In this document: piece by piece, positions 1 through 64,000 of the stretch
How the letters are laid out: every line of letters starts with the position of its first letter
Position numbering within the stretch: the stretch's first letter is position 1
NCBI GenBank assembly: GCA_018658305.1
Contig: JABHVM010000011.1
Location: 3,551-67,550 of the forward strand
Reading direction: 5' to 3'
Length of the DNA stretch: 64,000 nt
Origin: Thiotrichales bacterium
Lineage (GTDB): Bacteria; Pseudomonadota; Gammaproteobacteria; GCF-002020875
The notes under the pieces: generated by a model
Told to the model about the DNA's origin: nothing
What the model saw: the letters and a program-made list of their open reading frames with translations, nothing else
Databases searched by the model: none
Program-made: the position numbers and the translations under genes

Positions 1-1
1 A

Positions 2-322
2 ATAAGCTTAAGTTTTTATCAGAAACTACTTTCGGTTGAGGTAGACAGAACTCGCCCTGATCTAGGGTATGAGGGGGTCTGGTTAAATGCTGGTGCGCAG
101 CAGATACACTTAATGCGACTGCCTAGCAGTGACCCCTCCACAGGGCGAGCAGCGCATGTTGGAAGAGATCGGCACGTTGCTTTTTTGGTAATGAATTTAT
201 CAGTCATCGAGAAGAGGTTAAAGCGTATGTCTATTAATTTTACTCGAAGTCAATCAGGGCGCTTAGCGCTATTTTGTCGTGACCCTGACGGGAATGGATT
301 GGAGTTTATTCAGGAAGTTTGA
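2..322 (+). CDS. VOC/glyoxalase-family protein, C-terminal part; the reading frame stays open to the window edge, so the gene is 5'-truncated by the window
   Basis: No stop codon from nt 2. The C-terminal motif RLALFCRDPDGNGLEF is typical of the glyoxalase/bleomycin-resistance fold. Confidence 0.45.
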   Translation: MSLSFYQKLLSVEVDRTRPDLGYEGVWLNAGAQQIHLMRLPSSDPSTGRAAHVGRDRHVAFLVMNLSVIEKRLKRMSINFTRSQSGRLALFCRDPDGNGLEFIQEV

Positions 323-333
323 GGGATAATTAG

Positions 334-360
334 AATAATTAGGGTTAGAGTGTGATTTAT
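334..360. repeat. 27-bp repeat family copy 1, preceded by a partial duplication of ATAATTAG
   Basis: AATAATTAGGGTTAGAGTGTGATTTAT, directly after the VOC gene stop. Confidence 0.7.
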
Positions 361-657
361 TTCCGCTAAAGTAATTGTTGGCTAAGTTGAATAAGGTATG
401 ATATTTTCCTACTGTTTACAGCTAATGTAGTAGCTTTAGGCAACTGTGAAGATAAGCATCTACTACACTGCTAACATTACTATTTGATCATTTGCTTTTA
501 GCTCTAATCAACAACCAATAATATAGCTGACTTGATTAGTGTAGAGTGCAAAAGTAAAGACCTGACCCTGTGGGTTAAAACTGTTCACTTAACTTCGCTT
601 GATATGGTATTATAATCTGTTATATATTATATTATGGATAGATGAAAAATAGATCTT

Positions 658-2181
658 ATGAATTCAACATCAATACTTAGTTTACTTATCTGGTTCCCCA
701 TCGTGGGCGGGCTGTTGACACTTATGATTGGCGACAAACGCGGCGTGTTTGGACGAGTTGCGGCACTCTTCTTCGCCATTGTTACTTTGATTATTTCGCT
801 CTCTCTATTGAGTGATTTTGATCGCTCTACCCATCTGATGCAGTTTGTGGAGCTCCTGCCGTGGATTGAGCCGTTCAGTATAAACTATCATCTTGGAGTT
901 GATGGTATCTCTATGCCATTTATTGTGTTGACTAGCTTTATTACTCTGATTGTGGTTATCGCAGGCTGGGAGGTGATTCAGGATCGCAATAGCCAATATA
1001 TGGCGGCGTTCTTGATAATGACAGGGTTGATGAATGGAGTCTTTGCGGCACTTGATGCGATTCTGTTTTACATTTTCTGGGAGGCGATGTTGATTCCGAT
1101 GTTTATCATTATCGGAGTTTGGGGTGGACCAAATCGAGTCTACGCTACTATAAAATTCTTTCTCTATACCTTCCTTGGTTCGGTCTTTATGTTGATATCG
1201 CTGCTCTGGTTGTATAGTGAGAGTGGTACATTCTCAATTCTTGCATACCATGATCTGCAGATAGGGATGACTGCGCAGCTCTTAATATTCTTCGCATTTC
1301 TCCTCGCCTTTGCGGTAAAGGTTCCAATGTGGCCAGTCCATACTTGGTTGCCAGATGCGCATGTGGAGGCTCCAACTGGAGGATCAGTGGTGCTTGCGGC
1401 TATTATGTTGAAGATGGGAGCTTACGGGTTTCTTCGCTTTAGTCTGCCGATTGTTCCAGATGCGAGTAGTGAACTAGATACATTTATGATTACGCTTTCG
1501 CTAATAGCGGTGGTCTATATAGGCTTTGTAGCGTTGGTGCAGCAAGATATGAAGAAGCTTATCGCCTACTCATCAATCTCACACATGGGTTTTGTTACTC
1601 TTGGATTCTTTATCCCATTTTTGATCTATAAAGATAGTGGAAGTATGGCTGGTGCTGCAATTGGTGTTGAGGGTGGGTTGGCGCAGATGATCTCGCATGG
1701 CTTTATCTCTGGAGCTATGTTCTTGAGTGTAGGGGTGCTCTATGATCGCCTCCACTCTCGTCAGATAAAAGATTATGGCGGTGTTGCTAAAACTATGCCG
1801 ATGTTTGCTGCCTTTATGCTCTTCTTCTCGATGGCGAATGCAGGGCTTCCTGGAACTTCTGGGTTTGTGGGAGAGTTTATGGTTATTCTGGGAGCGTTCC
1901 GTGCAGATTTCTGGATCGCTTTCCTCGCTGCGACTACGCTGATTGTTGGCGCTGCTTATACCCTCTGGATGTATAAGAGAGTGGTCTATGGTAAAGTGAC
2001 AAATGATGGAGTTGCTGCTCTTAAAGATATGAGCCGCAGAGAATTTTTAATGATGTCTATTTTGGCTCTGGCTATATTGGGGATGGGGCTATATCCTGCA
2101 CCAGTTGTTGATATTATGCACGCCTCAGTAGATCACCTATTAGAACAGATGATTACATCCAAGTGTGGGAGTTGTTTATGA
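658..2181 (+). CDS. nuoM: NADH-quinone oxidoreductase subunit M (antiporter-like membrane subunit)
   Basis: 507-aa polytopic membrane protein; the N-terminus and conserved core read as NuoM/ND4 (WLPDAHVEAPT, GGSVVLAAI). Confidence 0.9.
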   Translation: MNSTSILSLLIWFPIVGGLLTLMIGDKRGVFGRVAALFFAIVTLIISLSLLSDFDRSTHLMQFVELLPWIEPFSINYHLGVDGISMPFIVLTSFITLIVVIAGWEVIQDRNSQYMAAFLIMTGLMNGVFAALDAILFYIFWEAMLIPMFIIIGVWGGPNRVYATIKFFLYTFLGSVFMLISLLWLYSESGTFSILAYHDLQIGMTAQLLIFFAFLLAFAVKVPMWPVHTWLPDAHVEAPTGGSVVLAAIMLKMGAYGFLRFSLPIVPDASSELDTFMITLSLIAVVYIGFVALVQQDMKKLIAYSSISHMGFVTLGFFIPFLIYKDSGSMAGAAIGVEGGLAQMISHGFISGAMFLSVGVLYDRLHSRQIKDYGGVAKTMPMFAAFMLFFSMANAGLPGTSGFVGEFMVILGAFRADFWIAFLAATTLIVGAAYTLWMYKRVVYGKVTNDGVAALKDMSRREFLMMSILALAILGMGLYPAPVVDIMHASVDHLLEQMITSKCGSCL

Positions 2182-3659
2182 GTTTAAATAGTACAGACCT
2201 GTTTGCGGTAGCACCAGAAATAACTCTACTGACGATGGCTTGTGTAGTTCTTTTAGTCGATCTGTTTATCACAGATGAGGCTAGAGTAATTACCTGGCTT
2301 TTAACTTTAGGTTCACTTATATTAACAGCAATAGTGGTTGTAGTTGGGATGGGGGGCGAGGGGAGTGCAGGTTCACAGCTTCTGTTTGGAGGGTCACTAG
2401 TGCGAGATTCGATGGGGGATATACTAAAGATTTCAACTCTGCTGATTGGAGTTATGGTGTTCCTCTATTCAGGAAGTTATCAAAAAGAGCGCGATCTATA
2501 TCGTGGCGAGTATTTTGTATTGGGGCTGTTTGGAATATTGGGAATGATGATTTTAATCTCCTCCTACTCATTCCTTACTCTCTATCTTGGGTTAGAGCTG
2601 ATGTCACTTGCTATGTATGCGATGGTAGCTCTGCAGAGAGACTCTCTGCGTGCGTCTGAGGCTGCAATGAAGTACTTTGTGCTTGGAGCTCTCGCTTCAG
2701 GAATGCTCCTCTATGGAATCTCTATGCTCTATGGTGCAACTGAGTCGCTTAATTTGACAGAAGTTGCGGCTGTAGTGCAGCAGCAGGGTGGTGAGAAAGA
2801 TCTAAATTTAGTGCTTCTTTTTGGATTGGTCTTTGTGGTCTCTGGTATAGCATTCAAATTAGGAGCTGTACCGTTTCATATGTGGGTCCCAGATGTATAT
2901 CACGGTGCTCCCACTTCAGTTACACTCTATATTGGAAGTATTCCCAAAATTGCGGCATTTGCTTTAGTTATGCGTCTGTTGGTAGATGGGCTTGGAGAGA
3001 TGGTGGTTGATTGGCAGCAGATGTTGACTATATTGGCGCTGCTCTCTATGGCTATTGGTAATATAATTGCTATCGCTCAAACTAATCTAAAACGGATGTT
3101 GGCTTATTCAGGTATATCTCATATCGGATTCCTCCTTCTTGGTGTGTTAAGCGGAACAGAGGCAGGTTATGAGGCATCAATGTTCTATGTGATAACCTAT
3201 GCGTTTACTTCAGCTGGTGCTTTTGGAATGATTCTGTTGATGAGCAGTAAAGGGTTTGAGGCTGAGGAGATTAACGACTATAGAGGTTTGGCAAAACGGA
3301 GTCCATGGTTTGCGCTGATGATGATGATCTTGATGTTCTCAATGGCTGGAGTTCCTCCAACTGTTGGTTTCTATGCGAAACTTGCAGTGTTACAGCAGGT
3401 GGTTACAGCAGATATGGTTTGGCTAGCGGTTGCAGCAGTAGCGTTCTCAGTTATAGGAGCATTCTACTATCTTAGAGTGATAAAGGTTATCTACTTTGAT
3501 AAAGTGGATAGTGATGCTGAAATATCCTCACCACTAGCATCACCTAAATTTGAGTTAGAGCCTGTTGGTTTGACTCTATCGCTAAATGCACTAGTTGTAC
3601 TTGCTCTAGGACTCTTCCCTGGACAGTTGATGGTGTTGTGTCAAAGTGCTATAGGCTAG
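2178..3659 (+). CDS. nuoN: NADH-quinone oxidoreductase subunit N
   Basis: NuoN/ND2-like membrane protein. The likely start is the ATG at 2178, which overlaps the nuoM stop as ATGA; the ORF track opens earlier at 2163. Confidence 0.88.
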   Translation: MSLNSTDLFAVAPEITLLTMACVVLLVDLFITDEARVITWLLTLGSLILTAIVVVVGMGGEGSAGSQLLFGGSLVRDSMGDILKISTLLIGVMVFLYSGSYQKERDLYRGEYFVLGLFGILGMMILISSYSFLTLYLGLELMSLAMYAMVALQRDSLRASEAAMKYFVLGALASGMLLYGISMLYGATESLNLTEVAAVVQQQGGEKDLNLVLLFGLVFVVSGIAFKLGAVPFHMWVPDVYHGAPTSVTLYIGSIPKIAAFALVMRLLVDGLGEMVVDWQQMLTILALLSMAIGNIIAIAQTNLKRMLAYSGISHIGFLLLGVLSGTEAGYEASMFYVITYAFTSAGAFGMILLMSSKGFEAEEINDYRGLAKRSPWFALMMMILMFSMAGVPPTVGFYAKLAVLQQVVTADMVWLAVAAVAFSVIGAFYYLRVIKVIYFDKVDSDAEISSPLASPKFELEPVGLTLSLNALVVLALGLFPGQLMVLCQSAIG

Positions 3660-3690
3660 TAGGATAATTGGATCTTAAGGGAAATATAAT

Positions 3691-3963
3691 ATGAGTCGTG
3701 AGGTAAAGTATCTGCTAATAGCAATGTTAGGTACGATTATATTTATAGCTGCACTATTTCTCTTACGCTCAGTAATGGGGTTGAATGATATGCATAGCGT
3801 TCAGGAAGATAATAAAAATAAACTTACAGGGCAGGCATTTCTTGAGGAGCAAGCAGCAAAGGCAGCAGGAAAAGAGAAGAGGTCGCTAATGGGAGAGATT
3901 AATAGCGGTGCTAATTTATCTATTCAAGATAAGTTGAAACGGATTAGAGAGAGTAATAAGTAG
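3691..3963 (+). CDS. small hypothetical membrane protein (one TM helix, Lys/Glu-rich tail)
   Basis: 90-aa ORF with an N-terminal hydrophobic helix; a lone CTTAAGG motif lies just upstream. Confidence 0.35.
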   Translation: MSREVKYLLIAMLGTIIFIAALFLLRSVMGLNDMHSVQEDNKNKLTGQAFLEEQAAKAAGKEKRSLMGEINSGANLSIQDKLKRIRESNK

Positions 3964-3979
3964 TTACAGTAGTTATGAG

Positions 3980-5404
3980 TTAACCAGATATTGAGTCTAA
4001 TACTCCGCTTATTTTAAGATCTATCTCCTGTTGCTCATCTCTGCTTTTTGAGCCGTCAACAATTCCAGCACCAGCATATATCGTTGCTCTATCCTGTTCA
4101 ATCATTGCGCAGCGTAGTAGTACATGGATTTCACCATCTCCTTTAGAGTCTATCCATCCAGCTCCGCCACAGTATGCTCCGCGATTACTATTATGCTCAT
4201 TTTCTAACCATTCAAAAGAGTCAGCTCTAGGAGTTCCACATATTGCAGGGCTCTGATGGAGAGTCTCTATTAATTTAAAAATTGAGACACTATCCTGAAG
4301 CTCGCCAGTAATTGAGGTGAGAAGGTGTTGAATATTCCCAAGTTTACGGATTTTAGGTTTACGCTCAGAGTTTTGATTACGACAGAGTGAGGCAAGAGAG
4401 TTTCTAACAGCATCAACTACTATTCTATGTTCAATGTTTAGCTTCTTACTCGTTAAAAGTTTACTCTCTAGCTCTGCCTCCTCTGCTAAAGATGAACCCC
4501 TTTGTACTGTTCCAGCAAGTGCATCAGAGTTGATAATGTTTCCTCTTTTAGAGAAGAGTTTTTCAGGAGGAGAGGCTATAAATGTATGGGTGGAGTTTGA
4601 GAATGCAAATTGAGCGCTCTCTGGACTACTACTCTCTAAATTTTTTAGAGTTCTTTCGCTAGAGATCTTGCTTGGAAAGATAAAGTTTTTCTGTTGTCCA
4701 ATAACTAGTTTTTGGATGAGTGATTTTTCTGTCTTATCTTCTCTATCTTCTCTATCTTTTGTAGTGCTTATCGCGCGCTCTATAAGTCTGATGTTCTCGC
4801 TACTGTTACTCTTAATTTCAGTAGCTCTGAACTCAACTTCCTTGGTATTATCTGTATCTACTTCTGGAGGTTGTTGTAGAAGCTGGAGGAGTGATTCCCA
4901 CTCCTCCATTATCTGACTGCTTGAGTTATCTGTTGTATGAGAGAATATTATAGACTGTATTCCATTTTCGTTAAGAAGCTGAAGTTTAGGGAGCTTTAAA
5001 ACTGTATTAGGAAAGTTGCTCCACTCCCCATTCATCGGATCTTTTTCTGAGAATGCATATTGGAAGAGAACTCTCGGAGTTACTGAGCTACTCTCTTCAC
5101 TATCAAGATGGTTAAATATATCCCACGACTCGATTAATTGATTAAAGTGTGATTCAGCTTCTCTAAATCTATCTGTGCCGCTTAACTCTACACTCCAGCA
5201 GTCTCCCAGCGCAAGCACTCTCACTTTGCCTTTAGGGCTTCTCCAGTAGATGCTGTCTCTATATGGTGAAGAGGTGCAGCAAGGGGCTGTGAATGGTCTT
5301 TCATTAAATGGAATAATTATACTAATAACAGTTTTAAGATTACTGTTGGCGCTGTATATCATCTCCAGCTCTTGTTGGAGCTGCTGAATTAATGATTTTC
5401 TCAT
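3980..5404 (-). CDS. menF: isochorismate synthase (menaquinone-specific, MenF-type)
   Basis: Chorismate-binding C-terminal signature (GAYCGGAGWID ... AGAGIV). It lies immediately downstream of menD and menB on the same strand. Confidence 0.75.
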   Translation of the reverse strand: MRKSLIQQLQQELEMIYSANSNLKTVISIIIPFNERPFTAPCCTSSPYRDSIYWRSPKGKVRVLALGDCWSVELSGTDRFREAESHFNQLIESWDIFNHLDSEESSSVTPRVLFQYAFSEKDPMNGEWSNFPNTVLKLPKLQLLNENGIQSIIFSHTTDNSSSQIMEEWESLLQLLQQPPEVDTDNTKEVEFRATEIKSNSSENIRLIERAISTTKDREDREDKTEKSLIQKLVIGQQKNFIFPSKISSERTLKNLESSSPESAQFAFSNSTHTFIASPPEKLFSKRGNIINSDALAGTVQRGSSLAEEAELESKLLTSKKLNIEHRIVVDAVRNSLASLCRNQNSERKPKIRKLGNIQHLLTSITGELQDSVSIFKLIETLHQSPAICGTPRADSFEWLENEHNSNRGAYCGGAGWIDSKGDGEIHVLLRCAMIEQDRATIYAGAGIVDGSKSRDEQQEIDLKISGVLDSISG

Positions 5405-5443
5405 AGGTAAATATTATATAAGTCTTTAGAATATTGTAATTGA

Positions 5444-6277
5444 TTATGATCTATTTCTGTAGCTACTAAAATCAGGTTGGCGCTTTTCATTAAAGGCGTT
5501 GCGTCCCTCTTGTGCCTCGTCTGACATATAGTAGAGTGAGGTCGCATTTCCAGCTAGCTCCTGAATTCCAGCAATACCATCACTCTCAGCGTTAAATCCA
5601 GCTTTAAGCAGGCGGAGAGCGGTAGGGCTATGTTGAAGCATCTCTAGGCACCACTTAACAGTCTCCTCCTCTAGCCTCTCTAATGGCACTATGCAGTTTA
5701 CGAGCCCCATCTGAAGCGCGTCAGAGGAGCTATATTGACGACATAGAAACCAGATCTCTTTTGCCTTTTTAATTCCGACAGCACGCGTGAGAAGAGCGAC
5801 CCCAAACCCAGCATCAAAGCTTCCAACTTTAGGACCAGTCTGTCCGAAGATGGAATTTTCCGATGCAATAGAGAGATCACAAATAAGGTGGAGTACATGT
5901 CCACCGCCAATAGCGTAACCATTGACCATAGCTACTACTGGTTTAGGCAGGGTTCTAATCTGACGCTGCAGATCTAGTACATTAAGGTGTTCACCACCAT
6001 GTTCATCTTTATAGCCACTATCTCCCCTTATTTTTTGGTCTCCTCCAGAACAGAAGGCTATATCTCCAGCTCCTGTTAGGATGATAGCTCCTACCTCTTG
6101 ATCTAAATGGGCGTGGTGAAATGCATCTATTAACTCTATGACGGTTTCTGGTCTAAACGCATTACGCACTTCTGGACGATTGATGGTTATCTTAGCTATC
6201 CCCTGTTGTGGGGCGCCAGATTTTTCGTAGATAATATCTTTATAGTTGAGAGATGGCTCTCTGTTCCAGTTAGTCAA
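5444..6277 (-). CDS. menB: 1,4-dihydroxy-2-naphthoyl-CoA synthase
   Basis: Crotonase fold with the MenB-type motifs GGDQK and [12 protein letters not shown]. Confidence 0.88.
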
Positions 6278-8034
6278 AGTAGTGAGTCCCAGTATTGTTG
6301 TCGTAGTTTTTTGCTAAAGAGAGGATTAATAGTTAATTCTATCAGCTTGACCGAGTTCTGTTTAATGAGAGTTGGAAGTAATTTATCAAACTCAGTTTGC
6401 GTCTCTATTTTTTGGTACTCTATATTGTAGAGTGCAGCGGCTTTTTTAAAATCTAAATTAGTTGGAGTTAGCCAAAGTTCCTTAAACTCAGGTAGCTTGG
6501 CAGGAGGGAGCTGGCTAAAAATATTGCCACCACCATTATTAAGAATAATGATAGTTGTATTTCCCTTAATCTGTTGTGCAATGTAGAGTGCGTTGAGATT
6601 GTGAAAGATGGTTATGTCACCAAGTAGGGCAACCAGAGGAGTATCTGAATCAATAACTGAACGGATTCCACATAGAGTAGCGAGGTTACCATCAATACCA
6701 CTAGCGCCACGGTTGGCAAAAAGTTTTAGTGGTTTGGAGCGCTTTCCGAGCCAGCAATCTATATCTCGTATAGCCATAGAGTTTGCGCTGAACAGGACTC
6801 CATCTGCAGGGATTTCGCTCTTTATACTTTGTAAAATAGCCTGCTCACTTAATAGATCTAAATCTTTATTACTACTGCGTTTACCTATTGACCACGAATT
6901 TGCTTTAGCATTTAACTTTATTAAATTATCAGTTAAGAGCTGTTGTGTAGAGTTTACAGCTGGAGAGTGTTGGTTCTCTTTGAGCTCTGAATATAGTTCA
7001 CTACAGAATAGTGCTGGTTCTATCTCTATCCGTTTAGTAGATAGTGAGAGTGGATCGCTCCAGAGCTGTCTATGCTGTATGGTTATAAACTTTTTTGGTG
7101 GATGGTTATGGAGGTATCTATTAAGTGAACTAGATAGGGGGAATTTACCAAACTGGATGATCCACTCTATATGCACCCCTATCTGGATCTCTTCACTTAC
7201 TGCATCATAGTTTGTTATGAGTAGGTCATATTGTTGCGCTCTCCAGCGTAGATTGGAGAGTGAGTCAGCTAAGATCGGCACATTGAGCTGTTTCGATATT
7301 TTTTGAAGTTGTAGGGGGAATTTACTATTGTAAATCGCCTCTCCACAGATTATCAAGCCAGCACCAATTGATACTATTTCAGCACTCTCCTTAATTTGAT
7401 AAGTTGGAATTGGCAGCTCATTAAGTGCTATATTCTCCTGAATTGGTTTAGCTGAAATTTCTGGCGGTAGAGTGGATGGAAGGAGTGGCTCACGAAATGG
7501 GATATTAAGGTGGAGTGGTCCAGGTATTATGTTTTGGTTAGAGTTGTTGCTGCCTAGTTTGCCAATAAGAGTATCTACTAACTGTTGAATATATTCATCG
7601 CTATTTTTTATCTCATCAGGTGGAAGAATACTTTTGTTGAAGCGTACTTCAGCTCCAAAAATATTGTGTTGTTGAATAGTCTGATTCGCACCGCAGTTAT
7701 GGAGTTCTGGAGGGCGATCTGCGGAAAGTAGAAGTAGAGGCGTAGCTGAGTGGTTTGCCTCAACTACAGCAGGAAGCCAGTTAGCAACCGCACTTCCTGA
7801 AGTGCAGATTAGAGCCGTTGCTATCTTATCTACTTTACTTTGACCAAGTGCGAAAAATGCAGCATCGCGTTCATCAATAATTAACCAGTGTTGAGCATCT
7901 CTATTCCGAGATACTGCAAGAGTGAGAGGAGTGGAGCGAGAGCCTGGAGATATTACAAAGCGAGTAATTCCAGAACTTACTAACGATGCAATCAGCTGTT
8001 GAGACCATTGATAGTTGGCTAACCCTATATCCAT
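6274..8034 (-). CDS. menD: SEPHCHC synthase (2-succinyl-5-enolpyruvyl-6-hydroxy-3-cyclohexene-1-carboxylate synthase)
   Basis: 586-aa ThDP-enzyme architecture with a MenD-like N-terminus ([15 protein letters not shown]). It overlaps menB by 4 nt. Confidence 0.82.
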
Positions 8035-8039
8035 AAGTA

Positions 8040-8447
8040 CTAAAAGTTTTCGGGGCTTATTTTATGAAGCAGCTCTATAATCTCAGCTGGAAGAGGTATT
8101 GGTTCGTGGTTAATCGCAACATGGACGGTTCTTACCTGAGCTGCGACTGTCTCTCTATTATCATTAACTATAAATTTGGTAAGTAGAGTAAATGAACTGT
8201 TACCAATCATATCCACTTGAACAGATATCTCTAAAGAATCACCATGTCGAATAGGAAGTTTGTAGTCAGCTTCAGCATGGATGATGGGAAGAGAGTAACT
8301 TTTGTTCTCAATTATTTTAGTTATGGGAGTTCCATAAGATTCCATTATCTCTTCATAGCAGCTATGGGCAAGAGTGAAGAGGTTTGCAAAAAAAAGCAGT
8401 CCGGCAGAATCTACTTCATGGAGTTGAATTTTTCTCTTAATAATCAT
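8040..8447 (-). CDS. hotdog-fold acyl-CoA thioesterase, possibly the DHNA-CoA hydrolase of the men pathway
   Basis: 135-aa 4HBT-type sequence located between menC and menD. Confidence 0.55.
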   Translation of the reverse strand: MIIKRKIQLHEVDSAGLLFFANLFTLAHSCYEEIMESYGTPITKIIENKSYSLPIIHAEADYKLPIRHGDSLEISVQVDMIGNSSFTLLTKFIVNDNRETVAAQVRTVHVAINHEPIPLPAEIIELLHKISPENF

Positions 8448-8456
8448 CGTGCTCTT

Positions 8457-9422
8457 TTACTCCTCATTTAACCATTTTCCAGTATCAAGACCGTGTGCTA
8501 ACTGCTGCTCTGGATCTATAGCTAGGGCACACTGTATTGCAGAGTCTACTCCAATATGGCTCTCTAGAGTAGATGTTATTACAACCTCTACTCTATGTTG
8601 TTTGAACTGACGTGCTATTTTAACTGTGGTTTGAGGTCCACCGATAAGAGTAGGTTTGAGAACTACTCTACGCAGTTTATTGTTATTTAGTAGAGAGTGA
8701 AGCTCAAAGTGAGATATAGATTCATCTAGGGCGATAGGGAAGCTGCTTAGGTGTTGAAGTCTATTAATCTGCTCTAGAGTCGGATCTACTATTGGCTCCT
8801 CTAGTGATTCAACTCTATCTACTCCAGATAGTTCATTAAGAGCTCTGATAAATATTAGTGCCTGCTCCATACTCCATGCTTGGTTGGCATCTAATCTAAC
8901 CCTGTAGTGAGAGGGCAGGGTGTTAATAAGATCTTTTAGGAGCTCTATCTCAGATTCAACACTCTCGATTCCAATTTTTAACTTCACTATGGAGTTGCCA
9001 CTATTGTCAATTGTTGGTTGTTGTAGAGTGCCAGCTGCTTGGTTTACTCTGAGTGGTCTCACACTTTTTTGAATCTGGAGAGGGTTCTCTCCCAGCTTGC
9101 TCTGCAGGTCAATAATGGCAGATTCAACGCCACAACAAGCTGCAGGCATAGTGGTACGGTAATCTGCTAAGATCTCTAATAGTTCATTTAAAGTATATTT
9201 TTCTGTAATAGATACAAACTTTTCTAGTAGTGTTCTGCACTGCTCTATAGTCTCTGTTCCTAATATTGGAAGAGGTGCAGCATCTCCCTCTCCCTCTACA
9301 CTATTCTTACCATCTTCACTTATAGATACCCAGAAACCATCTCTAGTGTTGAGTTCTCCCCGGCTAGTTATCCATGGGTGTTTAAGTTCGATCTGGTAAG
9401 GGGTGATTTTAAGTTTATACAC
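8457..9422 (-). CDS. menC: o-succinylbenzoate synthase (enolase superfamily)
   Basis: 321 aa; the enolase-superfamily metal-ligand region RLDANQAW; men operon context. Confidence 0.7.
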   Translation of the reverse strand: MYKLKITPYQIELKHPWITSRGELNTRDGFWVSISEDGKNSVEGEGDAAPLPILGTETIEQCRTLLEKFVSITEKYTLNELLEILADYRTTMPAACCGVESAIIDLQSKLGENPLQIQKSVRPLRVNQAAGTLQQPTIDNSGNSIVKLKIGIESVESEIELLKDLINTLPSHYRVRLDANQAWSMEQALIFIRALNELSGVDRVESLEEPIVDPTLEQINRLQHLSSFPIALDESISHFELHSLLNNNKLRRVVLKPTLIGGPQTTVKIARQFKQHRVEVVITSTLESHIGVDSAIQCALAIDPEQQLAHGLDTGKWLNEE

Positions 9423-9427
9423 CAGTG

Positions 9428-10087
9428 TTACTTATCATCTAGGAGTGATATATATGCAAGTAAGTTGTTAAGATCAGTACTGCTATACCCTATAAATATA
9501 GAGTCACTACTTGCCTCTTCATCATGAACTCGCTCTCCAGACTGGTATGCGTTGATCTGTTTGAGAAGATATTTACTATATTGTCCCGCTAGAAATGGGA
9601 TATCTTTTTTCTCTTTACCCTCTCCATTTTGTCCGTGACAGCTTTTACATTCGTTATTATAGATGAGTTTGCCACCAGCATAATCACCGTCTATACGAGC
9701 AATATTTAGTAGTCTCTCGCTAAGGAGGAGTCTCTCATAAGCATTAAAATTATCTTTATCTATTATTGGTGGAAGTTTAGAGTAGAGTTTAATTCTGTTT
9801 ATATATGCAGAGACATTCAGAAGGTCCTCTTCTGGTAGTTCGCGCTCTTTAGTGTATGGAACCATAGGGTGGTTAAGCCGTTCATGGCTTTTGAAGAGGC
9901 GGAGCTCTTTCTCTAGATATTTGATAGGAAGACCAGCTAAGCGAGGATACTCACCATCTTTTCCTCCCTCGGCATACTCACCATGACAGCCAGCACATAC
10001 TTCATTTATCTCTTCGCCAATATCTAAATCAATGGCAACTGAGTTGTTTGTTAAGAGTAGAAGTGTGATTGCAATATATTTTTTCAC
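9428..10087 (-). CDS. periplasmic diheme c-type cytochrome at the distal end of the nos cluster
   Basis: Two CXXCH motifs (CAGCH, CKSCH) and a signal peptide. The likely GTG start at 10087 overlaps the nosY stop as TAGTG; the ORF track shows a longer upstream extension. Confidence 0.65.
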   Translation of the reverse strand: MKKYIAITLLLLTNNSVAIDLDIGEEINEVCAGCHGEYAEGGKDGEYPRLAGLPIKYLEKELRLFKSHERLNHPMVPYTKERELPEEDLLNVSAYINRIKLYSKLPPIIDKDNFNAYERLLLSERLLNIARIDGDYAGGKLIYNNECKSCHGQNGEGKEKKDIPFLAGQYSKYLLKQINAYQSGERVHDEEASSDSIFIGYSSTDLNNLLAYISLLDDK

Positions 10088-10914
10088 TATATCTGGTCGC
10101 CCCTTTTGAAAATAAAGTATCCGAGAGTTGCGGTTAAGCTTCCTAATACGATTGGGTAGACGATAGCCCAAATTAGATATCCAACCTCTCCAAAATTATC
10201 TAGAATTAGATATGCAGAGGGACCAAGTAGTACTAGTTGAGGATCAAATAGAAGCATTGAAGCGGTACGAAAAACCTGTAGTGGATTGCTTAGTGCAATT
10301 GCAACAACTGTATCCACTGGAGCTTGTTGCTGAATCATAACTCCTAGTAGAATTAGGTCTAAGAGTAGGAGTAGGGTGAGCCAGACCATAAAGGCTACAC
10401 CTTGAGCAATATCTGCTGAACGGGCTATGGTTGAGATTAGCATTCCTATTCCTAAAAAACACCAGGAGAGTGAGAATAGAAAAGCGGTGTAGAAGAGGAA
10501 GAGTCTCCAAGGTATCTCAATTCCCTCAAATATTCCCCAGATAATGGAGGCGGCCATCGCCATAAATACAGGTAAGAATACTACAATAAAGCGTCCAAAT
10601 ATCTTGCCCCAGAACCAAGATGAGAGAGCAACAGGGAGTGACAGAAGGTATTCAAAGACACCTGCTTCACGATCGCCAGCAACAGATCGTACAGTAGTTA
10701 TGAGGATGAAGATCGGAAGAATCGCCATTGAGAGTTGAATGTAGGTTATGAGAAGACGAGATAGTCCGACAAAACCCATAACCCTTGACTCTGTTAGACC
10801 AAAGGTAAAGAGAAGGGCTATAATTCCCCCAAATATTAGCGAGTATACTAGGAACCATCTGCTTCGCAGTGATTCAGATATATCTGCTTTAGCTGTCATC
10901 CAGGTGTGTTTCAT
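10087..10914 (-). CDS. nosY: ABC-2 type permease NosY
   Basis: 275-aa six-TM permease that is 4-nt coupled to nosL and nosF. Confidence 0.72.
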   Translation of the reverse strand: MKHTWMTAKADISESLRSRWFLVYSLIFGGIIALLFTFGLTESRVMGFVGLSRLLITYIQLSMAILPIFILITTVRSVAGDREAGVFEYLLSLPVALSSWFWGKIFGRFIVVFLPVFMAMAASIIWGIFEGIEIPWRLFLFYTAFLFSLSWCFLGIGMLISTIARSADIAQGVAFMVWLTLLLLLDLILLGVMIQQQAPVDTVVAIALSNPLQVFRTASMLLFDPQLVLLGPSAYLILDNFGEVGYLIWAIVYPIVLGSLTATLGYFIFKRGDQI

Positions 10915-11429
10915 TCTGCTGCCTCACTATTACGATGATTGAGGCGCGCTTTAACGGAAGCGTTGAACTCCTCTTCTTGTTTAAATACAGCTTCTCTCAT
11001 CTGAGTAAAGTTATATATGGTCTGTTCACTACTATAGGGTGAACTGTCATCCATACTATTGATGGCACTAAATCCATAATTCATTGGGGTGTGAGTTATA
11101 CGAATATATTTGGCACTACGAGCTTCAACCCACTTATTGTCCCCCTTAGTGCTATCGAAATCATTAACCCAAATTTCAGTTGCAGGGTCACTCTTCCAGC
11201 TCTGCGTCTCTAACCAGAGTACAGCACACCCTATATCATCAAAGGTATATGCTTGATGGCGTTCACCACCTCTTATCTGCGCCCCATGTCTGCGATCACT
11301 AAGAGCCATTACGCAGCGGCTGCAATTGTCTCTATCCCAGGTTATCTCAACTGGTCCTGTTGCAGGATCCCCTCCACAGCCCAGTAATAGTAGAGTTAAG
11401 GTGGTGAGGATAGTTAAATTTTTTATCAT
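10911..11429 (-). CDS. nosL: copper-binding lipoprotein NosL
   Basis: Lipobox LLLGCGG; about 170 aa; position between nosF and nosY. Confidence 0.68.
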   Translation of the reverse strand: MIKNLTILTTLTLLLLGCGGDPATGPVEITWDRDNCSRCVMALSDRRHGAQIRGGERHQAYTFDDIGCAVLWLETQSWKSDPATEIWVNDFDSTKGDNKWVEARSAKYIRITHTPMNYGFSAINSMDDSSPYSSEQTIYNFTQMREAVFKQEEEFNASVKARLNHRNSEAAE

Positions 11430-12088
11430 AATTTATCTGTTATATATTCAGGGGTGATAATTTTATCTGCAACTACTTCACCACGATCTAGTTCTACTAC
11501 TCGATTAACTAAGTTTGCAACCTCATCAACACGATGGCTAGAGATTAACATTGCACAACTATTAGCTCTCTCTTGGAGTAGTGCAATAACAGTTTTGCGT
11601 GCCTCTGGGTCAAGGTTGGCAGTTGGTTCATCCATTATAAGTAGAGCTGTAGGACGACCTAGTGCGATAGATATTAAGAGTTTCTGTTTTTGCCCCCCAG
11701 ATAGTTTCTCAAAAGGGTGACGCTGGAGTAACTTTATATCTAATCCTAGCTGTTCTGCTACTGCTACCATATCAGCAGGGCTGCTCCCACATACGCTTGC
11801 TGCAAAGTTAATAAGTTGATCTACAGGCATTTTGAGTGGAGGAGGAAGCTGAGGTACGAATCCTATCTGTGCTAACACCTCTCTACGGTTGTGACGAGGG
11901 TCTAGTCCATTCACAGTAATAGATCCTTGAAAAGTATACTCTCCAAGCAGGCAGCGGATTAAGGTAGTTTTGCCAGCACCATTAGATCCCAGTAGTGCAA
12001 TGCGCTCACCAGTCGTAATCTCAAGGTTAAGAGATTTGAGTACCTGGTGGCGTTTGAAGCTTTTACTAACTGCAGAGAGTTTTATCAC
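11426..12088 (-). CDS. nosF: ABC transporter ATP-binding protein NosF
   Basis: Walker A GSNGAGKT, ABC signature LSGGQKQ, Walker B LIMDEP. Confidence 0.8.
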   Translation of the reverse strand: MIKLSAVSKSFKRHQVLKSLNLEITTGERIALLGSNGAGKTTLIRCLLGEYTFQGSITVNGLDPRHNRREVLAQIGFVPQLPPPLKMPVDQLINFAASVCGSSPADMVAVAEQLGLDIKLLQRHPFEKLSGGQKQKLLISIALGRPTALLIMDEPTANLDPEARKTVIALLQERANSCAMLISSHRVDEVANLVNRVVELDRGEVVADKIITPEYITDKL

Positions 12089-13128
12089 TTGCTCTCTTCC
12101 TCTGTTTTCTTCTCTTCTATGGCTGTCTCTATACCCTCTTTTTCTTCTCCACTAGGTACCTTACTCAACCCTTTGAAATAGAAATTTAGCGAATCAGTTG
12201 GGCAGACATCTATACACATTCCACAACGAGTGCAGTCTGGCCCGAGCTGAACATTAAAGTCAGGAGAGCGACCTTTGATCGTCCACTCCAGCACATGGGG
12301 TACGAGACAGACCTTACGGCAATCCCCCTCATGGTGACAGTTGACCATATTGTAGTTTACTTTCATCGGAGATATTAACCCTACAAATCCATAAGTGAGA
12401 CCTATAGGGCACGCATATTTACACCAAGCTCTGCGTGAATAGAATACTTCAACTGTTAGCAGAAAGAGGACCCAGAGTAACGCAAAGGTCGGACCATAAA
12501 TTAAGGCACGACTTATGATTCCAGTAGGGGAGATTGCTTCATAGATGGTGTATCCAGTGCCGACAGTTAGGACTATAAATATAATATAGAGGTATACTCT
12601 AGCTTTACGACTAAATAGTCTGTTTTTTATTATCTTCTTCTCAACTAACTTAATATGAATCATTTCTCCAATTTCAGAGAGAAGATGATATGGGCACGCC
12701 CATGAGCAGAAGGTGCGACCTCCAAGTAAAATCCATAATATAAAAATAGTTATGAAGCCAATCAACAGGTTGATTAAAACTGTTTTATAGGCAAGCATAA
12801 CTTGTAGTGCTGAGTTAAGGTCAGCCATATGAAAGCCGATAAAACGGGAGGCAGAGAGTGAGCCCTCTAGAATTTGAATATCTAGTGAGTAGGAGAATAC
12901 GAATAGAAGATTAACAAATAAGATAGTTGCCCAGCGCCGTTTGCGCCATTTTTTATCGTGAGTTTCACGGAATAGTTCATGCTCTTTACGAGCCTTTACT
13001 TTATCGATCTCGCCACTATCCTTTTTACGCTGATGAACTGTTTGGGTTTCAGGAGATATTTTAGCTGGTGGCGTCTTCTGAGGTCTTTTACCCAACATAA
13101 CATTGAGACAGTACTTTCCTATTTTCAT
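12085..13128 (-). CDS. nosH: membrane-bound polyferredoxin NosH (NapH-like)
   Basis: TM helices plus two C-x-x-x-CP and two 4Fe-4S (CxxCxxCxxxCP) motifs; clade-II nos context. Confidence 0.68.
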   Translation of the reverse strand: MKIGKYCLNVMLGKRPQKTPPAKISPETQTVHQRKKDSGEIDKVKARKEHELFRETHDKKWRKRRWATILFVNLLFVFSYSLDIQILEGSLSASRFIGFHMADLNSALQVMLAYKTVLINLLIGFITIFILWILLGGRTFCSWACPYHLLSEIGEMIHIKLVEKKIIKNRLFSRKARVYLYIIFIVLTVGTGYTIYEAISPTGIISRALIYGPTFALLWVLFLLTVEVFYSRRAWCKYACPIGLTYGFVGLISPMKVNYNMVNCHHEGDCRKVCLVPHVLEWTIKGRSPDFNVQLGPDCTRCGMCIDVCPTDSLNFYFKGLSKVPSGEEKEGIETAIEEKKTEEESK

Positions 13129-13967
13129 GCTGTGCGCTCCTTAATAACAATAGATGGTGCAGCTGTAGGGCAGACCATTTCACATACTCCACAACCTACA
13201 CAGCCCTCTAGTATAGTCGGACGGTATTGCAGTCCGCCATCATCTTTTTTCTCTACGGAGAGCATAATTGCTCTCTCTGGTGGACACTGATTTTTATCTC
13301 CAGATGGGGGAGCTCCAGCATCACATTGGTTGGCTCTAATCTCAATTGGACAGAGGCGTACGCAGAGATCGCAGAGTGGGATATCGAACTCTTGTTCATT
13401 CAGTTTTTGTGGTTCCCAGCGATCAATATCTTCAAAACGGAGCACTCCTTGATACTCTATGCCGCGAGTAACTCCCTTAAATCCTTTTTTCTGCATGGCT
13501 AAACAGCTGTCAGGTAGGCGCAGTTCAGCAACCCCCATTCTAGTTTCATGGGAGTAGTTAATTTCGTGAGTTAGAGCTCCAGTTGGACAGGCAAGAACAC
13601 ACTGGAGACCATCGCAAGAGAAGTCACACGCTTGATTGCGTGCATCAATATAGGCTGCTCCTTGCCCCTGGCCATCCATAATGTCGGCAAGGAATATGGC
13701 CTCTACAGGACATACCTGTACACACTGTCCACATTTAATGCAGGATGCAAGATACTCTTTCTCATCTAGCGCTCCAGGTGGGCGGAGGCGTGGAGCAGCA
13801 TTGGTTAAGGTAGGAATTAAGTTTAGCAGGGAAAATCCAGTAACTCCAGCTACCATAGCAGCACTGCGTAGAAACTCTCTTCGTTCACGCTCTTTTCTAG
13901 TTAGGCGCGGTTTTGCGCTACTCTTCTCTGTTGGAGTTGATCTATCTTTTGGTTCTGATTTACTCAT
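13125..13967 (-). CDS. nosG: periplasmic Tat-exported 4Fe-4S ferredoxin NosG (NapG-like)
   Basis: Twin-arginine signal RREFLRSAAMVAGV and multiple CxxCxxCxxxCP clusters. Confidence 0.7.
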   Translation of the reverse strand: MSKSEPKDRSTPTEKSSAKPRLTRKERERREFLRSAAMVAGVTGFSLLNLIPTLTNAAPRLRPPGALDEKEYLASCIKCGQCVQVCPVEAIFLADIMDGQGQGAAYIDARNQACDFSCDGLQCVLACPTGALTHEINYSHETRMGVAELRLPDSCLAMQKKGFKGVTRGIEYQGVLRFEDIDRWEPQKLNEQEFDIPLCDLCVRLCPIEIRANQCDAGAPPSGDKNQCPPERAIMLSVEKKDDGGLQYRPTILEGCVGCGVCEMVCPTAAPSIVIKERTA

Positions 13968-14005
13968 CCTTATGCCCTTAATTTACAGTTCTAATTGTAT
14001 TGTTT

Positions 14006-15460
14006 TTATTGCTCAGTTTCTATATGTATACTCTGTTGCAGTGCTTTGAGGGATGCTCCCCACTCCCTTACTGGCGCACTATCCTCACCATTATCTACTT
14101 CTTCGTCATCTTCATTTTTATCTTGTTTTTGGTCTATTATCTCATCTATCTTGACATCAATTAACTCATCACTCAATAGCGGCTGTTCATCTCTAAGTAG
14201 CAAGATTGGCTCTGAGAATGGGGCGAGCCGCTCTAGAAAATCTAAAGAAGCGAGTAGGGGAGTACCTATGAAAAATTTAGCTTCTGGACGATCCATCCAG
14301 ATTCTATCTGCATAAGAGTAGAGTTCATATGGTTGATCTCCAATTCCATCTTGGTTGTTATCAAAACCTTGATAGTCATCCCATAGATTATGTTCCCATA
14401 CATTTTTAGTCGCACCACCATTACCATCCACAGATATCTGAGTGATATTATCTTTGAAAATATTGTTACGGGCAATATTTCCCCACCAAGGGGTGTGAAA
14501 TAGAATGCCAATTCCATTGAAGGCGATTGTATTTCCCTCCATTATATTGACTGTATCAGGTTGGTAGGGGGAGACATCACTATAGATTCCAGTAGCACAG
14601 TAGAGAATTTGATTATTTATAATCTTTACATCACTGGTCTCCTTCATCCCGATACCCATTCCAGTAGTACCGAGAGAGCGGGTAATCTTGTTGTTGATAA
14701 GGGTTGCTCCATCACTGTACATCAAGAATATGCCAACTGAGTTGTTGTTATATTCATTACCCTCTATTAAGTTTCCTTGTGAGTACATAAAATGGAGAGC
14801 GTAGCGTCCCCCAGATGAACGGTTGTGAGAGATTGTATTGTTGCTAGAGTACCAGACAACCATATCACGACTTCCGATAATAGTGTTATGGGTGATGGTG
14901 TTATCAAAACTATACCAAAGTCGAATAGAGTCACCACGCATTCCAAGATCAACACTATTTTTAGAGCTAATATGATTGTTGCTTATAATATTATTTTTAG
15001 CCTCACCAAGGTCTATTCCAAATAGAGTCTCATCAATGATGTTATTCTTGATAACATTAAAATTACCATGTACTTGAATGCCTGAATCAATATCATTATG
15101 TGATTCACCGGAGTTGGTGAGACGAATATTTTTTATAGTAACTCCATCACTATGTAGGTAGATAACACTCCCTTTACCTCCAGCATCAATAGTAACTTCA
15201 CCTCGTCCATCTATAGTGATAGCTTTATCTATCTGAATTGATCCAGTATAGGTTCCAGCAGGAGGAGAGAGGGTTCCTCCTTGAGGGGTTGCATCTATTA
15301 ACTGCTGAAGTGATTCAGTGAAATTATCTGTAACACTGCTTGCCACTGCGTAATTTACAGTTAAGAGTAGAAGAGCTGTCGCGGATAGTATTCTACACAA
15401 CTTCTTACGCGAAATATAGTCGTAAGCAGTCCTGCGTAATAAGCTGTAGTACAGCACCAT
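14006..15460 (-). CDS. nosD: periplasmic right-handed beta-helix copper-processing protein NosD
   Basis: 484 aa with a signal peptide and repetitive parallel beta-helix (NosD/CASH) sequence periodicity. Confidence 0.78.
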   Translation of the reverse strand: MVLYYSLLRRTAYDYISRKKLCRILSATALLLLTVNYAVASSVTDNFTESLQQLIDATPQGGTLSPPAGTYTGSIQIDKAITIDGRGEVTIDAGGKGSVIYLHSDGVTIKNIRLTNSGESHNDIDSGIQVHGNFNVIKNNIIDETLFGIDLGEAKNNIISNNHISSKNSVDLGMRGDSIRLWYSFDNTITHNTIIGSRDMVVWYSSNNTISHNRSSGGRYALHFMYSQGNLIEGNEYNNNSVGIFLMYSDGATLINNKITRSLGTTGMGIGMKETSDVKIINNQILYCATGIYSDVSPYQPDTVNIMEGNTIAFNGIGILFHTPWWGNIARNNIFKDNITQISVDGNGGATKNVWEHNLWDDYQGFDNNQDGIGDQPYELYSYADRIWMDRPEAKFFIGTPLLASLDFLERLAPFSEPILLLRDEQPLLSDELIDVKIDEIIDQKQDKNEDDEEVDNGEDSAPVREWGASLKALQQSIHIETEQ

Positions 15461-15480
15461 CTGTTTTTATCTGAAATGAG

Positions 15481-16677
15481 TTATCTATTAGATTTCAAAT
15501 GAATCAGAGCAGCCACTGCCAACACTACTGAATTTAGCATAATCAGCCCGAAACCATAGTTAGGATAAGAGTAGGTGGCAAACTGTGCAACCTTTCCAAC
15601 CCCAAATACCGTTGGCATAAATGGTTTAACTGTAAATGCTCCCATCTCGCTTAGGTGATGTCCAAACCACCAGAGCCAACCAGCATAATCTAGAATAAAG
15701 AATATAGGAAGAGCCATCGGTACTAGAATAAGAACCCAGTTGAAAGCATTCTCCATTTTCCAGAGTCCGACAATGATAAGTAGCATCGCTCCAAGTAAGC
15801 CGATAAAGACTATATCTGTAATCTGCATCATTAGAGCGCTGCGCTCTACATCTGTCATTCCTACCTTATTAGACATAACCTCACATCGCTGCATAAACTC
15901 TTGTTGTTGTTGCTCTGCAGTCATTGTTGGGTCGCTTTTGATTTTGTCGTAAAGCTGGTGGAAGGTTTCCATTATAGATGAGTTAGCTCCAGCATTTGCT
16001 AGTAGATCGTTGAGCTCTTCAAATGGACGATCTTGAGTTGCATAGAGATCCACATAGGTCATCTGGTTTGCATATCTATCACATTCAACTGCAATAGTTG
16101 GAAAGTAACGAGCAAGGGCCTCTTCGTAACTTGCCTTAATTGCATCAACTCCACTCCAACCTTCAATCTCATTTGGAGTAAGTTCCATAGTACTCATTAA
16201 GTCATCACGGTATGGTGCAGATTGCTGTTTTAAGCCATCTTCACTATAGAGGGTTGTATATGCCCAGCCCGCTATCGCAATTGAACCAATGCCCATAAAT
16301 GCCATCTTCTGTTTGCGATTGGGTAGAGCAAACGCTATTATCATTAATCCCAATAGTACAAATACAAATGGTGATACTGCTCGTTCAACTGGTGCGCCAG
16401 CTGCGATTGGGTACATTCCAACATAGTGGTTGATTGCATCCATCTCATGTTTACAGTTTAGAGCCTCCTCTTCATACTTCTCTTCAGACTCAACTTTTTT
16501 ACATCCATTATCAACTTTATTGACATGGAAGTGAATCCTGATTCCTTGTGGAAAAGATGCTTCAGGATATTGTGGAGCTTTTAGTGAAACCCACCAGATT
16601 GGACTGTAGAATATTGCGATAAGTAGTCCAATTGAGACTAAGGAGAATGTGCCGATGACTAGGTTTTTATTTTGCAT
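15481..16677 (-). CDS. nosB: integral membrane protein NosB (clade-II nos cluster protein)
   Basis: 398-aa polytopic membrane protein in the position that nosB occupies downstream of Sec-type nosZ. Confidence 0.55.
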   Translation of the reverse strand: MQNKNLVIGTFSLVSIGLLIAIFYSPIWWVSLKAPQYPEASFPQGIRIHFHVNKVDNGCKKVESEEKYEEEALNCKHEMDAINHYVGMYPIAAGAPVERAVSPFVFVLLGLMIIAFALPNRKQKMAFMGIGSIAIAGWAYTTLYSEDGLKQQSAPYRDDLMSTMELTPNEIEGWSGVDAIKASYEEALARYFPTIAVECDRYANQMTYVDLYATQDRPFEELNDLLANAGANSSIMETFHQLYDKIKSDPTMTAEQQQQEFMQRCEVMSNKVGMTDVERSALMMQITDIVFIGLLGAMLLIIVGLWKMENAFNWVLILVPMALPIFFILDYAGWLWWFGHHLSEMGAFTVKPFMPTVFGVGKVAQFATYSYPNYGFGLIMLNSVVLAVAALIHLKSNR

Positions 16678-16838
16678 ATTTGTCTGTATTTAATTTGTTT
16701 GTTTTGTCTGTCTGTATCTATTTTTTCTGTATTACTTTTTCTGTTTTCTAAGCGTAAAGTTTTCAGTCATCAGGTGGCAGTTAGAGCATTCGTAGATTTA
16801 ACTTTGAACTGCCACTTGATAACTTTTAACTTCTTCTA

Positions 16839-17567
16839 TTAATCGTAATCTGGATTAATCCATCCTACAGGAGCCACATCAGATTTAGGAACTGGAATAC
16901 GAGATACGAAATCAATAACTGCTTTCATATCATCATCATTGAATCCAGCAATCTGTTTTACCATATCTGGATTTGCATTACGGCGTTTGCCATCGCGAAT
17001 CCACTCAAATTGACGCAACATATATGCATAGTGCTGTCCCTGAATTTTTGGATAGAACTTCTCTTGGTCACCTTCACCATTCTCCATATGACACTGAACA
17101 CAGTTATCTTTATAGAGCTTTTGTCCAAGTGCTAAATTGTTACCTTCACCTTTTCCGTTGTTAGGATTCATAGGTAATTTTGCGATATAGTCAGTAACAT
17201 CAGCAATTGCTTGCTCATCACCAATTGACTCAGGTAGCGCAAAAGGGTACATGGTTGGGTTATCACGGTTAAGAGCACGAATATCAGCAAGCTGTTTTAT
17301 CAACACATTTTTATGTTGTCCAGCAAGTTGTGGAAAAGTTCCATTGTCCATTCCCCAGCCCTCAAGCAGATGGCAAGCTGAACAAACTTCGTAGACTTCA
17401 ATCCCATTTTCACGATTAGGAGCTAGTTTCATAGCTACGCTCTGCTCGCCTTCCCCTGTATTCCAATCTTTTACATCTTTAACTTGACCGCCAGCTATGG
17501 TTGTTGCACTAAAGCTGACTCCAATAAAGGTCAGTACAGTGGCAATGGTGGTTAATTTCTTCATCAA
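16839..17567 (-). CDS. periplasmic diheme cytochrome c (NosC-type electron donor)
   Basis: Signal peptide plus CSACH and CVQCH motifs. Confidence 0.7.
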   Translation of the reverse strand: MMKKLTTIATVLTFIGVSFSATTIAGGQVKDVKDWNTGEGEQSVAMKLAPNRENGIEVYEVCSACHLLEGWGMDNGTFPQLAGQHKNVLIKQLADIRALNRDNPTMYPFALPESIGDEQAIADVTDYIAKLPMNPNNGKGEGNNLALGQKLYKDNCVQCHMENGEGDQEKFYPKIQGQHYAYMLRQFEWIRDGKRRNANPDMVKQIAGFNDDDMKAVIDFVSRIPVPKSDVAPVGWINPDYD

Positions 17568-17641
17568 TTTCTCCAGTTTTTTAATGTTGGTACCGATTAC
17601 AGTACTATTTAAACATATTAGTTAAGATTAGCATAGATTAT

Positions 17642-17962
17642 CTATTTTAGAGTTGAGAGCCATTCAGCAATTTCAGCCATCTCTGCATCATTTACTAGCC
17701 CCATAACACCTTGCATTGCAGCTGTCTGTCCATTGTTACGCGCTCCAGACTTAATATCTTTCATCTGGTTTAGAGCATAATCTTTGTTCTGCCCTGCAAG
17801 TATTGGGTAGATGGGGATAATAGGTGTTTTCGCATCTTTACCGTGACAAGACCAGCAAGTTTTAGCTTTATATAGAGCTTCGCCATCAGCCATTGCCGTT
17901 GTCGCTATAGATGAGAGTAGGGTCACTGCAGATGCAAGAACTACTTGTTTTGTAATATTCAT
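17642..17962 (-). CDS. monoheme class-I cytochrome c (c552/c553-like)
   Basis: 106 aa, signal peptide, CWSCH, distal Met. Confidence 0.7.
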   Translation of the reverse strand: MNITKQVVLASAVTLLSSIATTAMADGEALYKAKTCWSCHGKDAKTPIIPIYPILAGQNKDYALNQMKDIKSGARNNGQTAAMQGVMGLVNDAEMAEIAEWLSTLK

Positions 17963-18039
17963 AAATTGTATTCCTAATGTTATAAAAAATGTAAGGTTAT
18001 TAAAGAGAATAAGTCATTCATTATATTCCCTAGCTTTAA

Positions 18040-18072
18040 AAAGGGGAAGAGTAAATTCTCTTCCCCCCTTCA
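18040..18072 (-). terminator. intrinsic terminator-like hairpin 25 nt after the nosZ stop
   Basis: On the minus strand, GGGGAAGAG-AATTTA-CTCTTCCCC is followed by TTTTT. Confidence 0.6.
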
Positions 18073-18095
18073 AATCGTAAATTAGCTAATTAAAA

Positions 18096-20390
18096 CTATT
18101 TTACAACTACAGCGCCATGCTCTTCCAGATAGGTTTTAGCACGCAGACCGATGTCAGCCGCTTTAACCTGATACTGCCACCACTGTCCAGCTTGTAGTGT
18201 AGCATTCTGGTAGTCACCACTCTTAGCAGATGCTTCAGAGTCTTTCTGCCACTTAGATGCAAAGCCTAACTGAGCCACAGCGTCATCAACTAGCTCTTTT
18301 ACAGGTGCGAAATCAGTATAGTTTCTCTCTGTAATGAACTTAACAACACTATCGATCACATCTTGAGTTGCATGGTTAGTTCCAACCTGCTTATCGTAAT
18401 CGGTTTTAGAGTAAGTTGTACCATCTACAATCTTACCTTCAACGTCTTTATAGCCTTTAGGTTTAACTAAGAGGTATCCTTCCATCTCCAAATGGAGTGC
18501 TGAACAGAACTCTGTACAGTAGTATGGGAACACACCTTCTATATCCGCAATAAAGGTAGCAGATGCTGTTTTACCTGGCTCGATAGAGAGGTTGACATTG
18601 GTACCATTAATAGCAAACCCATGAGTCTCATCTTCAGCTCGCTCTAGATTAGTAAGATGTACAATAACTTTATCACCAACTTCAGCTTCAATAGTCTCAG
18701 GAGTGATGTGCGAACGGATTACCGTACCAAACACCTCTACTGTACAGTTGTCACCATCACAAGTACGCACAGTCTTCTCGCGGCCAGCACGAGCTTTAAA
18801 CTTAGAGCGCGTATCTGTACGGCTGTTCCAACCAGATTTATAGCGAATAGCTGGCTTCAGTTTGTCAGCTTTGATTGCTACTACATAGTGCGGTTCGCCT
18901 AGTGGTAGTGGCATATCATATAGAAGCTCCATCTTATCACCGCTAATATCGATCAGCTGATGGTTCTGCGGATGCAGTGGACCTACAGGGTTGAAGCGGT
19001 CAATAGCTAGCTTATTAAGAGAGATTAAGTACTTTCCATCAGGAGATGCAGAGTCACCTTCCATCGCAACTAAGTGACCAATATTGTAGTGGATAGATAA
19101 TTTATCCAGTACTTTACCAGTACAGTAGTTCCATTTAGTAACTTGTGAATCAACATAGATTGAAGTAAAGACGGTACAAGGTTTTGAATCATACTGTGTA
19201 TGAAGTGGACCTAAACCAACTGCTACCTGTTTATGTAGCGCATCTTTTAGCGATACGATCGGGATACCATATGGGTCATGTGCTTCATATTTCTCTGCAT
19301 CGTGTGCAGTCATCATTTTATCGAAGCTGTAAACATAAGCGTGGCTATCGAGCTTACCAGAGACAATCATATATTTGCCGTCTGGAGAGACATCAATACC
19401 ATGAGGACTTTTTGGCTCAGGAATAAGGAACATAGCCTTGTTTTCAACCATAGTATCCATGGATAGTACATCCATTCCATTTACAGGTTTACCTTTACCA
19501 GCTTTGAATAGTTCCGCAGCTTTTTTCCAGTTTACAACATGTAGGAAGTCAGTATCTTTCTGAGAACAACCCGCCTCATATGGAGGACGACCTTTTTCTA
19601 TACCACCAACATAACGCTCAGAACAGAATGAGTTAGTGAAAGACCAGCCATCACTTACAAACTTACCAGCATCAGATAGATCTTGACTGTATGGAGGCAT
19701 CTCAACTGTAAATGATTGAGATGGATCGATGCGACCTTTCTCTTTATCAAAACTCCAGTAAGTAACACCACCACGATAGCGATCATTGAACTGCTCTAGA
19801 GGAACAAACTCATTCTCATATGGGGCAGGGTACTGAGCGGCCTCAAGAATATAGTCAGTATTTGGAGTTACAAAAGCACCACCGTGCTCATTGTTAAAGT
19901 GAGGATTAACTACAATTTGCTTAGTCTCGAAATCATGGAGATCAATTACTGCTATACGAGGGTTAGCTTTATCATTGATGAATAGAAATTTTCCGTTATA
20001 TTCACCATTAGTCTCAGAGAATGCAGGATGGTGAGTGTCACCAAATTTAATCTCTTTACCGTTAATGTTGCCCTGAGCAAGTACTGCTTTAGACTCATCA
20101 TCAAAGCCATAACCTTGCCAAGGTTCTGGGGTAAATACACCAATATATTTTAGGATGCGCATAGATGGAACACCGTATACGATCACCTGTCCACTCTGAC
20201 CGCCAGAGCTGAATGCGAGATACTCATCGCGTCCACCTGTTGGGGTGTAGGTTTTTGCTGCTGCAAGCAGATCCTTTTGGGTTAGGCCACGTTTTTTCAT
20301 AACATCGTCTAGCGCGGATGACCACGCTGAGCTGCCTGCACCTACGGACACGCCTATGGCGACAGCCATGGTTAATGTCTTATTAAGCAT
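18096..20390 (-). CDS. nosZ: nitrous-oxide reductase, clade II (Sec-dependent) with a C-terminal extension of about 110 aa
   Basis: Sec-type signal with no RR motif, seven-bladed propeller region, and the CuA motif CTEFCSALHLEM. The C-terminal tail has no CXXCH. Confidence 0.9.
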   Translation of the reverse strand: MLNKTLTMAVAIGVSVGAGSSAWSSALDDVMKKRGLTQKDLLAAAKTYTPTGGRDEYLAFSSGGQSGQVIVYGVPSMRILKYIGVFTPEPWQGYGFDDESKAVLAQGNINGKEIKFGDTHHPAFSETNGEYNGKFLFINDKANPRIAVIDLHDFETKQIVVNPHFNNEHGGAFVTPNTDYILEAAQYPAPYENEFVPLEQFNDRYRGGVTYWSFDKEKGRIDPSQSFTVEMPPYSQDLSDAGKFVSDGWSFTNSFCSERYVGGIEKGRPPYEAGCSQKDTDFLHVVNWKKAAELFKAGKGKPVNGMDVLSMDTMVENKAMFLIPEPKSPHGIDVSPDGKYMIVSGKLDSHAYVYSFDKMMTAHDAEKYEAHDPYGIPIVSLKDALHKQVAVGLGPLHTQYDSKPCTVFTSIYVDSQVTKWNYCTGKVLDKLSIHYNIGHLVAMEGDSASPDGKYLISLNKLAIDRFNPVGPLHPQNHQLIDISGDKMELLYDMPLPLGEPHYVVAIKADKLKPAIRYKSGWNSRTDTRSKFKARAGREKTVRTCDGDNCTVEVFGTVIRSHITPETIEAEVGDKVIVHLTNLERAEDETHGFAINGTNVNLSIEPGKTASATFIADIEGVFPYYCTEFCSALHLEMEGYLLVKPKGYKDVEGKIVDGTTYSKTDYDKQVGTNHATQDVIDSVVKFITERNYTDFAPVKELVDDAVAQLGFASKWQKDSEASAKSGDYQNATLQAGQWWQYQVKAADIGLRAKTYLEEHGAVVVK

Positions 20391-20579
20391 AAATTATAGA
20401 CTCCTTACTTTTAGCAACTATTAAGCTACTATAGGTTAATTGTAAAACTTCAGGTTAAATTTCAATACTGCCACTAATTTTTAGTTACTTTTATAGTAGA
20501 GGTATCCAATACAATGGATATGCAAACCAGTACCTAAAATTTAGAAATGTAATAATTATCTATTTAGGGGATTTTATCG

Positions 20580-20593
20580 TTGACCTTGGTCAA
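20580..20593. promoter_or_regulatory. FNR/Dnr/NnrR-type palindromic box TTGAC-N4-GTCAA in the nosZ upstream region
   Basis: Perfect 5-4-5 palindrome TTGACCTTGGTCAA about 190 bp upstream of the nosZ start. Confidence 0.5.
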
Positions 20594-20723
20594 TTTTATG
20601 AAAAAGATTAATTTATTTAACTGCATTTCATTTCTCTGTTTCAGTTATAGTTAGCCACCACTATCCACTGCTATAGTTAGGTGAATAGTTAGATAAAATT
20701 AACAAGCAAAGGAGTTTTAAAAT

Positions 20724-21149
20724 ATGAAAACAGTAAATAGTATAAAGATAGCTATTGGCGTATGTTGTGTAGCAAGTGCAATGAGTGTATCTGCAGGAAC
20801 AACATTAAGTTGTGATATCGAAGAGCTTGACCGTCTTACCGGAAAAGTTACTCACAATTTAGATGAAAAAGTGGTTGTTCCAGATCAGAGTGGCCGTGAG
20901 AAGAGAGTGCTTAATGAAGAGGAGAAGTATGTTGCTTATGAAGAGTGGATAATCAACCCTCAGGCATCTATTTTTCGTTATAGAGGAAAATTGGATGGAG
21001 ATATGGTCTCCCTTGAAAAGAGTATGATTGAAGCTGGTACTGGAATTTTGCGTGGAGAAATTCACTATAAAAAACTAGGTGAGCGTGTAAAAAAAGAGGT
21101 TACTTATAGAGGTAACTGCTATCTTGATAAAATTACTGCAACTGAATAG
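20724..21149 (+). CDS. hypothetical secreted protein
   Basis: Signal peptide and an SD-like AAGGAG upstream. Confidence 0.4.
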   Translation: MKTVNSIKIAIGVCCVASAMSVSAGTTLSCDIEELDRLTGKVTHNLDEKVVVPDQSGREKRVLNEEEKYVAYEEWIINPQASIFRYRGKLDGDMVSLEKSMIEAGTGILRGEIHYKKLGERVKKEVTYRGNCYLDKITATE

Positions 21150-21182
21150 TTACAATAAATTTAAATATAGATTAATGAATTA

Positions 21183-21980
21183 ATGGTGAAGATGATAATT
21201 ATGACTAAGATATCAAATAAATTGAGCGCAGGACTGCTCGCATCTATGTTAGTGATGCTTGCAGGATGTTCTAGTGAGGGAGATGCTGTTGCAGAGGTTA
21301 TGGTAACTCCTGGCTTTGAGGCTAACACTGTGGTCGAAGGGGAGGGCAGAGCTGCGCAGAGTGGTGATGAAGTTACTGTTCACTATACTGGCACTCTTAC
21401 TGATGGAACTAAGTTTGATTCTAGTAGAGATAGAGATAAACCATTTAGCTTCACCCTTGGTGCAGGATCCGTTATTAAAGGCTGGGATGTTGGAGTAGTG
21501 GGGATGAAGCCTGGTGAGCAGCGCAAGCTAGTTATTCCAGCAGAAATGGGGTATGGTAGTCGTGCTATGTCAGTAATTCCAGCTAACTCCACCTTGCTCT
21601 TTGATGTGGAGTTGATATCTGCAGTTGGAATTAACAATATTAGTAGTTCTGAACTGAAAGCGATGTTGGCAGAGGGCAACTTAACTCTGGTAGATATCCG
21701 TCGTCCAGAAGAGTGGAAGAAGACCGGTATTATTGAAGGATCTAAGAAAATCACAGCCTTCACTAAAAATGGTCGCATCCATAGTGATTTCAATGATAAG
21801 TTCTTAAAGCGTCTTGAGCCAAAAGGTGAAAACGATAAAATTGTAATAATTTGTCGTACAGGAAATCGCACTAAGACCCTTGCCAGAGCCCTTGTAAAAG
21901 AGATGGGATGGCAAGATGTCTACAATGTTAAAGATGGAATAACCGACTGGATTAAGAGAGGTAATCCAGTAATTAAATAA
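21183..21980 (+). CDS. lipoprotein with FKBP-type peptidyl-prolyl isomerase and rhodanese domains
   Basis: Lipobox LAGCSS; FKBP core VTVHYTGTLTDGTKFDSS...GWDVGVVGMKPGE; rhodanese Cys loop IVIICRTGNRT. Confidence 0.72.
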   Translation: MVKMIIMTKISNKLSAGLLASMLVMLAGCSSEGDAVAEVMVTPGFEANTVVEGEGRAAQSGDEVTVHYTGTLTDGTKFDSSRDRDKPFSFTLGAGSVIKGWDVGVVGMKPGEQRKLVIPAEMGYGSRAMSVIPANSTLLFDVELISAVGINNISSSELKAMLAEGNLTLVDIRRPEEWKKTGIIEGSKKITAFTKNGRIHSDFNDKFLKRLEPKGENDKIVIICRTGNRTKTLARALVKEMGWQDVYNVKDGITDWIKRGNPVIK

Positions 21981-21994
21981 GAGTTAAATAATAG

Positions 21995-23929
21995 TTAAAT
22001 AGGTCTCCGCGCCTGTTTAGCTATTCTTCTATAACGAGGGTCAAAGGCTGCGATTATTCCTCCTAATGACATAATCAGTACTCCCAACCATATCCACTGG
22101 ATAAATGGTTTGTAATATACTCGCATAGCCCAAGCTCTACTGTTCTTAATTGGCTCGCCCATCGCTACATATAGATCACGGAACAGCCCTTCATCAATAG
22201 AAGCCTCTGTCATCGGCATTTTCTGCACGGTGTACAGGCGCTTCTCAGGATGGAGTGCAGCAACTTGGTTGTTGTCACTATCATAGACATATACTAATCC
22301 TTTTGTAGTGGTATAGTTCGGTCCTTGCTCTTCAACTAAACCATCGAGAAGGAAGGTATAACCACCTGCCTCAACCTTGCTGCCTGGCTCCATACGAACA
22401 TCTTTCTCAATACTGAATGCGGTAGTGAAACCGACCCCTATAATAAAAAATGCCAGTCCAGTGTGACCAACTAGCATAGCAAGTTGATTGCGTGAAAGTA
22501 CCTTGCGTCTCACTTTTTGAACAAAGTCTGCAAACATGGTGAATATTATCCAGACTGCAACAATCATACTTAAGGTTAGCTGAATAGAGCTCTGATTGAA
22601 GATTAGATGTGGTAGTGATCCACCAACTACTATAGCTGCTACCAAAGCTACTATCTGTTTACTAGCTACACGTTTAACTTGATCAGCTTTCCACCTAATC
22701 ACTGCACTAAGTCCTATTAGGAATGACATTGGAAGCATAATAGGGACGAACACATTATCAAAGTATGGAGGACCTACAGAGATCTTGCCCATATCTAACG
22801 AATCTAATATAAGAGGGTATAGAGTTCCTATTAACACAGTAAGAGTTGCAACAACTAAAAGTACATTATTGATTAGAAGTAGAGTCTCCCGTGAGAATGG
22901 TTTAAACTTACCGCCACTATGGATCATAGGCGCACGCCAAGCGTAGAGTGCAAGTGAGCCTCCAATTACCGCTACAAGGAAGAAGAGGATAAATATTCCA
23001 CGAGTAGGGTCAGCAGCGAATGCATGAACTGATACTAGTACGCCAGAGCGGACTAAGAATGTGCCAAGTAGACTCAGAGAGAATGCAAATATTGCTAGTA
23101 GTACAGTCCACGCCTTAAAGGCACCTCGTTTTTCAGTTACAGCAAGCGAGTGGAGTAGGGCGGTACCCATTAACCACGGCATAAATGATGCATTTTCTAC
23201 TGGATCCCAAAACCACCATCCGCCCCAGCCAAGCTCGTAGTATGCCCACCAGCTACCTAAACCAATGCCTAGCGAGAGAAATACCCACGCCATTGCTGTC
23301 CAAGGACGAGACCAGCGAGCCCAAGTTGCATCCAACTGCCCACCAATTAGGGCTGCGATAACGAATGCGAATGGTATAGCAAAACCAACATATCCCATAT
23401 AGAGAAGAGGCGGGTGAATAATAAGGCCAGGATCTTGGAGGAGTGGGTTGAGATCGCGTCCATCTAGTGCTGCAGGAATAAGGCGTTCAAATGGATTTGA
23501 AGTTAACAGTAGAAATAGTAGGAATCCAATTCCAACAAGACCAAGTATAGCAAGTGCACGCGAGGTTAGAGTGAAAGGGAGACTTTTACTGAACCAAGTA
23601 ACCGCAGCTCCCCATCCACTTAGCATAAATGCCCATAATAGTAGCGAGCCCTCATGGCCACCCCAGACTGCACTAGCCTTGTAGATCATTGGGAGGAGAG
23701 AGTTTGAGTTGGTTGCAACATAGCGTACAGAGAAATCATCAGTTACAAAGCTAACTCCAAGTAGAACTATCGCTATAGTCATAAACAGAAATTGTGCTTG
23801 GGCAGCTGGACGTGCAATTGCCATCAAATTAGAGATGCCGAGCTGTGCTCCGATAAGGGGGATAACTCCCTGCACAATAGCTATTGCGAGAGCGATCATT
23901 AACGCAAAGTTACCAATTTCAGGGATCAT
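21995..23929 (-). CDS. ccmF: cytochrome c-type biogenesis heme lyase CcmF
   Basis: 644-aa polytopic membrane protein with the WWD region [12 protein letters not shown]. Confidence 0.9.
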
Positions 23930-24390
23930 TGTGCACTCTCCTTCATCTTATTAATTCCATCTTGCATTCCCTTCTCCAACGCTTCAGCAACCTCGGGTGG
24001 CATATAGTTTTCATCGTGTTTAGCAAGAACCTCTTCTGCGACAAAAATTCCATCACTCCCAAGCTTACCGAGAGTTACAATACCTTGCTCCTCACGAAAT
24101 AGGTCAGGAAGAATGCCAGTATAGGCGACAGTGACAGTTTTATTGCCATCATTAACATCAAAGTGAACAGTTAAGCCTCCATCAGCTTTGCGTTTGACGC
24201 TCCCTTCAGAGACCATTCCTCCCAAACGGAAAGTATGTTCAAGAGGTGCTTTGCCCTCTACCACTTCAGTTGGGCTGTAGAAGAGGTTAATGTTTTCATT
24301 GAGGGCTTTCATCATAAATGTGGCAGCAATCGCAACTCCTCCAATAATTAGAAGGATTAGGAGTAGTCTCTTTTTTCTTTTTGATGTCAT
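23926..24390 (-). CDS. ccmE: heme chaperone CcmE
   Basis: N-terminal TM helix, OB fold, and the heme-binding motif [13 protein letters not shown]. Confidence 0.9.
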
Positions 24391-24535
24391 CTTTGTATCT
24401 CTATAGTGTAAGTTATGTTGTGGTTATGTTGAGTTGAGTATATTTTATTATATAAATAATGTCGTAAATTACTTTAATTGTACCCTACACAAGGTGGAAG
24501 TAAGTTCTTTACGAGCGTTTTTTTTGTATCTCTCT

Positions 24536-24568
24536 GTAACACTACAACTGCCATTTAGGCAGTTGCGG
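24536..24568. repeat. 32-bp hairpin repeat (GCAACTGCC-TAAAT-GGCAGTTG plus flank); an inverted-orientation second copy lies at 34712-34743
   Basis: Identical 32-mer CGCAACTGCCTAAATGGCAGTTGTAGTGTTAC on opposite strands at the two loci. Confidence 0.7.
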
Positions 24569-24586
24569 TCATCTAAGGATAACAGT

Positions 24587-25849
24587 TTATCTCTCCTGTT
24601 GTCGAATATGTCTTGCTATACTCTTTTTAGCTTCACGAGTAGTACGTAGAGCTCCAAGTAGATTTAGAAGAAATACGGTTAAGGCTATTAGATATGAGGC
24701 GAGCACATATTTAGAGTGGTCTCTAATGTTGAGTGCAGCGATAGAGGTGGCACGAATATACCCCATATTTTTAGTGTCACTATCTGTAACAGGAGTTCCA
24801 GTAATATGCGCCCCCCAATGGGTGCGGAGTTGCTTTGGAAGTGTTCCGGTAAAGTTTATCTGCAGCTCTTTGCGGCCACTTTTTACAGTACTATCTTGAG
24901 TGTCAGCAAGATCTGCGAGAGTTATCTTATGCTCCTTTCCAGTAGACTCAATAGTTTTAACTTCTCCACGCATCTCAATGTTATCTCCAGCAGCACTGTT
25001 AGTGATAACTTCGGCTACAGTTAAAACTGGAGTAGTAGTGGTTGAGGTTGCGTGGAAACCAATATAGCCAACAGCTGCAACTGGAATAAGCCAGTGGAGT
25101 ATGTTAGTTTTAATAGTAGGTAGATTGCGGACCCAGCTTCCTCGCGAGTCTTGCTGTAGGGTAAGTCCTCGAGCACGAATTAATAGAACTACGGCATAAA
25201 ATATAGATAGAGCAAAAAGCATCAACAGCATAGAGCTTAACATTGTCATCTCCATAGATGGTTTAGCTATCTTAGATACTGTGGCTCCTTGATGTAGAGT
25301 ATTCCACCACTCTACCGAGAAGTGAATAATTGGTATATTAACCACCCCAACTAGCGCCAATACCGCACTTGAGCGAGCTGCACTCTGCCTGTCATCCATT
25401 GCAGCACGAAGCGCCATGTAACCGAAGTAGAGAAATAGGAGAATCAATTCTGAGGTAAGGCGAGCATCCCACTGCCACCAAGTTCCCCAAGTAGGTTTCC
25501 CCCAAATTGAACCAGTAATTAGAGCAAGAAAGGTAAATGCTGCTCCAATCGGTGCGCTGGCTGCAGCTATGGTGTCAGCAAGTTTAATTCTCCAGATTAG
25601 AAAAATAGCTCCAGAAGTTGCCATGATCATATAGATCATCATAGAGTTAGATGCTGCTGGAACATGGAGAAATATAATGCGGTAGCTCTCTCCCTGTTCA
25701 GAATGGGTTGGTGCCATCGCAAATCCGACATATAGCCCTAAAACTAATAGCGCAAAAGATGTCGCTACAAGCCATGGCAGGAGTTTTCCTGACATGGAGT
25801 AGAAATGTTTTGGTGAAGAGAAGCGGTATATAAAATTTGGTAGTTTCAT
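24587..25849 (-). CDS. ccmC: heme exporter CcmC fused to an extra TM helix, a periplasmic CcmE-like OB domain and a CcmD-like C-terminal TM with basic tail
   Basis: Residues 1-232 are CcmC, with the WWD motif WGTWWQWD. Residues 270-380 align in pattern to CcmE but lack the HDENY heme-binding His. Residues 381-420 are a TM helix plus an Arg/Lys tail as in CcmD. No separate ccmD gene is present. Confidence 0.8.
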   Translation of the reverse strand: MKLPNFIYRFSSPKHFYSMSGKLLPWLVATSFALLVLGLYVGFAMAPTHSEQGESYRIIFLHVPAASNSMMIYMIMATSGAIFLIWRIKLADTIAAASAPIGAAFTFLALITGSIWGKPTWGTWWQWDARLTSELILLFLYFGYMALRAAMDDRQSAARSSAVLALVGVVNIPIIHFSVEWWNTLHQGATVSKIAKPSMEMTMLSSMLLMLFALSIFYAVVLLIRARGLTLQQDSRGSWVRNLPTIKTNILHWLIPVAAVGYIGFHATSTTTTPVLTVAEVITNSAAGDNIEMRGEVKTIESTGKEHKITLADLADTQDSTVKSGRKELQINFTGTLPKQLRTHWGAHITGTPVTDSDTKNMGYIRATSIAALNIRDHSKYVLASYLIALTVFLLNLLGALRTTREAKKSIARHIRQQER

Positions 25850-25913
25850 TCTAGATGTTTAAGTTTATCTGTCTAAGTTTATCTGTTTAAGTATGAGAAA
25901 ATATTCAATTTAG

Positions 25914-26597
25914 TTAACTGGTACTGATACGAATAGATGCAGCAGTAGCTATAGGTGAGAGGGATAGGGTGAACATTAATAGAGCAGATAGTATATATAT
26001 GTACCCATCAACAGCAAGTCCTGCTGCTGCTTCATTAACTGCCATTGAGCCAAAAATAAGCACAGGGATATAGAGAGGAAGCACTAGGAGTGAGAGAAGA
26101 ACCCCCCCTCTTTTAAGACCTACAGTAAGTCCCATACCGATAGCTCCCACCAGACTGAGGATAGGAGTTCCCAGCGCCAAAGTTATCACTAAAGTTTTCA
26201 TCGCTTCGCTTGGTAGATAGAGAAGTACCCCCAGTAGTGGCGCAGCAAATAGTAGTGGCAGACCAGTAATTAACCAGTGAGCAAGGATTTTTGCGAGCAC
26301 TAGAACTGAGAGAGGGTGATGGCTCATAGTTATCTGCTCTAAGGAGCCATCTTCAAAATCGGAACGGAACATTCCATCAAGTGAGAGCATGGCGGAGAGT
26401 AGAGCGGCAACCCATATTATTCCTGGCGCTATAGTCTCTAGTGTAGATGGAGTCGGTCCAACTCCTAACGGAAATAGAGAGACTACAATTATGAAAAATA
26501 GTAGAGGGTTTGCTATCTCACCACGGTGGCGGAAGGCTAAAGTAAGGTCTCGTTTAAGCACCTGAAAAAATACACTGGATAGAGAATTGTTCGCCAT
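25914..26597 (-). CDS. ccmB: heme exporter permease CcmB
   Basis: 227-aa six-TM protein with a CcmB-like N-terminus, adjacent to ccmA. Confidence 0.85.
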   Translation of the reverse strand: MANNSLSSVFFQVLKRDLTLAFRHRGEIANPLLFFIIVVSLFPLGVGPTPSTLETIAPGIIWVAALLSAMLSLDGMFRSDFEDGSLEQITMSHHPLSVLVLAKILAHWLITGLPLLFAAPLLGVLLYLPSEAMKTLVITLALGTPILSLVGAIGMGLTVGLKRGGVLLSLLVLPLYIPVLIFGSMAVNEAAAGLAVDGYIYILSALLMFTLSLSPIATAASIRISTS

Positions 26598-27254
26598 TTA
26601 GGTGTGAGCCTCAACCATTTTAGACTCCATATTTAATTCTAAATTTAGGGAGCTATAGTAGTCACTATCTACTTTAAGAGGATGGTGAGTAGTTAATATT
26701 ATTATCCCACCAGTAGCGACATGTTCTTCAAAAATTGCCTCTATCTCAGCAATTCCTTTACGATCCAATGCGGTGAATGGCTCATCTAAAATCCAGATCT
26801 TTGCTTTGGTTGCAAGTAGGCGGGCTAATGCAACGCGTCGTTTCTGCCCAGCTGAAAGGTGGCGGCAGGGTATATCTTCAAAACCTGAAAGCGAGAGGCG
26901 AGCTAGAATAGCATAGAGATCAACTCCATCTTTAGTTGGTGCGAGTGCTTGAGAAAAAAGAAGATTTTCTAATGCAGTTAGCTCTTCTTTAATTCCGTTA
27001 TGGTGTCCAAGATATGATACTGCTGCGTAATATTCAGCCCGCTCTTTTGCAATATTATCACCAAGCCATAAAATGTCTCCCTCATTTGGAAGCATTAAAC
27101 CGCATAACAGACGCAGTAGGCTAGTTTTGCCGCAGCCGTTACGCCCCTCAATCTGCAGTATGTTGCCAGGTGTGATCTCAATATTGAGATTGCTAAATAG
27201 AATGCGATCACCACGAATGCACTCTAGATTAACAGTTTTAAGTCCATTCTCCAT
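26598..27254 (-). CDS. ccmA: heme exporter ATP-binding protein CcmA
   Basis: Walker A GRNGCGKT, ABC signature LSAGQKRR, Walker B ILDEP. Confidence 0.85.
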   Translation of the reverse strand: MENGLKTVNLECIRGDRILFSNLNIEITPGNILQIEGRNGCGKTSLLRLLCGLMLPNEGDILWLGDNIAKERAEYYAAVSYLGHHNGIKEELTALENLLFSQALAPTKDGVDLYAILARLSLSGFEDIPCRHLSAGQKRRVALARLLATKAKIWILDEPFTALDRKGIAEIEAIFEEHVATGGIIILTTHHPLKVDSDYYSSLNLELNMESKMVEAHT

Positions 27255-27263
27255 AAGTAACAG

Positions 27264-27647
27264 TTAGCGCCGAAATGGGCTTCTAGTATTAGACTGTATA
27301 GTAGATAGTTGATTGGAGATGTTTGAGATCTTCTTTCCAATTGTGCTCATCTCTTCATGGACATCATTCTGGATTAACTGTACATTTCTAGTTGATTTAC
27401 CTATCTCCATCCCCATACGGTCTATCCCTTTAATTATTTTACTAAACCCTGTGTTGAGGCGCTCAACATCTTGTTGAGCATTTGCAATCGGTATAGAGAG
27501 CTTATCTATCTTTTTATTAAGTTCAATAATAGCGAGCTGGTTTTCTCTATTCTGTTGTGATATATCGTAAACCATCTTAAACAGTACTACAGCTGCAACA
27601 ACTAGAAATAGCCTTATAGGCAAGGGAGTTTTAAATTGTTCACTCAT
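27264..27647 (-). CDS. hypothetical membrane-anchored coiled-coil protein at the head of the ccm operon
   Basis: One TM helix followed by coiled-coil heptads; 4-nt overlap with the upstream Sel1 gene. Confidence 0.4.
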   Translation of the reverse strand: MSEQFKTPLPIRLFLVVAAVVLFKMVYDISQQNRENQLAIIELNKKIDKLSIPIANAQQDVERLNTGFSKIIKGIDRMGMEIGKSTRNVQLIQNDVHEEMSTIGKKISNISNQLSTIQSNTRSPFRR

Positions 27648-28138
27648 TCTGGTTCACCATCAATTCTTGCGTCATCTAACTTCTGCTGCTCTTCTGCCCG
27701 TCTATACCAAGTTTGAGCCATCTCCTTATCTTCCTCTACTCCATCACCAGAGTCATACATCATTCCTAGAGTAACCATAGATCCAGAGAGCCCCTGTTTA
27801 GCCGCCATGCTATACCACTTAACTGCAAGGTCTGAATCGACATCAGTACACTCTCCTTGGTGATACATAAACGCTAAACTGTGTTGAGCAAAAGCGTGCC
27901 CCTTCTCTGCAGCGCTCTGCATATATCTATAAGCCTTATCCGTATCCTGACTCCAACCCAGTCCATTCTGATTAATAATGGCAACTCTAAACATAGCCTC
28001 TGGATTACCTTGATCAGCTAATGGCGTGAGATGTTGCATTGCAAGAGCGAAATTTTTAGTCTCAAAAGCGGCAAGCCCATCAGCAAGCTGAAAGGATATG
28101 CTTTCAGCTATTGCGGTTTTGTCTATTGGTCTATCCAT
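27644..28138 (-). CDS. Sel1/TPR-like repeat protein
   Basis: Tandem Sel1-type repeats (e.g. AxxxYxxAAEKGHAFAQHSLAFMY). Confidence 0.6.
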   Translation of the reverse strand: MDRPIDKTAIAESISFQLADGLAAFETKNFALAMQHLTPLADQGNPEAMFRVAIINQNGLGWSQDTDKAYRYMQSAAEKGHAFAQHSLAFMYHQGECTDVDSDLAVKWYSMAAKQGLSGSMVTLGMMYDSGDGVEEDKEMAQTWYRRAEEQQKLDDARIDGEPE

Positions 28139-28206
28139 AATATAAAAGAGAGCTCTGGTTAATAATTAACTAAAAAACGCTAAATATAGCACAATAATGC
28201 TCTATA

Positions 28207-28773
28207 ATGTCACTCTGTATGAAAAAAATAGTACTCTATATGGTATTGATATTTACTGCATCAACGCTCTACGCTGATGTGAATGATAATGATGGTAAGG
28301 TGTGGTTGTGGGAAGAGCATGGTGTCTCCCTAAAATTCACTCAACTTACACCACTACAAAGCGAGGCGTTTTTTATTGGAAGAGGCTTCTCTGCAGAGAA
28401 TGCAGCAGTAGTGGGAAGCTCCTGTATGTTTCAAGGAATATTCCGTAATGATGGAGCCAAAACTGTAGAGTATAATTTAACCGAGTGGAAAGTTATTCAA
28501 CAACAAAATCTTCAGTCACAATATTCTAAGCAAATTCTCGTTCGAAATTATTGGGATAAAAAGTGGGATCTATTAGATATTCCGGACTCCCCTAAAATAG
28601 CATTTCGTTGGTCGTTAATTCCTACTCAGCAGCAGTTTGAGCCTGAAGACTATAACTGGGGAATGATAAGTTTTGGGCTACAGCCTAGTGAAAGTTTTGA
28701 TCTTGATGTAACCTTATACCTTAACGGATCTAAGCTACAAACAACAATTTTAGCAATGGAGTGTGCAAAGTGA
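28207..28773 (+). CDS. hypothetical secreted protein
   Basis: Signal peptide; sits upstream of, and overlaps, the TlpA-like gene. Confidence 0.4.
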   Translation: MSLCMKKIVLYMVLIFTASTLYADVNDNDGKVWLWEEHGVSLKFTQLTPLQSEAFFIGRGFSAENAAVVGSSCMFQGIFRNDGAKTVEYNLTEWKVIQQQNLQSQYSKQILVRNYWDKKWDLLDIPDSPKIAFRWSLIPTQQQFEPEDYNWGMISFGLQPSESFDLDVTLYLNGSKLQTTILAMECAK

Positions 28774-28823
28774 GCAAAGTTAGAAGTAGAGTTAATAGTG
28801 CTGAAGCAGATGGTTTGCTAATA

Positions 28824-29336
28824 ATGAAGGTATCGTTACTGATGCTCTCACTGTTAATTATGCAGCTCATCTCCTCCCCGCTACTTGCAAAAGAGAGTGG
28901 ACGGAGTGGCTTAACCAAAATAGACGGAGTTGCTCCAGAGTTCGAACTCCTCGACTTTGAAGGAGAGACGCATCACCTGTCTGACTATAGAGGAGAGCCA
29001 CTGATAGTGAATTTCTGGGCAACTTGGTGTCCTCCGTGCCGAGCTGAAATGCCCTCAATGCAGCGAGCCTGGGAGAAGATTAGGGAGGAGGGGATAGCTA
29101 TGCTCGCAATCAATGTTGGCGAGAATGAAGATATGATCTTCCCATTTACCGCAGAGTATCCAGTAGAGTTCCCACTGTTAATGGACCTTGATTCCAAAGT
29201 CACCCAGCAGTGGAAAGTACGCGGTCTACCCACCACAATTGTAGTCGACCCTGCTGGCAGAATGGTCTACCGTGCAGTTGGAGGTAGAGAGTGGGATAGT
29301 GATAAAATATTGGACTTGGTGAGAGCTCTGAAATGA
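28824..29336 (+). CDS. periplasmic thiol:disulfide oxidoreductase of the TlpA/ResA/CcmG family
   Basis: Signal peptide and the thioredoxin motif WATWCPPCRAEMP. The start is placed at the internal ATG (MKVSLL...), not at the ORF-track start of 28761. Confidence 0.7.
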   Translation: MKVSLLMLSLLIMQLISSPLLAKESGRSGLTKIDGVAPEFELLDFEGETHHLSDYRGEPLIVNFWATWCPPCRAEMPSMQRAWEKIREEGIAMLAINVGENEDMIFPFTAEYPVEFPLLMDLDSKVTQQWKVRGLPTTIVVDPAGRMVYRAVGGREWDSDKILDLVRALK

Positions 29337-29415
29337 GTAGATAGTTTGTTGCTATACAGTAGACCACTATCTGTTATTCAAGTATTAATTAATTACTCTT
29401 TCAACTTACGGTGAT

Positions 29416-29727
29416 CTATTTCGGTGGCTTATTACAGCAGGGTCCAGGCCGTGTTGCAGCATTCTCTCTGCCGATCTTATCGCTGTATTGATTTATTTTC
29501 CCCACTAATCTAGACCAGAAACTCTGTTTGATTACTACACCAGCCGCAACTAGGTGTTGCATTACAGATTCGTAATTGGTGGTTCTAATATCGTAGATGA
29601 TCTTAACCTTATCACCTCTGCGACTCCACTCTATAGAGATAGTATCTGGAAGTTGGTTTATTTTGCTAAGATAGTCAAGTACTGCAAAGGTACGCCTTAC
29701 CTGCCAAGCCCCGTTAATTTTTTTCAT
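29416..29727 (-). CDS. hypothetical protein
   Basis: 103-aa ORF that ends in GPCCNKPPK; no recognisable family. Confidence 0.3.
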   Translation of the reverse strand: MKKINGAWQVRRTFAVLDYLSKINQLPDTISIEWSRRGDKVKIIYDIRTTNYESVMQHLVAAGVVIKQSFWSRLVGKINQYSDKIGRENAATRPGPCCNKPPK

Positions 29728-29909
29728 ACTCTAATGATATATCTAAATTTGCTGTTTAATTTTACCTACCTTGTAATTTACTGTAAGTCTATATCTAAAT
29801 GTTACATCTGTTTACAAAAAACTTGTTTATAGACATACAAGGTTTACATTCACCCGTTATAGTCATCCTTGGTTTTTTTAATTATAAAGATTTTTAGGAG
29901 AGTTATAAA

Positions 29910-30782
29910 GTGAGTAAAAAAATATTAAGTTTAAAGGGTGTATTGTCTAGTTTCATAGTTATAGCTGTAGGTTTTATTGGCTACTCGCTGCTCTCGGAAG
30001 GTGATCTCTACGCCAACCATAATAGCGTTGCAGATATGGGTAAGATATTCTCTCTTGAACAGTTGCCAGAAAAAAGAACAGTTATAGAGCACTCCTCTGG
30101 ACGGAGATATGCGGGAACAGATAGTGGGCTGTTTATCAGTGAAGATGGAGGAAAGCAGTGGAGACACTCTTTTTCAACTCCACTACCAGTTACTTTGATA
30201 ACCTCATTGAAGAGTGGAGATCTGTATACTTTTGTGGCAGGAAAAGGACTGCTTAAAATGGAGCGAGATACAAATCAATGGACATTAATAAATAATAAGT
30301 TAGGGTCTCAAGTTATACTTACTCTCTCTATTGAAGATGGAGATAATAGTAAATTAACTGCTCGTAATCAGTATGGTAAATATATTATCTCAGAAGATGG
30401 AGGCGAGAGTTGGAGGCGTGAGGATGGTTTGCCAAATATAACAACAGCAAAACTGCGGGCTGGAGAAAAGCTTTTCAATGAGAAGTGCCAGAGTTGCCAC
30501 GGTATTGCAGGGGTAGGGGAGACCTATACAGTTGAAGCTCTTACCAACACAAAATATCTGATGGCTCCTGCGCTTGATGAGTCAGCACATGCTTGGCACC
30601 ATACCGATGAAGCGTTGATTAAAACAATTTTAGAAGGATCAACGCGTCAGAGCAGAATGCCAGCCTGGGGAGAGGCGGGAGTGACGAAGCGTGATGCGGC
30701 TATACTTGTTGCTTATATCAAAAGTCTATGGGGAGAGCGAATTAAGGGGTGTCAAGGGGCGAAACATATGAGCTGTATGTAG
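29910..30782 (+). CDS. membrane-anchored protein with two BNR/Asp-box motifs and a C-terminal c-type cytochrome domain
   Basis: N-terminal TM helix; ISEDGGKQW and ISEDGGESW Asp-boxes; CQSCH heme site and the motif LDESAHAWHH, shared with the cytochrome at 36258. Confidence 0.6.
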   Translation: MSKKILSLKGVLSSFIVIAVGFIGYSLLSEGDLYANHNSVADMGKIFSLEQLPEKRTVIEHSSGRRYAGTDSGLFISEDGGKQWRHSFSTPLPVTLITSLKSGDLYTFVAGKGLLKMERDTNQWTLINNKLGSQVILTLSIEDGDNSKLTARNQYGKYIISEDGGESWRREDGLPNITTAKLRAGEKLFNEKCQSCHGIAGVGETYTVEALTNTKYLMAPALDESAHAWHHTDEALIKTILEGSTRQSRMPAWGEAGVTKRDAAILVAYIKSLWGERIKGCQGAKHMSCM

Positions 30783-30809
30783 ACACATCAAGGTGTAAAA
30801 TAGATAAGT

Positions 30810-31523
30810 ATGAGAGATGCAAAACATATATTGGTAGTAGATGATGACCCTGAGATAAGATGGTTGTTGCGCGACTATCTAGAGAAAACTGGCTATCGCC
30901 TGACTATAGCAGCAGACGGGATAGAGATGTTTGCGGCACTTGATAGAGCTCCAGTGGATCTTATCGTGCTTGATCTTATGTTACCTGGAGATGATGGGTT
31001 AATTTTATTAAGAAAACTTCGTGTTAATTCAAATGTTCCAGTGGTGATGTTGACAGCAATGGGAGAGGAGAGTGATCGCATTCTTGGTTTAGAGATGGGG
31101 GCTGATGACTATATTTCTAAACCATTCTCTCCTCGTGAGCTATTAGCGCGTATTAAAAGTGTACTTCGTCGTACGGATTCACTTCCAGAGAGTAAAATTC
31201 AAGAAGATGTAACTGAGATTGTATTTGTAGGATGGGTGTTGAATCTCAGACAGCGACATCTGATTTCACCAGATAAAGTATTAATACCGTTGAGCGGAGG
31301 AGAGTTTAGGTTGTTGCGGGTCTTCTTAGAGCATGCTGGTAGAGTTCTTAACCGAGATCAACTGTTGGAATTCAGTCAGGGACGAGAAGCACAACCATTT
31401 GATCGCAGTATTGATGTGTTGGTGGGACGACTACGCAAACGGCTGCGAGAAGATCCAAAAAACCCACAAATCATCCATACTTTAAGAGGTGAGGGGTATC
31501 GTTTTGTTCCAGATATTACCTGA
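30810..31523 (+). CDS. OmpR-family response regulator
   Basis: Receiver domain with the Asp pocket (VVDDD...LDLMLPG) plus a winged-helix output domain. Confidence 0.85.
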   Translation: MRDAKHILVVDDDPEIRWLLRDYLEKTGYRLTIAADGIEMFAALDRAPVDLIVLDLMLPGDDGLILLRKLRVNSNVPVVMLTAMGEESDRILGLEMGADDYISKPFSPRELLARIKSVLRRTDSLPESKIQEDVTEIVFVGWVLNLRQRHLISPDKVLIPLSGGEFRLLRVFLEHAGRVLNRDQLLEFSQGREAQPFDRSIDVLVGRLRKRLREDPKNPQIIHTLRGEGYRFVPDIT

Positions 31524-32907
31524 ATCACTCTATGGTCGTCTTTTAGCAATTCTACTTATTGGGTTGATGGTTCCACAACTTCTTAGTGCGTTAGTTCACC
31601 TATATGATCGAGACACTTTAATCCATCAAACCATGGGGGCAGAGAGTGCGCAGAGAATTGGCTCGATTGTAGAGTTGCTCGATCCAATGGATAGTGTAGA
31701 ACGAGATAAGATGGTAACTGCACTTAATGGATTTCCGCTTGAACTGGAGTTAAATTCACAATATAGAAAAGAGAAGGAACCTCAATATAGAGATAGTTCT
31801 GAGACTAAAAAATATGAAGGTGAGAAGGTGTATCTACTTTTTAAAGAGTACCTTCAGCAGAACCTGCCATCAGGATATGAAGTGCATATTGAGGTCGTAG
31901 AGGCGATGCTATCAGTTGAACATAATAGTATGAGCTCTCCTCAGCAGATGGTGAAATCATTTCATGTACAAGTGCGTCTTAATGATGGGGTATGGGTGAA
32001 TTTCCACTACCACATCCCCAAAAAAATATTTGCTTGGCCTCTGCGTATGTTAGTGGCTCTACTTCTCTTAATGGTATCAGTTTTAATCCTAACATGGATT
32101 GCAGTGCGCTGGGTTACCCGCCCGATCTCGCTACTCTCAGATGCAGCAGAGTCGCTTGGTCGAGATATAGACCACCCTCCTCTAGCTATTGAAGGGCCAA
32201 AAGAGGTCAAAAAAGCAGTAGTGGCATTCAATACTATGCAGCAACGCCTTAATCGTTATATTGGAGACCGTAGTCGTATTCTATCTGCAGTATCTCATGA
32301 TCTGAAAACCCCCATCACTCACCTCCGCCTCCGAAGCGATCTTATTGAGGATGAGTCTCTGCGTAGTAGTATTGAGGCAGATCTTGATTATATGGAAGAG
32401 ATGGTACTATCTACGCTCGACTTTATGCGTGGAATAGAGAACTCAGAGCCGATGCAGCAGATAGATTTAGATGCACTGCTAGAGAGTTTACAAGATGATC
32501 TAGCTCCACTACAGATAAAGTTTGATATTGAAGGGCAGAGTACGCAGCCAGTTATAGGAAGAATTTCACAACTCAAACGATGTCTCACTAATCTGTTAGA
32601 GAATGGAGTGCTACATGGATCGGGAAGAGTCTGGGTAACCATAGAAGAGAGCAAGAGTAATCTACTTCTAAGTATAAATAGCGAGGGCGAAAAGATTCCA
32701 GCTGAGGAGTTGGAACGCCTATTCGAGCCATTTTACCGTATTGAAAAATCGAGAAGCAGGTTATCAGGCGGTACAGGTCTGGGGCTAAGTATAGCCAGAG
32801 ATATAGCCAGAGCTCACGGAGGAGAACTTATTCTGTATAATAATCCAGAGGGAGGAGTAACTGCAAAGCTTGAGCTACCTTGGTATGATCTACCACTTGT
32901 CTCTTGA
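31489..32907 (+). CDS. sensor histidine kinase (periplasmic sensor, HAMP, HisKA, HATPase)
   Basis: Two TM helices around a periplasmic domain of about 150 aa; H-box SHDLKTPITHL; G-boxes GTGLGLSI. The start is a GTG that overlaps the RR gene. Confidence 0.82.
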   Translation: MRGIVLFQILPESLYGRLLAILLIGLMVPQLLSALVHLYDRDTLIHQTMGAESAQRIGSIVELLDPMDSVERDKMVTALNGFPLELELNSQYRKEKEPQYRDSSETKKYEGEKVYLLFKEYLQQNLPSGYEVHIEVVEAMLSVEHNSMSSPQQMVKSFHVQVRLNDGVWVNFHYHIPKKIFAWPLRMLVALLLLMVSVLILTWIAVRWVTRPISLLSDAAESLGRDIDHPPLAIEGPKEVKKAVVAFNTMQQRLNRYIGDRSRILSAVSHDLKTPITHLRLRSDLIEDESLRSSIEADLDYMEEMVLSTLDFMRGIENSEPMQQIDLDALLESLQDDLAPLQIKFDIEGQSTQPVIGRISQLKRCLTNLLENGVLHGSGRVWVTIEESKSNLLLSINSEGEKIPAEELERLFEPFYRIEKSRSRLSGGTGLGLSIARDIARAHGGELILYNNPEGGVTAKLELPWYDLPLVS

Positions 32908-32932
32908 AAATGTAACTTAGGAGTAGTTAAAA

Positions 32933-33553
32933 ATGTTTAATCGAAAATCACACTGGGAAGATGTCTATCAAAACAAATCTCCGCTTGAGGTCAGCTGGTA
33001 CCAAAAGGCGCCGACACTCTCTCTTGACTTGATAGAGAGTAGTGGAGTTGTGAAGAGTGCCCCTATCATTGATGTGGGAGGGGGCGCATCGCTGTTAATC
33101 GATTCACTACACCAAAAAGGTTATAGTAATCTTTCACTACTTGATATCTCTGCTGCCGCACTTGGTTGTGCTAAAGAGCGTTTTGCTGCGCTGGATGCGA
33201 AGGATGCTGTCGAATGGTACGAAGAAGATATTACTCAGTTTACTGCTTCTCATCCATACAGCCTTTGGCACGACCGAGCCGTATTTCACTTTCTAACTGA
33301 TCCAGTAGATAGAACAGCATATATGCAGAATCTGCGCAGCGCACTTAGCAGAGGTGGAGATCTAATCATCGCTGCCTTTGCTCTTGATGGGCCAACCAAA
33401 TGTAGCGACTTAGAGATTGTCCAATATGATCGAGAAAAGATGGTCGCCGCAGTCGGAGATGGATTTGAATTTATCGGTGAAAGAAGTGAAAATCATATTA
33501 CCCCCGCAGACAGAGAGCAGAAGTTTGGTTACTACCACTTCCGTTATATTTAA
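32933..33553 (+). CDS. class I SAM-dependent methyltransferase
   Basis: Motif I IDVGGGAS and the Rossmann pattern. Confidence 0.65.
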   Translation: MFNRKSHWEDVYQNKSPLEVSWYQKAPTLSLDLIESSGVVKSAPIIDVGGGASLLIDSLHQKGYSNLSLLDISAAALGCAKERFAALDAKDAVEWYEEDITQFTASHPYSLWHDRAVFHFLTDPVDRTAYMQNLRSALSRGGDLIIAAFALDGPTKCSDLEIVQYDREKMVAAVGDGFEFIGERSENHITPADREQKFGYYHFRYI

Positions 33554-33571
33554 GAGGTATAATGGACAGAT

Positions 33572-34015
33572 ATGATGCAATATAAAGAGACAGCTGTAAC
33601 ACCACAAGGATGGATATTAATTTTTATCTGTTGGTTAATTGCAATGGGCGCACTATTTGGGAGCCTCTTTTTTAGTGAGGTAATGGGGCTGAAGCCATGT
33701 GTTCTCTGTTGGTACCAGCGTATCTTTATCTATCCACTAGCCATTCTATTTCTAGTTGGTATGTTTCCATTAGATCGCTCAGTAGTGCGTTACACTTTAC
33801 CTTTAGCAACTTTTGGTTGGCTCTTCGCAGTATACCACTATCTGCTCTACTCAGGATATATTCCAGAGAGCTTGCAGCCGTGCAGTAAGGAGCTCTCCTG
33901 TGCTGAAATAAATTTAGAGTTAATGGGGTTTGTTACCATCCCAATGCTATCTATTCTATCTTATAGCGCTATTATCACTCTTCTACTCATATTTAAGAAA
34001 AGGAACACCTTATGA
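33572..34015 (+). CDS. disulfide bond formation protein B-like (DsbB/BdbC)
   Basis: Four TM helices and the Cys pairs CVLCWYQR and CSKELSC. Confidence 0.6.
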   Translation: MMQYKETAVTPQGWILIFICWLIAMGALFGSLFFSEVMGLKPCVLCWYQRIFIYPLAILFLVGMFPLDRSVVRYTLPLATFGWLFAVYHYLLYSGYIPESLQPCSKELSCAEINLELMGFVTIPMLSILSYSAIITLLLIFKKRNTL

Positions 34016-34665
34016 AAAATAAATTTATTGTTGCAGCTGTAGCAATTCTATTTGTCGGACTCTTTATCGCCGCCGCTGATCTCTACAACAATCAAAAAAA
34101 TAGCTCCTTAAATAGTGCAACTTTAGAAAATATTGAGTATATACAGCGAGATTACTCTCCAACACTTGGCCCAGTAGATGCTAAAGTGACAATTGTTGAG
34201 TTCTTCGATCCAGCCTGTGGAACCTGTCGCTCCTTCTATCCATTAGTTAAACGCATAATGAGTGAAAATGAAGGTAGAGTAAACTTAGTCTTGCGCTATC
34301 TACCTCTGCACAATGGTTCAGATGTGATAATCACCATCTTCGAAGCGGCTCGTCTACAAGGACTCTTCTGGGAGACGCTAAAACTAGCATATAAAAGACA
34401 AGATGCTTGGGTGGTTAACCACATCTCTATACCTGCAAAGTTGTGGGGACAGCTTGATGGAATTGGACTGGATATGGATAAGTTAGCTGTAGATATGAAG
34501 AGCGTAGAGATTGCTAGACGAGTTAAACAAGATCTTGCTGATGCTAAACAGCTTAAAGTTAACAAAACCCCAGGTTTTTTCGTGAATGGCAAACCGCTAA
34601 TCAATTTTGGCTATAAACAACTCCAGCAACTAGTAGCATCAGAAATTGATGAAAAATATCCCTAG
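34012..34665 (+). CDS. DsbA-like thiol:disulfide oxidoreductase
   Basis: TM anchor, the thioredoxin motif DPACGTCRSF, and a 4-nt overlap with dsbB. Confidence 0.65.
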   Translation: MKNKFIVAAVAILFVGLFIAAADLYNNQKNSSLNSATLENIEYIQRDYSPTLGPVDAKVTIVEFFDPACGTCRSFYPLVKRIMSENEGRVNLVLRYLPLHNGSDVIITIFEAARLQGLFWETLKLAYKRQDAWVVNHISIPAKLWGQLDGIGLDMDKLAVDMKSVEIARRVKQDLADAKQLKVNKTPGFFVNGKPLINFGYKQLQQLVASEIDEKYP

Positions 34666-34711
34666 CCCCCCAGGAGGCAATCTTTTGCCTGTCGGCAATT
34701 CACCTTGTGAA

Positions 34712-34743
34712 CGCAACTGCCTAAATGGCAGTTGTAGTGTTAC
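34712..34743. repeat. second copy of the 32-bp hairpin repeat (inverted relative to 24536-24568)
   Basis: Same 32-mer; it lies 47 bp after the dsbA stop, ahead of a T-run. Confidence 0.7.
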
Positions 34744-34858
34744 AAAGCATTACAAAAACCCCATTTTTTGACATCGTCTATTTACATTCCTCCCGTATAC
34801 TAACCGTTCCTGAGATATTACGGTATTTCAATTATATTAGTTTAGGAGCATAAAAACA

Positions 34859-35290
34859 GTGTATAAAAAATTGATATTCACTCTTATCATGATGGGTTCT
34901 CTATTTAGCGGATTACTATTCGCCCATGGTGATTATGAAGAAGGAGAGAAGGTTACAATCTCTAATCTTAAAAATAATGCAGTCGTGACCAGTCCAGTAA
35001 GAGTACTTTTCTCTGCGCCTAAATTAAAAATAACTGCTGCAGGGGTAGATAAACACAACGCAGGACATTTTCACTTGATGGTTGATGTGGATGCGGATAG
35101 ACAACTAGATGAGCCGATGCAGGAGTCTAAAAATCATATTAGACTCTCTAATGGTGAGCAAGAAACAGTGCTCGAACTATCGTTAGGAAAACATACGCTA
35201 CAGCTGATAGTCGCTGATGAGGAACATACCCATTTTGAAAACTTGATCTCACCAAAAATTACGATCTATGTAGAGTCACAGTCTAATTGA
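34859..35290 (+). CDS. secreted DUF4399-like protein (His-rich HFHL motif)
   Basis: Signal peptide plus GHFHLMVDVD; the family assignment is from memory of the motif only. Confidence 0.4.
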   Translation: MYKKLIFTLIMMGSLFSGLLFAHGDYEEGEKVTISNLKNNAVVTSPVRVLFSAPKLKITAAGVDKHNAGHFHLMVDVDADRQLDEPMQESKNHIRLSNGEQETVLELSLGKHTLQLIVADEEHTHFENLISPKITIYVESQSN

Positions 35291-35441
35291 TCACAATATT
35301 AATTTGATCGTTTTACCGATATATTTTCTTCTTCGTTCTTTAGGGTAAAACGATTATCTGATCTTCGTCTATTTCATGCGAAGCGCTTAGCTCACGATAC
35401 GAGCTACTTTTAACTATGTTGATAAACTAAGGAGTAGTACG

Positions 35442-35738
35442 ATGAAGATGATGATAACCGCAGCAGCCATACTAATGGCTTTACCAGTTTTTGCAGATAG
35501 CGAGCACCCTGTAACAGCGCAACAAGCGCCCATGATGCAAGGTCAGCAGGGGATGATGAACCCTCAGATGATGCAACAGATGAGACAGCAGAGAGCCATG
35601 AATCCACAGATGATGCAAGGTATGATGGGGCAGCAGATGATGGTATCAAAGCAGGCGCATATGGCAAAAATGGAAGGGCATATGGCAGGGATTGATGCCT
35701 CTCTCAAAGAGCTAGTTGAGCTCCAGCGCAGACGATAG
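35442..35738 (+). CDS. periplasmic Met/Gln-rich protein, putative Cu(I)-binding metallochaperone
   Basis: Signal peptide followed by repeated MxxM/MMQ motifs and HMAKMEGHM; 1 kb upstream of copA. Confidence 0.5.
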   Translation: MKMMITAAAILMALPVFADSEHPVTAQQAPMMQGQQGMMNPQMMQQMRQQRAMNPQMMQGMMGQQMMVSKQAHMAKMEGHMAGIDASLKELVELQRRR

Positions 35739-35758
35739 TCGGTGCTAAACAAAGCGGT

Positions 35759-36151
35759 ATGAGTATGAGTTTTTTTGCTATCCTCTTGTTGTCACTCGTT
35801 CTCTCTGGCTGCGATATATTCGACCCAGAAAGTATTAGAGCGCGTAATTTTCTTCCACCTCCCACTTATCAGGGGAGTGTGGAGAGAGGGGAAGTCAATT
35901 ATAAAAATAACTGTGCACGCTGTCATGGCGTTGATATGGCTGGAACGGCAGAAGGTCCTCCGCTTATGAATAAAACTTATGGCTCTTCACACCATGCGGA
36001 TCTCTCGTTTTATCATGCAGTCAAAAATGGAGTTAAGCAGCACCACTGGAAATATGGAGATATGCCAATGTTGACTGGGATCAGCCCAGAAGAGGTGAGT
36101 GATATTGTTGCATTTGTTAGGTTTCAGCAGCAACTCAGAGGCATTAAGTAA
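35759..36151 (+). CDS. monoheme cytochrome c lipoprotein
   Basis: Lipobox LSGCD; CARCH heme site. Confidence 0.65.
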   Translation: MSMSFFAILLLSLVLSGCDIFDPESIRARNFLPPPTYQGSVERGEVNYKNNCARCHGVDMAGTAEGPPLMNKTYGSSHHADLSFYHAVKNGVKQHHWKYGDMPMLTGISPEEVSDIVAFVRFQQQLRGIK

Positions 36152-36257
36152 GTATGAAGGAGACTGATATGGTGGTAGAATTTCCACTATAATCGACTCA
36201 ATTTTAGCTGTAGTTGTAGTTTTAGTCAGCAATAAAAATATTTTAGGATGAAAAGAG

Positions 36258-36758
36258 ATGGATAAAAAAGTAGTTGTATCGATTGTTCTTATGTTGGCTG
36301 TTTTAGGTTTAGTAGTGATGCAAGCATCTCAACAACCTAATCAGCAGGAGAATCAAAAGATAAGCCAACAGACATACCAACAGACAACAGATAGTAATAT
36401 TAATAATGGCACGGTAGAGCGCTGGTATACTCAACAGCAAGTGGCACAAGGGGCAGATATTTTCAAGACTAACTGTGCAGCCTGTCACGGACCAGAAGCG
36501 GCATCTATCCCTAACTGGCGAGAGCCTGATGAGAGTGGTAACTATCCTCCTCCACCATTAGATGGATCGGCTCATGCTTGGCACCACTCCTTAGCACTTT
36601 TACAGAAGACAGTTCGAGAGGGCGGGGCTGCCGTTGGTGGGCAGATGCCACCCTTCAAAGATCTCCTATCGATAAAGGAGATTGATGCGGTTCTTGCTTG
36701 GGTTCAGACCCACTGGAATGATAAAGTTTATCAGATGTGGAGTGAGCGGAATGGCTAA
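36258..36758 (+). CDS. periplasmic cytochrome c (SAHAWHH-motif family)
   Basis: Signal peptide; CAACH; [10 protein letters not shown]; MPPF. Confidence 0.65.
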
Positions 36759-39015
36759 AGAGACGCGCCTCTCTATCTCTGGAATGATGTGCGCTGGTTG
36801 CCTCTCCTCCGTTGAGCAGGCGTTGCAGGGGGTTGAAGGGGTAGAGTCGGCAGCAGTTAATCTTGGTGAGAGAAGCGCAATTGTTGAGGGAGAAGCTTCT
36901 GTTGAAGCACAGATCGCTGCAGTAAAAGAGGCAGGGTTCGGGGCGGCAGAGTTGGTCACCCTTGCAGATGAGCAAGCAAAAGAGCAAGCGGAGGCACGCG
37001 AGTACCAAAAATTGTGGTGGCGCGTGATCTCTGCTGGTGGGGCTGGTCTCACGCTATTTGTGGCAAGTATGGGTGGGTTTCTTCCTAGCATAGAAAACGG
37101 GCAGCCTATCTGGCTTGCGATTAGCGCTATCACTCTGCTGATTCTCATCTTTGTTGGTGGGCACTTCTTCAGCGGAGCGTGGGTAACGCTTAAAAATCGG
37201 CGCGGCAATATGGATACCCTAGTCGCAATGGGTACAGGCACCGCTTGGCTCTACTCCACCATCATCGTTCTCTATCCTGATTTAGTTCCATCTTTGGCTC
37301 GTCACGCCTATTTTGAAGCGGCAATTATTATTGTCGCACTGGTCTCGCTCGGCTCTGCGTTGGAGAGTAGAGCTCGGAGCAAGACCTCTTCTGCGATAAA
37401 AGCGTTGATTGGGCTGCAACCTAAAACGGCTCGGGTGCTACGCAATGGCGAGGAGCTTGATCTTCCGCTAGAGGAGGTTGGGTTAGATGAGACGCTACGG
37501 GTTAGACCTGGTGAAAAAATCCCATTAGACGGAGTGGTGTTAGAGGGGAGCTCTTATGTTGATGAATCAATGCTGACGGGTGAACCGATACCAGTTGCCA
37601 AGGAAGATGGGGGGCAAGTTGTAGGTGGAACTATCAACGGCTCTGGAACTTTTATAATGCGCACAACCCATATCGGCAGAGAGACGGTGTTGGCGCAGAT
37701 TGTAGAGCTAGTGCGCAAGGCACAGTCGAGCAAGCCAGAGATCGGGCGCTTGGTTGATAAAATCGCCGCCATCTTTGTGCCGATTGTGATCACCATCGCT
37801 GCCGTAAGTTTTGCGCTCTGGCTCTGGTTAGGACCAGAGCCGCAATTCAGTTACGCGATGGTGGCAGCGATGACAGTATTGGTGATCGCCTGTCCTTGTG
37901 CGCTCGGGCTGGCAACCCCAATTTCGATTATGGTGGGTGTCGGGCGTGCCGCAGGGATGGGGATTCTGATTCGTAATGGTGAGGCGCTACAACAAGCCGA
38001 GAAGGTGACCACAGTTATGTTCGACAAGACTGGTACGATTACTGAGGGAAATCCTCAACTGGTTAAAATTGCTATTGAAGTGAAGAGTGGAGGAGTTAAA
38101 AATAGTGAGGATGATCTGTTGAGATTGGCGGCAGCATTAGAGATAGGGTCAGAGCATCCGCTAGCTACTGCAATTCTTAATGAAGCGAAGGTGCGTGGAA
38201 TTTCAATTGAGGCTGCAGCTAATTTTCAGAGTATCACTGGAGAGGGGATTGAAGGCGAGGTGGCAGGTAAAAAATTACATCTCGGTAACCGCACTCTTAT
38301 GGAGAGAGATAAAATTATCTCCTCTCATAGTAATAGTGAAGAGAGTGAGAATAGAGCTGAAGAGTGGGGCGCAGCAGGAATTACTCCCATCTATCTCGCC
38401 CAAGAGGGAGAGCTGTTGGGTATGTTAGGTATTGCAGACCCGATCAAGGCAGGGGCGGAAGAGGCGATTGCAAACCTAAAAGAGATAGGGGTGAATGTGG
38501 TAATGCTTACTGGAGACAACCAGAAAACTGCTGAGGCAGTCGCTACTCAGATCGGACTTGATAAAAACTCCGTTGTTGCAGATCTACTTCCAGCAGAGAA
38601 GATCAAACAGGTCGCTCAATTACAGCAGCAGGGGGAGGTGGTAGCAATGGTCGGAGACGGCATAAATGATGCACCTGCACTCGCTCAGGCGGATGTGGGG
38701 ATAGCGATCGGTACTGGTACCGATATAGCCATTGAATCTGCCGATATCGCCCTAATGCACGGCGCACTGCAGGGGGTAGTTGATGCAATTACCCTCTCCA
38801 GAGCAACGATGGAAAATATCAAACAGAACCTCTTCGGGGCTTTTATCTACAACACGCTCGGTATTCCTATTGCCGCTGGGGTACTCTTCCCTCTGTTTGG
38901 AGTGATGCTAACCCCTATTGTTGCAGCTGCCGCTATGAGTATGAGTTCAGTAACAGTAGTTACCAATGCGCTTAGATTACGAAGTGTTAGGTTGTCAAAA
39001 GGAAGTAGAAGCTGA
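36751..39015 (+). CDS. copA: copper-translocating P1B-type ATPase
   Basis: N-terminal HMA GMMCAGC; CPC in TM6; phosphorylation site DKTGT; GDGINDAP. The start is the ATG at 36751, which overlaps the upstream stop; the ORF track opens at 36682. Confidence 0.85.
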
Positions 39016-39018
39016 GGA

Positions 39019-39543
39019 TTAATCATCCCAGCGTCCCACGCCAGGTATACGGACATCATGCTCGTTGAAAGATCCATCTGCTGCATTTAGGTGACAGCTT
39101 CCGCAGTTACTAAGTGAGCCGATTTTTGGGTTGTCGAGAAAACGGCGTGGAATCTCATCGTGTTCTTTTACAAAAGGACGGCTCTCTGTAATACGCAGTG
39201 GAATCTCACTATCTCCTTTGCGCCAGAATTGATACCAACGATCACTGCTGCCGTACTGTTGTAGATAGGCGCTGAGCTCTTTCTGTTCTTGCGGTGCGAG
39301 CTCGGCGTTGTCTCCGAAGTGGTTATCGAGAGAGCGCATCATATTCCCCCAAGATATTTTTCCTAGCAGGCTCGGTGGGTAGGCGATATGACAACTTCCA
39401 CACTCTTCACGGTACTGATTGTATTCACTACTGCTGCGCATATAGGAGCGATTTCCCCATTCATCACTATCTGCTAGGGTTGGACTGCTTAATAGTGTGG
39501 TCGCAATCAATAAAGTTGCTGCTTTTCTCTGATTTTTTTTCAT
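39019..39543 (-). CDS. periplasmic diheme cytochrome c
   Basis: Signal peptide; CGSCHIAY and CGSCHLNA. Confidence 0.65.
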   Translation of the reverse strand: MKKNQRKAATLLIATTLLSSPTLADSDEWGNRSYMRSSSEYNQYREECGSCHIAYPPSLLGKISWGNMMRSLDNHFGDNAELAPQEQKELSAYLQQYGSSDRWYQFWRKGDSEIPLRITESRPFVKEHDEIPRRFLDNPKIGSLSNCGSCHLNAADGSFNEHDVRIPGVGRWDD

Positions 39544-39648
39544 CTCTTTAATCTCCTGTTTTAGGTACTTCTCTATCGGTTAATAAATTCAAGTATCTCT
39601 CTTTTTTACTGTTTGAATTTTGCATAGTAAATAGCGTACAGGGTGAAC

Positions 39649-39732
39649 CTTAAGAGGGACTTAAGATTAGAATAAATGTTAATGGTTATCTTAAGATTCA
39701 CTTAAGGTTTGGTGTTTAGACTCTCTCTTATG
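39649..39732 (+). promoter_or_regulatory. conserved upstream element: four CTTAAG half-sites in two 11-bp-phased pairs, then GTTTAGACT and the caspase start codon
   Basis: CTTAAG at 39649, 39660, 39690 and 39701. The last 45 bp are about 80% identical to 42485-42528 and 45548-45590. Confidence 0.55.
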
Positions 39733-41034
39733 GTTCGTTTTCTACTGACACTACTGACTATTTTTTCACTTTCGCTATCTCCCCTCTTGCTGGGAGAGAT
39801 GGTAAATGTCGTCTATGCTGATGGTGACGGAGGCGATGGGGGGGACGGTGGAGATGGAGATGGAGATGGGGATGATGGAGGAGATGATGGAGGAGACGAT
39901 GGCGGTGATGATAGCGGAAGTGATGGTGGCAACGATGGTGGAGGAGATGATGGTGATGGTAGTAGTAGTGGTTCCGATGATGGGGGCGGCGATGACTTTT
40001 TCAGCGAAGAGTTTGTAGAGTGGATGAGTGAGAGTCAGGGCGGTTCAGGGATCGCTTTTTACAGCGCAGAAGAGAATCTGGAGTGGGTCACTCCTGAAGC
40101 GGAGCAGGCACTGATTGCCTCACATTGGAACCACTCACCACGACAGATGTTTGCCACTAAACCAGCCACTCAACCATCGACTCAGAAAGTAGCGGTTGAG
40201 ATCACAAAATCTCCATTTCCACACGACACTCTAAATCTAACCTATGCCAGAACAGTTGAAAATAGTGAAGATGATATTGCCGTCATTATCGGCAATGCCA
40301 ACTATCAGCAGTTTGGAGCCAAAGTACCTGATGTGACTCCCGCTTACGCTGATGCAGAGGCGTTCACCCGTTATGTGCGTGAAGGGTTGGGAGTGCGAGA
40401 AGGGAATATTATCCACTTGAAAGATGCAACCCAAGCGCAGATGATGCGTCTCTTTGGTACCGAAAAACATCCAAAAGGACAACTCTATGATTGGGTCAAA
40501 CCGCAACAGTCAAGAGTGACACTCTATTTTTCAGGGCATGGGGCCCCTGGGGTTAAGGCGAAAGAGAGCAACTATCTGGTGCCTGCCGATGCAGATGGAG
40601 CTCGACTTGCCCTCAACGGTTATCCGGTTGAAGAGCTTTACCAAAATCTTTCCAAGCTTAACGCCCGTTCAGTAACGGTGGTACTGGAGGCGTGTTTCTC
40701 AGGGGTGAGTCAAGATAGTCAAGTAGTTACCCACGCCTCACCGATCTTTGCGCAGCGCAAGCCGACCACCATTCCCAAAGAGATTACCGTGATCTCAGCT
40801 GGAGGTAGTGACCAGATCGCCTCTTGGGAACAGGATCGTTCTAATGGACTCTTCACTAAATACTACCTCTATGCGATGAGTGGCAAGGCAGACCATCCCC
40901 CTTATGGAAATGGTGACGGACGGGTGAGCCGTGATGAACTGCAACGCTATCTCGATAAAACCCTAAGTTACTGGGCACGCCGCTACTACGGGCGAGAGCA
41001 GGTGGCGCAGATTCAAGAAGGAAAGAAGTTATGA
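39709..41034 (+). CDS. secreted caspase-like cysteine protease (peptidase C14 / orthocaspase) with an N-terminal acidic Gly/Asp repeat region
   Basis: Signal peptide; about 60 aa of (D-G-G/D-D-G) repeats; caspase His/Cys dyad context YFSGHGAPG and VVLEACFSG. The alternative start is the ATG at 39730. Confidence 0.75.
   Translation: MVFRLSLMVRFLLTLLTIFSLSLSPLLLGEMVNVVYADGDGGDGGDGGDGDGDGDDGGDDGGDDGGDDSGSDGGNDGGGDDGDGSSSGSDDGGGDDFFSEEFVEWMSESQGGSGIAFYSAEENLEWVTPEAEQALIASHWNHSPRQMFATKPATQPSTQKVAVEITKSPFPHDTLNLTYARTVENSEDDIAVIIGNANYQQFGAKVPDVTPAYADAEAFTRYVREGLGVREGNIIHLKDATQAQMMRLFGTEKHPKGQLYDWVKPQQSRVTLYFSGHGAPGVKAKESNYLVPADADGARLALNGYPVEELYQNLSKLNARSVTVVLEACFSGVSQDSQVVTHASPIFAQRKPTTIPKEITVISAGGSDQIASWEQDRSNGLFTKYYLYAMSGKADHPPYGNGDGRVSRDELQRYLDKTLSYWARRYYGREQVAQIQEGKKL
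39817..39996 (+). repeat. in-frame GAT-GGN trinucleotide/hexanucleotide tandem repeat tract encoding the acidic linker
   Basis: About 180 bp of (GATGGN)n units; a slipped-strand expansion or contraction candidate. Confidence 0.7.
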
Positions 41035-41972
41035 GAAAAATGGTGATGAGAATGCCCATGCTACTGCTCTCAATTTTTATCCTAAGCGGTTGCGTCTCAA
41101 CGCCACCAATGCCTGAAATGAAAAAAGGGTATCTCACTCAACCTGCAACCCTCCCCCAATATCGTGCGGGAGACACCTTCATATTTAGTGATGGGAGTGT
41201 AGAAAAAGTCATTGCTGTTAGAGGAGAGAAGGTTGATTGGGAATCACGGGGAGGCGCTTTTCGTTACACGACATATCGAAACTTTATCCTCCCTAAACAG
41301 CAGTGGGAGACAGAGACAAAAGAGGTGGTGGTTCAATACAGTGGTGAGCGAAATATTCTCTGGCCGCTTAAGAGTGGAGAGTCTGAATATTTTCCAACAA
41401 CTGTTGTTGTAAATGACAAAGTTAATTTTTCTAAAAAATCTTATCTGCAGAGCTGGCGCTGCCAGGTAGGAGGGATCTACAAGATTACATTGAAAGCGGG
41501 TATATTTGATGTGCAGAAAATTGAGTGTGATCGCAATACCTTGATGGGGCGCTGGATGCAGACCCGTAGTTGGTTCTACGCTCCTGCACTGGGGCACTAT
41601 GTGCTCCGTCTCGATGAGTACGCCCCTACCTCCTCTCGTCGTCATATTCAGCGTAATAAAGAGTTGGTCGCCTACATTCCCTCGGATCAACATATAGCTT
41701 ATGGTGAGGGCGTCTCACCTGAATCCCACTTTCAGCACTCATTGGAGAGTCTCCCCTCTGGTGAAAGCAGTGAATGGAGAGATGAGAGTGATCGCTATGC
41801 ACGAACCATCACCATGCTTCGCACCTTTCGTGCAGATGGAGGGAGATACTGTCGTGAGTATCGAATGGTGAGAAGAGATGATGGACGAATTCAAAGTTAT
41901 CTTGGAAAGTCCTGTCGTGGCGAAGATGGGCGCTGGCACATCGCCGTAGCAGCCCTGTCAACGCACACATGA
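41031..41972 (+). CDS. hypothetical lipoprotein translationally coupled (ATGA) to the caspase gene
   Basis: Lipobox ILSGC; 4-nt overlap; C-terminal Cys/Arg-rich repeats (RYCREY...KSCRGEDGRW). Confidence 0.5.
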   Translation: MRKMVMRMPMLLLSIFILSGCVSTPPMPEMKKGYLTQPATLPQYRAGDTFIFSDGSVEKVIAVRGEKVDWESRGGAFRYTTYRNFILPKQQWETETKEVVVQYSGERNILWPLKSGESEYFPTTVVVNDKVNFSKKSYLQSWRCQVGGIYKITLKAGIFDVQKIECDRNTLMGRWMQTRSWFYAPALGHYVLRLDEYAPTSSRRHIQRNKELVAYIPSDQHIAYGEGVSPESHFQHSLESLPSGESSEWRDESDRYARTITMLRTFRADGGRYCREYRMVRRDDGRIQSYLGKSCRGEDGRWHIAVAALSTHT

Positions 41973-42007
41973 GGGGCGTGCGTTAAGCCTCCCTCTCTAT
42001 GCTTTTA

Positions 42008-42226
42008 TTAGCCTGCTCTGGATTCTCTAACTGCATCTAATATATCCTGAGTAGTTGCTCTGGTTTTAATGCCAGACACATCAAAGGGTGATTTTTCTTT
42101 TTTTGTTTTTGGAACTATCGAAAAAATAGAGCCGTCTCTTCGCCGAATTTCAACCTTTTCATTTTGAGCAGTGTTTAATAATTCGGACAGATTTTGCCGA
42201 GCTTCTGAATAAGTGAATACTTTCAT
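42008..42226 (-). CDS. Phd/YefM-family antitoxin homolog (orphan, with no adjacent toxin)
   Basis: The N-terminus MKVFTYSEARQNLSELL matches the YefM signature; no RelE/YoeB-like ORF lies on either side. Confidence 0.5.
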   Translation of the reverse strand: MKVFTYSEARQNLSELLNTAQNEKVEIRRRDGSIFSIVPKTKKEKSPFDVSGIKTRATTQDILDAVRESRAG

Positions 42227-42484
42227 GCTTCTACTCCACAACTTCGATTTTAAGATCATATGCGACTTGTTTCATTCTTTTATCCAGAGTTATAAGCGGA
42301 CATGAGAACGGTGTTTGTCAAGGTAGTTGTCTGTTTTATTCATGCTGCTTTCAATAAAACAAGCTCTTCAGCACTGTACTTTTATTTTCTACTTAGATGT
42401 AGGGCAGATAGAGATTGATGACAAACCGATGTTGGTTTGCAACCTATAGCACTAACGGCTAAAGAGCGAAAAGGAGGTAAGCGC

Positions 42485-42528
42485 CTTAAGGTTCTCTTAA
42501 GGTTGAGCGTTTAGACTTTATCATTATG
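42485..42528 (+). promoter_or_regulatory. second copy of the CTTAAG direct-repeat element, immediately upstream of and including the start codon of the 42526 gene
   Basis: CTTAAGGTTCT-CTTAAGGTTGAGCGTTTAGACTTTATCATTATG. Confidence 0.55.
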
Positions 42529-43398
42529 ATGCGTACATTACTCAATCTGTCTGTTGATCCTCTTGACTCTCTTATTATTTGGGGGCTTGCTTTGGTCTTG
42601 ATGAGCAGTGCAGAGGCGGTGATAACGGTTGAATCAGGCGCTTACATCTTCACCGCAGAGATGAGTGCCGAAGAGGGGTGTGGTCAAGCAGTTGAGCGGA
42701 TAAAGTTAGAGAATATAGCGGAGCAGTGTGGTGCACATCTCTCTGGTGGCAAGTTAAGGGCGCTGGGTGATGGATATGACCTTCTTGATCAACTCTATTT
42801 TGAGTCAACTGCTGGACATCTGACCCAGTTCAAAATAAAGAAAAAAGAGGTGATACTGATTAGCACTGGATCAGAAGCCCCCCTCTTTCGTTGCAGTGTA
42901 GAGGCGGCGTTAGAGGTGAGTTGCAATCAAGGAGAGAGGAATCCTTACTTTGCACCGCTCTTTACGGAACAGATCTCCCTTAATCAGCTCTCTTTCAGAG
43001 AGGGGGACGAAATGAAGATTTTCATTGATGTGCCGCAACCGATGAGTATAACGGTTCTTCAACTGCTCCCATATTTAGAGAGCGGTGAACAGGTTTGGCG
43101 AATCTTTCCAAACTTATACCAGCCAGAGGGGTGGGTGGAGAAGGCGGAGCAGTTATCCATTCCAAATCAAGAGGGTGAATATCAGTTAATTGCCAAGCTT
43201 CCTATCGGCAAAAATCGTGTAGTTGAGGAGCTGGTGGTGATTGCAATTGATGAGAAAGGAGATAAAGATGAAAAAATTAAGTTCCCAGATCAGATGAGCG
43301 TGGAGCAGTTTCATCAACTGCTCGCTGAGATTCCACTCAATCAACGCAGAGAAAAATTTATCCCTTATGAAATCATTAAAGAGAGGTCTGTCCAATGA
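42526..43398 (+). CDS. hypothetical secreted protein
   Basis: Signal peptide; 4-nt overlap with the downstream lipoprotein gene. Confidence 0.45.
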   Translation: MMRTLLNLSVDPLDSLIIWGLALVLMSSAEAVITVESGAYIFTAEMSAEEGCGQAVERIKLENIAEQCGAHLSGGKLRALGDGYDLLDQLYFESTAGHLTQFKIKKKEVILISTGSEAPLFRCSVEAALEVSCNQGERNPYFAPLFTEQISLNQLSFREGDEMKIFIDVPQPMSITVLQLLPYLESGEQVWRIFPNLYQPEGWVEKAEQLSIPNQEGEYQLIAKLPIGKNRVVEELVVIAIDEKGDKDEKIKFPDQMSVEQFHQLLAEIPLNQRREKFIPYEIIKERSVQ

Positions 43399-44795
43399 AG
43401 AGCGTTATTCCTATTAGAGGTATCACTGTTGCCATGCTCGCACTGTTAGCAATCAGCGGCTGTTCGACTAGATATGTTGACCTGGGTGAAGGAGAGACTC
43501 CTTCCTCCAGTGCACTCTCTACCGAGGTGTTGTTTGAAGTGCACGATGCGTTCTATAACCCCACCCCACTTTGTGTAGCAGTGCTTCCACTGCAGGGGGA
43601 TGCAGATACTCTAAGACGAAGCCAAGTGCGCCGCACACTCTATGCTCATCTATCTCCACGAGGTTTTCGTGATATTGAGATCGCACGAGTGGACTATCTT
43701 ATTCAGAACAATGGGCTTGATGTTGAGCAGGTCGAGGATAGGGCAGCGTTAGGGCAGCTTCTAAACTGTGATGCATTTTTGATGGGAGAGGTGAGTGGCG
43801 GCTCATCTTTCTACGGAGTCTACTCCAAAGTGGAGGCGGCAGCCAAGTTACAGATGGTGAGAGCGGTTGATGGGGAACTATTATGGGAGTCTCAACACCA
43901 CGCCACTCAGCAGGATGGGGGGCTTCCGTTCTCACCGATTGGAATTGCTGCGGGTCTCTTCGATGCAGCAAGAAATGTTGAGAATGAACAGATCTTGAGG
44001 GTGATGGATGACCTCGCTCGACGAATGATGAGCACTATACCAGATGTGATGGTCAACTATAGCGATGATGAGGCTCTTAACCATTTTACCTTAGAAACAG
44101 AAGATCGCTGGAAGGGTGATCTTGATCAATATCTCGCTTCTAGTTCTGGGGCTGCTAGAGAGAGTAAACTGCGTAGACTCCTTGCAGAGCAGTCCTTAAC
44201 GACCTCTCAACAGGAGGAGGTCTATCAGAGGTTGACTACTGCTAGCGGTAAGGCGAGAGACTATCGAGCGTGGGGTCGTAATCGATTGAAACAAGGCTAC
44301 TATGAGGGGGCGTTGGAACAGTTTGAACGGGCGATTGAGATTAAAGAAAGTGATAGTGAGGCATGGTTTCTGAAAGGTCGAGTCCTAACCAAACTCAATC
44401 AGCTTGAGCAAGCGGATAGCAGTTTTGTCAAGGCGATTGCCCACAATCCAGATCGTGATGATTACTATGCGGCACTCGGTTACATTAATTCACGGAGAGG
44501 CGATATGGCACGGGCAAGAGCCGCCTATCAGATGGCGATTAAATATAATCCAGAGAGCGGCTTTGCTTGGTACAACCTTGCAGTGAGTGACTATAACGAG
44601 GGTAACTACCGAGATGCTACCGAGCAGTTTTTCAATGCTGGAAGCTTCTATCTCAAGCAGGGGCGAGTTGATCGCGTGGAACAGGTGATTCTAGATCTAA
44701 AGGATCTCAATCAGAAGAGAGATGGAAGCCGCACCGTACTGAAGTATATAGCGCGTCTGGAGAGCGATCTTGAGGTGTGGGTTGATAGTAAATAA
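43395..44795 (+). CDS. lipoprotein with an N-terminal DUF799/GNA1162-like (LpoB/CsgG-fold-like) domain and C-terminal TPR repeats
   Basis: Lipobox ISGCS; the VAVLPL...DAFLMGEV pattern; three to four TPR units near the C-terminus. Confidence 0.5.
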   Translation: MKSVIPIRGITVAMLALLAISGCSTRYVDLGEGETPSSSALSTEVLFEVHDAFYNPTPLCVAVLPLQGDADTLRRSQVRRTLYAHLSPRGFRDIEIARVDYLIQNNGLDVEQVEDRAALGQLLNCDAFLMGEVSGGSSFYGVYSKVEAAAKLQMVRAVDGELLWESQHHATQQDGGLPFSPIGIAAGLFDAARNVENEQILRVMDDLARRMMSTIPDVMVNYSDDEALNHFTLETEDRWKGDLDQYLASSSGAARESKLRRLLAEQSLTTSQQEEVYQRLTTASGKARDYRAWGRNRLKQGYYEGALEQFERAIEIKESDSEAWFLKGRVLTKLNQLEQADSSFVKAIAHNPDRDDYYAALGYINSRRGDMARARAAYQMAIKYNPESGFAWYNLAVSDYNEGNYRDATEQFFNAGSFYLKQGRVDRVEQVILDLKDLNQKRDGSRTVLKYIARLESDLEVWVDSK

Positions 44796-44895
44796 GTAGC
44801 ACTATCTCCCTTGCTAAGAGAGAACAGGGAGGTATGTAGACTCTATTAATAGGCATTAAGTTTTTGATATTTTTTAATTGATTAGGAGAAGTAAG

Positions 44896-45537
44896 ATGAA
44901 GATAGATGATAGAGAGCATAATTTAGTCCGTAACGCAGTCACCGCAGTTTTATTAAGTAGTGTACTGGTAGGATGCTCCTCCATCCCTGAAGTGGGTACC
45001 CCAGCATTTAGCCAGTATAAAAAAGAGCAGCGCGAAGAGCAACGGGTCGAGGTGATGGAGGAGATGCCAGACTGGTTTATGGAGCCTCCAGTCGGAGATG
45101 ACTATCTCTATGTCGCCGCTACTGCCATCTCTCCCGACCTGCAGATGTCAATAGACAAAGCGGTGATGGATGGTAAAACTAATCTCGCTGATCGATTGAA
45201 TAGCTTGATGAGCGGAAAACTTAAACGCTATGTAGAGGAGAGCGGTAATGTAGAGAATATAGAATTTGTACAGCAGATGGAACGGATTAGCCAATCCCTC
45301 TTTACCGATGTCAACACCTCTGGTTACCGAGTAACTGAGAAGAAGTTGATCAAAGTGCAGAAGGGCTACCGCGCCTTTGTATTGATCGAATACCCGCTAG
45401 GTAATGCTAATTATGTACTAGTGGAAGGGGTTAAGAAAAACCAGAAAGCACATGCCAAACTTAGAGCAAGTAAAGCATTTGCTGCATTGGAAGATGAAAT
45501 TGAAGCCGCTAGAGGCGTAACCAAAAACTCTAAATAA
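44896..45537 (+). CDS. lipoprotein, tentatively LPP20/FlgP-like
   Basis: SD AGGAG then ATG at 44896; lipobox LVGCSS. The family call is tentative. Confidence 0.4.
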   Translation: MKIDDREHNLVRNAVTAVLLSSVLVGCSSIPEVGTPAFSQYKKEQREEQRVEVMEEMPDWFMEPPVGDDYLYVAATAISPDLQMSIDKAVMDGKTNLADRLNSLMSGKLKRYVEESGNVENIEFVQQMERISQSLFTDVNTSGYRVTEKKLIKVQKGYRAFVLIEYPLGNANYVLVEGVKKNQKAHAKLRASKAFAALEDEIEAARGVTKNSK

Positions 45538-45547
45538 TTACCCACTC

Positions 45548-45590
45548 TTTAAGACTCCCTTAAGGTTGGAGTATTACTCTATCCGTTATG
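45548..45590 (+). promoter_or_regulatory. third copy of the CTTAAG direct-repeat element, ending in an ATG that opens only a 17-codon ORF, about 150 bp upstream of the RR/HK operon
   Basis: TTTAAGACTCC-CTTAAGGTTGGAGTATTACTCTATCCGTTATG. Confidence 0.5.
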
Positions 45591-45740
45591 AATTTACAGA
45601 TAATAGAAGAGAGCGGGGCAGGGCGAATTCAACTCTGATAAAGTTACGGCAATGAATAGTGAATTTAGAGTTAGTATGGATTGTCTAGTCGATAGTGCAC
45701 TGCGCAAGCAAAACACAGCTGCAAAACTGTTTATCCGAAA

Positions 45741-46406
45741 ATGAGAATTTTATTAATAGAGGATGATCCACTACTCGGTGATGCTACTGAGGCAGGGTTG
45801 AGCCATGATGGTTACACAGTCGAATGGATGCACAATGGAGATCACGGCGACTCTGCGCTCAGAAATGAGAGCTTTGATGGGGTGGTGCTAGATCTTGGGC
45901 TACCTGGTAAGAGCGGGTTGGATATTCTACAGGCAATGCGTGGACGAAACGATACAACCCCAGCGCTGATTCTAACCGCTAGAGATTCAATAGAAGATCG
46001 AATCAAAGGGTTAGATAGTGGTGCTGATGATTATCTCATTAAACCGTTTGATTTAGATGAGTTGAGTGCGCGTCTAAGAGCGTTAATTCGGCGTGCAGCT
46101 GGACGGAGCTCTCCACTGATTGAGATTGCCACAGTTGTGCTTGATCCCGCCACCCATCTGGTTACTTTAAATAATGAAACGGTGAATCTCTCTCAAAGAG
46201 AGTTCTCACTACTTCAACTCTTAATGGAGGCAGCTCCCAGGGTGCTCTCACGCAGCTATCTGGAGGAGCATCTATACAGCTGGGAGAGTGATGTTGGGAG
46301 TAATGTACTAGAGGTGCATATCCACAATCTACGCAAAAAACTGGGAAAAACTTTTATCCATACGATCCGTGGGGTTGGTTATAGGGTTGAAGAGGAGAGC
46401 GAATGA
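45741..46406 (+). CDS. OmpR-family response regulator (QseB/CusR-like)
   Basis: Receiver domain (LLIEDD...LDLGLPG) plus a winged-helix domain. Confidence 0.85.
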   Translation: MRILLIEDDPLLGDATEAGLSHDGYTVEWMHNGDHGDSALRNESFDGVVLDLGLPGKSGLDILQAMRGRNDTTPALILTARDSIEDRIKGLDSGADDYLIKPFDLDELSARLRALIRRAAGRSSPLIEIATVVLDPATHLVTLNNETVNLSQREFSLLQLLMEAAPRVLSRSYLEEHLYSWESDVGSNVLEVHIHNLRKKLGKTFIHTIRGVGYRVEEESE

Positions 46407-47731
46407 ACTCTATCCGTAATCGCTTACTCTTGCTATTACTCGGTGTATTTACCTCTGTTTGGGTGGTGATGATGGGTTATATCTGGCAAAACACAGAACA
46501 CGAAATTGAAGAAGTTTTTGATGCACAGTTGGCTCAAGCATCACTGGTGCTATTGGATTTGACGCAGCATGAAATTACAGAGATGGATCTAGACGATTTC
46601 CGTTCGGATCTATTTGGCGCAGAACCTGTGCATGAATATGAGAAGAAAGTAGCATTTCAAGTTTGGCGTGGTGATAAGTTGTTGCTGCGCTCCAATAGTG
46701 CGCCCGCTACTCCTATGAGCAGAGTGGCAGGTTATAGTAGCGGAGAGATGGGGGGTGAGCGTTGGCGTTTTTTGCATCGAGTTGATACGACAGGTGTGTT
46801 GATCGCGATTGTGGGCGAACAGTACGAAATGCGCAATGAGTTAGAGGAGAAGATTATACTGCAGCTCTTCTGGCCCATTACCATAGCACTGCCACTGCTT
46901 GCATTGCTAATGACACTTGGAATTACTCGAGGGCTCCATCCGCTCAAGAGTCTTGCTGCTGAAGTGGCATCCCGTTCACCGACTCAGCTTGAAGAGATTA
47001 CCGCCAAACAGGTTCCACAGGAAGTCTCCCCACTCATTGATAGCATTAATACTCTATTAAAAAGAGTGGCGCAGACGATTGAGGCAGAGCACCGCTTTAC
47101 TGCGGATGCTTCCCACGAGCTGCGTACTCCACTCGCTGCAATTAAGACACAAGCACAGGTTGCAAAGCGGACAGAAGGAGAGGTCAGTGATAGCGCTTTA
47201 GATAAGGTGGTTGAGGGGGTAGATCGAACCTCACACTTAGTGGAGCAGCTCCTTACTTTGACACGCTTAGATCCTAGTGTGGTACAGCGTTGTTTTGAGG
47301 AGGTTGATCTAACAGTTATTTCAGAACGAGTGATGGCAGAGCTGGCGCCAACTGCGTTGGTTAAAAATATTGAGCTCACAATGGTTGGGCAGCGTGGAGA
47401 AGTAGTTAATGGTTCAGCTCCACTGCTGCAGATACTATTAAGAAATCTGATTGAGAATGGTATCAACTACACCCACTTTGGTGGAAAAGTAATCGTTACA
47501 GTTAACACAGAGGGGGAGGAAATAGTATTAAAAGTTAGTGATAATGGCTTGGGTATTCCAGAGGATATTCGACAGCGCGTTTTTGACCGTTTCTATCGGA
47601 TAGAGGGGAGTAGTGTGCCAGGTTCAGGGCTAGGTCTCTCTATCGTAAAGAGAGTTGTTGATATTCACGCTGGTACCGTTGAAATAGAAGGAGAGCAACC
47701 TCACGGGACAAGAGTAGTTATTGAAATTTAA
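46403..47731 (+). CDS. sensor histidine kinase (QseC/CusS-like, periplasmic sensor)
   Basis: Two TM helices, H-box SHELRTPLAAI, HATPase G-boxes, and a 4-nt overlap with the RR gene. Confidence 0.85.
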   Translation: MNSIRNRLLLLLLGVFTSVWVVMMGYIWQNTEHEIEEVFDAQLAQASLVLLDLTQHEITEMDLDDFRSDLFGAEPVHEYEKKVAFQVWRGDKLLLRSNSAPATPMSRVAGYSSGEMGGERWRFLHRVDTTGVLIAIVGEQYEMRNELEEKIILQLFWPITIALPLLALLMTLGITRGLHPLKSLAAEVASRSPTQLEEITAKQVPQEVSPLIDSINTLLKRVAQTIEAEHRFTADASHELRTPLAAIKTQAQVAKRTEGEVSDSALDKVVEGVDRTSHLVEQLLTLTRLDPSVVQRCFEEVDLTVISERVMAELAPTALVKNIELTMVGQRGEVVNGSAPLLQILLRNLIENGINYTHFGGKVIVTVNTEGEEIVLKVSDNGLGIPEDIRQRVFDRFYRIEGSSVPGSGLGLSIVKRVVDIHAGTVEIEGEQPHGTRVVIEI

Positions 47732-47732
47732 C

Positions 47733-49181
47733 TCAAGCTAACTCTTGTTTGTTTGCTCGATAGGGGAGTGTGATTTCAATCTTCAATCCCTTGCCGACAC
47801 CTTGGCTATCTGTATTGATCTCGCCGCCTAGACTGTGAATGAAGTTAGAGGCTGAGTGAAGTCCGTAGCCGCTCCCTTTCTGCTTGGTGGTAAAGCCGAC
47901 ATAGAACATCTTTTTAAGATTTTCAGCCGAAGCTCCACAGCCGTTATCTTCCACAACTATCATAAACTCTGTTTTGCTAACATCTTTGGCAGTAAGTTTA
48001 ATCTTCCCCTGTTTTATAGTGCCTCTCTCCATCTCTTCAAGGATAGCTTCAAGGCTATTTTTAAGTAGATTGAGCAGCATTTGGATTAGCGGATTGCGTG
48101 GGAGGTAGAGGCTGGAACTCTTTAATTCATCATGGTACTCAAATAGAACCTTGCTTTTATTGAAACGATCTTTTATTAGATTGACAGTATCATCTACCAT
48201 TGCATCTAAATTGAATTCAGTAGCATTAATAATAGGGCGTGCTGCACTACGCTGAATAGATATAATTTCTCCAATATGAGCGATACCATTTTGCATTCTC
48301 TCCAGCTCATCTCTGTTTATACCGCTGTTACCTCTTGCTTGCGCAAGCACCCCTTTGGCACCGTTTAGAAATTTAACCATCTCTGCGATCAAGGGGGCGC
48401 GCTCAACTTGACTCGCCTCAATTTTTTCAGCGTATCGTTCGAGGATTATCTCCAGTTTTGCTAGTCGTTCAAACTTATTGCGTAGTGAAAGTATTTGTCC
48501 ACTCATACCGGTAATGACATTGCCGATATTGTGAAGAACTGATGCCCCCATCTCGGCAATGCCAGCTTGGAATGCAGTGTACTGCTCCTGCTTCTCTGCC
48601 CGCTGTTGCGCTTTCTTAGCCTCTACTTCACTACTAATATCTATGATAGTTGCATTGAGTGTTTCATTCTCATCAACCTCCATCCGCACCAATCTTACAA
48701 TAGCTGGGAATGTATCACCATTGAGGCGTTGATGTATCCACTCAAATTCGTGATCTCCCTCAATTAAAGCATGCTCAATATGGTACTTGGCGAGATCGGC
48801 AGAAGTTTCTCCATTAGGCTGATATTCAGGCGAAAGTTGTGATGGGGTAGCGTTAATAAGATCCTCCTCACTACTGCATCCAAACATTTTAATCGCAGCA
48901 GGGTTGCCTCTTTTAAAACCCCACATCGGTGGAGCAATCGTCATAATTGCATTATAAGAGGTCTCAAATAGGGAGCGAAATTGATGCTCCTGTTCAGCTA
49001 GTTTTTGCTGCGCCTCTTGAAGTGTGAGGATCTCACCTTTCCTCTCCTTTAACTCCTCTGCCAAACTCTCCATTTGAGCGTGGATAAAAGAGCCAGATTG
49101 ATTTTTCTCATTTTGTAGTTTACGCAGTTGAGCTTTAAGTATCTTATTGCTCTGTTGTAGCGACTCAAAAGTGACAGGCAT
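47733..49181 (-). CDS. soluble PAS-domain histidine kinase with an atypical H-box (SVLHNIGN)
   Basis: No TM helix; coiled-coil, PAS, then the phosphoacceptor region and HATPase (DNGCGA...GSGYGL). Confidence 0.72.
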   Translation of the reverse strand: MPVTFESLQQSNKILKAQLRKLQNEKNQSGSFIHAQMESLAEELKERKGEILTLQEAQQKLAEQEHQFRSLFETSYNAIMTIAPPMWGFKRGNPAAIKMFGCSSEEDLINATPSQLSPEYQPNGETSADLAKYHIEHALIEGDHEFEWIHQRLNGDTFPAIVRLVRMEVDENETLNATIIDISSEVEAKKAQQRAEKQEQYTAFQAGIAEMGASVLHNIGNVITGMSGQILSLRNKFERLAKLEIILERYAEKIEASQVERAPLIAEMVKFLNGAKGVLAQARGNSGINRDELERMQNGIAHIGEIISIQRSAARPIINATEFNLDAMVDDTVNLIKDRFNKSKVLFEYHDELKSSSLYLPRNPLIQMLLNLLKNSLEAILEEMERGTIKQGKIKLTAKDVSKTEFMIVVEDNGCGASAENLKKMFYVGFTTKQKGSGYGLHSASNFIHSLGGEINTDSQGVGKGLKIEITLPYRANKQELA

Positions 49182-49190
49182 TCAATTTTC

Positions 49191-50330
49191 CTATTTAGTA
49201 AAGCCAATGGCAACCATGGTCTGATTGATGTGGAGTCCGTTAAGCTGCTCTCCATAAGTATCAAATCCGATAACATTAGGGGCGTAGTGCTGGAGTAGAG
49301 TACCCCACGCTTGACGCTCTTCCGCACTTTCAGTCTCAGCTTTACAGAGAATACAGCTGAATAGTATAACTAACTCAATCTCTCCTAATTTATGTTGAAG
49401 AGTGTCGAATGATTTTTTTAACTCTTGGAGCGGCTCCTGGCGTTCTCCTTTCTCTAGCAGTAACCCTTGATCGACTGCGCAGTAAAAGGTGAGTGAACCA
49501 TCCTTCTCAACTTTTTGAATAGAGCGTACATAGATCTCGCCTTGTTCACGATAGATGAGTGGGGATTTTCCAAAGTCAAAGGTATTTATCTCCTCAATAC
49601 CAACCCCCGTCATCTCTGCATAGACCTCTGCTGCGGGGCGACCGTCTAGAGTTTTAATATTACGCTTCTCAGGATTGCTATCTGTGACTATTACATCCTC
49701 TCCTGCTGGCTGGTAGTGCTGATTTTTTATGATCGCAAAGGGGTGTGCAGACTCTCCTAATATTACTACAGCCGCCTCACTATAAGCTTTCCCATTAGCG
49801 ATCTGAGTAGTTTGTTTGAACTGTAGATCATCACCAGCAGAGCCACCAAGTAGCGGAACCCCTTGTAGATAGGTTGTAACCGCTGCAGTGATCTTCTCCT
49901 CCTGCATCGCCAATCCATCTTGCAGAATGAGTGCAAAATGTTTTTCTGAGTTGAGTTCGTCTCGCTCTAAGTTATGTAGAGAAAGAAGCTCCTCCACTAG
50001 TTCTCCACCATCTGCAGGTTCGAAGTTACGCACATCTTCAAGTACGGCTGCTTGCCAGTTAATTGTAGGTGAGTGGATTCCCATGATAACAAGGCTCCCC
50101 TCATAACGCTCTGCATCAAGAAACTCTCCTGCAGTGGAGCAACCCGCCATCGTCACCTCTGGAAAATGGTGGTGTAGTGTAGCGGCAACTTCGTTGGAAT
50201 TTTGTTGAGTAGAGTAGTAGACTAGAATAAAGTTTAGCTGTTGACGCTCAGCAGTGCTCCAGTTACTAATAGCCTCCTCGACCGCCTCCGCACCATCTGA
50301 TTTGTGTGATACACCTTTGATAATCTTCAT
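49191..50330 (-). CDS. FIST-domain sensory protein (FIST N plus FIST C)
   Basis: FIST-like sequence with the LDGRPAAEVY motif, sitting upstream of the soluble HK. Confidence 0.65.
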   Translation of the reverse strand: MKIIKGVSHKSDGAEAVEEAISNWSTAERQQLNFILVYYSTQQNSNEVAATLHHHFPEVTMAGCSTAGEFLDAERYEGSLVIMGIHSPTINWQAAVLEDVRNFEPADGGELVEELLSLHNLERDELNSEKHFALILQDGLAMQEEKITAAVTTYLQGVPLLGGSAGDDLQFKQTTQIANGKAYSEAAVVILGESAHPFAIIKNQHYQPAGEDVIVTDSNPEKRNIKTLDGRPAAEVYAEMTGVGIEEINTFDFGKSPLIYREQGEIYVRSIQKVEKDGSLTFYCAVDQGLLLEKGERQEPLQELKKSFDTLQHKLGEIELVILFSCILCKAETESAEERQAWGTLLQHYAPNVIGFDTYGEQLNGLHINQTMVAIGFTK

Positions 50331-50357
50331 ATAGACTCACCTCTTACTAGTTGCACT

Positions 50358-50440
50358 ATAAAGTAGTATATTCTACAAGATTATTTATAGGATGCAACTG
50401 TTTTCAGAAAAGAGAGTTGACAGAGGTGAGAATATTTAGG
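50358..50440. repeat. about 75-bp direct repeat, copy 1 (its partner lies at 52282-52350)
   Basis: About 90% identity over ATATTCTACAAGATTATTTnTAGGATGCAACTGTTTTnAGAAnAGAGAGTTGACnGAGG. Confidence 0.7.
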
Positions 50441-50485
50441 GTCAGGAATAATTAGGAATAATTAGGGTCAGAGTGTAATTTATTC
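50431..50485. repeat. 27-bp repeat family copy 2 (AATAATTAGGGTCAGAGTGTAATTTAT) with a partial internal duplication
   Basis: The same core occurs at 334-360 and 53157-53183. Confidence 0.7.
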
Positions 50486-50616
50486 AAAGCCTGATAGGAG
50501 CGGTTAAGGTAATACCCTTTATTGCCCTCACTTAGAGGGGTCGTTATTATTTATTGTGTCGCTTGATGTTGGAAGCGTTTTGCAGCGTTTATCGTGATAT
50601 GCTATACTCAATGATT

Positions 50617-52209
50617 ATGAAGAAACTCCCTTTAGCCATCACTACTTTTGCAGACATTCGTGATCCAAATGAAAACTATCTCTATATAGATAAAACCGCA
50701 TTCGCTTACAGGTTGATTGATTCGGGCAGGTACTACTTCCTCTCTCGCCCCAGACGCTTTGGTAAATCCCTGTTTCTGGACACCCTAAGCGACCTTCTGC
50801 AAAGTAAAAAAGAGCTCTTCAAAGGGTTAGCGGTTTATGATAAGTGGAATTGGGATACAAGCTATCCTGTGATGAATATCTCGCTCAATAGCGGTAACTT
50901 TAGCAGTAGAGAGAGTCTTACAAAAAGCATTCTCCATACGCTAAAAAATGTACAGAGAGATCTTAAAATAGAGTGTGATCCACAATCTGAACTCTCAGAC
51001 TGTTTCGATGATCTTATCAAAAACGCCTACGACAAATACCAACAGAAAGTCGTCATCCTAATTGACGAGTATGACAAACCGATCCTCGACAACATAGAGA
51101 ACAGAGAGCAGGCACTAGTTGCCAGAGATATACTAAAGAGCTTCTACAGCGTCATCAAAGATAATGACCGCTACATAAAATTTGTGTTCATAACAGGAGT
51201 CTCTAAATTCTCCAAAATGAACCTATTTAGTGGACTTAACAACCTAACTGACATAACCATTATGTCAGACTACGCAGATATCTGTGGCTATACCCAAAAC
51301 GACATAGAGAGTCACTTTGCAGAGCATCTTGTCGATGTAGATCTAGCCAAACTAAAAGAGTGGTACAACGGCTATAACTACCTAGGCGGAGAAGATAAAA
51401 GAGTCTACAACCCCTTTGATATTCTGCTGTTTATAACTAACGGCTGTAAATATAAAAACTACTGGTGGTCAACAGGCAACCCCAGCTTCCTGATTAAAAA
51501 GCTAGCACAAGAAGATTACTACATTCCAGACCTAGAAAATATCGTCGCATCAGAAGAAGTTTTAGAGACCTTTGATGTGGACAATATCGACCTCGTCGCA
51601 CTACTGTGGCAGACTGGCTACCTCACCTTTGAAGAGGAGATAACCAGAAGAGGGAAGATATTCTACAAACTAAAGCTCCCCAACAGAGAGATACAATCCT
51701 CCCTGAATGAGCTATTTATACAATACCTAACCAGACAGACCAACGAAGCGATTCGCCACCAAGACCACCTCTACGATGCACTAACGGGAGATATTAGTGA
51801 CTTAGAGCAGGCACTCACCGCACTCTTCGCATCCATCCCCTACAACAACTACGCCAACAAAATAATAGAGAAGTACGAAGGGTACTACTCATCGGTCGTC
51901 TACACCTACTTTATGTCGCTAGGATATCCAACCATCTCCGAAGATCCAACCAATATAGGGAGAATAGACCTTACCATTCAACTCCCCAATAGAACCGTCA
52001 TCATAGAGTTTAAAGTAGATCAACCGCAACAAGCAATGCAAGGTGAATTGCCGTCAGGCAAGAGAGGGCACCCTGGGGTGGAGCAGATCAAAGAGCAAAA
52101 GTACTACCAAAAGTACCAAAAGCCAGGGGCTAATGAGATCTACATAGTAGGCATCAACTTCTCTAGTGAAGATAAAAACATCACCGAGTTTGAGTGGGAG
52201 AGGGTTTGA
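50617..52209 (+). CDS. AAA-ATPase-like domain protein with a C-terminal PD-(D/E)XK nuclease-like domain
   Basis: The N-terminus MKKLPLAITTFADIR is the typical start of the predicted AAA-ATPase family. The central region has ILIDEYD; the C-terminal region is PD-(D/E)XK-like. The TATACT -10 abuts the start. Confidence 0.65.
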   Translation: MKKLPLAITTFADIRDPNENYLYIDKTAFAYRLIDSGRYYFLSRPRRFGKSLFLDTLSDLLQSKKELFKGLAVYDKWNWDTSYPVMNISLNSGNFSSRESLTKSILHTLKNVQRDLKIECDPQSELSDCFDDLIKNAYDKYQQKVVILIDEYDKPILDNIENREQALVARDILKSFYSVIKDNDRYIKFVFITGVSKFSKMNLFSGLNNLTDITIMSDYADICGYTQNDIESHFAEHLVDVDLAKLKEWYNGYNYLGGEDKRVYNPFDILLFITNGCKYKNYWWSTGNPSFLIKKLAQEDYYIPDLENIVASEEVLETFDVDNIDLVALLWQTGYLTFEEEITRRGKIFYKLKLPNREIQSSLNELFIQYLTRQTNEAIRHQDHLYDALTGDISDLEQALTALFASIPYNNYANKIIEKYEGYYSSVVYTYFMSLGYPTISEDPTNIGRIDLTIQLPNRTVIIEFKVDQPQQAMQGELPSGKRGHPGVEQIKEQKYYQKYQKPGANEIYIVGINFSSEDKNITEFEWERV

Positions 52210-52281
52210 AGAGTTTGCCTAAATAATTCGTGTAATAGATAGTTTGCTGTATAAGCTATCTATTCGTAAGTTAGTTGATGA

Positions 52282-52350
52282 ATATTCTACAAGATTATTT
52301 TTAGGATGCAACTGTTTTTAGAAGAGAGAGTTGACGGAGGCGATAAGTTT
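52282..52350. repeat. about 75-bp direct repeat, copy 2
   Basis: Matches 50358-50440. Confidence 0.7.
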
Positions 52351-52516
52351 TATGTACGATAGCTCTTCTGAATTAACAGATGTATAAAAAATATTTTATT
52401 TAAAGGTTTAATCTACTAATGTTTGCAAGTGGAGTTATAGAGATAATAGAAGGTAGGTTGAGTCGCTCTCTAGTTGAGTCTGCACTCTATTTACATATTG
52501 ATATAGCACGACTTTT

Positions 52517-52549
<33 letters not shown>

Positions 52550-52595
52550 AGGCAGTTAGCGCCAGCCTGCTGTATAAGTTTCAGTGCTCTGATCA

Positions 52596-53165
52596 ATGGA
52601 TCAGCCGCTAGAGTCAACTCTAGCAAAAAGTCTGCTAATGGCTGAAACAGCACCTCAAACCCAAGATAGCTTTCTACGCGTCAGCGCAGATAAAGTTGGT
52701 CGCCTGATGGATATGGTCGGCGAGCTGGGGCTAGTCTCCGCTGAAATTCTTCATCGTCCCGATATAGAGGAGCTTGAACTAGATGGGTTTGAAAACTTCG
52801 CACATCGCCTAGAGTTGCTGATTAGAGAGATCCAAGATGAATCCTCTGGACTGCGCTTAGTGCCAGTGGGTACTGTATTTAAACGAATGCAACGCGTGGT
52901 GCGAGACTTACAGCGCCAGACTGGCAAAAAAATAGAGCTACTCCTGGAGGGGGAAGAGACCGAAGTTGATAAAGTGGTAGTGGATAGTCTCTATGATCCA
53001 CTCGTCCATATTGTACGCAACTCCGCAGATCACGGTTTAGAGTCCCCAGAGATTCGTAAAGAGAGTGGCAAGGGCGAGACTGGACGAATAACTCTGTGCG
53101 CACTGCAACAGGGAGGGGAGGTTCAGATCACCATTCAGGATAATGGGCAGGGGCTAAATAATTAG
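52596..53165 (+). pseudogene. cheA: cheA remnant: P3 dimerisation and the proximal part of the P4 kinase domain only, truncated inside the G1 box
   Basis: Strong pattern match to the CheA P3/P4 region (VRDLQRQTGKKIELLLEGEETEVDKVVVDSLYDPLVHIVRNSADHG...ITIQDNGQGLN). P1, P2 and P5 are absent. The stop codon lies inside repeat copy 3. Confidence 0.7.
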
Positions 53166-53183
53166 GGTCAGAGTGTTATTTAT
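53157..53183. repeat. 27-bp repeat family copy 3
   Basis: AATAATTAGGGTCAGAGTGTTATTTAT. Confidence 0.7.
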
Positions 53184-53255
53184 ACTGAAATAATTGTTTC
53201 AATGGGGTAATATTAGGCATAATGATAAGCTCAAGTGGGTAAGTCTCATTTCTAA

Positions 53256-55283
53256 GTGAAAAGTATTATGCAGCAAGATAGAAAAAAACAGTCAATATCA
53301 ATGTATGGGAGGCAAAAAATCGAGCTTCTCGCCCCAGGTGGAGATATTGACTCTATCAAGGCGGCGATTGTTGCTGGAGCTGATGCAGTATATTGTGGTC
53401 TGGAACGGTTCAATGCTAGAAATAGAGCTACCAATATTAGTTTTGATAATCTAAACGGGATCATCAAGCTTGCTCATCAACACAACTGCGAAATATTTTT
53501 AACTCTAAATATTATTATTGTAGAGAGTGAGCTATCGTCACTTATCAAGACCCTTAATAGATTGGTTAATACAGAAGTTGACGGAGTTATTGTGCAAGAT
53601 TTGGGGCTTCTCTATCTTCTCCGTAAGTTCTATCCTAGTTTAAAGGTGCATGCATCTACTCAGCTCACTACCCATAATAGTGGGCAGATAGAGTTTTTAG
53701 CAAAAATTGGTGCTACTAGAGTTAACCTCTCCAGGGAGCTAAATTTAGTTGAGATTGAGGATTTGACCACAGTGGCACATAATAACTCTCTTCTGACTGA
53801 GGTGTTTGTGCACGGTTCAAACTGTATCTCATTTTCTGGACTCTGTTATATGAGCTCTCTGCATGGCGGCAAATCAGGGAATCGTGGACGCTGTAGTCAA
53901 CCCTGTCGAGACCAATATGAGACTACAGAGGAGGGAAGTGATTTTCCCTTAAATATTAAAGATAACTCTGCACTGGCTGATTTCAGTGCTCTTGCATCAG
54001 CTAAGGTTGATTCACTCAAAATAGAGGGGAGAATTAAGGGGGCGCACTATGTCTATACAGTGGTTGATAGTTGGCGTAGAGAGTTAGATAGTTATTACCA
54101 ATCTCAACCACTACGGGGTGATGATAGCGAGTTGCGCACGGTGTTTAATCGTGATCTATCTAACTCCTTTCTGCAAGGTGAGATCGGTAAGCAGTCATTT
54201 ATCGACAATCCACGAGATAACTCTGCTCTCCACCGAGTGAAGTTTAGTAGAGAGGTTAATTATGATCTGGATAGTGCTAAGAGAGAACTGTATGAGATTA
54301 AGAGTGAGATGATCTCATCACTCCAAGAGAAGATTGAGTCACTCACTGTTGAAAGTGATCCTCCTAAACAGAGCTGTAGAGTGGAGATGCGAGATCTTAA
54401 TTCACTGCTTTCAGAGGAGAGAGCAGTTTCACCAACTCTTTCGCTACTAATTTCAGATCTTGATGAGCTTGATCTGGATAGTAATGACAATGCTGGAGTT
54501 ACTATCTATTTTCAGCTTCCATCTTCTATTAAGCAAAGGCGTAGCGAGCTGCTGGAGATGTTTCGTAATAATCGCTCACTTACTCCTTGGTTTCCAGCCA
54601 TTATAATTGGAGATGATTACCAGACCGCAGTTGAGTTTATACAAGAGCTTCGCCCAAAAACTATTGTAAGTAATAATACGGGAGTAGCTCTTGCAGCACA
54701 GAAAGAGGGGGTGGAGTGGATTGCAGGACCAGAGCTAAACTTGGTTAACTCTTTTAGTCTGCTTGCTCTTAAAGATCTGTTTAGCTGCTCTGGTGCATTT
54801 ATCTCCAATGAGATTAGTAGTATGCAGATGAGAAGGATTAGATCCCCAGAAAATTTCACTCTTCACTACAGTATCTCTCACCCTATAACTTTGATGACGA
54901 CCAGAGCCTGTATGTTTCATCCTGTGACTGGCTGTGAGAAAAGTGTCGTTGATGATCGCTGCATCTCACATTGCGAGAAGCGTTCATCTATTAAAAATAT
55001 GAAAGAGATCTCCTTCTATATCGAGAAAGCACGAGGCGGATACCATAATATCTACAATGAACACAACTTTCTCAATAGCGAGATCATGAGGGATCTGCCT
55101 GAAATGTTCAGCAGTTTTATGGTGGATCTGCGAGATATCAAAACGGCGACTAAGGTTATGCTTGATAAGGGTGAGTTAGTTACTCTCTTCAATAATTACC
55201 TGAGTGGAGAAGTGGCTGCAATGGATAAGATAAAAGTAGGAATGCAGCCAACTACCTACAGCCAGTATAGTAAAGGAATTTGA
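53256..55283 (+). CDS. peptidase U32 family protein with a long C-terminal extension
   Basis: ELLAPGG start region and the Cys-containing U32 core (GSNCISFSGLCYMSSLHGGKSGNRGRCSQPCR). Confidence 0.7.
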   Translation: MKSIMQQDRKKQSISMYGRQKIELLAPGGDIDSIKAAIVAGADAVYCGLERFNARNRATNISFDNLNGIIKLAHQHNCEIFLTLNIIIVESELSSLIKTLNRLVNTEVDGVIVQDLGLLYLLRKFYPSLKVHASTQLTTHNSGQIEFLAKIGATRVNLSRELNLVEIEDLTTVAHNNSLLTEVFVHGSNCISFSGLCYMSSLHGGKSGNRGRCSQPCRDQYETTEEGSDFPLNIKDNSALADFSALASAKVDSLKIEGRIKGAHYVYTVVDSWRRELDSYYQSQPLRGDDSELRTVFNRDLSNSFLQGEIGKQSFIDNPRDNSALHRVKFSREVNYDLDSAKRELYEIKSEMISSLQEKIESLTVESDPPKQSCRVEMRDLNSLLSEERAVSPTLSLLISDLDELDLDSNDNAGVTIYFQLPSSIKQRRSELLEMFRNNRSLTPWFPAIIIGDDYQTAVEFIQELRPKTIVSNNTGVALAAQKEGVEWIAGPELNLVNSFSLLALKDLFSCSGAFISNEISSMQMRRIRSPENFTLHYSISHPITLMTTRACMFHPVTGCEKSVVDDRCISHCEKRSSIKNMKEISFYIEKARGGYHNIYNEHNFLNSEIMRDLPEMFSSFMVDLRDIKTATKVMLDKGELVTLFNNYLSGEVAAMDKIKVGMQPTTYSQYSKGI

Positions 55284-55682
55284 TTACCAGAGCCAGAGAA
55301 GCGCCATGTAGCGGGCAGCTTTGCCGAGGGTGATAAAAATTAGAGCGCGGATGAAAGAGATTTTTAACCAACCCGCTGCTAGACAGAGAGCATCCCCGAT
55401 CAGTGGCAGCCAGGAGAGTAGCAGTGCTGGTGCGCCGTGGCGTTCTATCCAGCTGAGTGCACGGCTATGTTGTTTGCTCTGCCAACGCTTTTTAATCCAC
55501 CAGCCGATCGCCCAAGTTGAGATTCCTCCTAAACTGTTGCCAACCGTTGCGACTATCAGCAGCGTTATATCATCGTGCACACTCTGCTGGTCGAGCAGAA
55601 TCAGCAGCGCCTCAGAACCGCCCGGTAGCAGGGTGGAGGAGAGTAGTGCGGAGATAAAGAGAGCAGTTAAAGAAGTATCCAT
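55284..55682 (-). CDS. small DedA/YqaA-family membrane protein
   Basis: 132 aa with three to four TM helices and a YqaA-like pattern. Confidence 0.45.
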   Translation of the reverse strand: MDTSLTALFISALLSSTLLPGGSEALLILLDQQSVHDDITLLIVATVGNSLGGISTWAIGWWIKKRWQSKQHSRALSWIERHGAPALLLSWLPLIGDALCLAAGWLKISFIRALIFITLGKAARYMALLWLW

Positions 55683-55785
55683 CGTATGATAGTTTAACAG
55701 GCGTTTTAGAGTGGCGTATAATGATCCTGAAAAACAGGAAGCGCAAGGTTAATTTATAGGTGAGAAAAAACAGAGGAGAAAGACT

Positions 55786-56979
55786 GTGATGCAGAGTGCA
55801 AGAGTCCCCGCTATTGAGTTTGGTTCAGGCTCTTCTAGTCAACTGGCAAGCTTGGCGCAAGCGTATGGTGTGCGTTTACTTCTGATTACAGGTAAATACT
55901 CCTTCGAGCTCTTAAATAACCGCCAGGAACTGCTGCAGCAGATTGAATCTTCAGAGCTACATCTTGTCGCCCACCTTCAAGTTTCTGGAGAGCCATCTCC
56001 TCAACAGATAGATCAGATAGTGGCAGCGCATACGACTCAAAATATTGAGCTGGTTGTTGCGATTGGAGGAGGTAGTGTGCTTGATGCAGCGAAAGCAGTT
56101 GCTGGATTACTTCCTAGTGGTGAATCAGTGATGGCGTATCTTGAAGGGGTGGGGCGAGGCGAGCAGTATGATGGCAATGCACTCCCCTTTATAGCGCTGC
56201 CAACCACCGCTGGCACCGGCTCTGAGGTGAGTATGAATGCAGTGTTAGCCGATCGTGAGAAAGGGTTCAAAAAATCATTTCGACACCCAGCCCTAATTCC
56301 ACAAGTTGCGATCGTCGATCCCGATTTTCTTGCCAGCTGTCCAGCATGGCTGCTCGCTGCCAATGGCTGTGATGCGCTAAGCCAACTGCTGGAATCTTAT
56401 CTTTCTAAGAATGCCACTCCCTTTACCGATAGCCTTGCGGAGAGCGCGATAGAGAAGATGGGGCAGGGGTTAATCCCCCTTTGGGATAGTCAAGGAGCAG
56501 ATGCGAAGGCGCGTGAGGCGGTCGCCTACGGCTCGATGATCTCAGGCATTACGCTCGCCAATGCTGGGTTAGGGACAGTGCATGGTCTAGCGGGACCGAT
56601 TGGAGGTCTGTTTAAGATTCCACACGGCGTGGTCTGTGGCACCCTGTTAGCAGAAGCAAATCGTGTTAATATTGAAGTCCTGTTAGCGCGTGATGATACT
56701 TCTATAGATATGGTAGCGGAGAGAATTGCACTGCATAAATATGCCACCATTAGCGAAAAACTAGGGTTTGCACAACAGAGCGATTCTATTGAAATAAAAT
56801 TACAAGCACTGATTGAGGGGTTGCGTGGTTGGGTCGAATTGATGAAGATTCCTAAACTTTCCCAGTTTGGAGTGGCAGAGAGAGACTTAAATATGATACT
56901 CTCTCTCTCTGACCAGAAGGCTAATCCTATAAAGCTAACGCAAGCTGAATTTGCAGAGATATTGCGAACTAGATGGTAG
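55786..56979 (+). CDS. iron-containing (group III) alcohol dehydrogenase family protein
   Basis: GGGSVLDAAKAVA NAD motif and His-rich metal-binding motifs. Confidence 0.8.
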   Translation: MMQSARVPAIEFGSGSSSQLASLAQAYGVRLLLITGKYSFELLNNRQELLQQIESSELHLVAHLQVSGEPSPQQIDQIVAAHTTQNIELVVAIGGGSVLDAAKAVAGLLPSGESVMAYLEGVGRGEQYDGNALPFIALPTTAGTGSEVSMNAVLADREKGFKKSFRHPALIPQVAIVDPDFLASCPAWLLAANGCDALSQLLESYLSKNATPFTDSLAESAIEKMGQGLIPLWDSQGADAKAREAVAYGSMISGITLANAGLGTVHGLAGPIGGLFKIPHGVVCGTLLAEANRVNIEVLLARDDTSIDMVAERIALHKYATISEKLGFAQQSDSIEIKLQALIEGLRGWVELMKIPKLSQFGVAERDLNMILSLSDQKANPIKLTQAEFAEILRTRW

Positions 56980-57016
56980 GGATTAAGTTATATTGTATTA
57001 TTTAGAGGCGAATTAT

Positions 57017-57310
57017 ATGTACACAACTGTTGTTTATGTTTCAGTCAAACTGGAATCAGTGGATGCCTTTATAGCAGCGAGTGAGCACAATCACAAAGCT
57101 TCAATTCAAGAGCCAGAGAATCGGCGCTTTGATATTTTGCAAGATGCTACAGACTCTACGCAGTTTATTCTCTATGAGGCCTACACTAGCGAGACGGGCG
57201 CAGCATCTCATAAAAAGACCGCACACTATCTTGCATGGCGTGAGCGCGTTGCGGACATGATGGCAGCGCCGCGTAAGGGTGTCGTCTATCATGGGCACTT
57301 CCCTCAGTAG
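57017..57310 (+). CDS. antibiotic-biosynthesis-monooxygenase (ABM) domain protein
   Basis: About 97-aa ferredoxin-like ABM pattern. The start is placed at the SD-preceded ATG at 57017. Confidence 0.5.
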   Translation: MYTTVVYVSVKLESVDAFIAASEHNHKASIQEPENRRFDILQDATDSTQFILYEAYTSETGAASHKKTAHYLAWRERVADMMAAPRKGVVYHGHFPQ

Positions 57311-57401
57311 TTGCTAAGGTAGAAGATGAGTGGTCTGAGTTTTAAGGAGATATTAAGCTCTTAAACTATTAAATAAAAGAGTAATTAAACAGGAGAGACG
57401 T

Positions 57402-58610
57402 ATGAAGATCGCAACAACATTTTCAACCAATGGTGATACGGTTACTGCAACCAGCGAGGCGATAGCGGCGCTTAAGCAGAAGTTGGGGGCAGATCCTGAC
57501 CTGCTGTTAGCCTACTACTCAGATCCTTATGACAGTGCTGAGCTAACAAAAATTCTACAGAGCGAGACTCCAGAGCAGTGTCAAATTCATGGTGGTACCT
57601 CCTGTCTGGGGTCGATGAGTGATAGCGGTTTTCATAGTAAGGATGGAGTTGGGCTCGCTCTCTGGGGTGTTGTTGATCCGAAAGGGAGCTACGGTACTGG
57701 CAGCGCGATCATCGGAGACTCTCCGGAAGATGCTGCCGCCAATGCATTGGAACAGGCGCTAGATAAATCAGGTCGTATTGGAGAAGTGCCAGCGTTGGTC
57801 TGGATTAATGGTGCGCCAGGGCGTGAAGAGGCACTGATTGCAGGGATTGAATCAATTCTTGGTCCTGATGTGCCCATTGCTGGCGGCAGTACTGGCGATA
57901 ATACCGTCACTGGCAACTGGAAGCAGATTGCAAATGGAGAGGTCTGGAATGATGCGGTGGTGATCTCTGTTCTATTCCCCTCCACTAAAATATCTTATGC
58001 TTTCCATAGCGGATATGATCCTACTAAGATTACTGGGGTAATTACCAAATGCGAAGGAAGAACGCTGTTAGAGATTGACGGTCGTCCTGCGGCAGAGGTC
58101 TATAATAAGTGGACAGAGGGCGCTATTACAGAGATGCTGCCAGATGGTGGTAATGTGCTTGCACTGACTAGTCTCTACCCGCTAGGGCGTATTGTTGGTG
58201 AGGTGGGAGGCGTCCCATACTATAAACTTTCTCACCCTGACGGGGTGCTAGAGAACGGTGGGATGACCCTCTTTAGTGATGTGGCAGAAGGGGAAGAGAT
58301 TACCCTGATGCATGGCACGATAGAGAGCCTCGTTCAGCGTGCAGGACGAGTCACTACTGCTGCAGTAGAGCAGGGTAATTTTCAATCAGAAGAGTTGGCA
58401 GGGGGGCTTGCCATCTACTGTGCTGGCTGTATGTTGACGGTGCAGCCGAAGATGGATGAAGTAGCAAGTTATGTCTCTGCCGCGCTTAACGATACCCCTT
58501 TTATTGGCGATTTTACCTTTGGCGAACAGGGCTGTTTTGTCGGACATGAAAATACTCATGGTAATTTGATGATCTCTATTGTTGCCTTTAGCCATATTCC
58601 TACTGATTAA
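57402..58610 (+). CDS. FIST-domain sensory protein (paralog of 49191-50330)
   Basis: Shares IDGRPAAEVY and overall architecture with the other FIST protein. Confidence 0.65.
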   Translation: MKIATTFSTNGDTVTATSEAIAALKQKLGADPDLLLAYYSDPYDSAELTKILQSETPEQCQIHGGTSCLGSMSDSGFHSKDGVGLALWGVVDPKGSYGTGSAIIGDSPEDAAANALEQALDKSGRIGEVPALVWINGAPGREEALIAGIESILGPDVPIAGGSTGDNTVTGNWKQIANGEVWNDAVVISVLFPSTKISYAFHSGYDPTKITGVITKCEGRTLLEIDGRPAAEVYNKWTEGAITEMLPDGGNVLALTSLYPLGRIVGEVGGVPYYKLSHPDGVLENGGMTLFSDVAEGEEITLMHGTIESLVQRAGRVTTAAVEQGNFQSEELAGGLAIYCAGCMLTVQPKMDEVASYVSAALNDTPFIGDFTFGEQGCFVGHENTHGNLMISIVAFSHIPTD

Positions 58611-58675
58611 TTTTCAGTTCCTAAATATGATTCAAGTAAGTAACGGCTAAATATAAGTATGAAGCACTCTTAATT

Positions 58676-60109
58676 ATGGATAGCGAACAGATCCGCGAAG
58701 CGTTAATTAATCTTGACCGCTCTCGTGAAAGAGAGTCTCTGCTGCGCCGTCAGGCTGACAGCTTACTAGAGGGGTTAGAGATTATCACCAGCGCAAAATC
58801 AACTGATGATATGTTGACCCAACTGTTGGGATTGGTGATTGCGCAACTGAAATGCGACCATGCGTTTATCCTCTCTCCAGATGAGGGGGATAACTTACGC
58901 TGTATAGCCTCAACCTCCCCTCTTTTTTGCCAAAAAAACTGGGTGATCGATAAAGTTTTTCAGCGAGTTCTCTCGGGAAATCCAGTAATGCTGTTTAACC
59001 TAACCCGTGTGGTAGCGTGGCAGCAGCAGTCAGCGGCATTGATGGAAGAGAGTGGCTCGGCACTGCTAATTTCTTTTAAGGGGGTTGATCAGCAGGTGCT
59101 ATTGGTCTGTATTAGTAAAAAACGTGCCTACTTCAATAAGGAGCATTTATCGCTGATGCGGCGAATGGCTCCCATCTCCTCTCATGCACTCCACACCCTC
59201 TATCTTAATGAGCAACTTCAGAGTGAAATTGATGAAAAACACCGTTTTGAAGAGTATGCCGCCTTTCAGTCTGGTATTGCCGAGATGAGCATATCAGTAC
59301 TCCACAATATTGGTAATGCGGTGACAGGCGTGGACGGTAATATTTTAAAGATAGAGCATGAAACTAAGGCGCTCTCTAAATTGGTGAAAATTCTAAGCGT
59401 GAGTCAAGAGTGGATTTCCGAGATGAGAGCGGAGAATATCTCTGCAGAGGAGAAGGACGATAAGCTTACGAAGCTAGAAAAAATATTACAGGGCTCGATT
59501 AAGATGCTCTCTAGTACTGTTTTGAACGATGGAAAAATCAACCATATTATGAGTGCAATTCAAAAATCTAACCAGCACATTGGAGAGATTATCCGGATGC
59601 ATCGAGGGGCCTCTAAATATACGACTAAATCCACTTATTTCTCACTTCGATCAATTATTGTGGATGCGCTTAATTTATTAGAGTCAGCTCTCGAAAAACA
59701 GGGTGTTGCGGTTAAGGTGAGTGTTACTCCACTCAGTGCACAAGGTTATATGAATAAAAATTCACTGGTACAGATGATCGTCAACTTCATTAAGAATAGT
59801 ATAGAGAGTATTCAAGAACAACAGAAGAGTAACTCCAATTTAAAAGGTAAAATGACTCTCTCTGCCGAGCTCAAAGGTGAATCGTTGCTGTTGATGATAG
59901 AGGATAACGGTGTTGGGGTCGCAGCCGAAAAATTAAGAGATATATTTCGTTTTGGAGAGAGCAGTAAGGCGCGTGGCTCTGGGTTTGGTCTCCACTCTGC
60001 GGCAAACTTTGTGCAGAGTTTAGACGGAACGATAGAGATGAAGAGTGCGGGTATTGGTCAAGGGGCTAGAGTAGAAGTGAGAATTCCACAACCACTGAAT
60101 TCAGAGTAA
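58676..60109 (+). CDS. soluble histidine kinase (paralog of 47733-49181; atypical H-box SVLHNIGN)
   Basis: GAF/PAS-like N-terminus, then EYAAFQSGIAEMSISVLHNIGN and an HATPase (DNGVGV...GSGFGL). Confidence 0.72.
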   Translation: MDSEQIREALINLDRSRERESLLRRQADSLLEGLEIITSAKSTDDMLTQLLGLVIAQLKCDHAFILSPDEGDNLRCIASTSPLFCQKNWVIDKVFQRVLSGNPVMLFNLTRVVAWQQQSAALMEESGSALLISFKGVDQQVLLVCISKKRAYFNKEHLSLMRRMAPISSHALHTLYLNEQLQSEIDEKHRFEEYAAFQSGIAEMSISVLHNIGNAVTGVDGNILKIEHETKALSKLVKILSVSQEWISEMRAENISAEEKDDKLTKLEKILQGSIKMLSSTVLNDGKINHIMSAIQKSNQHIGEIIRMHRGASKYTTKSTYFSLRSIIVDALNLLESALEKQGVAVKVSVTPLSAQGYMNKNSLVQMIVNFIKNSIESIQEQQKSNSNLKGKMTLSAELKGESLLLMIEDNGVGVAAEKLRDIFRFGESSKARGSGFGLHSAANFVQSLDGTIEMKSAGIGQGARVEVRIPQPLNSE

Positions 60110-60185
60110 AATAGATCTAAAGAGGATGAGGTGAAATAGAGAGTAAAAGTGCCGTTAATAATTTTAATAGACTAGGAGTTAAGTA

Positions 60186-60395
60186 ATGCAGAAAACAGTC
60201 AACGTGGCAAATGTGATGTGTGGTGGGTGTTCTAGCACCATTGAGAGTAACCTCACAGAGATGGATGGAGTAAATAAGGTTGAAGTTAATGTGGAAAAGA
60301 AGAGTGTAACTCTTGAATTTGAGGATAGTAGAGTAGATGAAGTTATGGCTAAGGTAACAGAAAAACTTACTGAACTAGGGTATCCTGTACAGTAA
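60186..60395 (+). CDS. heavy-metal-associated (HMA) domain protein, CopZ-like
   Basis: 69 aa with the MCGGCSS metal-binding loop. Confidence 0.7.
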   Translation: MQKTVNVANVMCGGCSSTIESNLTEMDGVNKVEVNVEKKSVTLEFEDSRVDEVMAKVTEKLTELGYPVQ

Positions 60396-60399
60396 TATT

Positions 60400-60666
60400 A
60401 TGAATAAAACATTAGCATCTCTAAAGCCAGGAGAGAGTGGATCTCTAGTTAAAATTGAGGGTGAGAATAGACTTAGACAGCGCCTTACAGAGATGGGGTT
60501 TATCAAAGGGACGGTTGTTGGAGTGGACTCAACAGCTCCATTTGGAGATCCTAGATCCTACTCAATTCGCGGGTATCAGATAAGTCTTCGCAATGCTGAA
60601 GCAGAACAGATCATAATAAACCAAGATAGAGTAATGCAGAGCGCAGTTAAGGAAAATGTAGGGTGA
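60400..60666 (+). CDS. feoA: ferrous iron transport protein A
   Basis: 88-aa SH3-like FeoA pattern immediately upstream of feoB. Confidence 0.72.
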   Translation: MNKTLASLKPGESGSLVKIEGENRLRQRLTEMGFIKGTVVGVDSTAPFGDPRSYSIRGYQISLRNAEAEQIIINQDRVMQSAVKENVG

Positions 60667-60670
60667 ATAG

Positions 60671-62806
60671 ATGAGTAAACAAGAGAAGACTGTTCAGGTT
60701 GCTCTGGCAGGTAATCCAAATAGTGGAAAGACAACCCTTTTTAATCACCTTACAGGGGCTCGGCAGCGGGTAGGGAATTTTACTGGGGTAACAGTCACTC
60801 GTAAAGAGGGTGTTGTCTCGCATAAAGGGTGGAAGATCAAGTTGGTGGATCTTCCAGGAACTTATTCACTCTCCTCTAAAACTGTAGAGGAGAAGGTGAC
60901 GAGAGAGTATATTTTAGAAGAGTCCCCAGATCTGATAGTTGACATTGTGGATGCAGGAAACTTGGAGCGTAATTTATTTCTCACTACACAACTTATTGAG
61001 ATGGATATACCGAGAGTCATAGTTCTTAATATGATTGATGAGGTGCGAGCGAAAGGAGTGGTTATTGATACCTCTAATTTCTCTAAACTACTAAGTTCGC
61101 CAGTGGTGGAGACGGTGGGGCGAAGTGGTGAGGGAAAAGATAAGTTGCTTGATGCGATTGTGGAGGTGGCTGAGAGTGGTGGTAAAGCTAGACAGATTAG
61201 AATACCTTATGACAGCCATGTTGAAGAGGCGATAGATAGAACAGAGCAACATATTGCTAAACTTCATGTGGGAAAAGTGGAAGAGGAGAGATCTCGTTGG
61301 TTGGCTCTTAAGCTGTTAGAGGGCGATTCAGATGTGCTCCTGCAAGAGGGAGATCACACAGATCTTATTGAGGCTGCTAAAGAGGAGCAGTTTAAGTTGG
61401 AAGAGTCTCATGGAGAGGATTCACAAACCCTACTCGCCGATGGACGATATGGATTTATTCATGGATTAGTTCAAGAGGTGGAGAGCAAGTCTAAGTCTGT
61501 AACAACACAAAACTTAACTCGTAAAATTGATCAGATACTACTGAATCGTCTCTTAGGGTTGCCGCTATTTCTATTTTTTATGTGGCTTATGTTTCAAACT
61601 ACATTTACCATAGGGCAGTATCCTATGGACTGGATAGATTCTGGAGTTAGTTGGTTTTCAAATATGATGTCAGCAGCTCTTCCCGAAGGGTTAGTACGAG
61701 ATTTAGTGGTTGAAGGAATTATAGGTGGGGTTGGCGGAATTGTAATCTTTCTGCCTAATATTGTATTGCTGTTTCTCTTCATCTCATTCTTTGAGAATAC
61801 AGGTTATATGGCAAGAGCAGCATTTTTAATGGACCATTTTATGCACGGTATAGGACTCCATGGGAAAGCGTTTATTCCTCTATTGATGGGGTTTGGCTGT
61901 AATGTTCCAGCAATAATGGCAGCAAGAACTATTGAAAACCCAAAAGATCGGCTACTCACTATTTTAATTAATCCATTTATGAGTTGCTCTGCACGACTCC
62001 CAGTATATGTTTTGTTGGCAGGAATATTCTTTAGTGAAAATGCAGGAAGTGTAGTTTTCGGACTCTACCTTGCTGGGATATTTGTCGCGATGAGTGCAGC
62101 TTATATAATGAAGAAGACTATGTTTAAAGGTCTCTCTGATCCATTTGTAATGGAGCTTCCTCCGTATAGGATACCGGCACTGCGCTCGGTGATTATCCAT
62201 ATGTGGGAGAAGGCAGTAGAGTTTCTGAAGAAAGTTAGTGGGATTATATTGGTGGGTTCAATCATAATCTGGTTCTTGCAGGCATTTCCACAAAATATTG
62301 AGCTTAGTATGGATTATGGTGCAGCGCAGAATCGTATTGAGCAGCAGATGGTGGCTGGAGAGGAGCAGACTCAAGCGCTCGCAAAACTATCTAATGCGCA
62401 AGCTCAAGAGGAGCAAGAGAAGCGTTATTTAGGGCAGATAGGAAAAACTATACAGCCTATTTTTGAACCATTAGGATTTGACTGGAAAGGGAGTATCGCT
62501 CTCTTAACAGGGTTCGTGGCTAAAGAGATCGTAGTCTCAACTTTTGGAGTTCTCTATAATACTGGCAATGATGTAGACGAAGAGAGTGTAAGTCTACGAG
62601 AAGCTATGGCTGGAAGTATGGCACCAGAAGTTGCGCTCGCCTTTATGGTATTTACCTTACTCTATATGCCGTGTCTAGCTACTATTGCAGTAATTAGGAG
62701 AGAGACTCAATCTTTAGGTTGGACTATGTTCTCGGTTGGAATGGGACTTAGCGTTGCTTGGATATTGGCTTGGGTGGTGGTGCGAGTTGCGCGAGTTCTA
62801 CTATGA
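60671..62806 (+). CDS. feoB: ferrous iron transporter B
   Basis: N-terminal G-protein domain (GNPNSGKTTLFN, DLPG), a GDI region and a polytopic membrane domain. Confidence 0.9.
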   Translation: MSKQEKTVQVALAGNPNSGKTTLFNHLTGARQRVGNFTGVTVTRKEGVVSHKGWKIKLVDLPGTYSLSSKTVEEKVTREYILEESPDLIVDIVDAGNLERNLFLTTQLIEMDIPRVIVLNMIDEVRAKGVVIDTSNFSKLLSSPVVETVGRSGEGKDKLLDAIVEVAESGGKARQIRIPYDSHVEEAIDRTEQHIAKLHVGKVEEERSRWLALKLLEGDSDVLLQEGDHTDLIEAAKEEQFKLEESHGEDSQTLLADGRYGFIHGLVQEVESKSKSVTTQNLTRKIDQILLNRLLGLPLFLFFMWLMFQTTFTIGQYPMDWIDSGVSWFSNMMSAALPEGLVRDLVVEGIIGGVGGIVIFLPNIVLLFLFISFFENTGYMARAAFLMDHFMHGIGLHGKAFIPLLMGFGCNVPAIMAARTIENPKDRLLTILINPFMSCSARLPVYVLLAGIFFSENAGSVVFGLYLAGIFVAMSAAYIMKKTMFKGLSDPFVMELPPYRIPALRSVIIHMWEKAVEFLKKVSGIILVGSIIIWFLQAFPQNIELSMDYGAAQNRIEQQMVAGEEQTQALAKLSNAQAQEEQEKRYLGQIGKTIQPIFEPLGFDWKGSIALLTGFVAKEIVVSTFGVLYNTGNDVDEESVSLREAMAGSMAPEVALAFMVFTLLYMPCLATIAVIRRETQSLGWTMFSVGMGLSVAWILAWVVVRVARVLL

Positions 62807-62967
62807 GTGAGATGACGACGGTGGAGATCGTTGTGCTTGGTGTAGTTTTGCTTTTTGCTACGCACTATCTATGGAGATATATTAAACGAATTTTAGGTAT
62901 AGGTAGTTCGAATGCAGAGTGTGGCGGATGCAATAGTTGTGGCGAATCTAAAAAAATATGCAAATAG
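62803..62967 (+). CDS. FeoB-associated Cys-rich small membrane protein
   Basis: One TM helix then CGGCNSCGESKKICK; overlaps the feoB stop. Confidence 0.5.
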   Translation: MSEMTTVEIVVLGVVLLFATHYLWRYIKRILGIGSSNAECGGCNSCGESKKICK

Positions 62968-63064
62968 CCTTAAAAAAATAAGTATATTAGTTTAATATGA
63001 CTTAGTTGTCATTAATAGTTAATAACTAATAATAAGTCATAAATAATAAAAGGAGTTTTAGTTA

Positions 63065-64000
63065 ATGGACAGATCTGGAGTTGAAAGAGCGTTTATCTCT
63101 TACACTGGAGGGCTTATCCGCTGGAAATGGTTTGCACTGGTAGTTGTTTTTGTTTTAACTGCACTACTGTTAACTAATCTACCTAAGATAACAATCGACA
63201 CCTCTAACGAAGGTTTTCTACGCGCGGATGACCCTATTCTACTTGACTATAACCGTTTTCGTGAACAGTTTGGGCGAGAAGAGGTGGTGCTTATAGCTAT
63301 GCGCCCTCAAAATATTTTTGCGCCTGAATTTGTGGAGACATTGAAAAAATTCCACTCTGAGTTAGAGGAGCAAGTTCCTCATCTAGATGAGGTTACTAGT
63401 CTGGTCAATGTGCGCTACACTGTAGGAAACGAGAGTGAACTCCTGGTAGAAGATCTGATGGAGGCATTTCCAAATACTCCAGAGGGCTATGCAGAGTTGC
63501 GCAGAGTTACGCTATCTCATCCATTCTATAAAAACTTACTTATATCTGAAGATGGAAAAGTTACTACTTTGGTGATTGAGACTAAGGCATTCTCCACTCC
63601 AGAGGTTGAGGATCCGTTAAGTACTGGTTTTGATGATATGGTTGAAGGGGGATTTGATGATGATATTGAACAGAGTTCATCCGAATCAGAAGAGCTAACA
63701 TTCCTAACTGATGCTGAGAATGGTGAAGTTGTTGATGCGGTAATGGAACTGGTTGAGGAGTATCGTAGTGAAGAGTTTCCGTTAGAGGTTGCAGGTTCAC
63801 CTTTAGTGATGGAGATCCTGAAAAAATCGATGCAGAACGATATGCGCAAGTTTACTTTGAGTATGGTCGGGATTATAGTTATCTTCCTCTTTATCACCTT
63901 TAGACGAGGTAGTGGCGTATTTATTCCGTTAGTGGTGGTTATTTTGTCACTTCTCTCAACTATTGCTTTAATGGCAGCGACAGGAGTTCCGCTTAAACTT
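63065..64000 (+). CDS. RND/MMPL-family transporter (HpnN-like), 5' part; continues beyond the window
   Basis: Open frame from the ATG at 63065 to the window end; N-terminal TM helix plus a periplasmic loop typical of MMPL/RND transporters. Confidence 0.55.
   Translation, partial: MDRSGVERAFISYTGGLIRWKWFALVVVFVLTALLLTNLPKITIDTSNEGFLRADDPILLDYNRFREQFGREEVVLIAMRPQNIFAPEFVETLKKFHSELEEQVPHLDEVTSLVNVRYTVGNESELLVEDLMEAFPNTPEGYAELRRVTLSHPFYKNLLISEDGKVTTLVIETKAFSTPEVEDPLSTGFDDMVEGGFDDDIEQSSSESEELTFLTDAENGEVVDAVMELVEEYRSEEFPLEVAGSPLVMEILKKSMQNDMRKFTLSMVGIIVIFLFITFRRGSGVFIPLVVVILSLLSTIALMAATGVPLKL

Follow-up and report, generated by a model that had tools for sequence, protein, structure and literature searches.

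REP-associated tyrosine transposases (RAYTs) are single-domain HUH/Y1 enzymes of the IS200 superfamily. To our knowledge, the only Y1 insertion sequences are those of the IS200/IS605 group, which lack terminal inverted repeats, carry distinct subterminal hairpins and insert 3' of a fixed tetra- or pentanucleotide. REP and REPIN elements together with RAYTs have been described in Pseudomonas and Enterobacteria (PMC3116915, PMC5581495, PMC3479197), and the repeats of the REP superfamilies typically carry, on one side, a GTAG or CGTC tag (PMC3733652). RAYTs of groups 2 and 3 are single-copy and mainly vertically inherited; those of group 1 are found in many bacterial classes, sometimes on plasmids and with some duplicates, and the 16-mers that flank them are modestly abundant, at about 12 per replicon (PMC5581495).

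Here we analysed a 64-kb stretch of DNA (the window) from an uncultured marine gammaproteobacterium, in which a 27-mer, AATAATTAGGGTYAGAGTGTNATTTAT(T), is present at three sites (334-361, 50457-50484 and 53157-53184), all on the + strand. At related loci elsewhere a Y1_Tnp gene is repeatedly bounded by inverted copies of the same motif. We therefore read it as the REP-type dispersed repeat of a RAYT-like (HUH/Y1) transposase system, an assignment that we consider highly probable. The repeat forms a new family among small mobile DNAs of a kind already known (REP/REPIN-like), and no new system. The window itself holds only non-autonomous copies, three singlets of which the first heads a mosaic of about 245 nt, and no transposase. 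The features concerned are as follows, with all coordinates referring to the window.

2 to 322, + strand: 3' part of a glyoxalase/VOC gene; the full gene lies between two direct copies of the mosaic
326 to 333, + strand: truncated 5' copy of the repeat, ATAATTAG ("staircase"), abutting copy 1
326 to 577, + strand: mosaic element of about 245 nt, made up of copy 1, module A (about 407-505) and module B (about 517-577)
334 to 361, + strand: repeat copy 1, AATAATTAGGGTTAGAGTGTGATTTATT, 12 nt past the VOC stop codon
50368 to 50438, + strand: D1a, a 71-nt segment 89% identical to 52282-52352, with homology stopping at the start of the staircase
50431 to 50456, + strand: two truncated 5' copies ahead of copy 2, AATATTTAGGGTCAGG (50431-50446) and AATAATTAGG (50447-50456)
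50457 to 50484, + strand: repeat copy 2, AATAATTAGGGTCAGAGTGTAATTTATT, 69 nt upstream of the AAA-ATPase_like/PDDEXK_9 ORF
50554 to 52209, + strand: gene with AAA-ATPase_like and PDDEXK_9 domains (Pfam E 4e-63 and 3e-20), between copies 2 and 3
52282 to 52352, + strand: D1b, the second 71-nt segment, upstream of the cheA fragment, with a promoter-like TTGACG-18-TACGAT
52596 to 53165, + strand: CheA fragment, with H-kinase_dim and only profile positions 4-50 of 111 of HATPase_c
53157 to 53184, + strand: repeat copy 3, AATAATTAGGGTCAGAGTGTTATTTATA, 71 nt upstream of a U32 peptidase ORF

The window was searched with a degenerate 27-mer pattern, allowing up to three mismatches. Exactly three matches were returned (334-360, 50457-50483 and 53157-53183), each fitting the pattern with 0 mismatches, and 100 of 100 dinucleotide-preserving shuffles of the window gave 0 matches; the three-site repeat given in a preliminary description of this DNA is therefore real. 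So are the partial duplications it had placed ahead of two of the copies, at 326-333 for copy 1 and 50431-50456 for copy 2. The conserved unit is 28 nt long, AATAATTAGGGTYAGAGTGTNATTTATT, with a final A in copy 3 and a T in the other window copies. Flank alignments show that the likeness between copies 2 and 3, and between either of these and copy 1, ends at the edges of the 28-nt unit. A fourth copy precedes copy 1 by 797 nt and so falls outside the window (L069:8880; loci are given here as L numbers), and all four copies are either intergenic or do no more than touch a stop codon.

On its top strand the repeat carries TAA at positions 3-5, TAG at positions 7-9 and, in the third frame, TAA or TGA at positions 20-22 if N is A or G. 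Because stops are present in three frames when N is A or G, ORFs often end inside the repeat, and a gene broken at the repeat's 5' edge is closed immediately, as in the cheA fragment. The short inverted repeat that had been proposed at the edges of the core (AATAATTA...TAATTTATT) exists as letters but forms no stable hairpin, its ssDNA dG being about 0 and no better than shuffles. We likewise found no hairpin in the single 28-mer, for which the three window copies and four variants gave ssDNA dG values of 0 to -1 kcal/mol, similar to shuffles. Neither a GTAG nor a CGTC tag is present on either strand of the 28-mer. Since the single unit does not fold and carries no GTAG tag, it is an atypical REP; the lack of a hairpin and of a GTAG/CGTC tag, together with its AT-richness, sets the 28-mer apart from the units of described REP/REPIN-RAYT systems.

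Copy 1 is followed by nuoM/nuoN-like genes at 658-3659. No nuoA-L genes are found upstream of the pair; kdsB, lpxK, exbBD and comEC are located there instead. The earlier reading of the gene neighbourhood was accurate for this orphan pair, as it was for the VOC gene, the nuclease/ATPase-like gene and the truncated cheA. A 255-nt stretch of mosaic is 92.5% identical to one other locus, represented in six assemblies (among them L057, L047, L045, L043 and L026), where it lies downstream of an rlmD-like gene and beside a PIN gene, and the homology to this locus ends at both boundaries of the element. A third copy of the mosaic (L069:8865-9087) is located upstream of the VOC gene, just left of the window, and together with the window mosaic it brackets the VOC gene between two direct copies. 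The mosaic is therefore present in at least three copies. Its modules also occur separately: module A by itself in L021, and module B by itself, directly after the repeat, in L039, L044 and L040. Module B holds degenerate segments that resemble inverted repeats (CTGACTTGATTA and CTGACCC). The L069 mosaic copy is directly preceded by a tRNA-Ser gene and by module B in inverted orientation, at whose edge, to the left of the window, a strain or assembly breakpoint was observed.

Folding gave no indication of structured RNA or DNA in the 245-nt mosaic (z -0.56 versus shuffles), nor was covariation seen. Modules A and B had no blastx match as transposase remnants, and the mosaic DNA had no match in the plasmid collection. 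The mosaic resembles a BIME-like element or a doublet with a long spacer. Like E. coli BIMEs, positions 326-577 join a repeat with conserved modules and a degenerate inverted unit, and the modules recombine in other arrangements at other sites. The sequences of the window mosaic are, however, unrelated to those of BIMEs, and its spacers are longer.

Copies 2 and 3 surround the ATPase/nuclease gene and the cheA fragment. The junction between D1 and the repeat reads TTTA followed directly by GGGTCAGG, the first 8 nt of 50431..50456 being the end of D1. After D1b the sequence runs on into the promoter-like site, while after D1a TTTA gives way to GGGTCAGG and the staircase. No other occurrence of the 71-nt D1 segment was found in the fetched loci. 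The CheA fragment comprises the dimerisation domain and the first half of the ATPase domain, and its TAG stop at 53163-53165 lies inside copy 3, as the preliminary description had stated. No Hpt domain was found upstream of it and no rest of cheA downstream. Translation upstream of the fragment yields stop codons only, which indicates that it is cut at both ends, and copy 3 starts within three bases of the point where the frame ceases to resemble CheA.

The three copies had been thought to sit at three rearrangement points. This holds only in part: copy 3 sits exactly at the break in cheA and copy 2 exactly at the D1 breakpoint, and copy 1 heads the element of about 245 nt. The junctions at the repeat copies in the window are real, and the repeat may have caused the truncation or duplication as well as marking it. 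The nearest relatives share only about 70% protein identity, and their genes are ordered differently. For the U32 protein, the best non-self homologue aligns over roughly half its length at 72% identity and has other neighbours.

We then turned to the distribution of the repeat beyond the window. When one genome per species was scanned with the exact pattern, the core turned up in free-living SUP05, in several Bathymodiolus thiotrophic symbionts and in Ca. Thiodubiliella, and also in an unclassified gammaproteobacterial MAG and in closed chromosomes of Methylophagaceae and Nitrospinales. A metagenome scan contributed 38 further loci, some of them on contigs that resemble the window organism. 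After duplicates were merged, public genomes and metagenomes together gave 44 distinct sites, among which the flanks are unrelated on both sides; besides the four copies in and next to the window, about eight sites are on contigs of G+C similar to that of the window. Because the sites were gathered by an exact-pattern scan, conservation inside the motif is partly by construction. The six bases on each side are unconserved across the 44 sites, and the unit is therefore sharp-edged.

Singlets are the commonest arrangement of the 28-mer. Direct pairs surround one or two genes, as with fklB (L050), brnTA (L024) and copies 2 and 3 of the window. Back-to-back pairs are found in L013 and L014, and face-to-face inverted pairs are separated by 80 nt to 3.7 kb. 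An inverted pair in L021 brackets a PLD-helicase-DUF3427 gene. A truncated 5' copy (ATAATTAG...) lies within 45 nt upstream of the repeat at 10 of the 44 sites, versus three with such a copy downstream. The copies are located between genes, often at stop codons, and their neighbours include both housekeeping genes (fklB, L050) and accessory genes, a placement typical of REPs. A match in Psychrobacter (L017) lacks the AATAA prefix and is inside an ORF, and was taken as chance. An apparent switch of gene order at copy 2 in L004 was rejected as an assembly chimera with a SUP05 genome: the left 3338 nt are 100% identical to SUP05 scaffold L009, in an arrangement backed by five assemblies, the right part is 99.9% identical to the window, and the join falls within a shared 32 nt. 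Metagenome contigs that agree to the right of a copy and disagree to its left are thus weak evidence, and the three differing left flanks of the brnTA copy (L024, L030, L036) were left out for this reason.

Searches of existing collections returned little. In the window, neither Rfam (gathering thresholds) nor a scan for tRNA and tmRNA genes gave a hit. The viral collection held no match. A full-text literature search with the repeat sequence as a string gave no match, and among the matches listed in the literature search none linked RAYTs or REPINs with SUP05, Bathymodiolus or Thioglobus.

The only gene repeatedly bounded by inverted copies of the repeat encodes a Y1_Tnp (RAYT-like) transposase, in decayed form wherever the exact 28-mer is concerned. 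In L019 (Ca. Thiodubiliella) the repeat is followed after 40 nt by an ATG and a 62-aa ORF, MARLKRITPADIPQHIIQRGN...LALGNEVFIKEIEVLNNARVSSRKAGRPKKNVE (ending GRPKKNVE), whose TAA lies inside an inverted exact 28-mer; the ORF is what remains of a Y1 transposase gene after deletion of the central part. In L037 and L046 the gene is down to 15 codons, with the repeat, 36 nt, MARLKRITPSEVPQQ and the inverted repeat together spanning 137 nt. A C-terminal transposase remnant ending in an exact 28-mer is present in L015 and L075-L078, and on the Nitrospinales chromosome (L008) the repeat is followed after 45 nt by a truncated transposase N-terminus. With these remnants as queries, searches gave nothing but fragments of at most 177 aa, some of them named Ca. 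Thioglobus, SUP05 symbiont or Methyloprofundus. A neighbouring fragment led to L062, an 841-kb contig with an intact 233-aa gene that matches Pfam Y1_Tnp. With this intact protein as the query, tblastn recovered the remnants in L008, L019 and L015 (E 2e-11, 5e-11 and 7e-10).

In L062, AATAATTAGGGTCAGAGTAATATTAATA precedes the ATG of the gene by 44 nt and an inverted variant spans the stop codon; 1.9 kb from this gene is a second, frameshifted copy that shares the upstream repeat. Genes that are 76% identical are found between AATAATTGGGGTCAGAGTAAAATTAATT variants in L064, L058-61 and L074, so that intact or frameshifted genes with close repeat variants are known from L062, L064, L058-61, L074 and L079. 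A 63%-identical "transposase" is carried between 26-nt inverted repeats, AATAACTGGGGTCAGAGCAAATTAAA, on plasmid pl1 of Iodobacter fluviatilis, a cultured betaproteobacterium, and this plasmid-borne homologue is present at two places in the record. All genes flanked by the exact 28-mer, the version seen in the SUP05 group and in the window organism, are decayed; the intact genes that we found carry repeat variants. Since the repeats bound Y1 genes across these loci, the gene clade and the repeat class AATAAYTRGGGTCAGAG travel together in beta- and gammaproteobacteria. In line with the initial impression that this was not ordinary intergenic sequence, the repeat is derived from a mobile element and bounds Y1 (HUH) transposase genes in several genomes.

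The L062 protein shows an HUH motif (HVH) and a YRYIELNPVRA segment. It scores 72 bits on the NCBIfam model REP_Tyr_transpos, just under the cut-off of 80, and has no match to the NCBIfam IS200 model. A phmmer search against solved structures, the E. coli RAYT included, detected no similarity. In both its sub-threshold score and this lack of detectable likeness to the solved E. coli enzyme, the protein is unlike described RAYTs. We saw no RAYT gene in the 64-kb window or the 10 kb on its left, about 75 kb altogether, nor in other contigs of similar composition that resemble the window organism; tblastn with the L062 protein gave no match in the window.

Two further observations bear on the comparison with REPINs and their enzymes. 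In L077 and L078, 78-nt doublets at four or more sites consist of a variant repeat, a 22-nt spacer and an inverted variant, and as ssDNA they fold into long hairpins (dG -14.1 kcal/mol, z -6.1). This layout is like that of the REPINs of Bertels and Rainey (PMC3116915), whereas the window has only the long-spacer mosaic. A sister repeat, AATAATGGGGACAGGCTACTTTT, flanks in inverted orientation an intact 177-aa Y1_Tnp gene in L010, whose product matches Pfam Y1_Tnp and scores 79.6 bits on REP_Tyr_transpos (cut-off 80). The AATAATGGGGACAGGCTACTTTT family shows the same pile-up of truncated 5' copies and lies directly beside the 28-mer at two loci. Sister repeat families, each with its own enzyme, thus coexist in one lineage: the 28-mer and AATAATGGGGACAGGCTACTTTT are found together in Ca. 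Thiodubiliella, much as repeat families with their own RAYTs are in Pseudomonas.

A full unit of this system has a repeat 27-62 nt upstream of the transposase start and an inverted copy at or just past the stop codon, often overlapping it. Copies without a gene are found dispersed in intergenic DNA, either single, paired as inverted doublets (REPIN-like) or built into longer mosaics. By extension from RAYTs and the IS200/IS605 TnpA, the enzyme would cut and rejoin one strand at the repeats, probably at replication forks, and by the same analogy it would act in trans to spread or rearrange them. Both the staircase and the junction of TTTA with GGGTCAGG would be accounted for if cleavage took place between TTA and GGG or inside AATAATTAG.

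Several properties match described REP/REPIN-RAYT systems, namely a short extragenic repeat dispersed as singlets and inverted doublets, with copies at gene ends, and its inverted placement around a Y1/HUH transposase gene, which is seen at related loci and nowhere in the window. Other properties differ: truncated 5' copies pile up at many 28-mer sites, and most of the associated genes are decayed. Unlike RAYTs of groups 2 and 3, near-identical 28-mers occur in different orders and even phyla. Low copy density, a plasmid homologue and a wide host range are instead like group 1 as described in PMC5581495. By analogy, the pseudogenes, the L062 duplicate, the plasmid copies and the cross-phylum spread would fit group 1 better than groups 2 and 3, and an IS-like lifestyle would also account for them.

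The main rival explanation takes up this last point. On this view an autonomous insertion sequence of about 0.9 kb, which moves horizontally and carries one Y1 gene between 26-28-bp inverted ends, has the repeat as its terminus. Decay would then have left solo ends or deletion derivatives in the window, in place of a REP population kept by a domesticated RAYT. The two explanations overlap and differ in degree, and we regard this one as distinctly unlikely. It would fit the internally deleted units, which grade from the full gene to 280 nt (L019) and 137 nt (L037/L046), as well as the homology searches that gave almost only fragments, the two gene copies 1.9 kb apart in L062, the plasmid-borne homologue at two places in its record, and the near-identical repeats across Thioglobaceae, Methylophagaceae and Nitrospinales. 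However, copies without a gene, in the form of sharp singlets, direct pairs and mosaics, far outnumber those with one, which simple decay would not predict, and a target-site duplication was not seen. The enzyme superfamily (Pfam Y1_Tnp) and probably the single-strand cut-and-join chemistry are shared with IS200/IS605, but the repeat-bounded gene units carry 26-28-nt inverted repeats at both ends, which IS200/IS605 elements do not have, and the IS200 model misses the L062 protein. The earlier suggestion of a solo terminal repeat of a MITE or IS thus comes close where an IS-like unit is meant, and fails for a DDE-type MITE, for which the target-site duplication is lacking. That the repeat is the solo end of a DDE-type transposon or MITE is accordingly hard to credit. 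Inverted pairs with short interiors (L037/L046, L040, L019) might suggest it, as might an IS30-family element adjoining the L006 copy, but that element has its own, unrelated inverted repeats (GGTGAATTCA..CAAGTGCAAC). Moreover, there is no consistent target-site duplication at L021, L019, L037/L046 or L079, the short interiors are Y1 gene remnants, and no DDE transposase with 28-mer ends was seen.

A Xer site has two inverted arms around a 6-8-bp spacer, and attC has R'' and R' boxes with a conserved GTT. The preliminary description had also considered a site for a site-specific recombinase, and a crossover site of this kind (Xer-like, integron-like or other) would mark the borders of cassettes, among them toxin-antitoxin pairs, fklB, the VOC gene and the ATPase/nuclease gene. 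The unit length of 28 bp would suit such a site, and so would the frequency of accessory genes as neighbours, the direct pairs that bracket one or two genes (copies 2-3, brnTA in L024, fklB in L050 and, via the mosaic, VOC) and the inverted pair around the helicase gene in L021. We nevertheless consider it very improbable and do not retain it: no integrase or recombinase gene is near any copy or in the annotated parts of the window, whose genes include a nosZ cluster, ccm and men genes, two-component systems and a copper ATPase, and the repeat has neither Xer-like nor attC-like architecture. Its arms are not palindromic like Xer, lox or att cores, as AATAATTAGGG and TGTAATTTATT are complementary only in the outer AATAA, and the majority variant GTC breaks the attC GTT triplet. 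Housekeeping genes are bracketed too, and the only gene regularly bounded by the repeat is the HUH transposase. The dif, loxP, attC, Tn7-end, Tn3-end and CRISPR-repeat candidates were dropped for mismatched architecture. A regulatory site, whether operator, terminator or RNA motif, appears as implausible as a DDE-type end. The copies are intergenic and near gene ends, and E. coli REPs can influence mRNA stability, but here the placement relative to promoters varies and both orientations are found. Operators do not show such near-perfect identity across phyla, Rfam gives no match, a single unit does not fold into a hairpin, and the 245-nt mosaic neither folds better than shuffles nor shows covariation.

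Under the REP-type reading, the segments bounded by the repeat could also be cargo that the RAYT-like enzyme moves between genomes, which we consider unlikely. Candidates may include the ATPase/nuclease gene with the cheA fragment, the VOC gene, brnTA (L024) and the PLD-helicase-DUF3427 gene (L021). If true, such movement would explain why the window organism and Thioglobaceae, Methylophagaceae and Nitrospinales, which share the same waters, have near-identical 28-mers. A RAYT-type system would then also transfer defence and toxin-antitoxin genes horizontally, as opposed to being a vertically inherited resident, and interest in the repeat would grow if the segments it bounds were shown to be mobile between genomes. 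For metagenomics, a shared 28-32 nt suffices to fuse contigs of different organisms, as in L004. For an abundant uncultured marine gammaproteobacterium, and for SUP05 and the Bathymodiolus symbionts, a repeat that marks truncations and duplications gains a name and a likely enzyme. The missing hairpin, the 5' pile-up, the decayed genes and the spread across phyla together make this family a test case for horizontally moving RAYT systems.

The 28-mer, a dispersed, probably REP-type repeat, also delimits a larger segment outside the window. In the locus L021 (8519-12279; also in L031 and L056), face-to-face inverted 28-mers enclose 3.76 kb holding a single 1073-amino acid gene and module A of the mosaic element that copy 1 heads in the window. 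The encoded protein combines PLDc_2, ResIII/Helicase_C and DUF3427 domains and looks defence-like, and we regard the segment as a candidate repeat-bounded cargo unit. A search for an empty site of this segment found none. A sister repeat, AATAATGGGGACAGGCTACTTTT, has a 5' staircase like that of the 28-mer, directly adjoins the 28-mer at two loci, and in Ca. Thiodubiliella stands in inverted orientation on both sides of an intact 177-amino acid Y1_Tnp (RAYT-like transposase) gene. The positions concerned are:

L010:4560-5320, sister repeat AATAATGGGGACAGGCTACTTTT, Ca. Thiodubiliella
L010, 3195 and 7041, sister repeat AATAATGGGGACAGGCTACTTTT
L016:2336, sister repeat AATAATGGGGACAGGCTACTTTT

In the region of copies 2 and 3 of the 28-mer, the AAA-ATPase_like/PDDEXK_9 gene and the staircase ahead of it lie between the two units of a 71-nt direct repeat (D1; window 50368-50438 and 52282-52352, 89% identity). 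D1 has no further occurrence among the fetched loci. This direct repeat may derive from an insertion with a long duplication, or from an imported paralogous promoter region. Between the second D1 segment and the cheA fragment lies a run of about 15 tandem CA dinucleotides (52518-52548), possibly a slippage tract, with the ATG of the cheA fragment 47 nt downstream.

The U32 peptidase gene at 53256-55283 is about 100 amino acids below homologue length (660-675 versus approximately 760). BLASTP covers only about 53% of the protein, at 60-72% identity, and the divergent part is the C-terminal half. In relatives the gene sits in the neighbourhood mnmA-DUF6172-U32-glyQS, which is missing in the window. 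This U32 gene, an Fe-ADH gene and copies 2 and 3 fall within a 7-kb stretch between two paralogous FIST and histidine-kinase gene pairs (47733-50330 and 57402-60109). The pairs form inverted repeats (I1 and I3) that are 71-76% complementary, making them a possible inversion substrate.

A second repeat family occurs in the window at 24521-24571, 34668-34758 and 52039-52078. Its 51-nt segment with a hairpin, CAACTGCC-ATTTA-GGCAGTTG, has two inverted occurrences separated by 10 kb with 90% complementarity, and the 40 nt adjoining this segment (34668-34707) are 85% complementary to part of the ATPase/nuclease gene interior.

Just left of the window (L069:8622-8788) come a tRNA-Ser(GGA), next an inverted module B and then the upstream mosaic copy. 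The agreement between contig L071 and L069 ends precisely at the module B edge, where L071 has small accessory ORFs instead; this difference may reflect either a strain-variable island beside the tRNA or a further assembly artefact. Inside the window, a nuoM/nuoN-like pair without other nuo genes (658-3659) precedes genes for menaquinone biosynthesis and a cluster for nitrous-oxide reductase (3980-20390), the latter comprising nos_propeller, NosD, 4Fe-4S proteins and cytochromes c.

On a Methylophagaceae chromosome (L006:4793-6040), an IS30-family element with inverted repeats of its own lies 10 nt past a 28-mer, and an earlier repeat copy is broken by a solo fragment of an IS30 end, which suggests that IS30 inserted repeatedly into or beside the repeat cluster.

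The window organism, an uncultured gammaproteobacterium, is present together with SUP05 in more than 470 assembly blocks. In the metagenome contig L004, a SUP05 genome is joined to that of the window organism (junction 3309-3340), and the fusion point is 32 nt of repeat common to both genomes. The 28-mer repeat can give rise to chimeric assemblies and mis-binned contigs.

Follow-up and report, generated by a model that had tools for sequence, protein, structure and literature searches.

A natural CcmC–CcmD fusion joined by a CcmE-like domain that lacks the heme-binding histidine

A 420-aa open reading frame on the minus strand (24587..25849) of the 64,000-nucleotide stretch of DNA analysed here (the window) encodes, in a single polypeptide of 46 kDa, CcmC, a seventh TM helix (TM7), a CcmE-like OB domain without the heme-binding histidine (E′) and CcmD. 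We regard it as a single-chain CcmC–CcmD joined by a dead CcmE paralogue, which likely forms a fixed cap or docking surface; we put the probability of this reading at about 0.55. System I cytochrome c maturation, in which CcmC, CcmD and CcmE load heme onto c-type cytochromes, has been under study for decades, and the fusion is a new variant of it. The initial annotation of this DNA knew of no description of the architecture. Our literature search, which left out most subscription journals, likewise found no paper on a natural fusion of CcmC with CcmD or with a CcmE-like protein.

Results

The reading frame and the ccm operon

The fusion gene lies in the genome of a marine sulfur bacterium, between ccmB and a canonical ccmE. 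When positions 24587-25849 were read on the plus strand, the translation was riddled with stops. The N-terminal MKLPNFIYRFSSPKHFY is kept across the relatives in the alignment and an NCBI protein of 420 aa, MBT3348269.1, is identical to the product of the window ORF, so the 420-aa start is the right one. Some gene callers choose Met19 as the start, which gives 402 aa.

On the same strand and in the same operon, ccmA (26598-27254) and ccmB (25914-26597) lie upstream of the fusion. Downstream are ccmE (23926..24390, minus strand) and ccmF (21995..23929, minus strand), the start of ccmF overlapping the ccmE stop. The 154-aa CcmE matches PF03100 (E 3.4e-35) and NF009729 (213 bits) and keeps R73, in agreement with its earlier description as canonical, its His125 being the counterpart of E. 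coli His130, and the heme carrier proper must be the product of this adjoining gene. It had also been claimed that there is no separate ccmD. We looked for one in the window and in the 196-nt spacer and found none in either, and a small hidden ccmD was rejected. Scans for promoters and terminators around the operon gave the same counts as in shuffled sequence.

An artefact, in which a frameshift from sequencing or assembly, or the loss of a stop codon, had run separate genes for CcmC, a CcmE-like protein and CcmD together, can practically be dismissed; a frameshift between ccmC and ccmD had been named at the outset as a refutation. The identical 420-aa protein is found on 204 public contigs from several sources and in 41 assembly blocks. 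A single open frame of 402-410 aa also continues uninterrupted in 14 loci that have diverged to 51-92% identity, depending on the segment. The fusion architecture is shared by about 36 clusters of proteins from Thiotrichales/Piscirickettsiaceae-type MAGs. Nothing in favour of an artefact was found, and short of a systematic error common to independent assemblies we reject it.

The gene order ccmA-ccmB-fusion-ccmE-ccmF, with no ccmD, fits 23 of 23 loci as far as the contigs reach. In all 20 loci read across the residues (17 with the fusion and 3 with the standalone form described below), the linked ccmE is canonical at R73, D101, R104, E105, H130 and Y134. The genome scan used the pattern [IV]AALN[IVL]RDH, which detects the fusions of groups 1-2 only, so that the taxonomic spread is a lower bound.

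The N-terminal part of the fusion is CcmC

The CcmC module (25115..25849, minus strand) consists of six TM helices and a short C-terminal amphipathic helix (238-242). It scores 247.2 bits against TIGR01191 (cutoff 186) and 140 bits against PF01578 (E 8e-41, cutoff 29.9), which bears out the assignment of the N-terminal part to CcmC and extends it from residue 232, as first drawn, to residue 245. The helices of the AF2 model match the six-TM CcmC fold, and in Foldseek the model, which has pTM 0.80, aligned with chains 8ce1_C and 7f02_C, both E. coli CcmC, at 50-52% identity and TMt 0.77-0.80 (8ce1_C: E 3e-11, TMt 0.80).

Like E. coli CcmC (7F02/8CE1), the fusion possesses the WWD motif (W116GKPTWGTWWQWD128; 25466..25504, minus strand) and both periplasmic histidines, P-His1 at His62 (E. 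coli His60; 25664..25666, minus strand) and P-His2 at His186 (E. coli His184; 25292..25294, minus strand). The motif and the two histidines are invariant in 30-36 fusions. Also shared are Arg130 (E. coli Arg128) and the place behind ccmB in the operon. The CcmC part retains all that is required to hold heme at the periplasmic WWD/His62/His186 site.

It differs from ordinary CcmC in three respects. The chain runs 175 residues further; within the WWD motif Thr120 (25490-25492, minus strand) replaces the near-universal Met (E. coli Met118); and the first periplasmic loop, the CcmE-docking loop (H49-S-E-Q-G-E-S-Y-R57; 25679..25705, minus strand), reads H-S-E where ordinary CcmC has D47-Y48-Q49, with the equivalents of Q50 and R55 retained. 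The loop is DYQ in 83 of 85 plain CcmCs, whereas group 1-2 fusions have HSE (28/29) or HAE (1/29).

E′ is related to CcmE at the level of the family

The extra TM helix proposed to follow CcmC is present. TM7 (residues 250-269; 25043..25102, minus strand) is a helix in the AF2 model (pLDDT about 95). Its mean Kyte-Doolittle hydropathy is 1.37 for the window copy, the family median being 1.73, and it corresponds to the membrane anchor at the N-terminus of CcmE. It would take the chain from the cytoplasm to the periplasm, where E′ would be located. The OB barrel of E′ (residues 273-373; 24731..25033, minus strand) has five strands over 291-373; the pLDDT of the domain model is 87.

The middle domain had been called CcmE-like from its residue spacing, a claim that holds for the family and fails for the window sequence taken alone. 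The latter had no CcmE match in Pfam or NCBIfam, the sole match being a weak one to the OB domain of Asn-tRNA ligase, and its BLASTP score against the adjacent CcmE was only 22 bits. A profile of the family, on the other hand, had CcmE as its top PDB matches (1sr3_A, E 1.9e-6; 8ce8_E, E 2.9e-6). PF03100 was matched by the OB domain of 20 of 24 relatives (best E 2.3e-11), and the relative P0020 reached 37 bits, over the cutoff. When the OB family was aligned with a CcmE alignment, hhalign returned a probability of 99.1% (E 1.8e-18, 83 columns). In a library of 1.8 billion proteins, canonical CcmEs matched the TM7+OB profile at E 1e-9 to 1e-6 and aligned with it collinearly from the TM anchor to the last strand. 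8ce8_E aligned with the fusion model over 153 columns, its TM helix included.

The profile and structure comparison, named in advance as the check that could sever the domain from CcmE, thus links it to CcmE. The fold search with the OB model matched Ten1/RPA, the OB domains of Lys/Asp-tRNA synthetases and CcmE alike; CcmE 1lm0 was only at rank 6, yet it had the best target TM-score (0.70). As this search is unspecific, the assignment of E′ rests on sequence profiles, by which E′ is clearly CcmE-like as a family, the window copy alone not being significant. An 11-residue loop insertion, D316-R326 (24872..24904, minus strand), which in the alignment is present only in the OB domain of this lineage and has low pLDDT, is probably the reason why the window copy misses the Pfam model.

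In E′, as in CcmE (1SR3, 1LM0, 8CE8_E), a five-stranded OB barrel follows an N-in membrane anchor. The motif L337-P-K-Q-L-R-T-H-W-G-A347 (24809..24841, minus strand) is the counterpart of CcmE LPDLFREGQG and places Lys339 at Asp101, Arg342 at Arg104 and Thr343 at Glu105. Groups 1-2 retain the LPxx(F/L)R..G loop and Arg104, whereas the Asp101 position is K/R/Q in most members and that of Glu105 Thr/Leu/Ala. The position of CcmE Arg73 in E′ was mapped without confidence, so our comparison of docking residues covers Asp101, Arg104 and Glu105.

The claim that the heme-binding histidine is missing was confirmed. The register SIAALNI/HDENY puts Asn374 (24728..24730, minus strand) at CcmE His130 and His378 at Tyr134, and in all fusions and standalone relatives examined the His130 position is N, D or G and never H or C. 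CcmE's free, flexible tail at the C-terminus is also missing, the last OB strand entering the CcmD TM helix within about 8 residues. Because of the Asn at the His130 position and the absence of a free tail, E′ is unable to form the covalent heme adduct. Unlike true CcmE, to which it is only about 20% identical, E′ is tethered at both ends and hence unable to shuttle to CcmF.

E′ diverges faster than the rest of the protein, with 40-48% identity where CcmC has 85-92%. The dN/dS values of about 0.30 for E′ and 0.07 for CcmC are rough and indicative, dS being near saturation (1.1-1.7). Groups 1-2 show little or no variation in the motifs LP+x(L/F)RxxWGA and AALNxRDH, and by these signs E′ is under maintenance; group 4 and most standalone forms have lost the LPxxFR motif.

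The CcmD module and the WWD site

Residues 374-420 with the stop codon (24587..24730, minus strand) form the CcmD module, comprising TM8 (about 381-403) and a basic cytoplasmic tail. AF2 predicts a helix over 379-419 with a hydrophobic core at 382-400, and the tail has 7 K/R against 2 D/E. The scores were slightly under the cutoff for PF04995 (23.6 bits, cutoff 25.6) and lower for TIGR03141 (19.5, cutoff 25.95). Aligned relatives passed (P0046, 46-51 bits; standalone forms, 44-56), with P0020 at 25.2-25.4, and the CcmD-like nature of this end, as originally proposed, is upheld. From the positive-inside rule and TM7, the N-terminus of the module would be periplasmic and its tail cytoplasmic, which makes the originally suggested topology, with a periplasmic OB domain, self-consistent.

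Like CcmD, this tail has a single N-out/C-in helix, a basic cytoplasmic end, the slot before ccmE and a heme-competent residue at the Tyr17 position, and it is the sole CcmD candidate in the locus. Unlike CcmD, it is not a free peptide of 40-100 aa, and the periplasmic amphipathic N-terminus, which reads FMKYFYMGGY in group 4 and the standalone forms, has gone and is replaced by a direct junction with the OB barrel.

His378 (24716..24718, minus strand) is located at the position of CcmD Tyr17 in the GGY motif; in the ungapped register it also corresponds to CcmE Tyr134. CcmD Tyr17 and CcmC Met118 are a coevolving, adjacent pair (PMC9616876). It was found that CcmC position 118 is Thr in all 29 group 1-2 fusions with His378, and Met in all 7 group 3-4 fusions with Tyr at CcmD-17 and in 83 of 85 plain CcmCs. 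The pair was switched jointly to His378/Thr120, and the covarying changes map to one clade. Together with the changes in the HSE loop, the switch may represent a single evolutionary event and not repeated covariation.

Standalone long CcmD proteins and the origin of the fusion

In other genomes we found a standalone "long CcmD" of 167-189 aa (TM + His-less OB + CcmD), encoded between ccmC and ccmE. It is represented by at least seven clusters (P0124, P0128, P0129, P0131, P0141, P0270 and P0271, called 'heme exporter protein D' where named), counted in a search swamped by word matches to ordinary CcmD. No paper describing such proteins was found. In loci L024 and L027 the start of the long CcmD gene overlaps the ccmC stop. 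The fusion of the window carries the same module in the same ccmD slot, at only about 20-25% identity; the standalone form differs in being a separate gene, in keeping the full GGYGFFVW CcmD N-terminus and in having a Cys pair in an OB loop. The CcmE-like domain, described at the outset as inserted, does lie between CcmC and CcmD, and it is better regarded as the N-terminal part of a long CcmD.

Since standalone long CcmDs fill the ccmD slot in other genomes, the TM+OB+CcmD module probably predates its fusion to CcmC. It is likely that a duplicate of ccmE joined ccmD to make a long CcmD, which some genomes still encode separately, and that the later loss of the ccmC stop codon joined it to CcmC. 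The long CcmD was fused to CcmC at least twice; in an NJ tree, built with no support values, group-4 fusions nest among the CcmCs of loci with the standalone form. When E′ groups were compared by hhalign, E12 and E4 were each nearer to canonical CcmE (102.6 and 68.6, respectively) than to any other E′ group (E12-E4, 57.5), whereas E3 was nearer to E12 (64.5) than to CcmE (53.7). This pattern fits either independent recruitment of E′ or fast divergence after one duplication.

Discussion

A fixed cap or docking surface

We infer the function of E′ from its place in the chain. Its TM helix would be the extra membrane crossing that links the cytoplasmic C-terminus of CcmC to the periplasmic N-terminus of CcmD. 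The last OB strand ends five residues ahead of His378, the CcmD Tyr17 equivalent, and in E. coli structures CcmD Tyr17 lies against the WWD loop, so the barrel should be held at the periplasmic heme site; this placement on CcmC is deduced solely from the short junction to His378. Most likely, E′ would be an enlarged periplasmic head of CcmD, a cap or docking surface fixed in place, which would shield or position heme bound at the WWD site and aid the loading and leaving of free CcmE, extending the known part of CcmD in releasing holo-CcmE and resetting the WWD site. CcmD binds CcmC alone and is implicated in release and reset, and the CcmC-CcmE complex forms with no need of His130 or of heme contacts on the barrel. 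As signs of coupling to CcmC, we count the His378/Thr120 switch, the HSE/HAE loop itself and the finding that in the clade with this loop E′ has Lys/Arg/Gln at the Asp101 position in most members, with Arg104 kept. Against the cap stands the cryo-EM structure 8CE8, where the CcmE TM helix is seen on CcmB and not on CcmC; the seat of any CcmE-like domain is therefore itself disputed. The roughly fourfold faster evolution of E′ than of CcmC, its loop insertions and the loss of LPxxFR also count against a cap and fit a loosely constrained spacer.

Alternative roles of E′

Such a spacer, a neutral relic that provides one membrane crossing and a stable periplasmic fold with no interaction of its own, is possible but unlikely. 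CcmC and CcmD as one chain would gain a fixed 1:1 stoichiometry and co-insertion, and an odd number of extra helices is needed to lead from a cytoplasmic CcmC C-terminus to a periplasmic CcmD N-terminus. The low conservation of E′, the fastest-evolving part of the protein, its variable loop lengths and the absence of the CcmE-type LPxxFR from group 4 and most standalone forms all agree with this view. However, the OB domain is also present in the standalone long CcmD, where there is no link between CcmC and CcmD to be solved. The folded barrel has moreover been retained across lineages merely ~20% identical, its surface motifs are near-invariant in groups 1-2, and changes in the CcmC docking loop and at WWD residue 120 went along with it.

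In another unlikely reading, to which we give slightly less weight, E′ is a permanently docked CcmE mimic re-fitted to CcmC and would also act as an intramolecular gate or release factor for heme-loaded CcmE: E′ has Lys/Arg at Asp101 with Arg104 kept, and in CcmC Gln49 became Glu and Asp47-Tyr48 became His-Ser. More doubtful is a tethered decoy, the idea of the initial annotation, which would take the site of CcmE on CcmC and displace holo-CcmE after heme attachment, so as to assist or partly replace ATP-driven release. A His-less copy could still dock, as the CcmE-CcmC contacts are independent of His130; CcmE Arg104 tunes release via CcmC Gln49 (PMC6204919), and in groups 1-2 its equivalent is invariant and Gln49 is now Glu; and E′ is joined to CcmD, the release factor. 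But CcmE Arg73, Asp101 and Glu105 are collectively essential for docking to CcmC (PMC6204919), and E′ does not conserve such residues (Asp101 to Lys/Arg/Gln, Glu105 to Thr/Leu/Ala), whereas the real CcmE keeps all of them; ccmA and ccmB are kept in every locus, hence ATP-driven release has not been replaced.

It is improbable that E′ binds heme reversibly as a non-covalent station that buffers heme or passes it between the WWD site and CcmE, with His378 (Tyr in groups 3-4) as the axial ligand in place of CcmE Tyr134 and Asn374 where His130 was. The ungapped alignment of CcmE H130-x3-Y134 with N374-x3-H378 (N-x3-Y in group 3) suggests such a role, as does the finding that CcmD Y17C crosslinks heme, other classes having His or Met at this position (PMC12077264). 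Yet by NMR the CcmE barrel itself showed no site for heme binding, the N-x3-(H/Y) spacing is not kept in group 4 and the standalone forms, and His378 is more simply viewed as the Tyr17 equivalent that touches WWD residue 120.

Relation to other systems

CcsBA and CcmF have beta caps above heme, and CcmC is normally without a periplasmic domain (PMC10663686). The fusion resembles these proteins, by functional analogy only, in carrying a beta-rich periplasmic domain on a WWD heme-handling membrane protein; it differs in that its domain is a recruited CcmE paralogue, unrelated in fold and origin, and that the seat of E′ over heme is a proposed one. Fusion of neighbouring Ccm components has a parallel in E. 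coli CcmH, which equals CcmH+CcmI, and engineered GST:CcmCDE constructs show that CcmC, CcmD and CcmE form a stable complex. The long CcmD standalone forms, the His378/Thr120 switch and the change of the docking loop from DYQ to HSE are new.

The fusion fixes CcmC and CcmD at 1:1, which bears on the question of their stoichiometry, and it also bears on what CcmD does. A domain of CcmE fold is tied between the C-terminus of CcmC and the CcmD residue that touches the WWD site, and this tie at both ends constrains where the CcmE-like barrel can sit. The fusion is thus relevant to the dispute over whether CcmE docks on CcmC, as indicated by genetics and covariation, or on CcmB, as in one cryo-EM class, and it provides structural work and simple mutational tests with a stable target. 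If E′ were a re-fitted mimic, the protein would model, in a natural and covalently trapped form, the elusive docking state of CcmC and CcmE, and would be a cryo-EM target for deciding between CcmC and CcmB, and a new regulatory layer in System I. The locus is also a case of a pseudo-chaperone: a heme chaperone was duplicated, and the copy, its catalytic His lost, was retained as a structural part of its own loading machine.

We also noticed that the fusion proteins have generic and inconsistent names in public databases. Pipelines label them 'heme ABC transporter permease', 'CcsA' or 'CcmE' and call the standalone form 'CcmD'; surveys of ccmD presence or of ccmE copies therefore miscount in marine Thiotrichales-type lineages.

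The fusion gene and its CcmC and CcmD ends

The fusion gene has 420 codons and lies between ccmB and ccmE. Its coordinates, 24587-25849, agree with the initial annotation; its strand has to be given as minus, the translation of the opposite (plus) strand being interrupted by stops throughout. The long form of the start is correct, and its first 18 residues, MKLPNFIYRFSSPKHFY, are kept among relatives. On the same strand, ccmA (26598-27254) and ccmB (25914-26597) precede it, and an AT-rich spacer of 196 nt (24391-24586) separates it from ccmE (23926-24390), which is followed by ccmF (21995-23929). As had been claimed, a canonical ccmE follows the fusion and a second ccmD is absent; none was found in the window or in the 196-nt spacer. 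In 20 of the 20 loci that were readable, the free CcmE was canonical at the docking residues R73, D101, R104 and E105 and at His130/Tyr134.

The fusion is a member of the CcmC family, as proposed initially: residues 1-245 form a complete CcmC (TIGR01191, 247 bits, cutoff 186; PF01578, E 8e-41), with the WWD motif at W116-D128 and with the periplasmic heme-ligand residues His62 and His186 invariant among relatives. The AF2 model (pLDDT 82, pTM 0.80) matched two chains of E. coli CcmC, 8ce1_C and 7f02_C, with an identity of 50-52%, and in it the CcmC part is followed by a basic linker, a helix (250-269), a five-stranded barrel (291-373) and a long helix (379-419) ending in a tail with seven K/R. 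Helix 250-269, or TM7, is the extra transmembrane helix expected after CcmC; its mean hydropathy is moderate in the window copy (1.37) and clearly hydrophobic in the family (median 1.73).

The protein is probably a CcmD member as well. Its C-terminal helix scored slightly below the cutoffs of both CcmD models (PF04995, 23.6 against 25.6; TIGR03141, 19.5 against 25.95), whereas relatives aligned with it passed easily with 46-56 bits, so that the suggested CcmD-like end held for the helix, the K/R tail and the relatives and fell just short for the window copy itself. The Tyr of the GGY motif (CcmD profile position 3) aligns with His378 of the fusion. All parts of the fusion belong to System I.

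The middle domain

On its own, the middle domain of the window copy (E') had no Pfam match, and BLASTP against the neighbouring CcmE gave just 22 bits, around the LP..R..G loop. An OB loop carries an 11-residue insertion, D316-R326 (DTQDSTVKSGR; 24872-24904), which is present only in the copy of the window lineage and is modelled by AF2 with low confidence, and this insertion is probably what keeps the window copy by itself from matching the Pfam CcmE model. With a profile of 24 middle domains, the top PDB matches were CcmE (1sr3_A, E 1.9e-6; 8ce8_E, E 2.9e-6); 20 of the 24 domains matched PF03100 individually (best E 2.3e-11), and protein cluster P0020 reached 37 bits, over the gathering cutoff. 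When the family was compared with 20 canonical CcmEs by hhalign, the probability was 99.1% (E 1.8e-18, 83 columns), which bears out the CcmE-like character first noticed from the sequence. When a TM7+OB+CcmD profile was run exhaustively against 1.8 billion representatives, ordinary CcmEs of 120-150 aa proved collinear with it from the membrane anchor to the last strand (E 1e-9 to 1e-6). The fold is an OB barrel whose best target by TM-score was CcmE 1lm0 (0.70); generic OB domains score equally well, and the fold alone is therefore not diagnostic of CcmE.

The alignments to CcmE stop at ..S-I-A-A, corresponding to E-V-L-A of CcmE, which places Asn374 at the position of the heme-binding His130. 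The absence of this histidine, already recognized in the initial annotation, extends to all fusions and standalone relatives examined, which have N, D or G and in no case H or C. From the collinear match and the missing His130 it follows that E' corresponds to a whole CcmE, anchor and barrel, minus the heme-bearing tail. Judged from its sequence, E' is a CcmE-derived domain, yet not a CcmE, as it lacks the defining His130 and the free tail, and it is predicted to be unable to form a covalent heme adduct or to shuttle.

The E' profile also matched tandem CcmE-like OB repeats without HxxxY in P0127 (491 aa, 6 stretches) and P0130 (6246 aa, 12 stretches), and P0132/P0134 (about 220-230 aa, 2 stretches), which consist of an anchor and two OB domains without HxxxY. 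Domains of the CcmE fold that lack heme-binding residues may occur more widely than at the window locus.

Distribution and history

The survey of related genomes proposed initially found the fusion architecture in about 36 clusters of proteins 385-420 aa long, which form four sequence groups. A pattern-limited taxonomic scan, with one genome per GTDB species, gave 15 loci, all in MAGs labelled uncultured Piscirickettsiaceae, Methylophaga sp., Thiotrichales or Gammaproteobacteria; Ca. Thiopontia autotrophica is one relative. The order ccmA-ccmB-fusion-ccmE-ccmF was seen in 23 of 23 loci for every gene within contig reach, and the genome of locus L005 has a full ccmAB[fusion]EFGHI. It had been considered that a frameshift might actually separate ccmC and ccmD. 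Such an artefact, whether of frameshift or of assembly, is refuted by the identical protein in 41 assembly blocks, by its sequence on 204 contigs (NCBI MBT3348269.1, from a Thiotrichales MAG, is the identical 420-aa protein) and by 14 diverged loci, in each of which one frame is open throughout (402-410 aa). Rough NG86 estimates of dN/dS, made at a dS near saturation (about 1.1-1.7), were 0.07 for CcmC, 0.26 for the linker and TM7, 0.30 for the barrel and 0.17 for CcmD, and point to purifying but relaxed selection.

The E'-CcmD module also exists as a separate gene of 167-189 aa, with a TM anchor, a His-less OB domain and a full CcmD with GGYGFFVW (clusters P0124, P0128, P0129, P0131, P0141, P0270 and P0271). 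These standalone long CcmDs occupy the exact ccmD slot of ccmC-X-ccmE clusters, with an overlap between their start and the ccmC stop at loci L024 and L027. On the CcmD models they scored 44-56 bits, and weak CcmE matches were obtained for P0131 and P0141. An NJ tree built from the CcmC part put groups 1-3 into one clade and nested the group-4 fusions among CcmCs neighbouring standalone modules. Given this nesting and the modules in the ccmD slot, it seems likely that a ccmE duplicate and ccmD gave rise to a long CcmD, which was then joined to CcmC at least two times via loss of a stop codon.

A conserved Cys-x6-7-Cys pair, probably a periplasmic disulfide, lies in the loop ahead of the last OB strand in the group-4 fusions P0046 and P0093 and in the standalone P0124, P0128, P0129 and P0141 (alignment A5); most standalone long CcmDs carry it, and groups 1-3 and true CcmE are without it. 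In public records, fusion and standalone proteins are named generically and inconsistently as 'heme ABC transporter permease', 'CcsA', 'CcmE' or 'heme exporter protein D'.

Coupling to the WWD site and the docking surface

According to PMC9616876, Met118 of the WWD motif coevolves with CcmD Tyr17, which lies against it; CcmD Y17C crosslinks heme, and other classes have His or Met at that position (PMC12077264). Groups 1-2 have His378 at the Tyr17 position, and groups 3-4 have Tyr there. At CcmC position 118, 29 of 29 group 1-2 fusions carry Thr; 7 of 7 group 3-4 fusions and 83 of 85 unfused CcmCs carry Met. This pairing supports packing of the C-terminal helix as a true CcmD, on covariation that is phylogenetically shallow, and the joint change may go back to one event in the past. 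The end of the last OB strand lies five residues ahead of His378, which would put the barrel at the periplasmic heme site.

The docking surface between CcmC and CcmE comprises D47, Q49, Q50 and R55 of CcmC and R73, D101, R104 and E105 of CcmE (PMC6204919). CcmC D47-Y48-Q49 is DYQ in 83 of 85 ordinary CcmCs and HSE in groups 1-2 (28 of 29; HAE in one), with Q50 and R55 kept. Compared with CcmE, E' has kept Arg104 (Arg342), has Lys, Arg or Gln at the Asp101 position in most of groups 1-2, and has Thr at the Glu105 position. The documented surface has been remodelled in the fusion.

Possible function of the fusion

On the basis of these comparisons, the fusion combines a competent CcmC and a CcmD, and the adjacent CcmE is the real chaperone. 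TM7 would bridge the cytoplasmic C-terminus of CcmC to the periplasmic N-terminus of CcmD, solving the topology, and the barrel would be held beside the WWD site. There E' would most likely serve as a cap or docking surface fixed on the periplasmic side, extending the role of CcmD in CcmE loading, release and WWD reset. CcmC normally has no periplasmic beta cap, and E' would be a functional analogue, of separate ancestry, of the beta caps over the heme sites of CcsBA and CcmF (PMC10663686).

If E' were a neutral spacer or relic, neither the standalone form nor the conserved motifs would be expected, and this explanation is weakened. The initial annotation had offered a docking or decoy role. 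A true decoy for the CcmE site has likewise lost ground, as Asp101 and Glu105 are lost in E' and ccmAB are retained. A reversible heme station could be imagined from N374-x3-H378; it is weakened by NMR work that found no site for heme on the CcmE barrel, and reading His378 as CcmD Tyr17 is simpler. For the step at which CcmC, CcmD and CcmE dock and release, the fusion offers both a natural constraint and a structural handle. Full-text searches of the literature, which took in few of the subscription journals, turned up no account of a natural fusion between CcmC and CcmD or between CcmC and a CcmE-like domain, and none of a long CcmD.

Spacers and surroundings of the ccm operon

The ccmD and ccmE genes normally abut, and the 196-nt spacer between the fusion and ccmE is unusually long for such a boundary; across related loci it measures 8 to 199 nt. 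It contains a stem-loop at 24545-24566 (minus strand), 20 nt past the fusion stop, with a 9-bp stem (GCAACTGCC-TAAAT-GGCAGTTGT) and without a U tract. The spacer could serve to express the two genes differentially, or the mRNA could be processed there. The spacer between ccmB and the fusion differs in otherwise identical contigs, with 64 nt in the window and locus L004 and about 114-205 nt in loci L001-L003. L001 has a 54-nt copy of the first 18 codons of the fusion (9792-9845) about 100 nt upstream of the fusion start (9947). At the start of the fusion gene, these contigs differ by an indel or duplication at strain level.

Two ORFs of the same strand, with overlapping stops and starts, directly precede ccmA: a Sel1-repeat ORF (27644-28138, 164 aa; PF08238, E 7e-27) and a 127-aa ORF (27264-27647) that has a hydrophobic stretch at its N-terminus and matches no family significantly. 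At the group-3 locus L007, too, ccmA is preceded by a Sel1/TPR ORF. The Sel1-repeat protein may be an accessory Ccm component, e.g. a CcmI-like TPR apocytochrome chaperone. The operon in the window ends at ccmF, without ccmG, ccmH or ccmI behind it, and the next gene is an opposite-strand FKBP-rhodanese gene (21183-21995). About 1.5 kb upstream of ccmA, past the Sel1-repeat and 127-aa ORFs, an opposite-strand thioredoxin-fold ORF (AhpC-TSA/Redoxin; 28761-29336) has 30% identity to E. coli CcmG. The surroundings (14006-20390 and 29910-34665) are respiratory and cytochrome-rich, with nosZ (18096-20390, nos_propeller), two cytochrome c genes and NosD, and the same neighbourhood also holds further cytochrome c genes, DsbA/DsbB, a methyltransferase and a two-component system.

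Follow-up and report, generated by a model that had tools for sequence, protein, structure and literature searches.

A caspase-like protease with a predicted export signal and the lipoprotein encoded directly behind it form the first two genes of a five-gene cassette in the window analysed here, a stretch of 64,000 nucleotides from a Thiotrichales bacterium. The unit, which is well supported, comprises the caspase, a YmcC-fold/17-kDa-antigen-type lipoprotein, an exported DUF4384 protein, a TPR lipoprotein and a small lipoprotein, and all five products are predicted from their sequences to be exported. The sequence-only reading that drew attention to the locus had described a two-gene system, a view that has to be widened to the cassette plus an adjoining two-component system. 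It had further held that an exported caspase paired with a dedicated lipoprotein is not a described system. A literature search found no description of the five-gene cassette, which upholds the claim for the cassette but not for export as such, as the export of prokaryotic metacaspases had been noted earlier (PMC3501461).

The exported caspase-like protease

Features lie on the plus strand unless stated otherwise. The caspase-like (Peptidase_C14) gene (39730..41034) encodes 434 residues from its likely ATG. The open reading frame called by program begins at TTG 39709, and the span 39709-41034 had originally been assigned to the gene; we have corrected the likely start to ATG 39730 (MVRF...), as found in the 97%-identical protein P0001, and the TTG is disfavoured. 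The residue numbers His277, Cys329, Asp215 and Glu327 nevertheless follow the frame opened at 39709. Pfam Peptidase_C14 (PF00656) matches residues 190-394 with an E-value of 6.4e-12 (46.1 bits against a cut-off of 21.4 bits). The His/Cys dyad, formed by His277 (SGHG) and Cys329 (EACFSG), is intact as had been proposed, with both residues invariant among 51 aligned homologues. The catalytic caspase-fold domain (40276..41031) combines p20-like and p10-like parts in a single chain and contains a GNGDGxVxxxE loop.

An AlphaFold model of the protease has pLDDT values >90 across the catalytic domain, with a disordered loop (334-348) following Cys329, and places His277 and Cys329 at the C-terminal ends of strands 269-279 and 321-329, respectively. 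When this model was compared with the PDB using Foldseek, the best match was the MALT1 paracaspase (E 3e-12), and caspases-8/3/9, CED-3 and Yca1 were also found. A search of the caspase profile against the sequences of solved structures gave no match at E <= 0.001, including to any C14 structure; the family motif YyaGHGAP does align on YYAGHGY of MALT1, in a match that is itself sub-significant (E 0.15). Assignment as a C14-type cysteine protease with an intact dyad and a paracaspase/metacaspase-like fold is well supported by sequence and model, and the enzyme is predicted to be catalytically competent. The S1-pocket residues of TbMC2 are Asp95 and Asp211 (PMC6426788). In a purely motif-based alignment, the invariant Asp215 and Glu327 (conserved in at least 90% of homologues) occupy positions equivalent to the S1-pocket acids of metacaspases, and because acidic residues stand at these positions the protease is predicted to cut after Arg/Lys. 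The score against NCBIfam NF047832, the EACC1-associated caspase type, falls far below threshold (51.8 bits against a 140-bit cut-off), and neither EACC1 nor NTPase partners were found among the neighbouring genes. Fusion to an S41 (Prc/CtpA-type) peptidase that has PDZ domains is seen in some paralogues of the caspase.

The N-terminus of the protease reads as a Sec-type signal peptide (39730..39819), with MVR, a hydrophobic core and a VYA/D cleavage site, and the AlphaFold model has a helix at residues 3-22 within this segment. An AxA/D-type site is kept in the caspase orthologues, in agreement with the Sec signal that had been claimed for the protein, and 97 of the 113 members of the caspase subfamily carry an N-terminal hydrophobic segment. 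The prediction that the protease is Sec-exported is therefore well supported. Immediately past the VYA/D site, the predicted mature protein begins with an Asp/Gly(/Ser) tract of 59 residues (39820..39996) made up of 28 Gly, 24 Asp, 6 Ser and 1 Asn and nothing else, which is predicted to be disordered (pLDDT <50) and whose DNA consists of imperfect tandem repeats of 6-30 nt. Comparable tracts behind an AxA-type site occur in 12 of the 120 top homologues, which argues against a chance low-complexity run, and are present in all cassette-linked caspases; the acidic tract of about 60 residues noted at the outset is thus confirmed. A lipobox-like motif was found in 71/101 caspase paralogues without the tract, compared with 2/12 of those that bear it. 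With an acidic S1 pocket predicted, a pseudo-substrate role for the tract was considered and judged unlikely.

The coupled lipoprotein and the five-gene cassette

The lipoprotein gene (41031..41972) overlaps the protease gene as ATGA, stop and start sharing these four nucleotides just as the earlier account had it. Its 313-residue product carries an LSGC lipobox with Cys21, invariant among relatives in three alignments, and Val at +2. A β-barrel of the YmcC fold (approximately residues 30-216), structurally similar to YmcC, BF2203 and BDI_3050, is followed by a helix and a C-terminal 17kDa_Anti_2-type domain (approximately residues 245-310), and two Cys pairs are conserved (144/166 and 274/295). 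The match of the C-terminal domain to 17kDa_Anti_2 (PF16998) is weak, at 21.1 bits against a cut-off of 26.6 bits; other members of the family score 26.6-33.3 bits, at or above the cut-off, and P0123 is annotated with the domain. A homologue of the same C-terminal domain forms the periplasmic part of ECF anti-sigma factors (E 1e-20). While the 313-residue lipoprotein predicted initially is indeed present, its supposed Cys/Arg-rich repeats are the two halves of one small domain (YCREY...SCRGEDGRW). A conserved Arg-rich cleavage loop was rejected as a general feature of the lipoprotein, being absent from distant cassette-linked orthologues.

The lipoprotein belongs to a large family, with 230 clusters at E <= 1e-30 and 2051 matches in an exhaustive profile search, where a word-index homologue search had retrieved only 11 proteins. 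Most members occur without a caspase, their neighbours being ECF sigma/anti-sigma pairs or CHASE histidine kinases, and the lipoprotein is therefore not caspase-specific by ancestry. Ten long family members were inspected for fusion to a caspase; none was found, the fusions seen being to PG_binding_1. The lipobox, the conserved Cys pairs and these PG_binding_1 fusions point to an envelope location for the family.

Pairing of the two genes extends well beyond the window. The lipoprotein is encoded directly downstream of the caspase in the window and in loci L001-L011, L071-73 and L075. The genes overlap by 4 nt in six loci (the window, L002, L005, L007, L008 and L009) and are separated by a gap of 1-2 nt in L010, L071 and L072; the junction is ambiguous in L011 and a gap of 26-71 nt is present in L006. 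The pairing was sought in homologous loci as a check on the claim that the lipoprotein is a dedicated neighbour, and it was present beside 7/7 Asp/Gly-tract caspases with readable context, drawn from Gamma-, Beta- and Alphaproteobacteria. The lipoprotein adjoins 0/3 caspase paralogues that lack the tract, and adjacency thus tracks the Asp/Gly tract perfectly.

All five genes are contiguous and in the same order in L002, L004, L006, L008, L009 and L075, while one clade (L071-73) has the permuted order DUF4384, TPR, small lipoprotein, caspase, lipoprotein. In the window, an orphan antitoxin gene separates the cassette halves. The third gene (42526..43398) encodes the exported DUF4384 protein of 290 residues (Pfam DUF4384, E 1.3e-10) and lies immediately after the lipoprotein gene in L002, L004, L006, L009 and L075. 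The fourth (43395..44795), conserved in all cassettes, encodes the TPR lipoprotein, which has an ISGC lipobox, a weakly GNA1162-like N-terminal domain, C-terminal TPR repeats and a weak match to NlpI (E 3.9e-5). The fifth (44878..45537) encodes the small lipoprotein with an LVGC lipobox, likely of 213 residues from ATG 44896. At 71-80% identity across orthologous cassettes it is the most conserved member, and a Thiotrichales MAG encodes a protein that matches it at 100%. No Pfam family could be assigned to it even at E <= 10, and it may be LPP20/FlgP-like. A search of solved structures returned no relatives of either the small lipoprotein or the DUF4384 protein.

The intergenic region between the caspase gene and a divergent dihaem cytochrome c (DHC) gene (39019..39543, minus strand; Pfam DHC, E 1.3e-35) holds two copies of a CTTAAG-N5-CTTAAG direct repeat (39649-39665 and 39690-39706, within 39649..39706). 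A third copy (42485..42501), followed by GTTGAGCGTTTAGACT, stands ahead of the DUF4384 gene, and a fourth, TTTAAG-N5-CTTAAG (45548..45564), lies between the cassette and a response-regulator gene. The repeat, which has 4 matches in the window where 0.35 would be expected by chance, precedes both cassette halves and the adjacent OmpR-type regulator gene. It also lies immediately ahead of the caspase gene in L002, L006 and L009, and it is kept upstream of the cassette even where the proteins of the loci share only about 62% identity. It is probably a binding site for an OmpR-family response regulator. Downstream of the proximal copy (39690-39706) come GTTTGGTGTT, a -10-like TAGACT (39717-39722) and, 7 nt on, the ATG; we infer that TAGACT may act as the -10 element of a leaderless start at ATG 39730. 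As a scan for consensus promoters and terminators gave nothing above chance, and did not call the -10 of the caspase gene, this promoter model rests on the conserved repeat.

Beyond the cassette lie genes for an OmpR-family response regulator (45741-46406; Response_reg and Trans_reg_C) and a QseC-like sensor kinase (46403-47731; 2CSK_N, HAMP, HisKA and HATPase_c). Orthologues of this pair adjoin the cassette in five to six loci, including L002, L005, L006, L009 and L011, making the pair (45741..47731) candidate regulators of the cassette. In L002, L006 and L009 a complete SHP operon (cytochrome b, SHP, DHC, response regulator and kinase) is divergent from the cassette, and the DHC gene of the window is a remnant of such an operon.

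Possible roles of the cassette

The reading that we prefer, held tentatively and rated just short of an even call, is that of a five-gene envelope cassette in which the periplasmic protease has the lipoprotein as its docking or regulatory subunit and which the response regulator and kinase switch via the repeats. The protease would be soluble in the periplasm. Presumably made in matching amounts, the coupled lipoprotein may dock or regulate it at the inner face of the outer membrane; this placing of the lipoproteins is suggested because none of the three has Asp at +2 (the E. coli +2 rule, from which the host may differ). Most paralogues in the caspase subfamily would instead be tethered through a lipid anchor of their own. 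By analogy with NlpI-Prc and LbcA-CtpA, the TPR lipoprotein, the DUF4384 protein and the small lipoprotein may be adaptor or substrate-recruiting parts, and the likeliest substrates would be cell-envelope proteins. The OmpR/QseC-type system probably switches the cassette on through the CTTAAG-N5-CTTAAG sites, which would stand in for a -35 element. The Asp/Gly tract has no role in this docking explanation, and the genomic context of the lipoprotein family, with its anti-sigma factors and CHASE kinases, fits a role in signalling or as a substrate at least equally well.

The lipoprotein could instead be the substrate of the protease, its cleavage or release altering signalling via the adjacent sensor kinase, an unlikely reading but one of some weight. 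The caspase would then act like a site-1 protease, because the C-terminal domain of the lipoprotein copies the periplasmic domain of ECF anti-sigma factors (the E 1e-20 match above). That relatives of the lipoprotein adjoin ECF sigma/anti-sigma pairs and CHASE kinases, and that a two-component system is linked to the cassette, is consistent with such a switch, as is the abundance of basic residues in close lipoprotein orthologues (SRRH, RRDDGR) given the basic P1 preference predicted for the protease. The Arg-rich loops are, however, not kept in the distant cassette-linked lipoproteins of Terasakiella and L072, and a 1:1 coupled substrate would be unusual. We consider it still less likely that the protease is held by, or acts on, a lipoprotein carrying an anti-sigma-type sensor domain, with an envelope cue leading to cleavage and to feedback on a QseC-like regulon. 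In such an extracytoplasmic caspase signalling switch, the tract might be a latch responsive to Ca2+ or other metals.

The downstream, overlapping and periplasm-facing position of the lipoprotein gene also resembles the arrangement of effector-immunity pairs, in which case the exported protease would be antagonistic or self-damaging and the lipoprotein a dedicated periplasmic inhibitor shielding the producer. A very weak, non-significant fold likeness to cystatin- and latexin-type inhibitors (E 0.05-0.07) leans the same way. We regard this as improbable: the neighbouring genes have no secretion-system or polymorphic-toxin features, PADLOC gave nothing beyond a generic caspase match, with no system proteins for four of the five products, and the lipoprotein family is widespread without caspases. 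The cassette is moreover kept with three more genes across classes, with nothing to mark it as a variable toxin/immunity locus. Since PADLOC found no defence system, a role in defence or abortive infection was likewise dropped.

Export of all five products, as predicted, would also suit a sortase-like role, in which the clan CD protease is the transpeptidase or maturase of a surface structure built of the three lipoproteins and the DUF4384 protein, comparable with gingipain-like PorU of type IX secretion. YmcC/GfcB-type lipoproteins, which the barrel of the coupled lipoprotein resembles, belong to polysaccharide-export operons, and the TPR lipoprotein is weakly similar to GNA1162-like and PilW/PorW-type lipoproteins. 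All of these similarities are nevertheless weak or at the level of the fold, and the cassette lacks an outer-membrane channel, polysaccharide genes and any gene for cargo that bears a sorting signal, leaving such a role very improbable. Mere gene adjacency with no functional link is hardly credible given the conservation of the pairing: the majority of the lipoprotein family has no caspase beside it, yet Gamma-, Beta- and Alphaproteobacteria alike retain the pairing, in most cases as a 4-nt overlap and even in permuted cassettes, and its presence matches that of the Asp/Gly tract without exception.

Bacterial caspase homologues are usually pictured as cytoplasmic cell-death or defence proteases. 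The whole caspase subfamily described here appears to act outside the cytoplasm, with one clade having four exported partners and its own regulator. The hosts of this clade are Gamma-, Beta- and Alphaproteobacteria of marine and sediment habitats, the window being from a marine sulfur-bacterium-type genome. Terasakiella sp. SH-1, whose genome is recorded under a strain name and not as a MAG, may be a cultured host. If the protease is active and controlled by the lipoprotein as in the docking or regulatory reading, a cysteine-protease arm would join envelope proteolysis, so far mostly the work of serine and metallo enzymes (Prc, CtpA, DegP). That reading would also provide a first functional handle for DUF4384 and for a large unannotated lipoprotein family, and might clear up why this family also accompanies anti-sigma factors and CHASE kinases. 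Should the signalling-switch reading hold, the cassette would bring a periplasmic equivalent of regulated proteolysis by caspases.

Comparison with known systems

The SHP operon has been described with a QseC-like sensor kinase, SK2, and the portions of that description consulted mention no caspase cassette (PMC2909971). The window keeps DHC and the response regulator and kinase, but the operon is broken up; in related loci, cytochrome b, DUF1924/SHP, DHC, response regulator and kinase are divergent from the cassette and the CTTAAG repeat lies in the shared intergenic region. Fusions of orthocaspases and trypsin-p20 proteins to DUF4384 have also been reported (PMC7475262, PMC6426788). Here, DUF4384 is in contrast a separate exported protein, and the dyad is of the active HC form as opposed to the QC/YS pseudo-variants. 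In Terasakiella, the gene for DUF4384 comes after one for a trypsin-TPR protein, close to the caspase pair, and the link between caspase and DUF4384 is one that the cassette shares with the fusions.

The structural relatives of the coupled lipoprotein, YmcC of E. coli (2in5), BF2203 (3fzx) and BDI_3050 (4fvs), are structural-genomics lipoproteins with 10-14% sequence identity to it, and they lack its C-terminal 17kDa_Anti_2-type domain. As YmcC-fold proteins have no known function, the match says little on mechanism. In the RseB-RseA system, proteolysis of an anti-sigma factor is controlled by a periplasmic protein. The likeness lies in a periplasmic barrel-type protein associated with an anti-sigma periplasmic domain: elsewhere, genes of the lipoprotein family come immediately behind an ECF sigma/anti-sigma pair, and the periplasmic domain of that pair and the C-terminal domain of the lipoprotein are homologues. 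The window locus differs in that a sigma/anti-sigma pair is absent, and Pfam and NCBIfam scans gave no relation of the lipoprotein to RseB, returning just the weak 17kDa_Anti_2 match.

NlpI-Prc of E. coli and LbcA-CtpA of Pseudomonas aeruginosa each consist of a soluble periplasmic protease and an outer-membrane lipoprotein adaptor. The cassette resembles them, as judged here from the genes, in joining a periplasmic protease with a lipoprotein and in including one of TPR type. It differs in having a clan CD cysteine protease in place of a serine S41 enzyme, in its five genes, and in that the coupled partner is a β-barrel/17-kDa-antigen-type lipoprotein rather than a TPR protein. The protease itself has the caspase-haemoglobinase fold of the MALT1 paracaspase, metacaspases and orthocaspases (MEROPS C14, clan CD), with which it shares the dyad on equivalent strand ends, the GHG motif and a single chain of p20-like and p10-like parts; by motif alignment it also has acids at the putative S1 positions. 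Unlike these proteins, it is without death-fold, Ig, NACHT, WD40 or GUN4 modules, carries a Sec signal and an Asp/Gly tract at the mature N-terminus, and, in its tract-bearing type, is encoded with four exported partner proteins.

The caspase-like protease and its lipoprotein neighbour

Motif, alignment and N-terminal evidence establish the product of ORF1 (39709-41034, + strand; 441 aa from a mechanical TTG start) as an exported, dyad-intact C14 protease at the level of sequence. It matched Pfam Peptidase_C14 above threshold (E 6.4e-12, residues 190-394) and carries the catalytic motifs SGHG (His277) and EACFSG (Cys329). Both residues were invariant across about 50 aligned homologues (40-98% identity), bearing out the intact His/Cys dyad of the sequence-only reading. 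The predicted Sec signal and Gly/Asp tract likewise hold: the N-terminus reads MVR, a hydrophobic core and VYA, followed by 59 residues consisting exclusively of Gly, Asp, Ser and one Asn. The true start is likely ATG 39730, as a metagenomic, 97%-identical homologue (P0001) begins there and TTG 39709 sits inside a conserved regulatory repeat.

The AlphaFold model is confident for the catalytic domain (pLDDT >90), with the tract and the loop following Cys329 (residues 334-348) disordered. The best fold match among solved structures was the MALT1 paracaspase (E 3e-12), followed by caspases-8/3/9, CED-3 and the yeast metacaspase Yca1. A sequence-level search of solved structures with the caspase family gave no significant similarity; a sub-significant alignment places the family motif YyaGHGAP onto MALT1 YYAGHGY. 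By motif comparison, Asp215 and Glu327 occupy the positions of two metacaspase S1-pocket aspartates, quoted for the Trypanosoma enzyme in PMC6426788, and on this basis cleavage after Arg/Lys is predicted. A conserved D...GNGDGxVxxxE loop, located between two helices in alignment and model, looks like an EF-hand-type loop; Pfam made no EF-hand call for it.

ORF2 (41031-41972, same strand; 313 aa) begins within the ORF1 stop through a shared ATGA, as previously read, and has an LSGC lipobox. Its structure model is very confident (pLDDT 93, pTM 0.86) and comprises an all-beta domain (about residues 30-216), a helix and a small beta domain. The assignment as a lipoprotein stands, while the supposed Cys/Arg-rich C-terminal repeats are two halves of this single small domain, which gave a weak 17kDa_Anti_2 match (21.1 bits, under cut-off). 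Cys144/Cys166 and Cys274/Cys295 are conserved in family alignments, a pattern that fits disulfides of an exported protein. Relatives numbered just 11 in a word-index search; a profile search against 1.84 billion representatives returned 230 clusters with E <= 1e-30, rising to 2051 with E <= 0.001. Long family members bear PG_binding_1 domains, and a domain scan of these found no caspase domain.

Conservation of the pair and the five-gene cassette

The lipoprotein gene is conserved next to the protease gene, mostly overlapping it. Among 65 genome loci obtained through an ORF2-family alignment search, those closest to the window lipoprotein (L006-L011) have a caspase gene directly upstream, and the loci found from the caspase side (L001-L005) show the same order. 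Gammaproteobacteria (Thiotrichales or Piscirickettsiaceae MAGs) are among the taxa, as are Burkholderiales MAGs. A third class is represented by the alphaproteobacterium Terasakiella sp. SH-1, whose lipoprotein (298 aa, 33% identical, E 3e-55) is encoded by a gene overlapping the caspase stop by 4 nt. The pair also occurs in a more distant clade (L071-L073) and on a Tara Oceans contig (L075). Every complete caspase adjoining the lipoprotein has the Asp/Gly tract. When loci were checked for absence of the pairing, the partner lay beside 7/7 tract-bearing proteins with readable context, in three proteobacterial classes, and beside none of the three tract-less paralogues P0015, P0034 and P0063. 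The pairing is thus conserved within one clade, and the tract marks exactly the cassette-linked clade. The lipoprotein proposed as a candidate partner is therefore a conserved neighbour; that the two proteins have no link is a less likely reading.

The wider subfamily (>700 proteins matched, many 55-60% identical over the catalytic core) is, as judged by a hydrophobic N-terminal segment in 97 of the 113 complete best homologues, exported. A lipobox-like motif occurs in 71/101 members lacking the tract versus 2/12 bearing it, and N-terminal modules vary (S41 peptidase with PDZ, SH3_3, Sel1). Asplund-Samuelsson et al. (PMC3501461) have remarked, in a general way, on exported prokaryotic metacaspases. 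Tract-less paralogues also occur as tandem or nearby duplicates (L074 4268-7689; L076 6001-7386 and 10858-12462), none with a cassette partner gene; one bears SH3_3 and adjoins an OmpA gene.

The real unit is five genes, a conserved exported set: caspase, lipoprotein, DUF4384 protein, TPR lipoprotein and small lipoprotein. This order, with adjacent genes abutting or overlapping, is found in L002/L003, L004/L006, L008, L009 and L075. In L071-L073 the genes are contiguous and permuted (DUF4384, TPR, small lipoprotein, caspase, lipoprotein), and L010 has the DUF4384, TPR and small lipoprotein genes running divergently from the pair. The Terasakiella locus has a chemoreceptor gene and a two-component system in its middle, with the pair on one side and an operon of trypsin-TPR, DUF4384 and TPR-lipoprotein genes on the other. 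All five products read as having a signal peptide or lipobox. Fusions of DUF4384 to orthocaspases and to trypsin-p20 proteins are known (PMC7475262, PMC6426788), and this independently ties the third gene to the protease. The small lipoprotein is the most conserved member; no family assignment was found for it, and the protein that matches it at 100% bears a Thiotrichales MAG annotation. In this lineage only (the window and near-identical L001), a 250-bp orphan Phd/YefM-type antitoxin gene (42008-42259, - strand; L001 2289-2507; Pfam 29.6 bits, cut-off 29.8) lies on the opposite strand between genes 2 and 3. No toxin ORF adjoins it, and the CTTAAG repeat and following 'gtttagact' before gene 3 look duplicated.

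Regulatory repeat and genomic setting

The regulatory repeat is conserved and a two-component system is linked to the cassette. The window has four copies of CTTAAG-N5-CTTAAG, where 0.35 would be expected: two upstream of the caspase gene (39649-39706), and one each upstream of the DUF4384 (42485-42501) and response-regulator (45548-45564) genes. In related loci it recurs as CTTAAG-N5-CTTAAG(GTTG) (L002 3961 and 9102; L004 8807; L006 4357; L009 6679). Although the proteins of L002, L006 and L009 are only about 62-67% identical to those of the window, these loci keep the repeat, followed by GGTTG, just upstream of the caspase gene. The 11-bp periodicity of the repeat is in keeping with OmpR/PhoB-type regulators, and the neighbouring OmpR-type regulator probably binds there. 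A T_hemolysin/AMP-binding/haem-oxygenase-like/short-chain dehydrogenase operon is likewise preceded by the repeat in L002 and L004, which suggests a wider regulon.

The OmpR-type response regulator and QseC-like sensor kinase (2CSK_N domain; window 45741-47731) adjoin the cassette in the window/L001, L002/L003, L005, L006, L009 and L011. In L002 (3-3936), L006 (80-4357) and L009 (4014-6639) they close an SHP-type operon that also has cytochrome b, DUF1924 and dihaem cytochrome c genes and is divergent from the cassette across a short common intergenic region. The window retains a remnant (39019-39543, - strand), with dihaem cytochrome c as the only SHP cytochrome gene and the two-component genes downstream of the cassette. 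PMC2909971 gives an account of the SHP operon and of its QseC-like kinase, "SK2".

Upstream of ORF1, the proximal repeat is followed by a -10-like TAGACT and, 7-8 nt on, the ATG, with no Shine-Dalgarno sequence. Start codons within about 20 nt of the repeats, again lacking Shine-Dalgarno sequences, recur in the window and related loci. We read the ORF1 start as leaderless or near-leaderless; a consensus promoter scan spoke neither for nor against this or the -10 element.

A probable copper or heavy-metal island (34012-39015) encodes a DsbA-like protein, a DUF4399 protein, two c-type cytochromes, a 98-aa exported Met/Gln-rich protein (35442-35738) and an HMA-domain P-type ATPase, whose mechanical start (36682) runs into the cytochrome gene before it and probably lies too far upstream. 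G+C is 0.45-0.49 over 36001-48000 versus 0.39-0.43 in the flanks, and the segment that carries the island, cassette and two-component system may therefore differ in origin. Beyond lie genes for a FIST-domain and a PAS/HATPase kinase-like protein (47733-50330, - strand) and an AAA-ATPase_like/PDDEXK_9 protein (50554-52209, + strand), all also present in L001.

Possible roles of the lipoprotein

We propose that the lipoprotein would serve as a docking or regulatory subunit of the protease at the outer membrane, where, given the lipobox counts, it may stand in for the protease-borne lipid anchor of most paralogues. The main rival is that its anti-sigma-like domain is a protease substrate in a proteolytic signalling step, attractive because the family is associated with anti-sigma factors and sensor kinases. 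In L012-L070 a member of the lipoprotein family occurs with no caspase within 8 kb, in two contexts. In one, its gene follows ECF sigma and anti-sigma factor genes, the periplasmic C-terminal domains of these anti-sigma factors being homologous to that of the lipoprotein family (HMM positions about 221-302, E about 1e-20). Many Alpha-, Gamma- and Deltaproteobacteria have this arrangement, with the sigma and anti-sigma genes immediately before the homologue in L012-L016, L021, L026, L028, L031, L033, L034, L048 and L057. In the other, it follows a CHASE-domain histidine kinase gene; PG_binding_1-bearing lipoproteins alternate with such kinases in L024, L030, L035, L038, L042, L045 and L046, with repeated pairs in L042 and L045. 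Less likely are a toxin-immunity reading of protease and lipoprotein and a sortase-like reading of the protease.

The cassette is conserved, coherent and approachable by experiment, with a function that we infer. The earlier view that this is not a described system agrees with the open-access literature searched, in which no account of the pairing or cassette was found. The protease itself belongs to a known family, and systems in which a lipoprotein controls periplasmic proteolysis are known as well. By analogy with NlpI-Prc and LbcA-CtpA, the other three cassette products (the DUF4384 protein, the TPR lipoprotein and the small lipoprotein) would act as adaptors.

Follow-up and report, generated by a model that had tools for sequence, protein, structure and literature searches.

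The window analyzed here, a stretch of 64,000 nucleotides from a Thiotrichales bacterium, carries a minus-strand gene for a dihaem cytochrome c (DHC) that is divergent from a secreted caspase gene and lies 6 kb from the gene for a response regulator. On the plus strand the caspase gene is followed by genes for lipoproteins, a DUF4384 protein, the response regulator plus a sensor kinase. Four 17-bp boxes (A to D), each followed by a predicted -10 hexamer, lie among these genes. The features are listed below by position in the window, with box scores from a matrix built on related sequences.

39019..39543, minus strand: dihaem cytochrome c (DHC) gene (Pfam PF09626, E 1e-35)
39548..39625, minus strand: 25-codon ORF, MQNSNSKKERYLNLLTDREVPKTGD and stop, ATG 7 nt past the -10
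39633..39638, minus strand: predicted cytochrome c promoter -10, TACGCT, 10 nt past box A
39649..39665, minus strand: box A, CTTAAGTCCCTCTTAAG, of the predicted divergent dihaem cytochrome c promoter (27.1 bits, minus orientation)
39690..39706, plus strand: box B, CTTAAGATTCACTTAAG, of the predicted caspase promoter (34.8 bits)
39717..39722, plus strand: predicted caspase promoter -10, TAGACT
39730..41034, plus strand: secreted caspase (Peptidase_C14), ATG 7 nt past the -10, without Shine-Dalgarno
41031..41972, plus strand: lipoprotein gene 2, lipobox LSGC (L078 orthologue, 69% identity)
41973..42484: lineage-specific, operon-splitting spacer (no gap there in L078, L148 or L150)
42485..42501, plus strand: box C, CTTAAGGTTCTCTTAAG, of the predicted DUF4384 promoter (36.8 bits)
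42512..42517, plus strand: predicted DUF4384 promoter -10, TAGACT
42526..43398, plus strand: DUF4384 secreted protein, first gene of the 42526..45537 unit, ATG 8 nt past the -10
43395..44795, plus strand: GNA1162-like/TPR lipoprotein
44896..45537, plus strand: lipoprotein gene 5
45548..45564, plus strand: box D, TTTAAGACTCCCTTAAG, of the predicted regulator-kinase promoter, predicted autoregulation (25.4 bits)
45575..45580, plus strand: predicted regulator-kinase promoter -10, TACTCT
45588..45638, plus strand: 16-codon ORF, MNLQIIEESGAGRIQL and stop, ATG 7 nt past the -10, T_hemolysin-like N-terminus
45741..46406, plus strand: PmrA/QseB-subfamily response regulator gene
46403..47731, plus strand: QseC-like sensor kinase gene (2CSK_N, HisKA, HATPase_c)

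The DHC gene has its own Shine-Dalgarno sequence (GGAG), and its product is 48% identical to the L148 DHC. A minus-strand ORF in the spacer (42008-42226) has weak similarity to Phd antitoxins.

With up to one mismatch allowed, CTTAAG-N5-CTTAAG occurs in the 64-kb window at 39649, 39690, 42485 and 45548 and at no fifth position, against a shuffle mean of 0.35; none of 100 shuffles reached four. Three of the four boxes are perfect and the remaining one reads TTTAAG-N5-CTTAAG. The composite TTAAG-N5-CTTAAG-N10-TAnnnT-N7/8-ATG was likewise found four times in the window and never in 100 shuffles. Both searches recovered the element at the three places named in the original prediction (boxes B, C and D). 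Pairwise identity of these copies through the ATG is 82% (first and second), 75% (first and third) and 73% (second and third), so the "about 80%" first given was slightly generous, and the claimed constant spacing of 29-30 bp to the ATG held, the second half-site lying 29, 30 and 29 bp from it. Two copies do supply the starts of secreted-protein genes, the caspase and the DUF4384 protein, both with signal peptides; the third does lie between the last lipoprotein gene and the regulator-kinase operon, where its ATG opens the 16-codon ORF. The extra pair of half-sites noted upstream of the first locus is present (39649-39665), but it is really part of a fourth complete promoter, reading on the minus strand CTTAAGTCCCTCTTAAG-gttcaccctg-TACGCT-atttact-ATG. 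A restriction-site (AflII-like) role for CTTAAG was considered and rejected, as the window contains 13 such hexamers, fewer than the roughly 19 expected, and the four boxes account for 7 of them.

The PmrA/QseB box has been defined as two YTTAAK hexamers with a 5-bp spacer (PMC3973317; PMC5053249), and all four window sites contain this direct repeat, in 11-bp phase. The published PmrA box is CTTAAG, 5 bp, xTTAAT (PMC3973317), and the QseB direct repeat CTTAA-N6-CTTAA flanks the -35 (PMC5053249). Judged by its sequence, the box is the known PmrA/BasR and QseB motif and not a new element. It is separated from TAnnnT by exactly 10 nt at each of the four window sites and each of the 14 taken from relatives, and the four window promoters contain no recognizable -35 hexamer; in the caspase promoter AGATTC stands 17 bp upstream of the -10 and does not match a -35. 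A generic promoter/terminator scan was uninformative (7 sigma-70-like sites vs 12.5 expected by shuffle), and its sole match near 42526 overlaps the start codon.

Nine further neighbourhoods, containing related regulator-kinase pairs or caspase-cluster homologues, were compared (L001/8, L002-4, L005-7, L009/10, L011, L013/14, L148/9, L150 and L151). All nine carry one or two boxes with TAnnnT exactly 10 nt on, on the strand facing the adjacent operon, and the regulators beside this architecture share only 56-72% protein identity. Alignment with the relatives shows conservation of the half-sites, a TT after the second half-site, TAnnnT and the ATG, whereas the flanks are unrelated. A matrix made from the 14 relatives' sites, none of them from the window, gave scores of 25-37 bits for the four window sites; the runner-up reached 10.5 bits and the top of 50 shuffles 18.9. 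A box-like site at 57341 was dismissed as chance, since it has two mismatches, lacks a correctly spaced -10 and is not among the 14 best matrix matches.

A scan of a genome collection with CTTAAG-N5-CTTAAGGTT-N7-TAnnnT matched at least 120 stretches, the source genome not being among those listed. The matches listed are mainly from Gammaproteobacteria, many of them Legionella, Legionellales and Coxiellaceae genomes, and they include cytochrome b-SHP-DHC-regulator-kinase loci and T_hemolysin loci. In L005, L013, L054, L148 and L151 the regulator-kinase pair ends a cytochrome b-SHP(DUF1924)-DHC operon. The box is absent from all 11 distant caspase homologue loci (metagenome, 42-56% identity), which indicates that the caspase link is lineage-specific.

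The closest solved relatives of the adjacent regulator are BasR/PmrA (8jo2, 4s04; E ~3e-51) and its best NCBIfam models are QseB and PmrA, although it scores below the cut-offs of both (NF007663, 248 vs 345 bits; NF007928, 237 vs 330). It represents a distinct branch of the PmrA/QseB subfamily for which the name PmrA or QseB is unwarranted, and given these scores its specificity is read from the recognition helix and from co-occurrence. The helix LEVHIHNLR is identical in Klebsiella PmrA (SNVLEVHIHNLRKK in the window regulator vs TNTLEVHIHNLREK in the Klebsiella protein), where N188, H193 and H195 are base-reading residues (PMC3973317); all three are present in the adjacent regulator. For the kinase, QseC is the best NCBIfam model (276 bits, below the 475 cut-off). 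The acidic motif EYRDD, which QseC needs in its periplasmic part for signal recognition (PMC5053249), is missing from the periplasmic part of the window kinase, where the closest stretch is only HEYEKK. The original proposal that the direct repeats are a putative site for the adjacent OmpR-family regulator is thus upheld by the published box, the helix, the relatives' boxes and the matrix.

Taken as a whole, the locus is very likely explained by four activator-dependent sigma-70 promoter cores with a PmrA/QseB-type box, at which the adjacent regulator activates transcription; we infer that this regulator binds there, that it activates and does not repress, and where transcription begins. The box takes the place of the -35 hexamer, 10 bp upstream of the TAnnnT -10, in an overlap with the -35 position known from activation of the PhoB and PmrA type. 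A phosphorylated dimer of the response regulator (45741-46406), with the QseC-like kinase (46403-47731) as its signal partner, would bind the box head-to-tail and recruit RNA polymerase. This would turn on four units together: the dihaem cytochrome c gene on the minus strand; the caspase and lipoprotein gene 2; DUF4384, the TPR lipoprotein and lipoprotein gene 5; and the regulator-kinase genes themselves, in positive autoregulation. A co-regulated module from 39.7 to 47.7 kb had been proposed; a local regulon is supported, but it is predicted to start at about 39.0 kb and to include the dihaem cytochrome c gene.

Each of the four window promoters has an ATG 7-8 nt past its -10. This leaves no room for a Shine-Dalgarno sequence, in line with the earlier remark that none is present, and the transcripts are probably leaderless or nearly so, their 5' ends being placed by the usual sigma-70 distance from -10 to start. 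Many other genes in the window have a clear Shine-Dalgarno sequence, and none is found at these promoter-proximal starts. An ATG 7-8 nt past the -10 is also seen in L078 and L151 (on both strands in each), as the start of cytochrome b in L148 and L054, and as that of T_hemolysin in L001; with the L148 caspase, at 11 nt, the start codon falls 7-11 nt past the -10 in five related lineages. Gene callers independently chose the same ATGs for cytochrome b in L148 and L151 and T_hemolysin in L001, and in the caspase and DUF4384 alignments the orthologues have their first Met at the window start. The arrangement is not general, as 9 of 122 sampled genomic boxes among the matches listed have a start codon just past the -10 (five offsets), as many as chance would give.

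Of the four window ATGs, two head nothing longer than the 16- and 25-codon ORFs and may not be functional starts. The former ORF may be a deletion scar, and the latter may be what a deletion left of a leaderless cytochrome b gene. A translated BLAST search of the short ORFs and leaders for traces of T_hemolysin, TPR, cytochrome b or SHP genes was significant for the DHC gene only; the likeness of the short ORFs extends over the first few codons, so the deletion scar remains a suggestion. The regulator ATG at 45741, 100 nt past the 16-codon ORF, has no obvious Shine-Dalgarno sequence.

Regulation without leaderless transcripts, the ATG beside the -10 being inherited through duplication or deletion, not maintained for leaderless translation, and transcription starting elsewhere, would account for two of four ATGs opening short ORFs only, for first codons resembling those of T_hemolysin (MNLQII vs MNLHVV) and polar cytochrome b N-termini, which suggest scars, and for the chance-level occurrence of an ATG past the -10 among boxes generally. 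We think it rather unlikely, because caspase and cytochrome b starts hold the 7-11 nt gap in five lineages although the sequence in between has diverged, these ATGs are where the signal peptides begin, with no in-frame alternative start or Shine-Dalgarno sequence, and the one further sigma-70-like match near 42526 runs across the start codon and is at chance level. It is quite improbable that the boxes, though genuine PmrA/QseB sites, are occupied by a paralogous regulator encoded elsewhere, alone or through cross-talk. PmrA and QseB do share the repeat and cross-regulate in E. coli (PMC5053249), and the regulator survey covers the 64-kb window, the source genome not being among the scan matches listed; yet the box travels with the regulator-kinase pair across the fetched lineages in three operon contexts, one box lies directly upstream of the pair, and the window's sole other OmpR-type regulator (30810) was rejected as binder for its unrelated recognition helix, DVLVGRLRKRL.

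Binding with the opposite outcome, in which the regulator represses by occluding the -35 of otherwise constitutive promoters, has in its favor that the box covers the sigma region 4 contact position and that OmpR-family regulators can repress from such positions. The lack of a recognizable -35 at any promoter, the caspase AGATTC included, the fixed 10-bp gap at 18 of 18 oriented sites, which is the activator-dependent PhoB-/PmrA-type geometry, and activation by QseB and PmrA from the same arrangement (PMC5053249) make it very improbable. Hardly credible is a dispersed repeat or recent local duplication (e.g., a small mobile element) that plays no part in regulation: copies 1 and 2 share 82% identity and copy 2 comes after the lineage-specific insertion, but only the half-sites, TAnnnT and ATG are conserved, the same architecture accompanies related pairs despite regulators only 56-72% identical, and Rfam families have no credible match in 39-46 kb.

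Several known systems come close to this one. The ygiW-qseBC operon of Aggregatibacter actinomycetemcomitans has the same repeat in 11-bp phase over the -35 and positive autoregulation of regulator-kinase genes (PMC5053249), which is predicted here also; unlike that system, the window proteins score under the QseB/QseC cut-offs, HEYEKK stands in for EYRDD and there is no ygiW gene. A QseC-like sensor, "SK2", with a response regulator is associated with SHP operons (Meyer, Kyndt and Cusanovich, 2010, PMC2909971), and the relatives' pair at the tail of the cytochrome b-SHP-DHC operon resembles it as described there, whereas the window has only DHC and its pair stands behind the caspase module. 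The passages on SHP association in that paper give no DNA motif for SK2 regulation. PmrAB/BasSR (Salmonella, Klebsiella, E. coli) shares CTTAAG/xTTAAT-type direct repeats with a 5-bp spacer, the helix LEVHIHNLR and, as predicted here, own-operon autoregulation and the head-to-tail OmpR-family dimer. It differs in that the window regulator lies under the PmrA equivalog cut-off, the half-sites are palindromic CTTAAG, both perfect in three of four boxes, and the promoters appear leaderless; its targets are in lipopolysaccharide modification, in contrast to cytochromes, the caspase/lipoprotein module and, in relatives, the T_hemolysin cluster. The Legionella/Coxiella PmrA element reportedly consists of tandem cTTAATatT repeats upstream of the -10, and is alike in having a TTAA-core repeat phased at 11 bp and set at a constant distance from the -10. 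The genes under its control encode effectors of type IV secretion; to our knowledge leaderless starts have not been reported for these regulons, and the sampled scan matches do not show them.

Cytochrome b-SHP-DHC together with the T_hemolysin cluster forms the conserved core of the regulon, and the caspase/lipoprotein module is a recent lineage-specific recruit to this older regulon. The window keeps DHC alone of cytochrome b, SHP and DHC; the regulator-kinase pair has been relocated to a place behind the caspase module, and the caspase/lipoprotein operon has joined the regulon. Box C, the second copy, follows a lineage-specific 550-bp insertion which split the operon.

The half-site CTTAAG is palindromic, which makes a single 17-bp box readable both ways, and in L078, L148 and L151 one box lies between two opposed -10 hexamers, 10 bp from each. 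A second, opposed -10 is not general, being present at 6 of 121 sampled boxes among the matches listed, the same as at neighbouring offsets. A regulon leaderless throughout this gammaproteobacterial clade, in which one box in either orientation serves divergent cytochrome b-SHP-DHC-regulator-kinase and caspase-lipoprotein operons (L078, L148, L151), is a tentative extension that we incline against. The head-to-tail regulator dimer would bind in alternative orientations, and in the window this would be resolved into a pair of boxes lying 41 bp apart.

These observations leave the textbook view of activation by the OmpR/PhoB family unchanged, and the regulon is of an ordinary kind; its notable feature is that the transcripts seem to begin right at the start codon. 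A start codon immediately past the -10 recurs and provides a natural candidate set of leaderless mRNAs in a gammaproteobacterium, and in the relatives a single direct-repeat site may serve two divergent promoters. For QseC-like two-component systems, whose place beside SHP/dihaem-cytochrome operons is a long-standing observation, the analysis supplies a testable DNA motif and a target list. The locus also illustrates how a regulon may grow, with a secreted caspase/lipoprotein module brought under the same box, and how it may be repaired, an insertion-split operon apparently regaining expression via a second promoter copy, while deletions seem to leave promoter-plus-first-codon scars.

Conserved CTTAAG repeats had been described upstream of three genes of the region; the observation is confirmed and extends to four promoters. 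Across the whole 64 kb, CTTAAG-N5-CTTAAG, one mismatch allowed, is confined to 39649, 39690, 42485, and 45548 (boxes A to D), a count of four being reached in none of 100 shuffles (mean 0.35), and seven of the 13 CTTAAG hexamers of the window fall within these boxes. The composite TTAAG-N5-CTTAAG-N10-TAnnnT-N7/8-ATG is found four times in the window versus never in 100 shuffles. The three copies originally reported are all present, and their likeness holds, although pairwise identity through the ATG ranges from 73 to 82% rather than being uniformly about 80%. Since CTTAAG is its own reverse complement, the strand of a box must be read from its flanks. The "extra upstream pair" of half-sites noted at the first locus exists, but it constitutes a separate fourth promoter: read on the minus strand, 39649-39665 gives CTTAAGTCCCTCTTAAG-gttcaccctg-TACGCT-atttact-ATG, the layout of the other three, and faces the divergently oriented gene for dihaem cytochrome c (DHC; 39543..39019). 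The genes of the region are as follows.

39019-39543, minus strand: dihaem cytochrome c (DHC)
39730-41034, plus strand: caspase (Peptidase_C14), with signal peptide
41031-41972, plus strand: lipoprotein gene 2, lipobox LSGC
42526-43398, plus strand: DUF4384 protein, secreted
43395-44795, plus strand: GNA1162-like/TPR lipoprotein
44896-45537, plus strand: lipoprotein gene 5
45741-46406, plus strand: response regulator, OmpR family
46403-47731, plus strand: sensor kinase, 2CSK_N domain

When the copies are aligned with the equivalent sites of relatives, conservation is limited to the half-sites, a TT after the second half-site, TAnnnT, and the ATG, the flanks having nothing in common; this pattern fits a functional promoter and not a dispersed repeat. 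The box sits at the -35 position, no -35 hexamer was found, and the gap from box to -10 is 10 bp in all 18 oriented sites; an unvarying gap with the box over -35 characterizes activator-dependent promoters of the OmpR/PhoB family. A phosphorylated regulator dimer would bind the box head-to-tail and recruit RNA polymerase, so that all four units would be induced together, with box D placing the regulator and kinase genes under positive autoregulation. A box-like sequence, TTTAAGGAGATATTAAG, at 57341-57357 upstream of the FIST gene at 57402 has two mismatches and no -10 at 10 nt, and was judged to be a chance occurrence.

The PmrA element of Legionella and Coxiella resembles the box of the window, being a TTAAT repeat set at a constant distance from the -10. 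In line with this, most of the matches listed by a blind scan for CTTAAG-N5-CTTAAGGTT-N7-TAnnnT in a genome collection came from Gammaproteobacteria, with many genomes of Legionella, Legionellales, Coxiellaceae, and Alteromonas among them. The closest solved structures to the regulator are those of BasR/PmrA (8jo2 and 4s04, E about 3e-51), and among NCBIfam models it matches QseB and PmrA best, with scores below both cut-offs, which places it on a separate branch of the PmrA/QseB subfamily. Its recognition helix, SNVLEVHIHNLRKK, is kept in every related regulator examined and matches TNTLEVHIHNLREK of Klebsiella PmrA, including N188, H193, and H195, which are proposed to recognize the bases (PMC3973317); the other OmpR-type regulator of the window (30810) has the helix DVLVGRLRKRL, unlike the PmrA type. 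PmrA boxes have been described as CTTAAG, 5 bp, xTTAAT in Salmonella and CTTAAT-N5-CCTAAG in Klebsiella (PMC3973317), while Aggregatibacter QseB binds CTTAA-N6-CTTAA flanking the -35, and the E. coli qseBC promoter has this same repeat, suggested there to be the PmrA-bound site (PMC5053249). Operons encoding the DUF1924 protein SHP were linked to a QseC-like sensor in 2010, in passages that describe no DNA site (PMC2909971). Judged by sequence, the element is a box of the known PmrA/QseB type, and the regulators that probably use it form a distinct branch of the subfamily, associated with SHP operons.

Neighborhoods of regulator homologs (56-72% identical) and caspase homologs, nine in all, each carry one or two boxes, and exactly 10 nt beyond every box, on the strand that faces the neighboring operon, comes TAnnnT. 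The operons include three recurrent types: cytochrome b-DUF1924(SHP)-DHC-regulator-kinase; T_hemolysin-AMP ligase-Haem_oxygenas_2-SDR-TPR, in which the regulator-kinase pair may be present or absent; and caspase-lipoprotein 2-DUF4384-TPR-lipoprotein 5. All three lie side by side in one relative (L148/149; L-numbers denote loci of related genomes). A weight matrix built from 14 sites of relatives, none from the window, scored the four window sites at 36.8, 34.8, 27.1, and 25.4 bits, against 10.5 bits for the next best window site and 18.9 for the top of 50 shuffles; the sequence at 57341-57357 is not among the 14 best matches in the window. The matches listed by the scan also include, as an independent recovery of related loci, cytochrome b-SHP-DHC-regulator-kinase loci from MAGs of Piscirickettsiaceae (L054), Gallionella (two, L084 and L103), and Burkholderiales (L046), as well as T_hemolysin loci (L027, L075, L112, L116). 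No box was found at more distant caspase homologs (42-56% identical), indicating that the caspase module is a recent recruit to an older regulon. The known motif, the subfamily and helix of the regulator, and the boxes of relatives together support the original prediction of a regulon of the adjacent OmpR-family two-component system.

Several neighboring features were also recorded. The caspase signal peptide is followed by a long Gly/Asp-rich low-complexity tract of GDGGD repeats (about 39820-40000, plus strand), kept in the L078, L148, and L151 orthologs. The stretch 35759-39015 (plus strand) carries two genes for cytochrome c together with one for a copper-type P1B ATPase (HMA domain) and stops 3 bp short of the DHC gene tail; the cytochrome targets and this ATPase could point to a kinase signal connected with metals or redox. 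A further two-component system, which resembles OmpR/EnvZ, lies downstream of a cytochrome c gene (29910-32907, plus strand). Pairs of a FIST-domain protein and a HATPase_c kinase occur twice in opposite orientations about 7 kb apart (47733-50330, minus strand, its kinase also having PAS domains; 57402-60109, plus strand), and a short ORF at 52596-53165 (plus strand), which combines a CheA-type dimerization domain with no more than the beginning of a HATPase domain, is a possible pseudogene of a truncated kinase. One relative has feoA-feoB-FTR1 iron-uptake genes downstream of the regulator-kinase pair (L009/L010 12144-15486), and in the window feoB (60671-62806) lies about 13 kb farther on; a box was not found there. 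Downstream of the caspase module, the L078/L150 lineage has genes for a HAMP-HD domain protein and a hybrid histidine kinase rather than a PmrA-type regulator (L150 5146-8753, laid out alike in L078 176-1555), and then the T_hemolysin operon, which carries a box of its own.

In L078, L148, and L150, lipoprotein gene 2 and the DUF4384 gene overlap with no promoter between them. The caspase operon of the window is divided at this point by a 550-bp spacer (41973-42484) missing from those three, with box C next after it. The spacer holds a 72-aa ORF (42008-42226, minus strand; MKVFTYSEARQNLSELL...) with weak similarity to Phd/YefM antitoxins (E 6e-4, short of the cut-off), and the DUF4384 signal peptide has a 14-residue insertion. 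We infer that the window lost cytochrome b and SHP as well as the cluster containing T_hemolysin. The 25-codon ORF after box A has a polar opening stretch like cytochrome b N-termini and the 16-codon ORF after box D opens MNLQII, like T_hemolysin (MNLHVV, MNLMVT); BLAST of both found no significant similarity past these few codons, and they may be deletion scars.

At the four window promoters the ATG follows the -10 by 7, 8, 7, and 7 nt, leaving no room for a Shine-Dalgarno sequence, the lack of which the original prediction had noted, although one is present at many other window genes. These four start codons are at 39625 (minus strand), 39730, 42526, and 45588. The regulator ATG (45741), 100 nt past the 16-codon ORF (interval 45639-45740), also has no recognizable Shine-Dalgarno sequence. 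Among relatives, the spacing is 8 nt at L054 cytochrome b, 7 nt at L001 T_hemolysin, and 8 and 11 nt at L148 cytochrome b and caspase, respectively. The L148 and L151 cytochrome b and L001 T_hemolysin starts were called independently in the source annotations, the caspase and DUF4384 ATGs align with the first Met of orthologs, and in window and relatives the spacing is kept while the bases between have diverged. These transcripts are probably leaderless. An ATG at the equivalent position is at chance level among 122 sampled boxes of other genomes, making the feature clade-specific.

A single perfect CTTAAG-N5-CTTAAG box lies between divergent cytochrome b and caspase operons in L078 (7060-7076), L148 (3961-3977), and L151 (4588-4604), flanked by two opposed -10 hexamers; both strands read N10-TAnnnT and then an ATG 7-11 nt later, close after the -10 on both strands in L078 and L151. 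Because each half-site is a palindrome, a head-to-tail dimer could occupy the box in either orientation, and one box possibly serves both directions in this clade; opposed -10 hexamers occur in 6 of 121 sampled boxes, a chance level, so the arrangement is not general. The regulon would thus employ a known type of box with a clade-specific twist, leaderless and possibly bidirectional.
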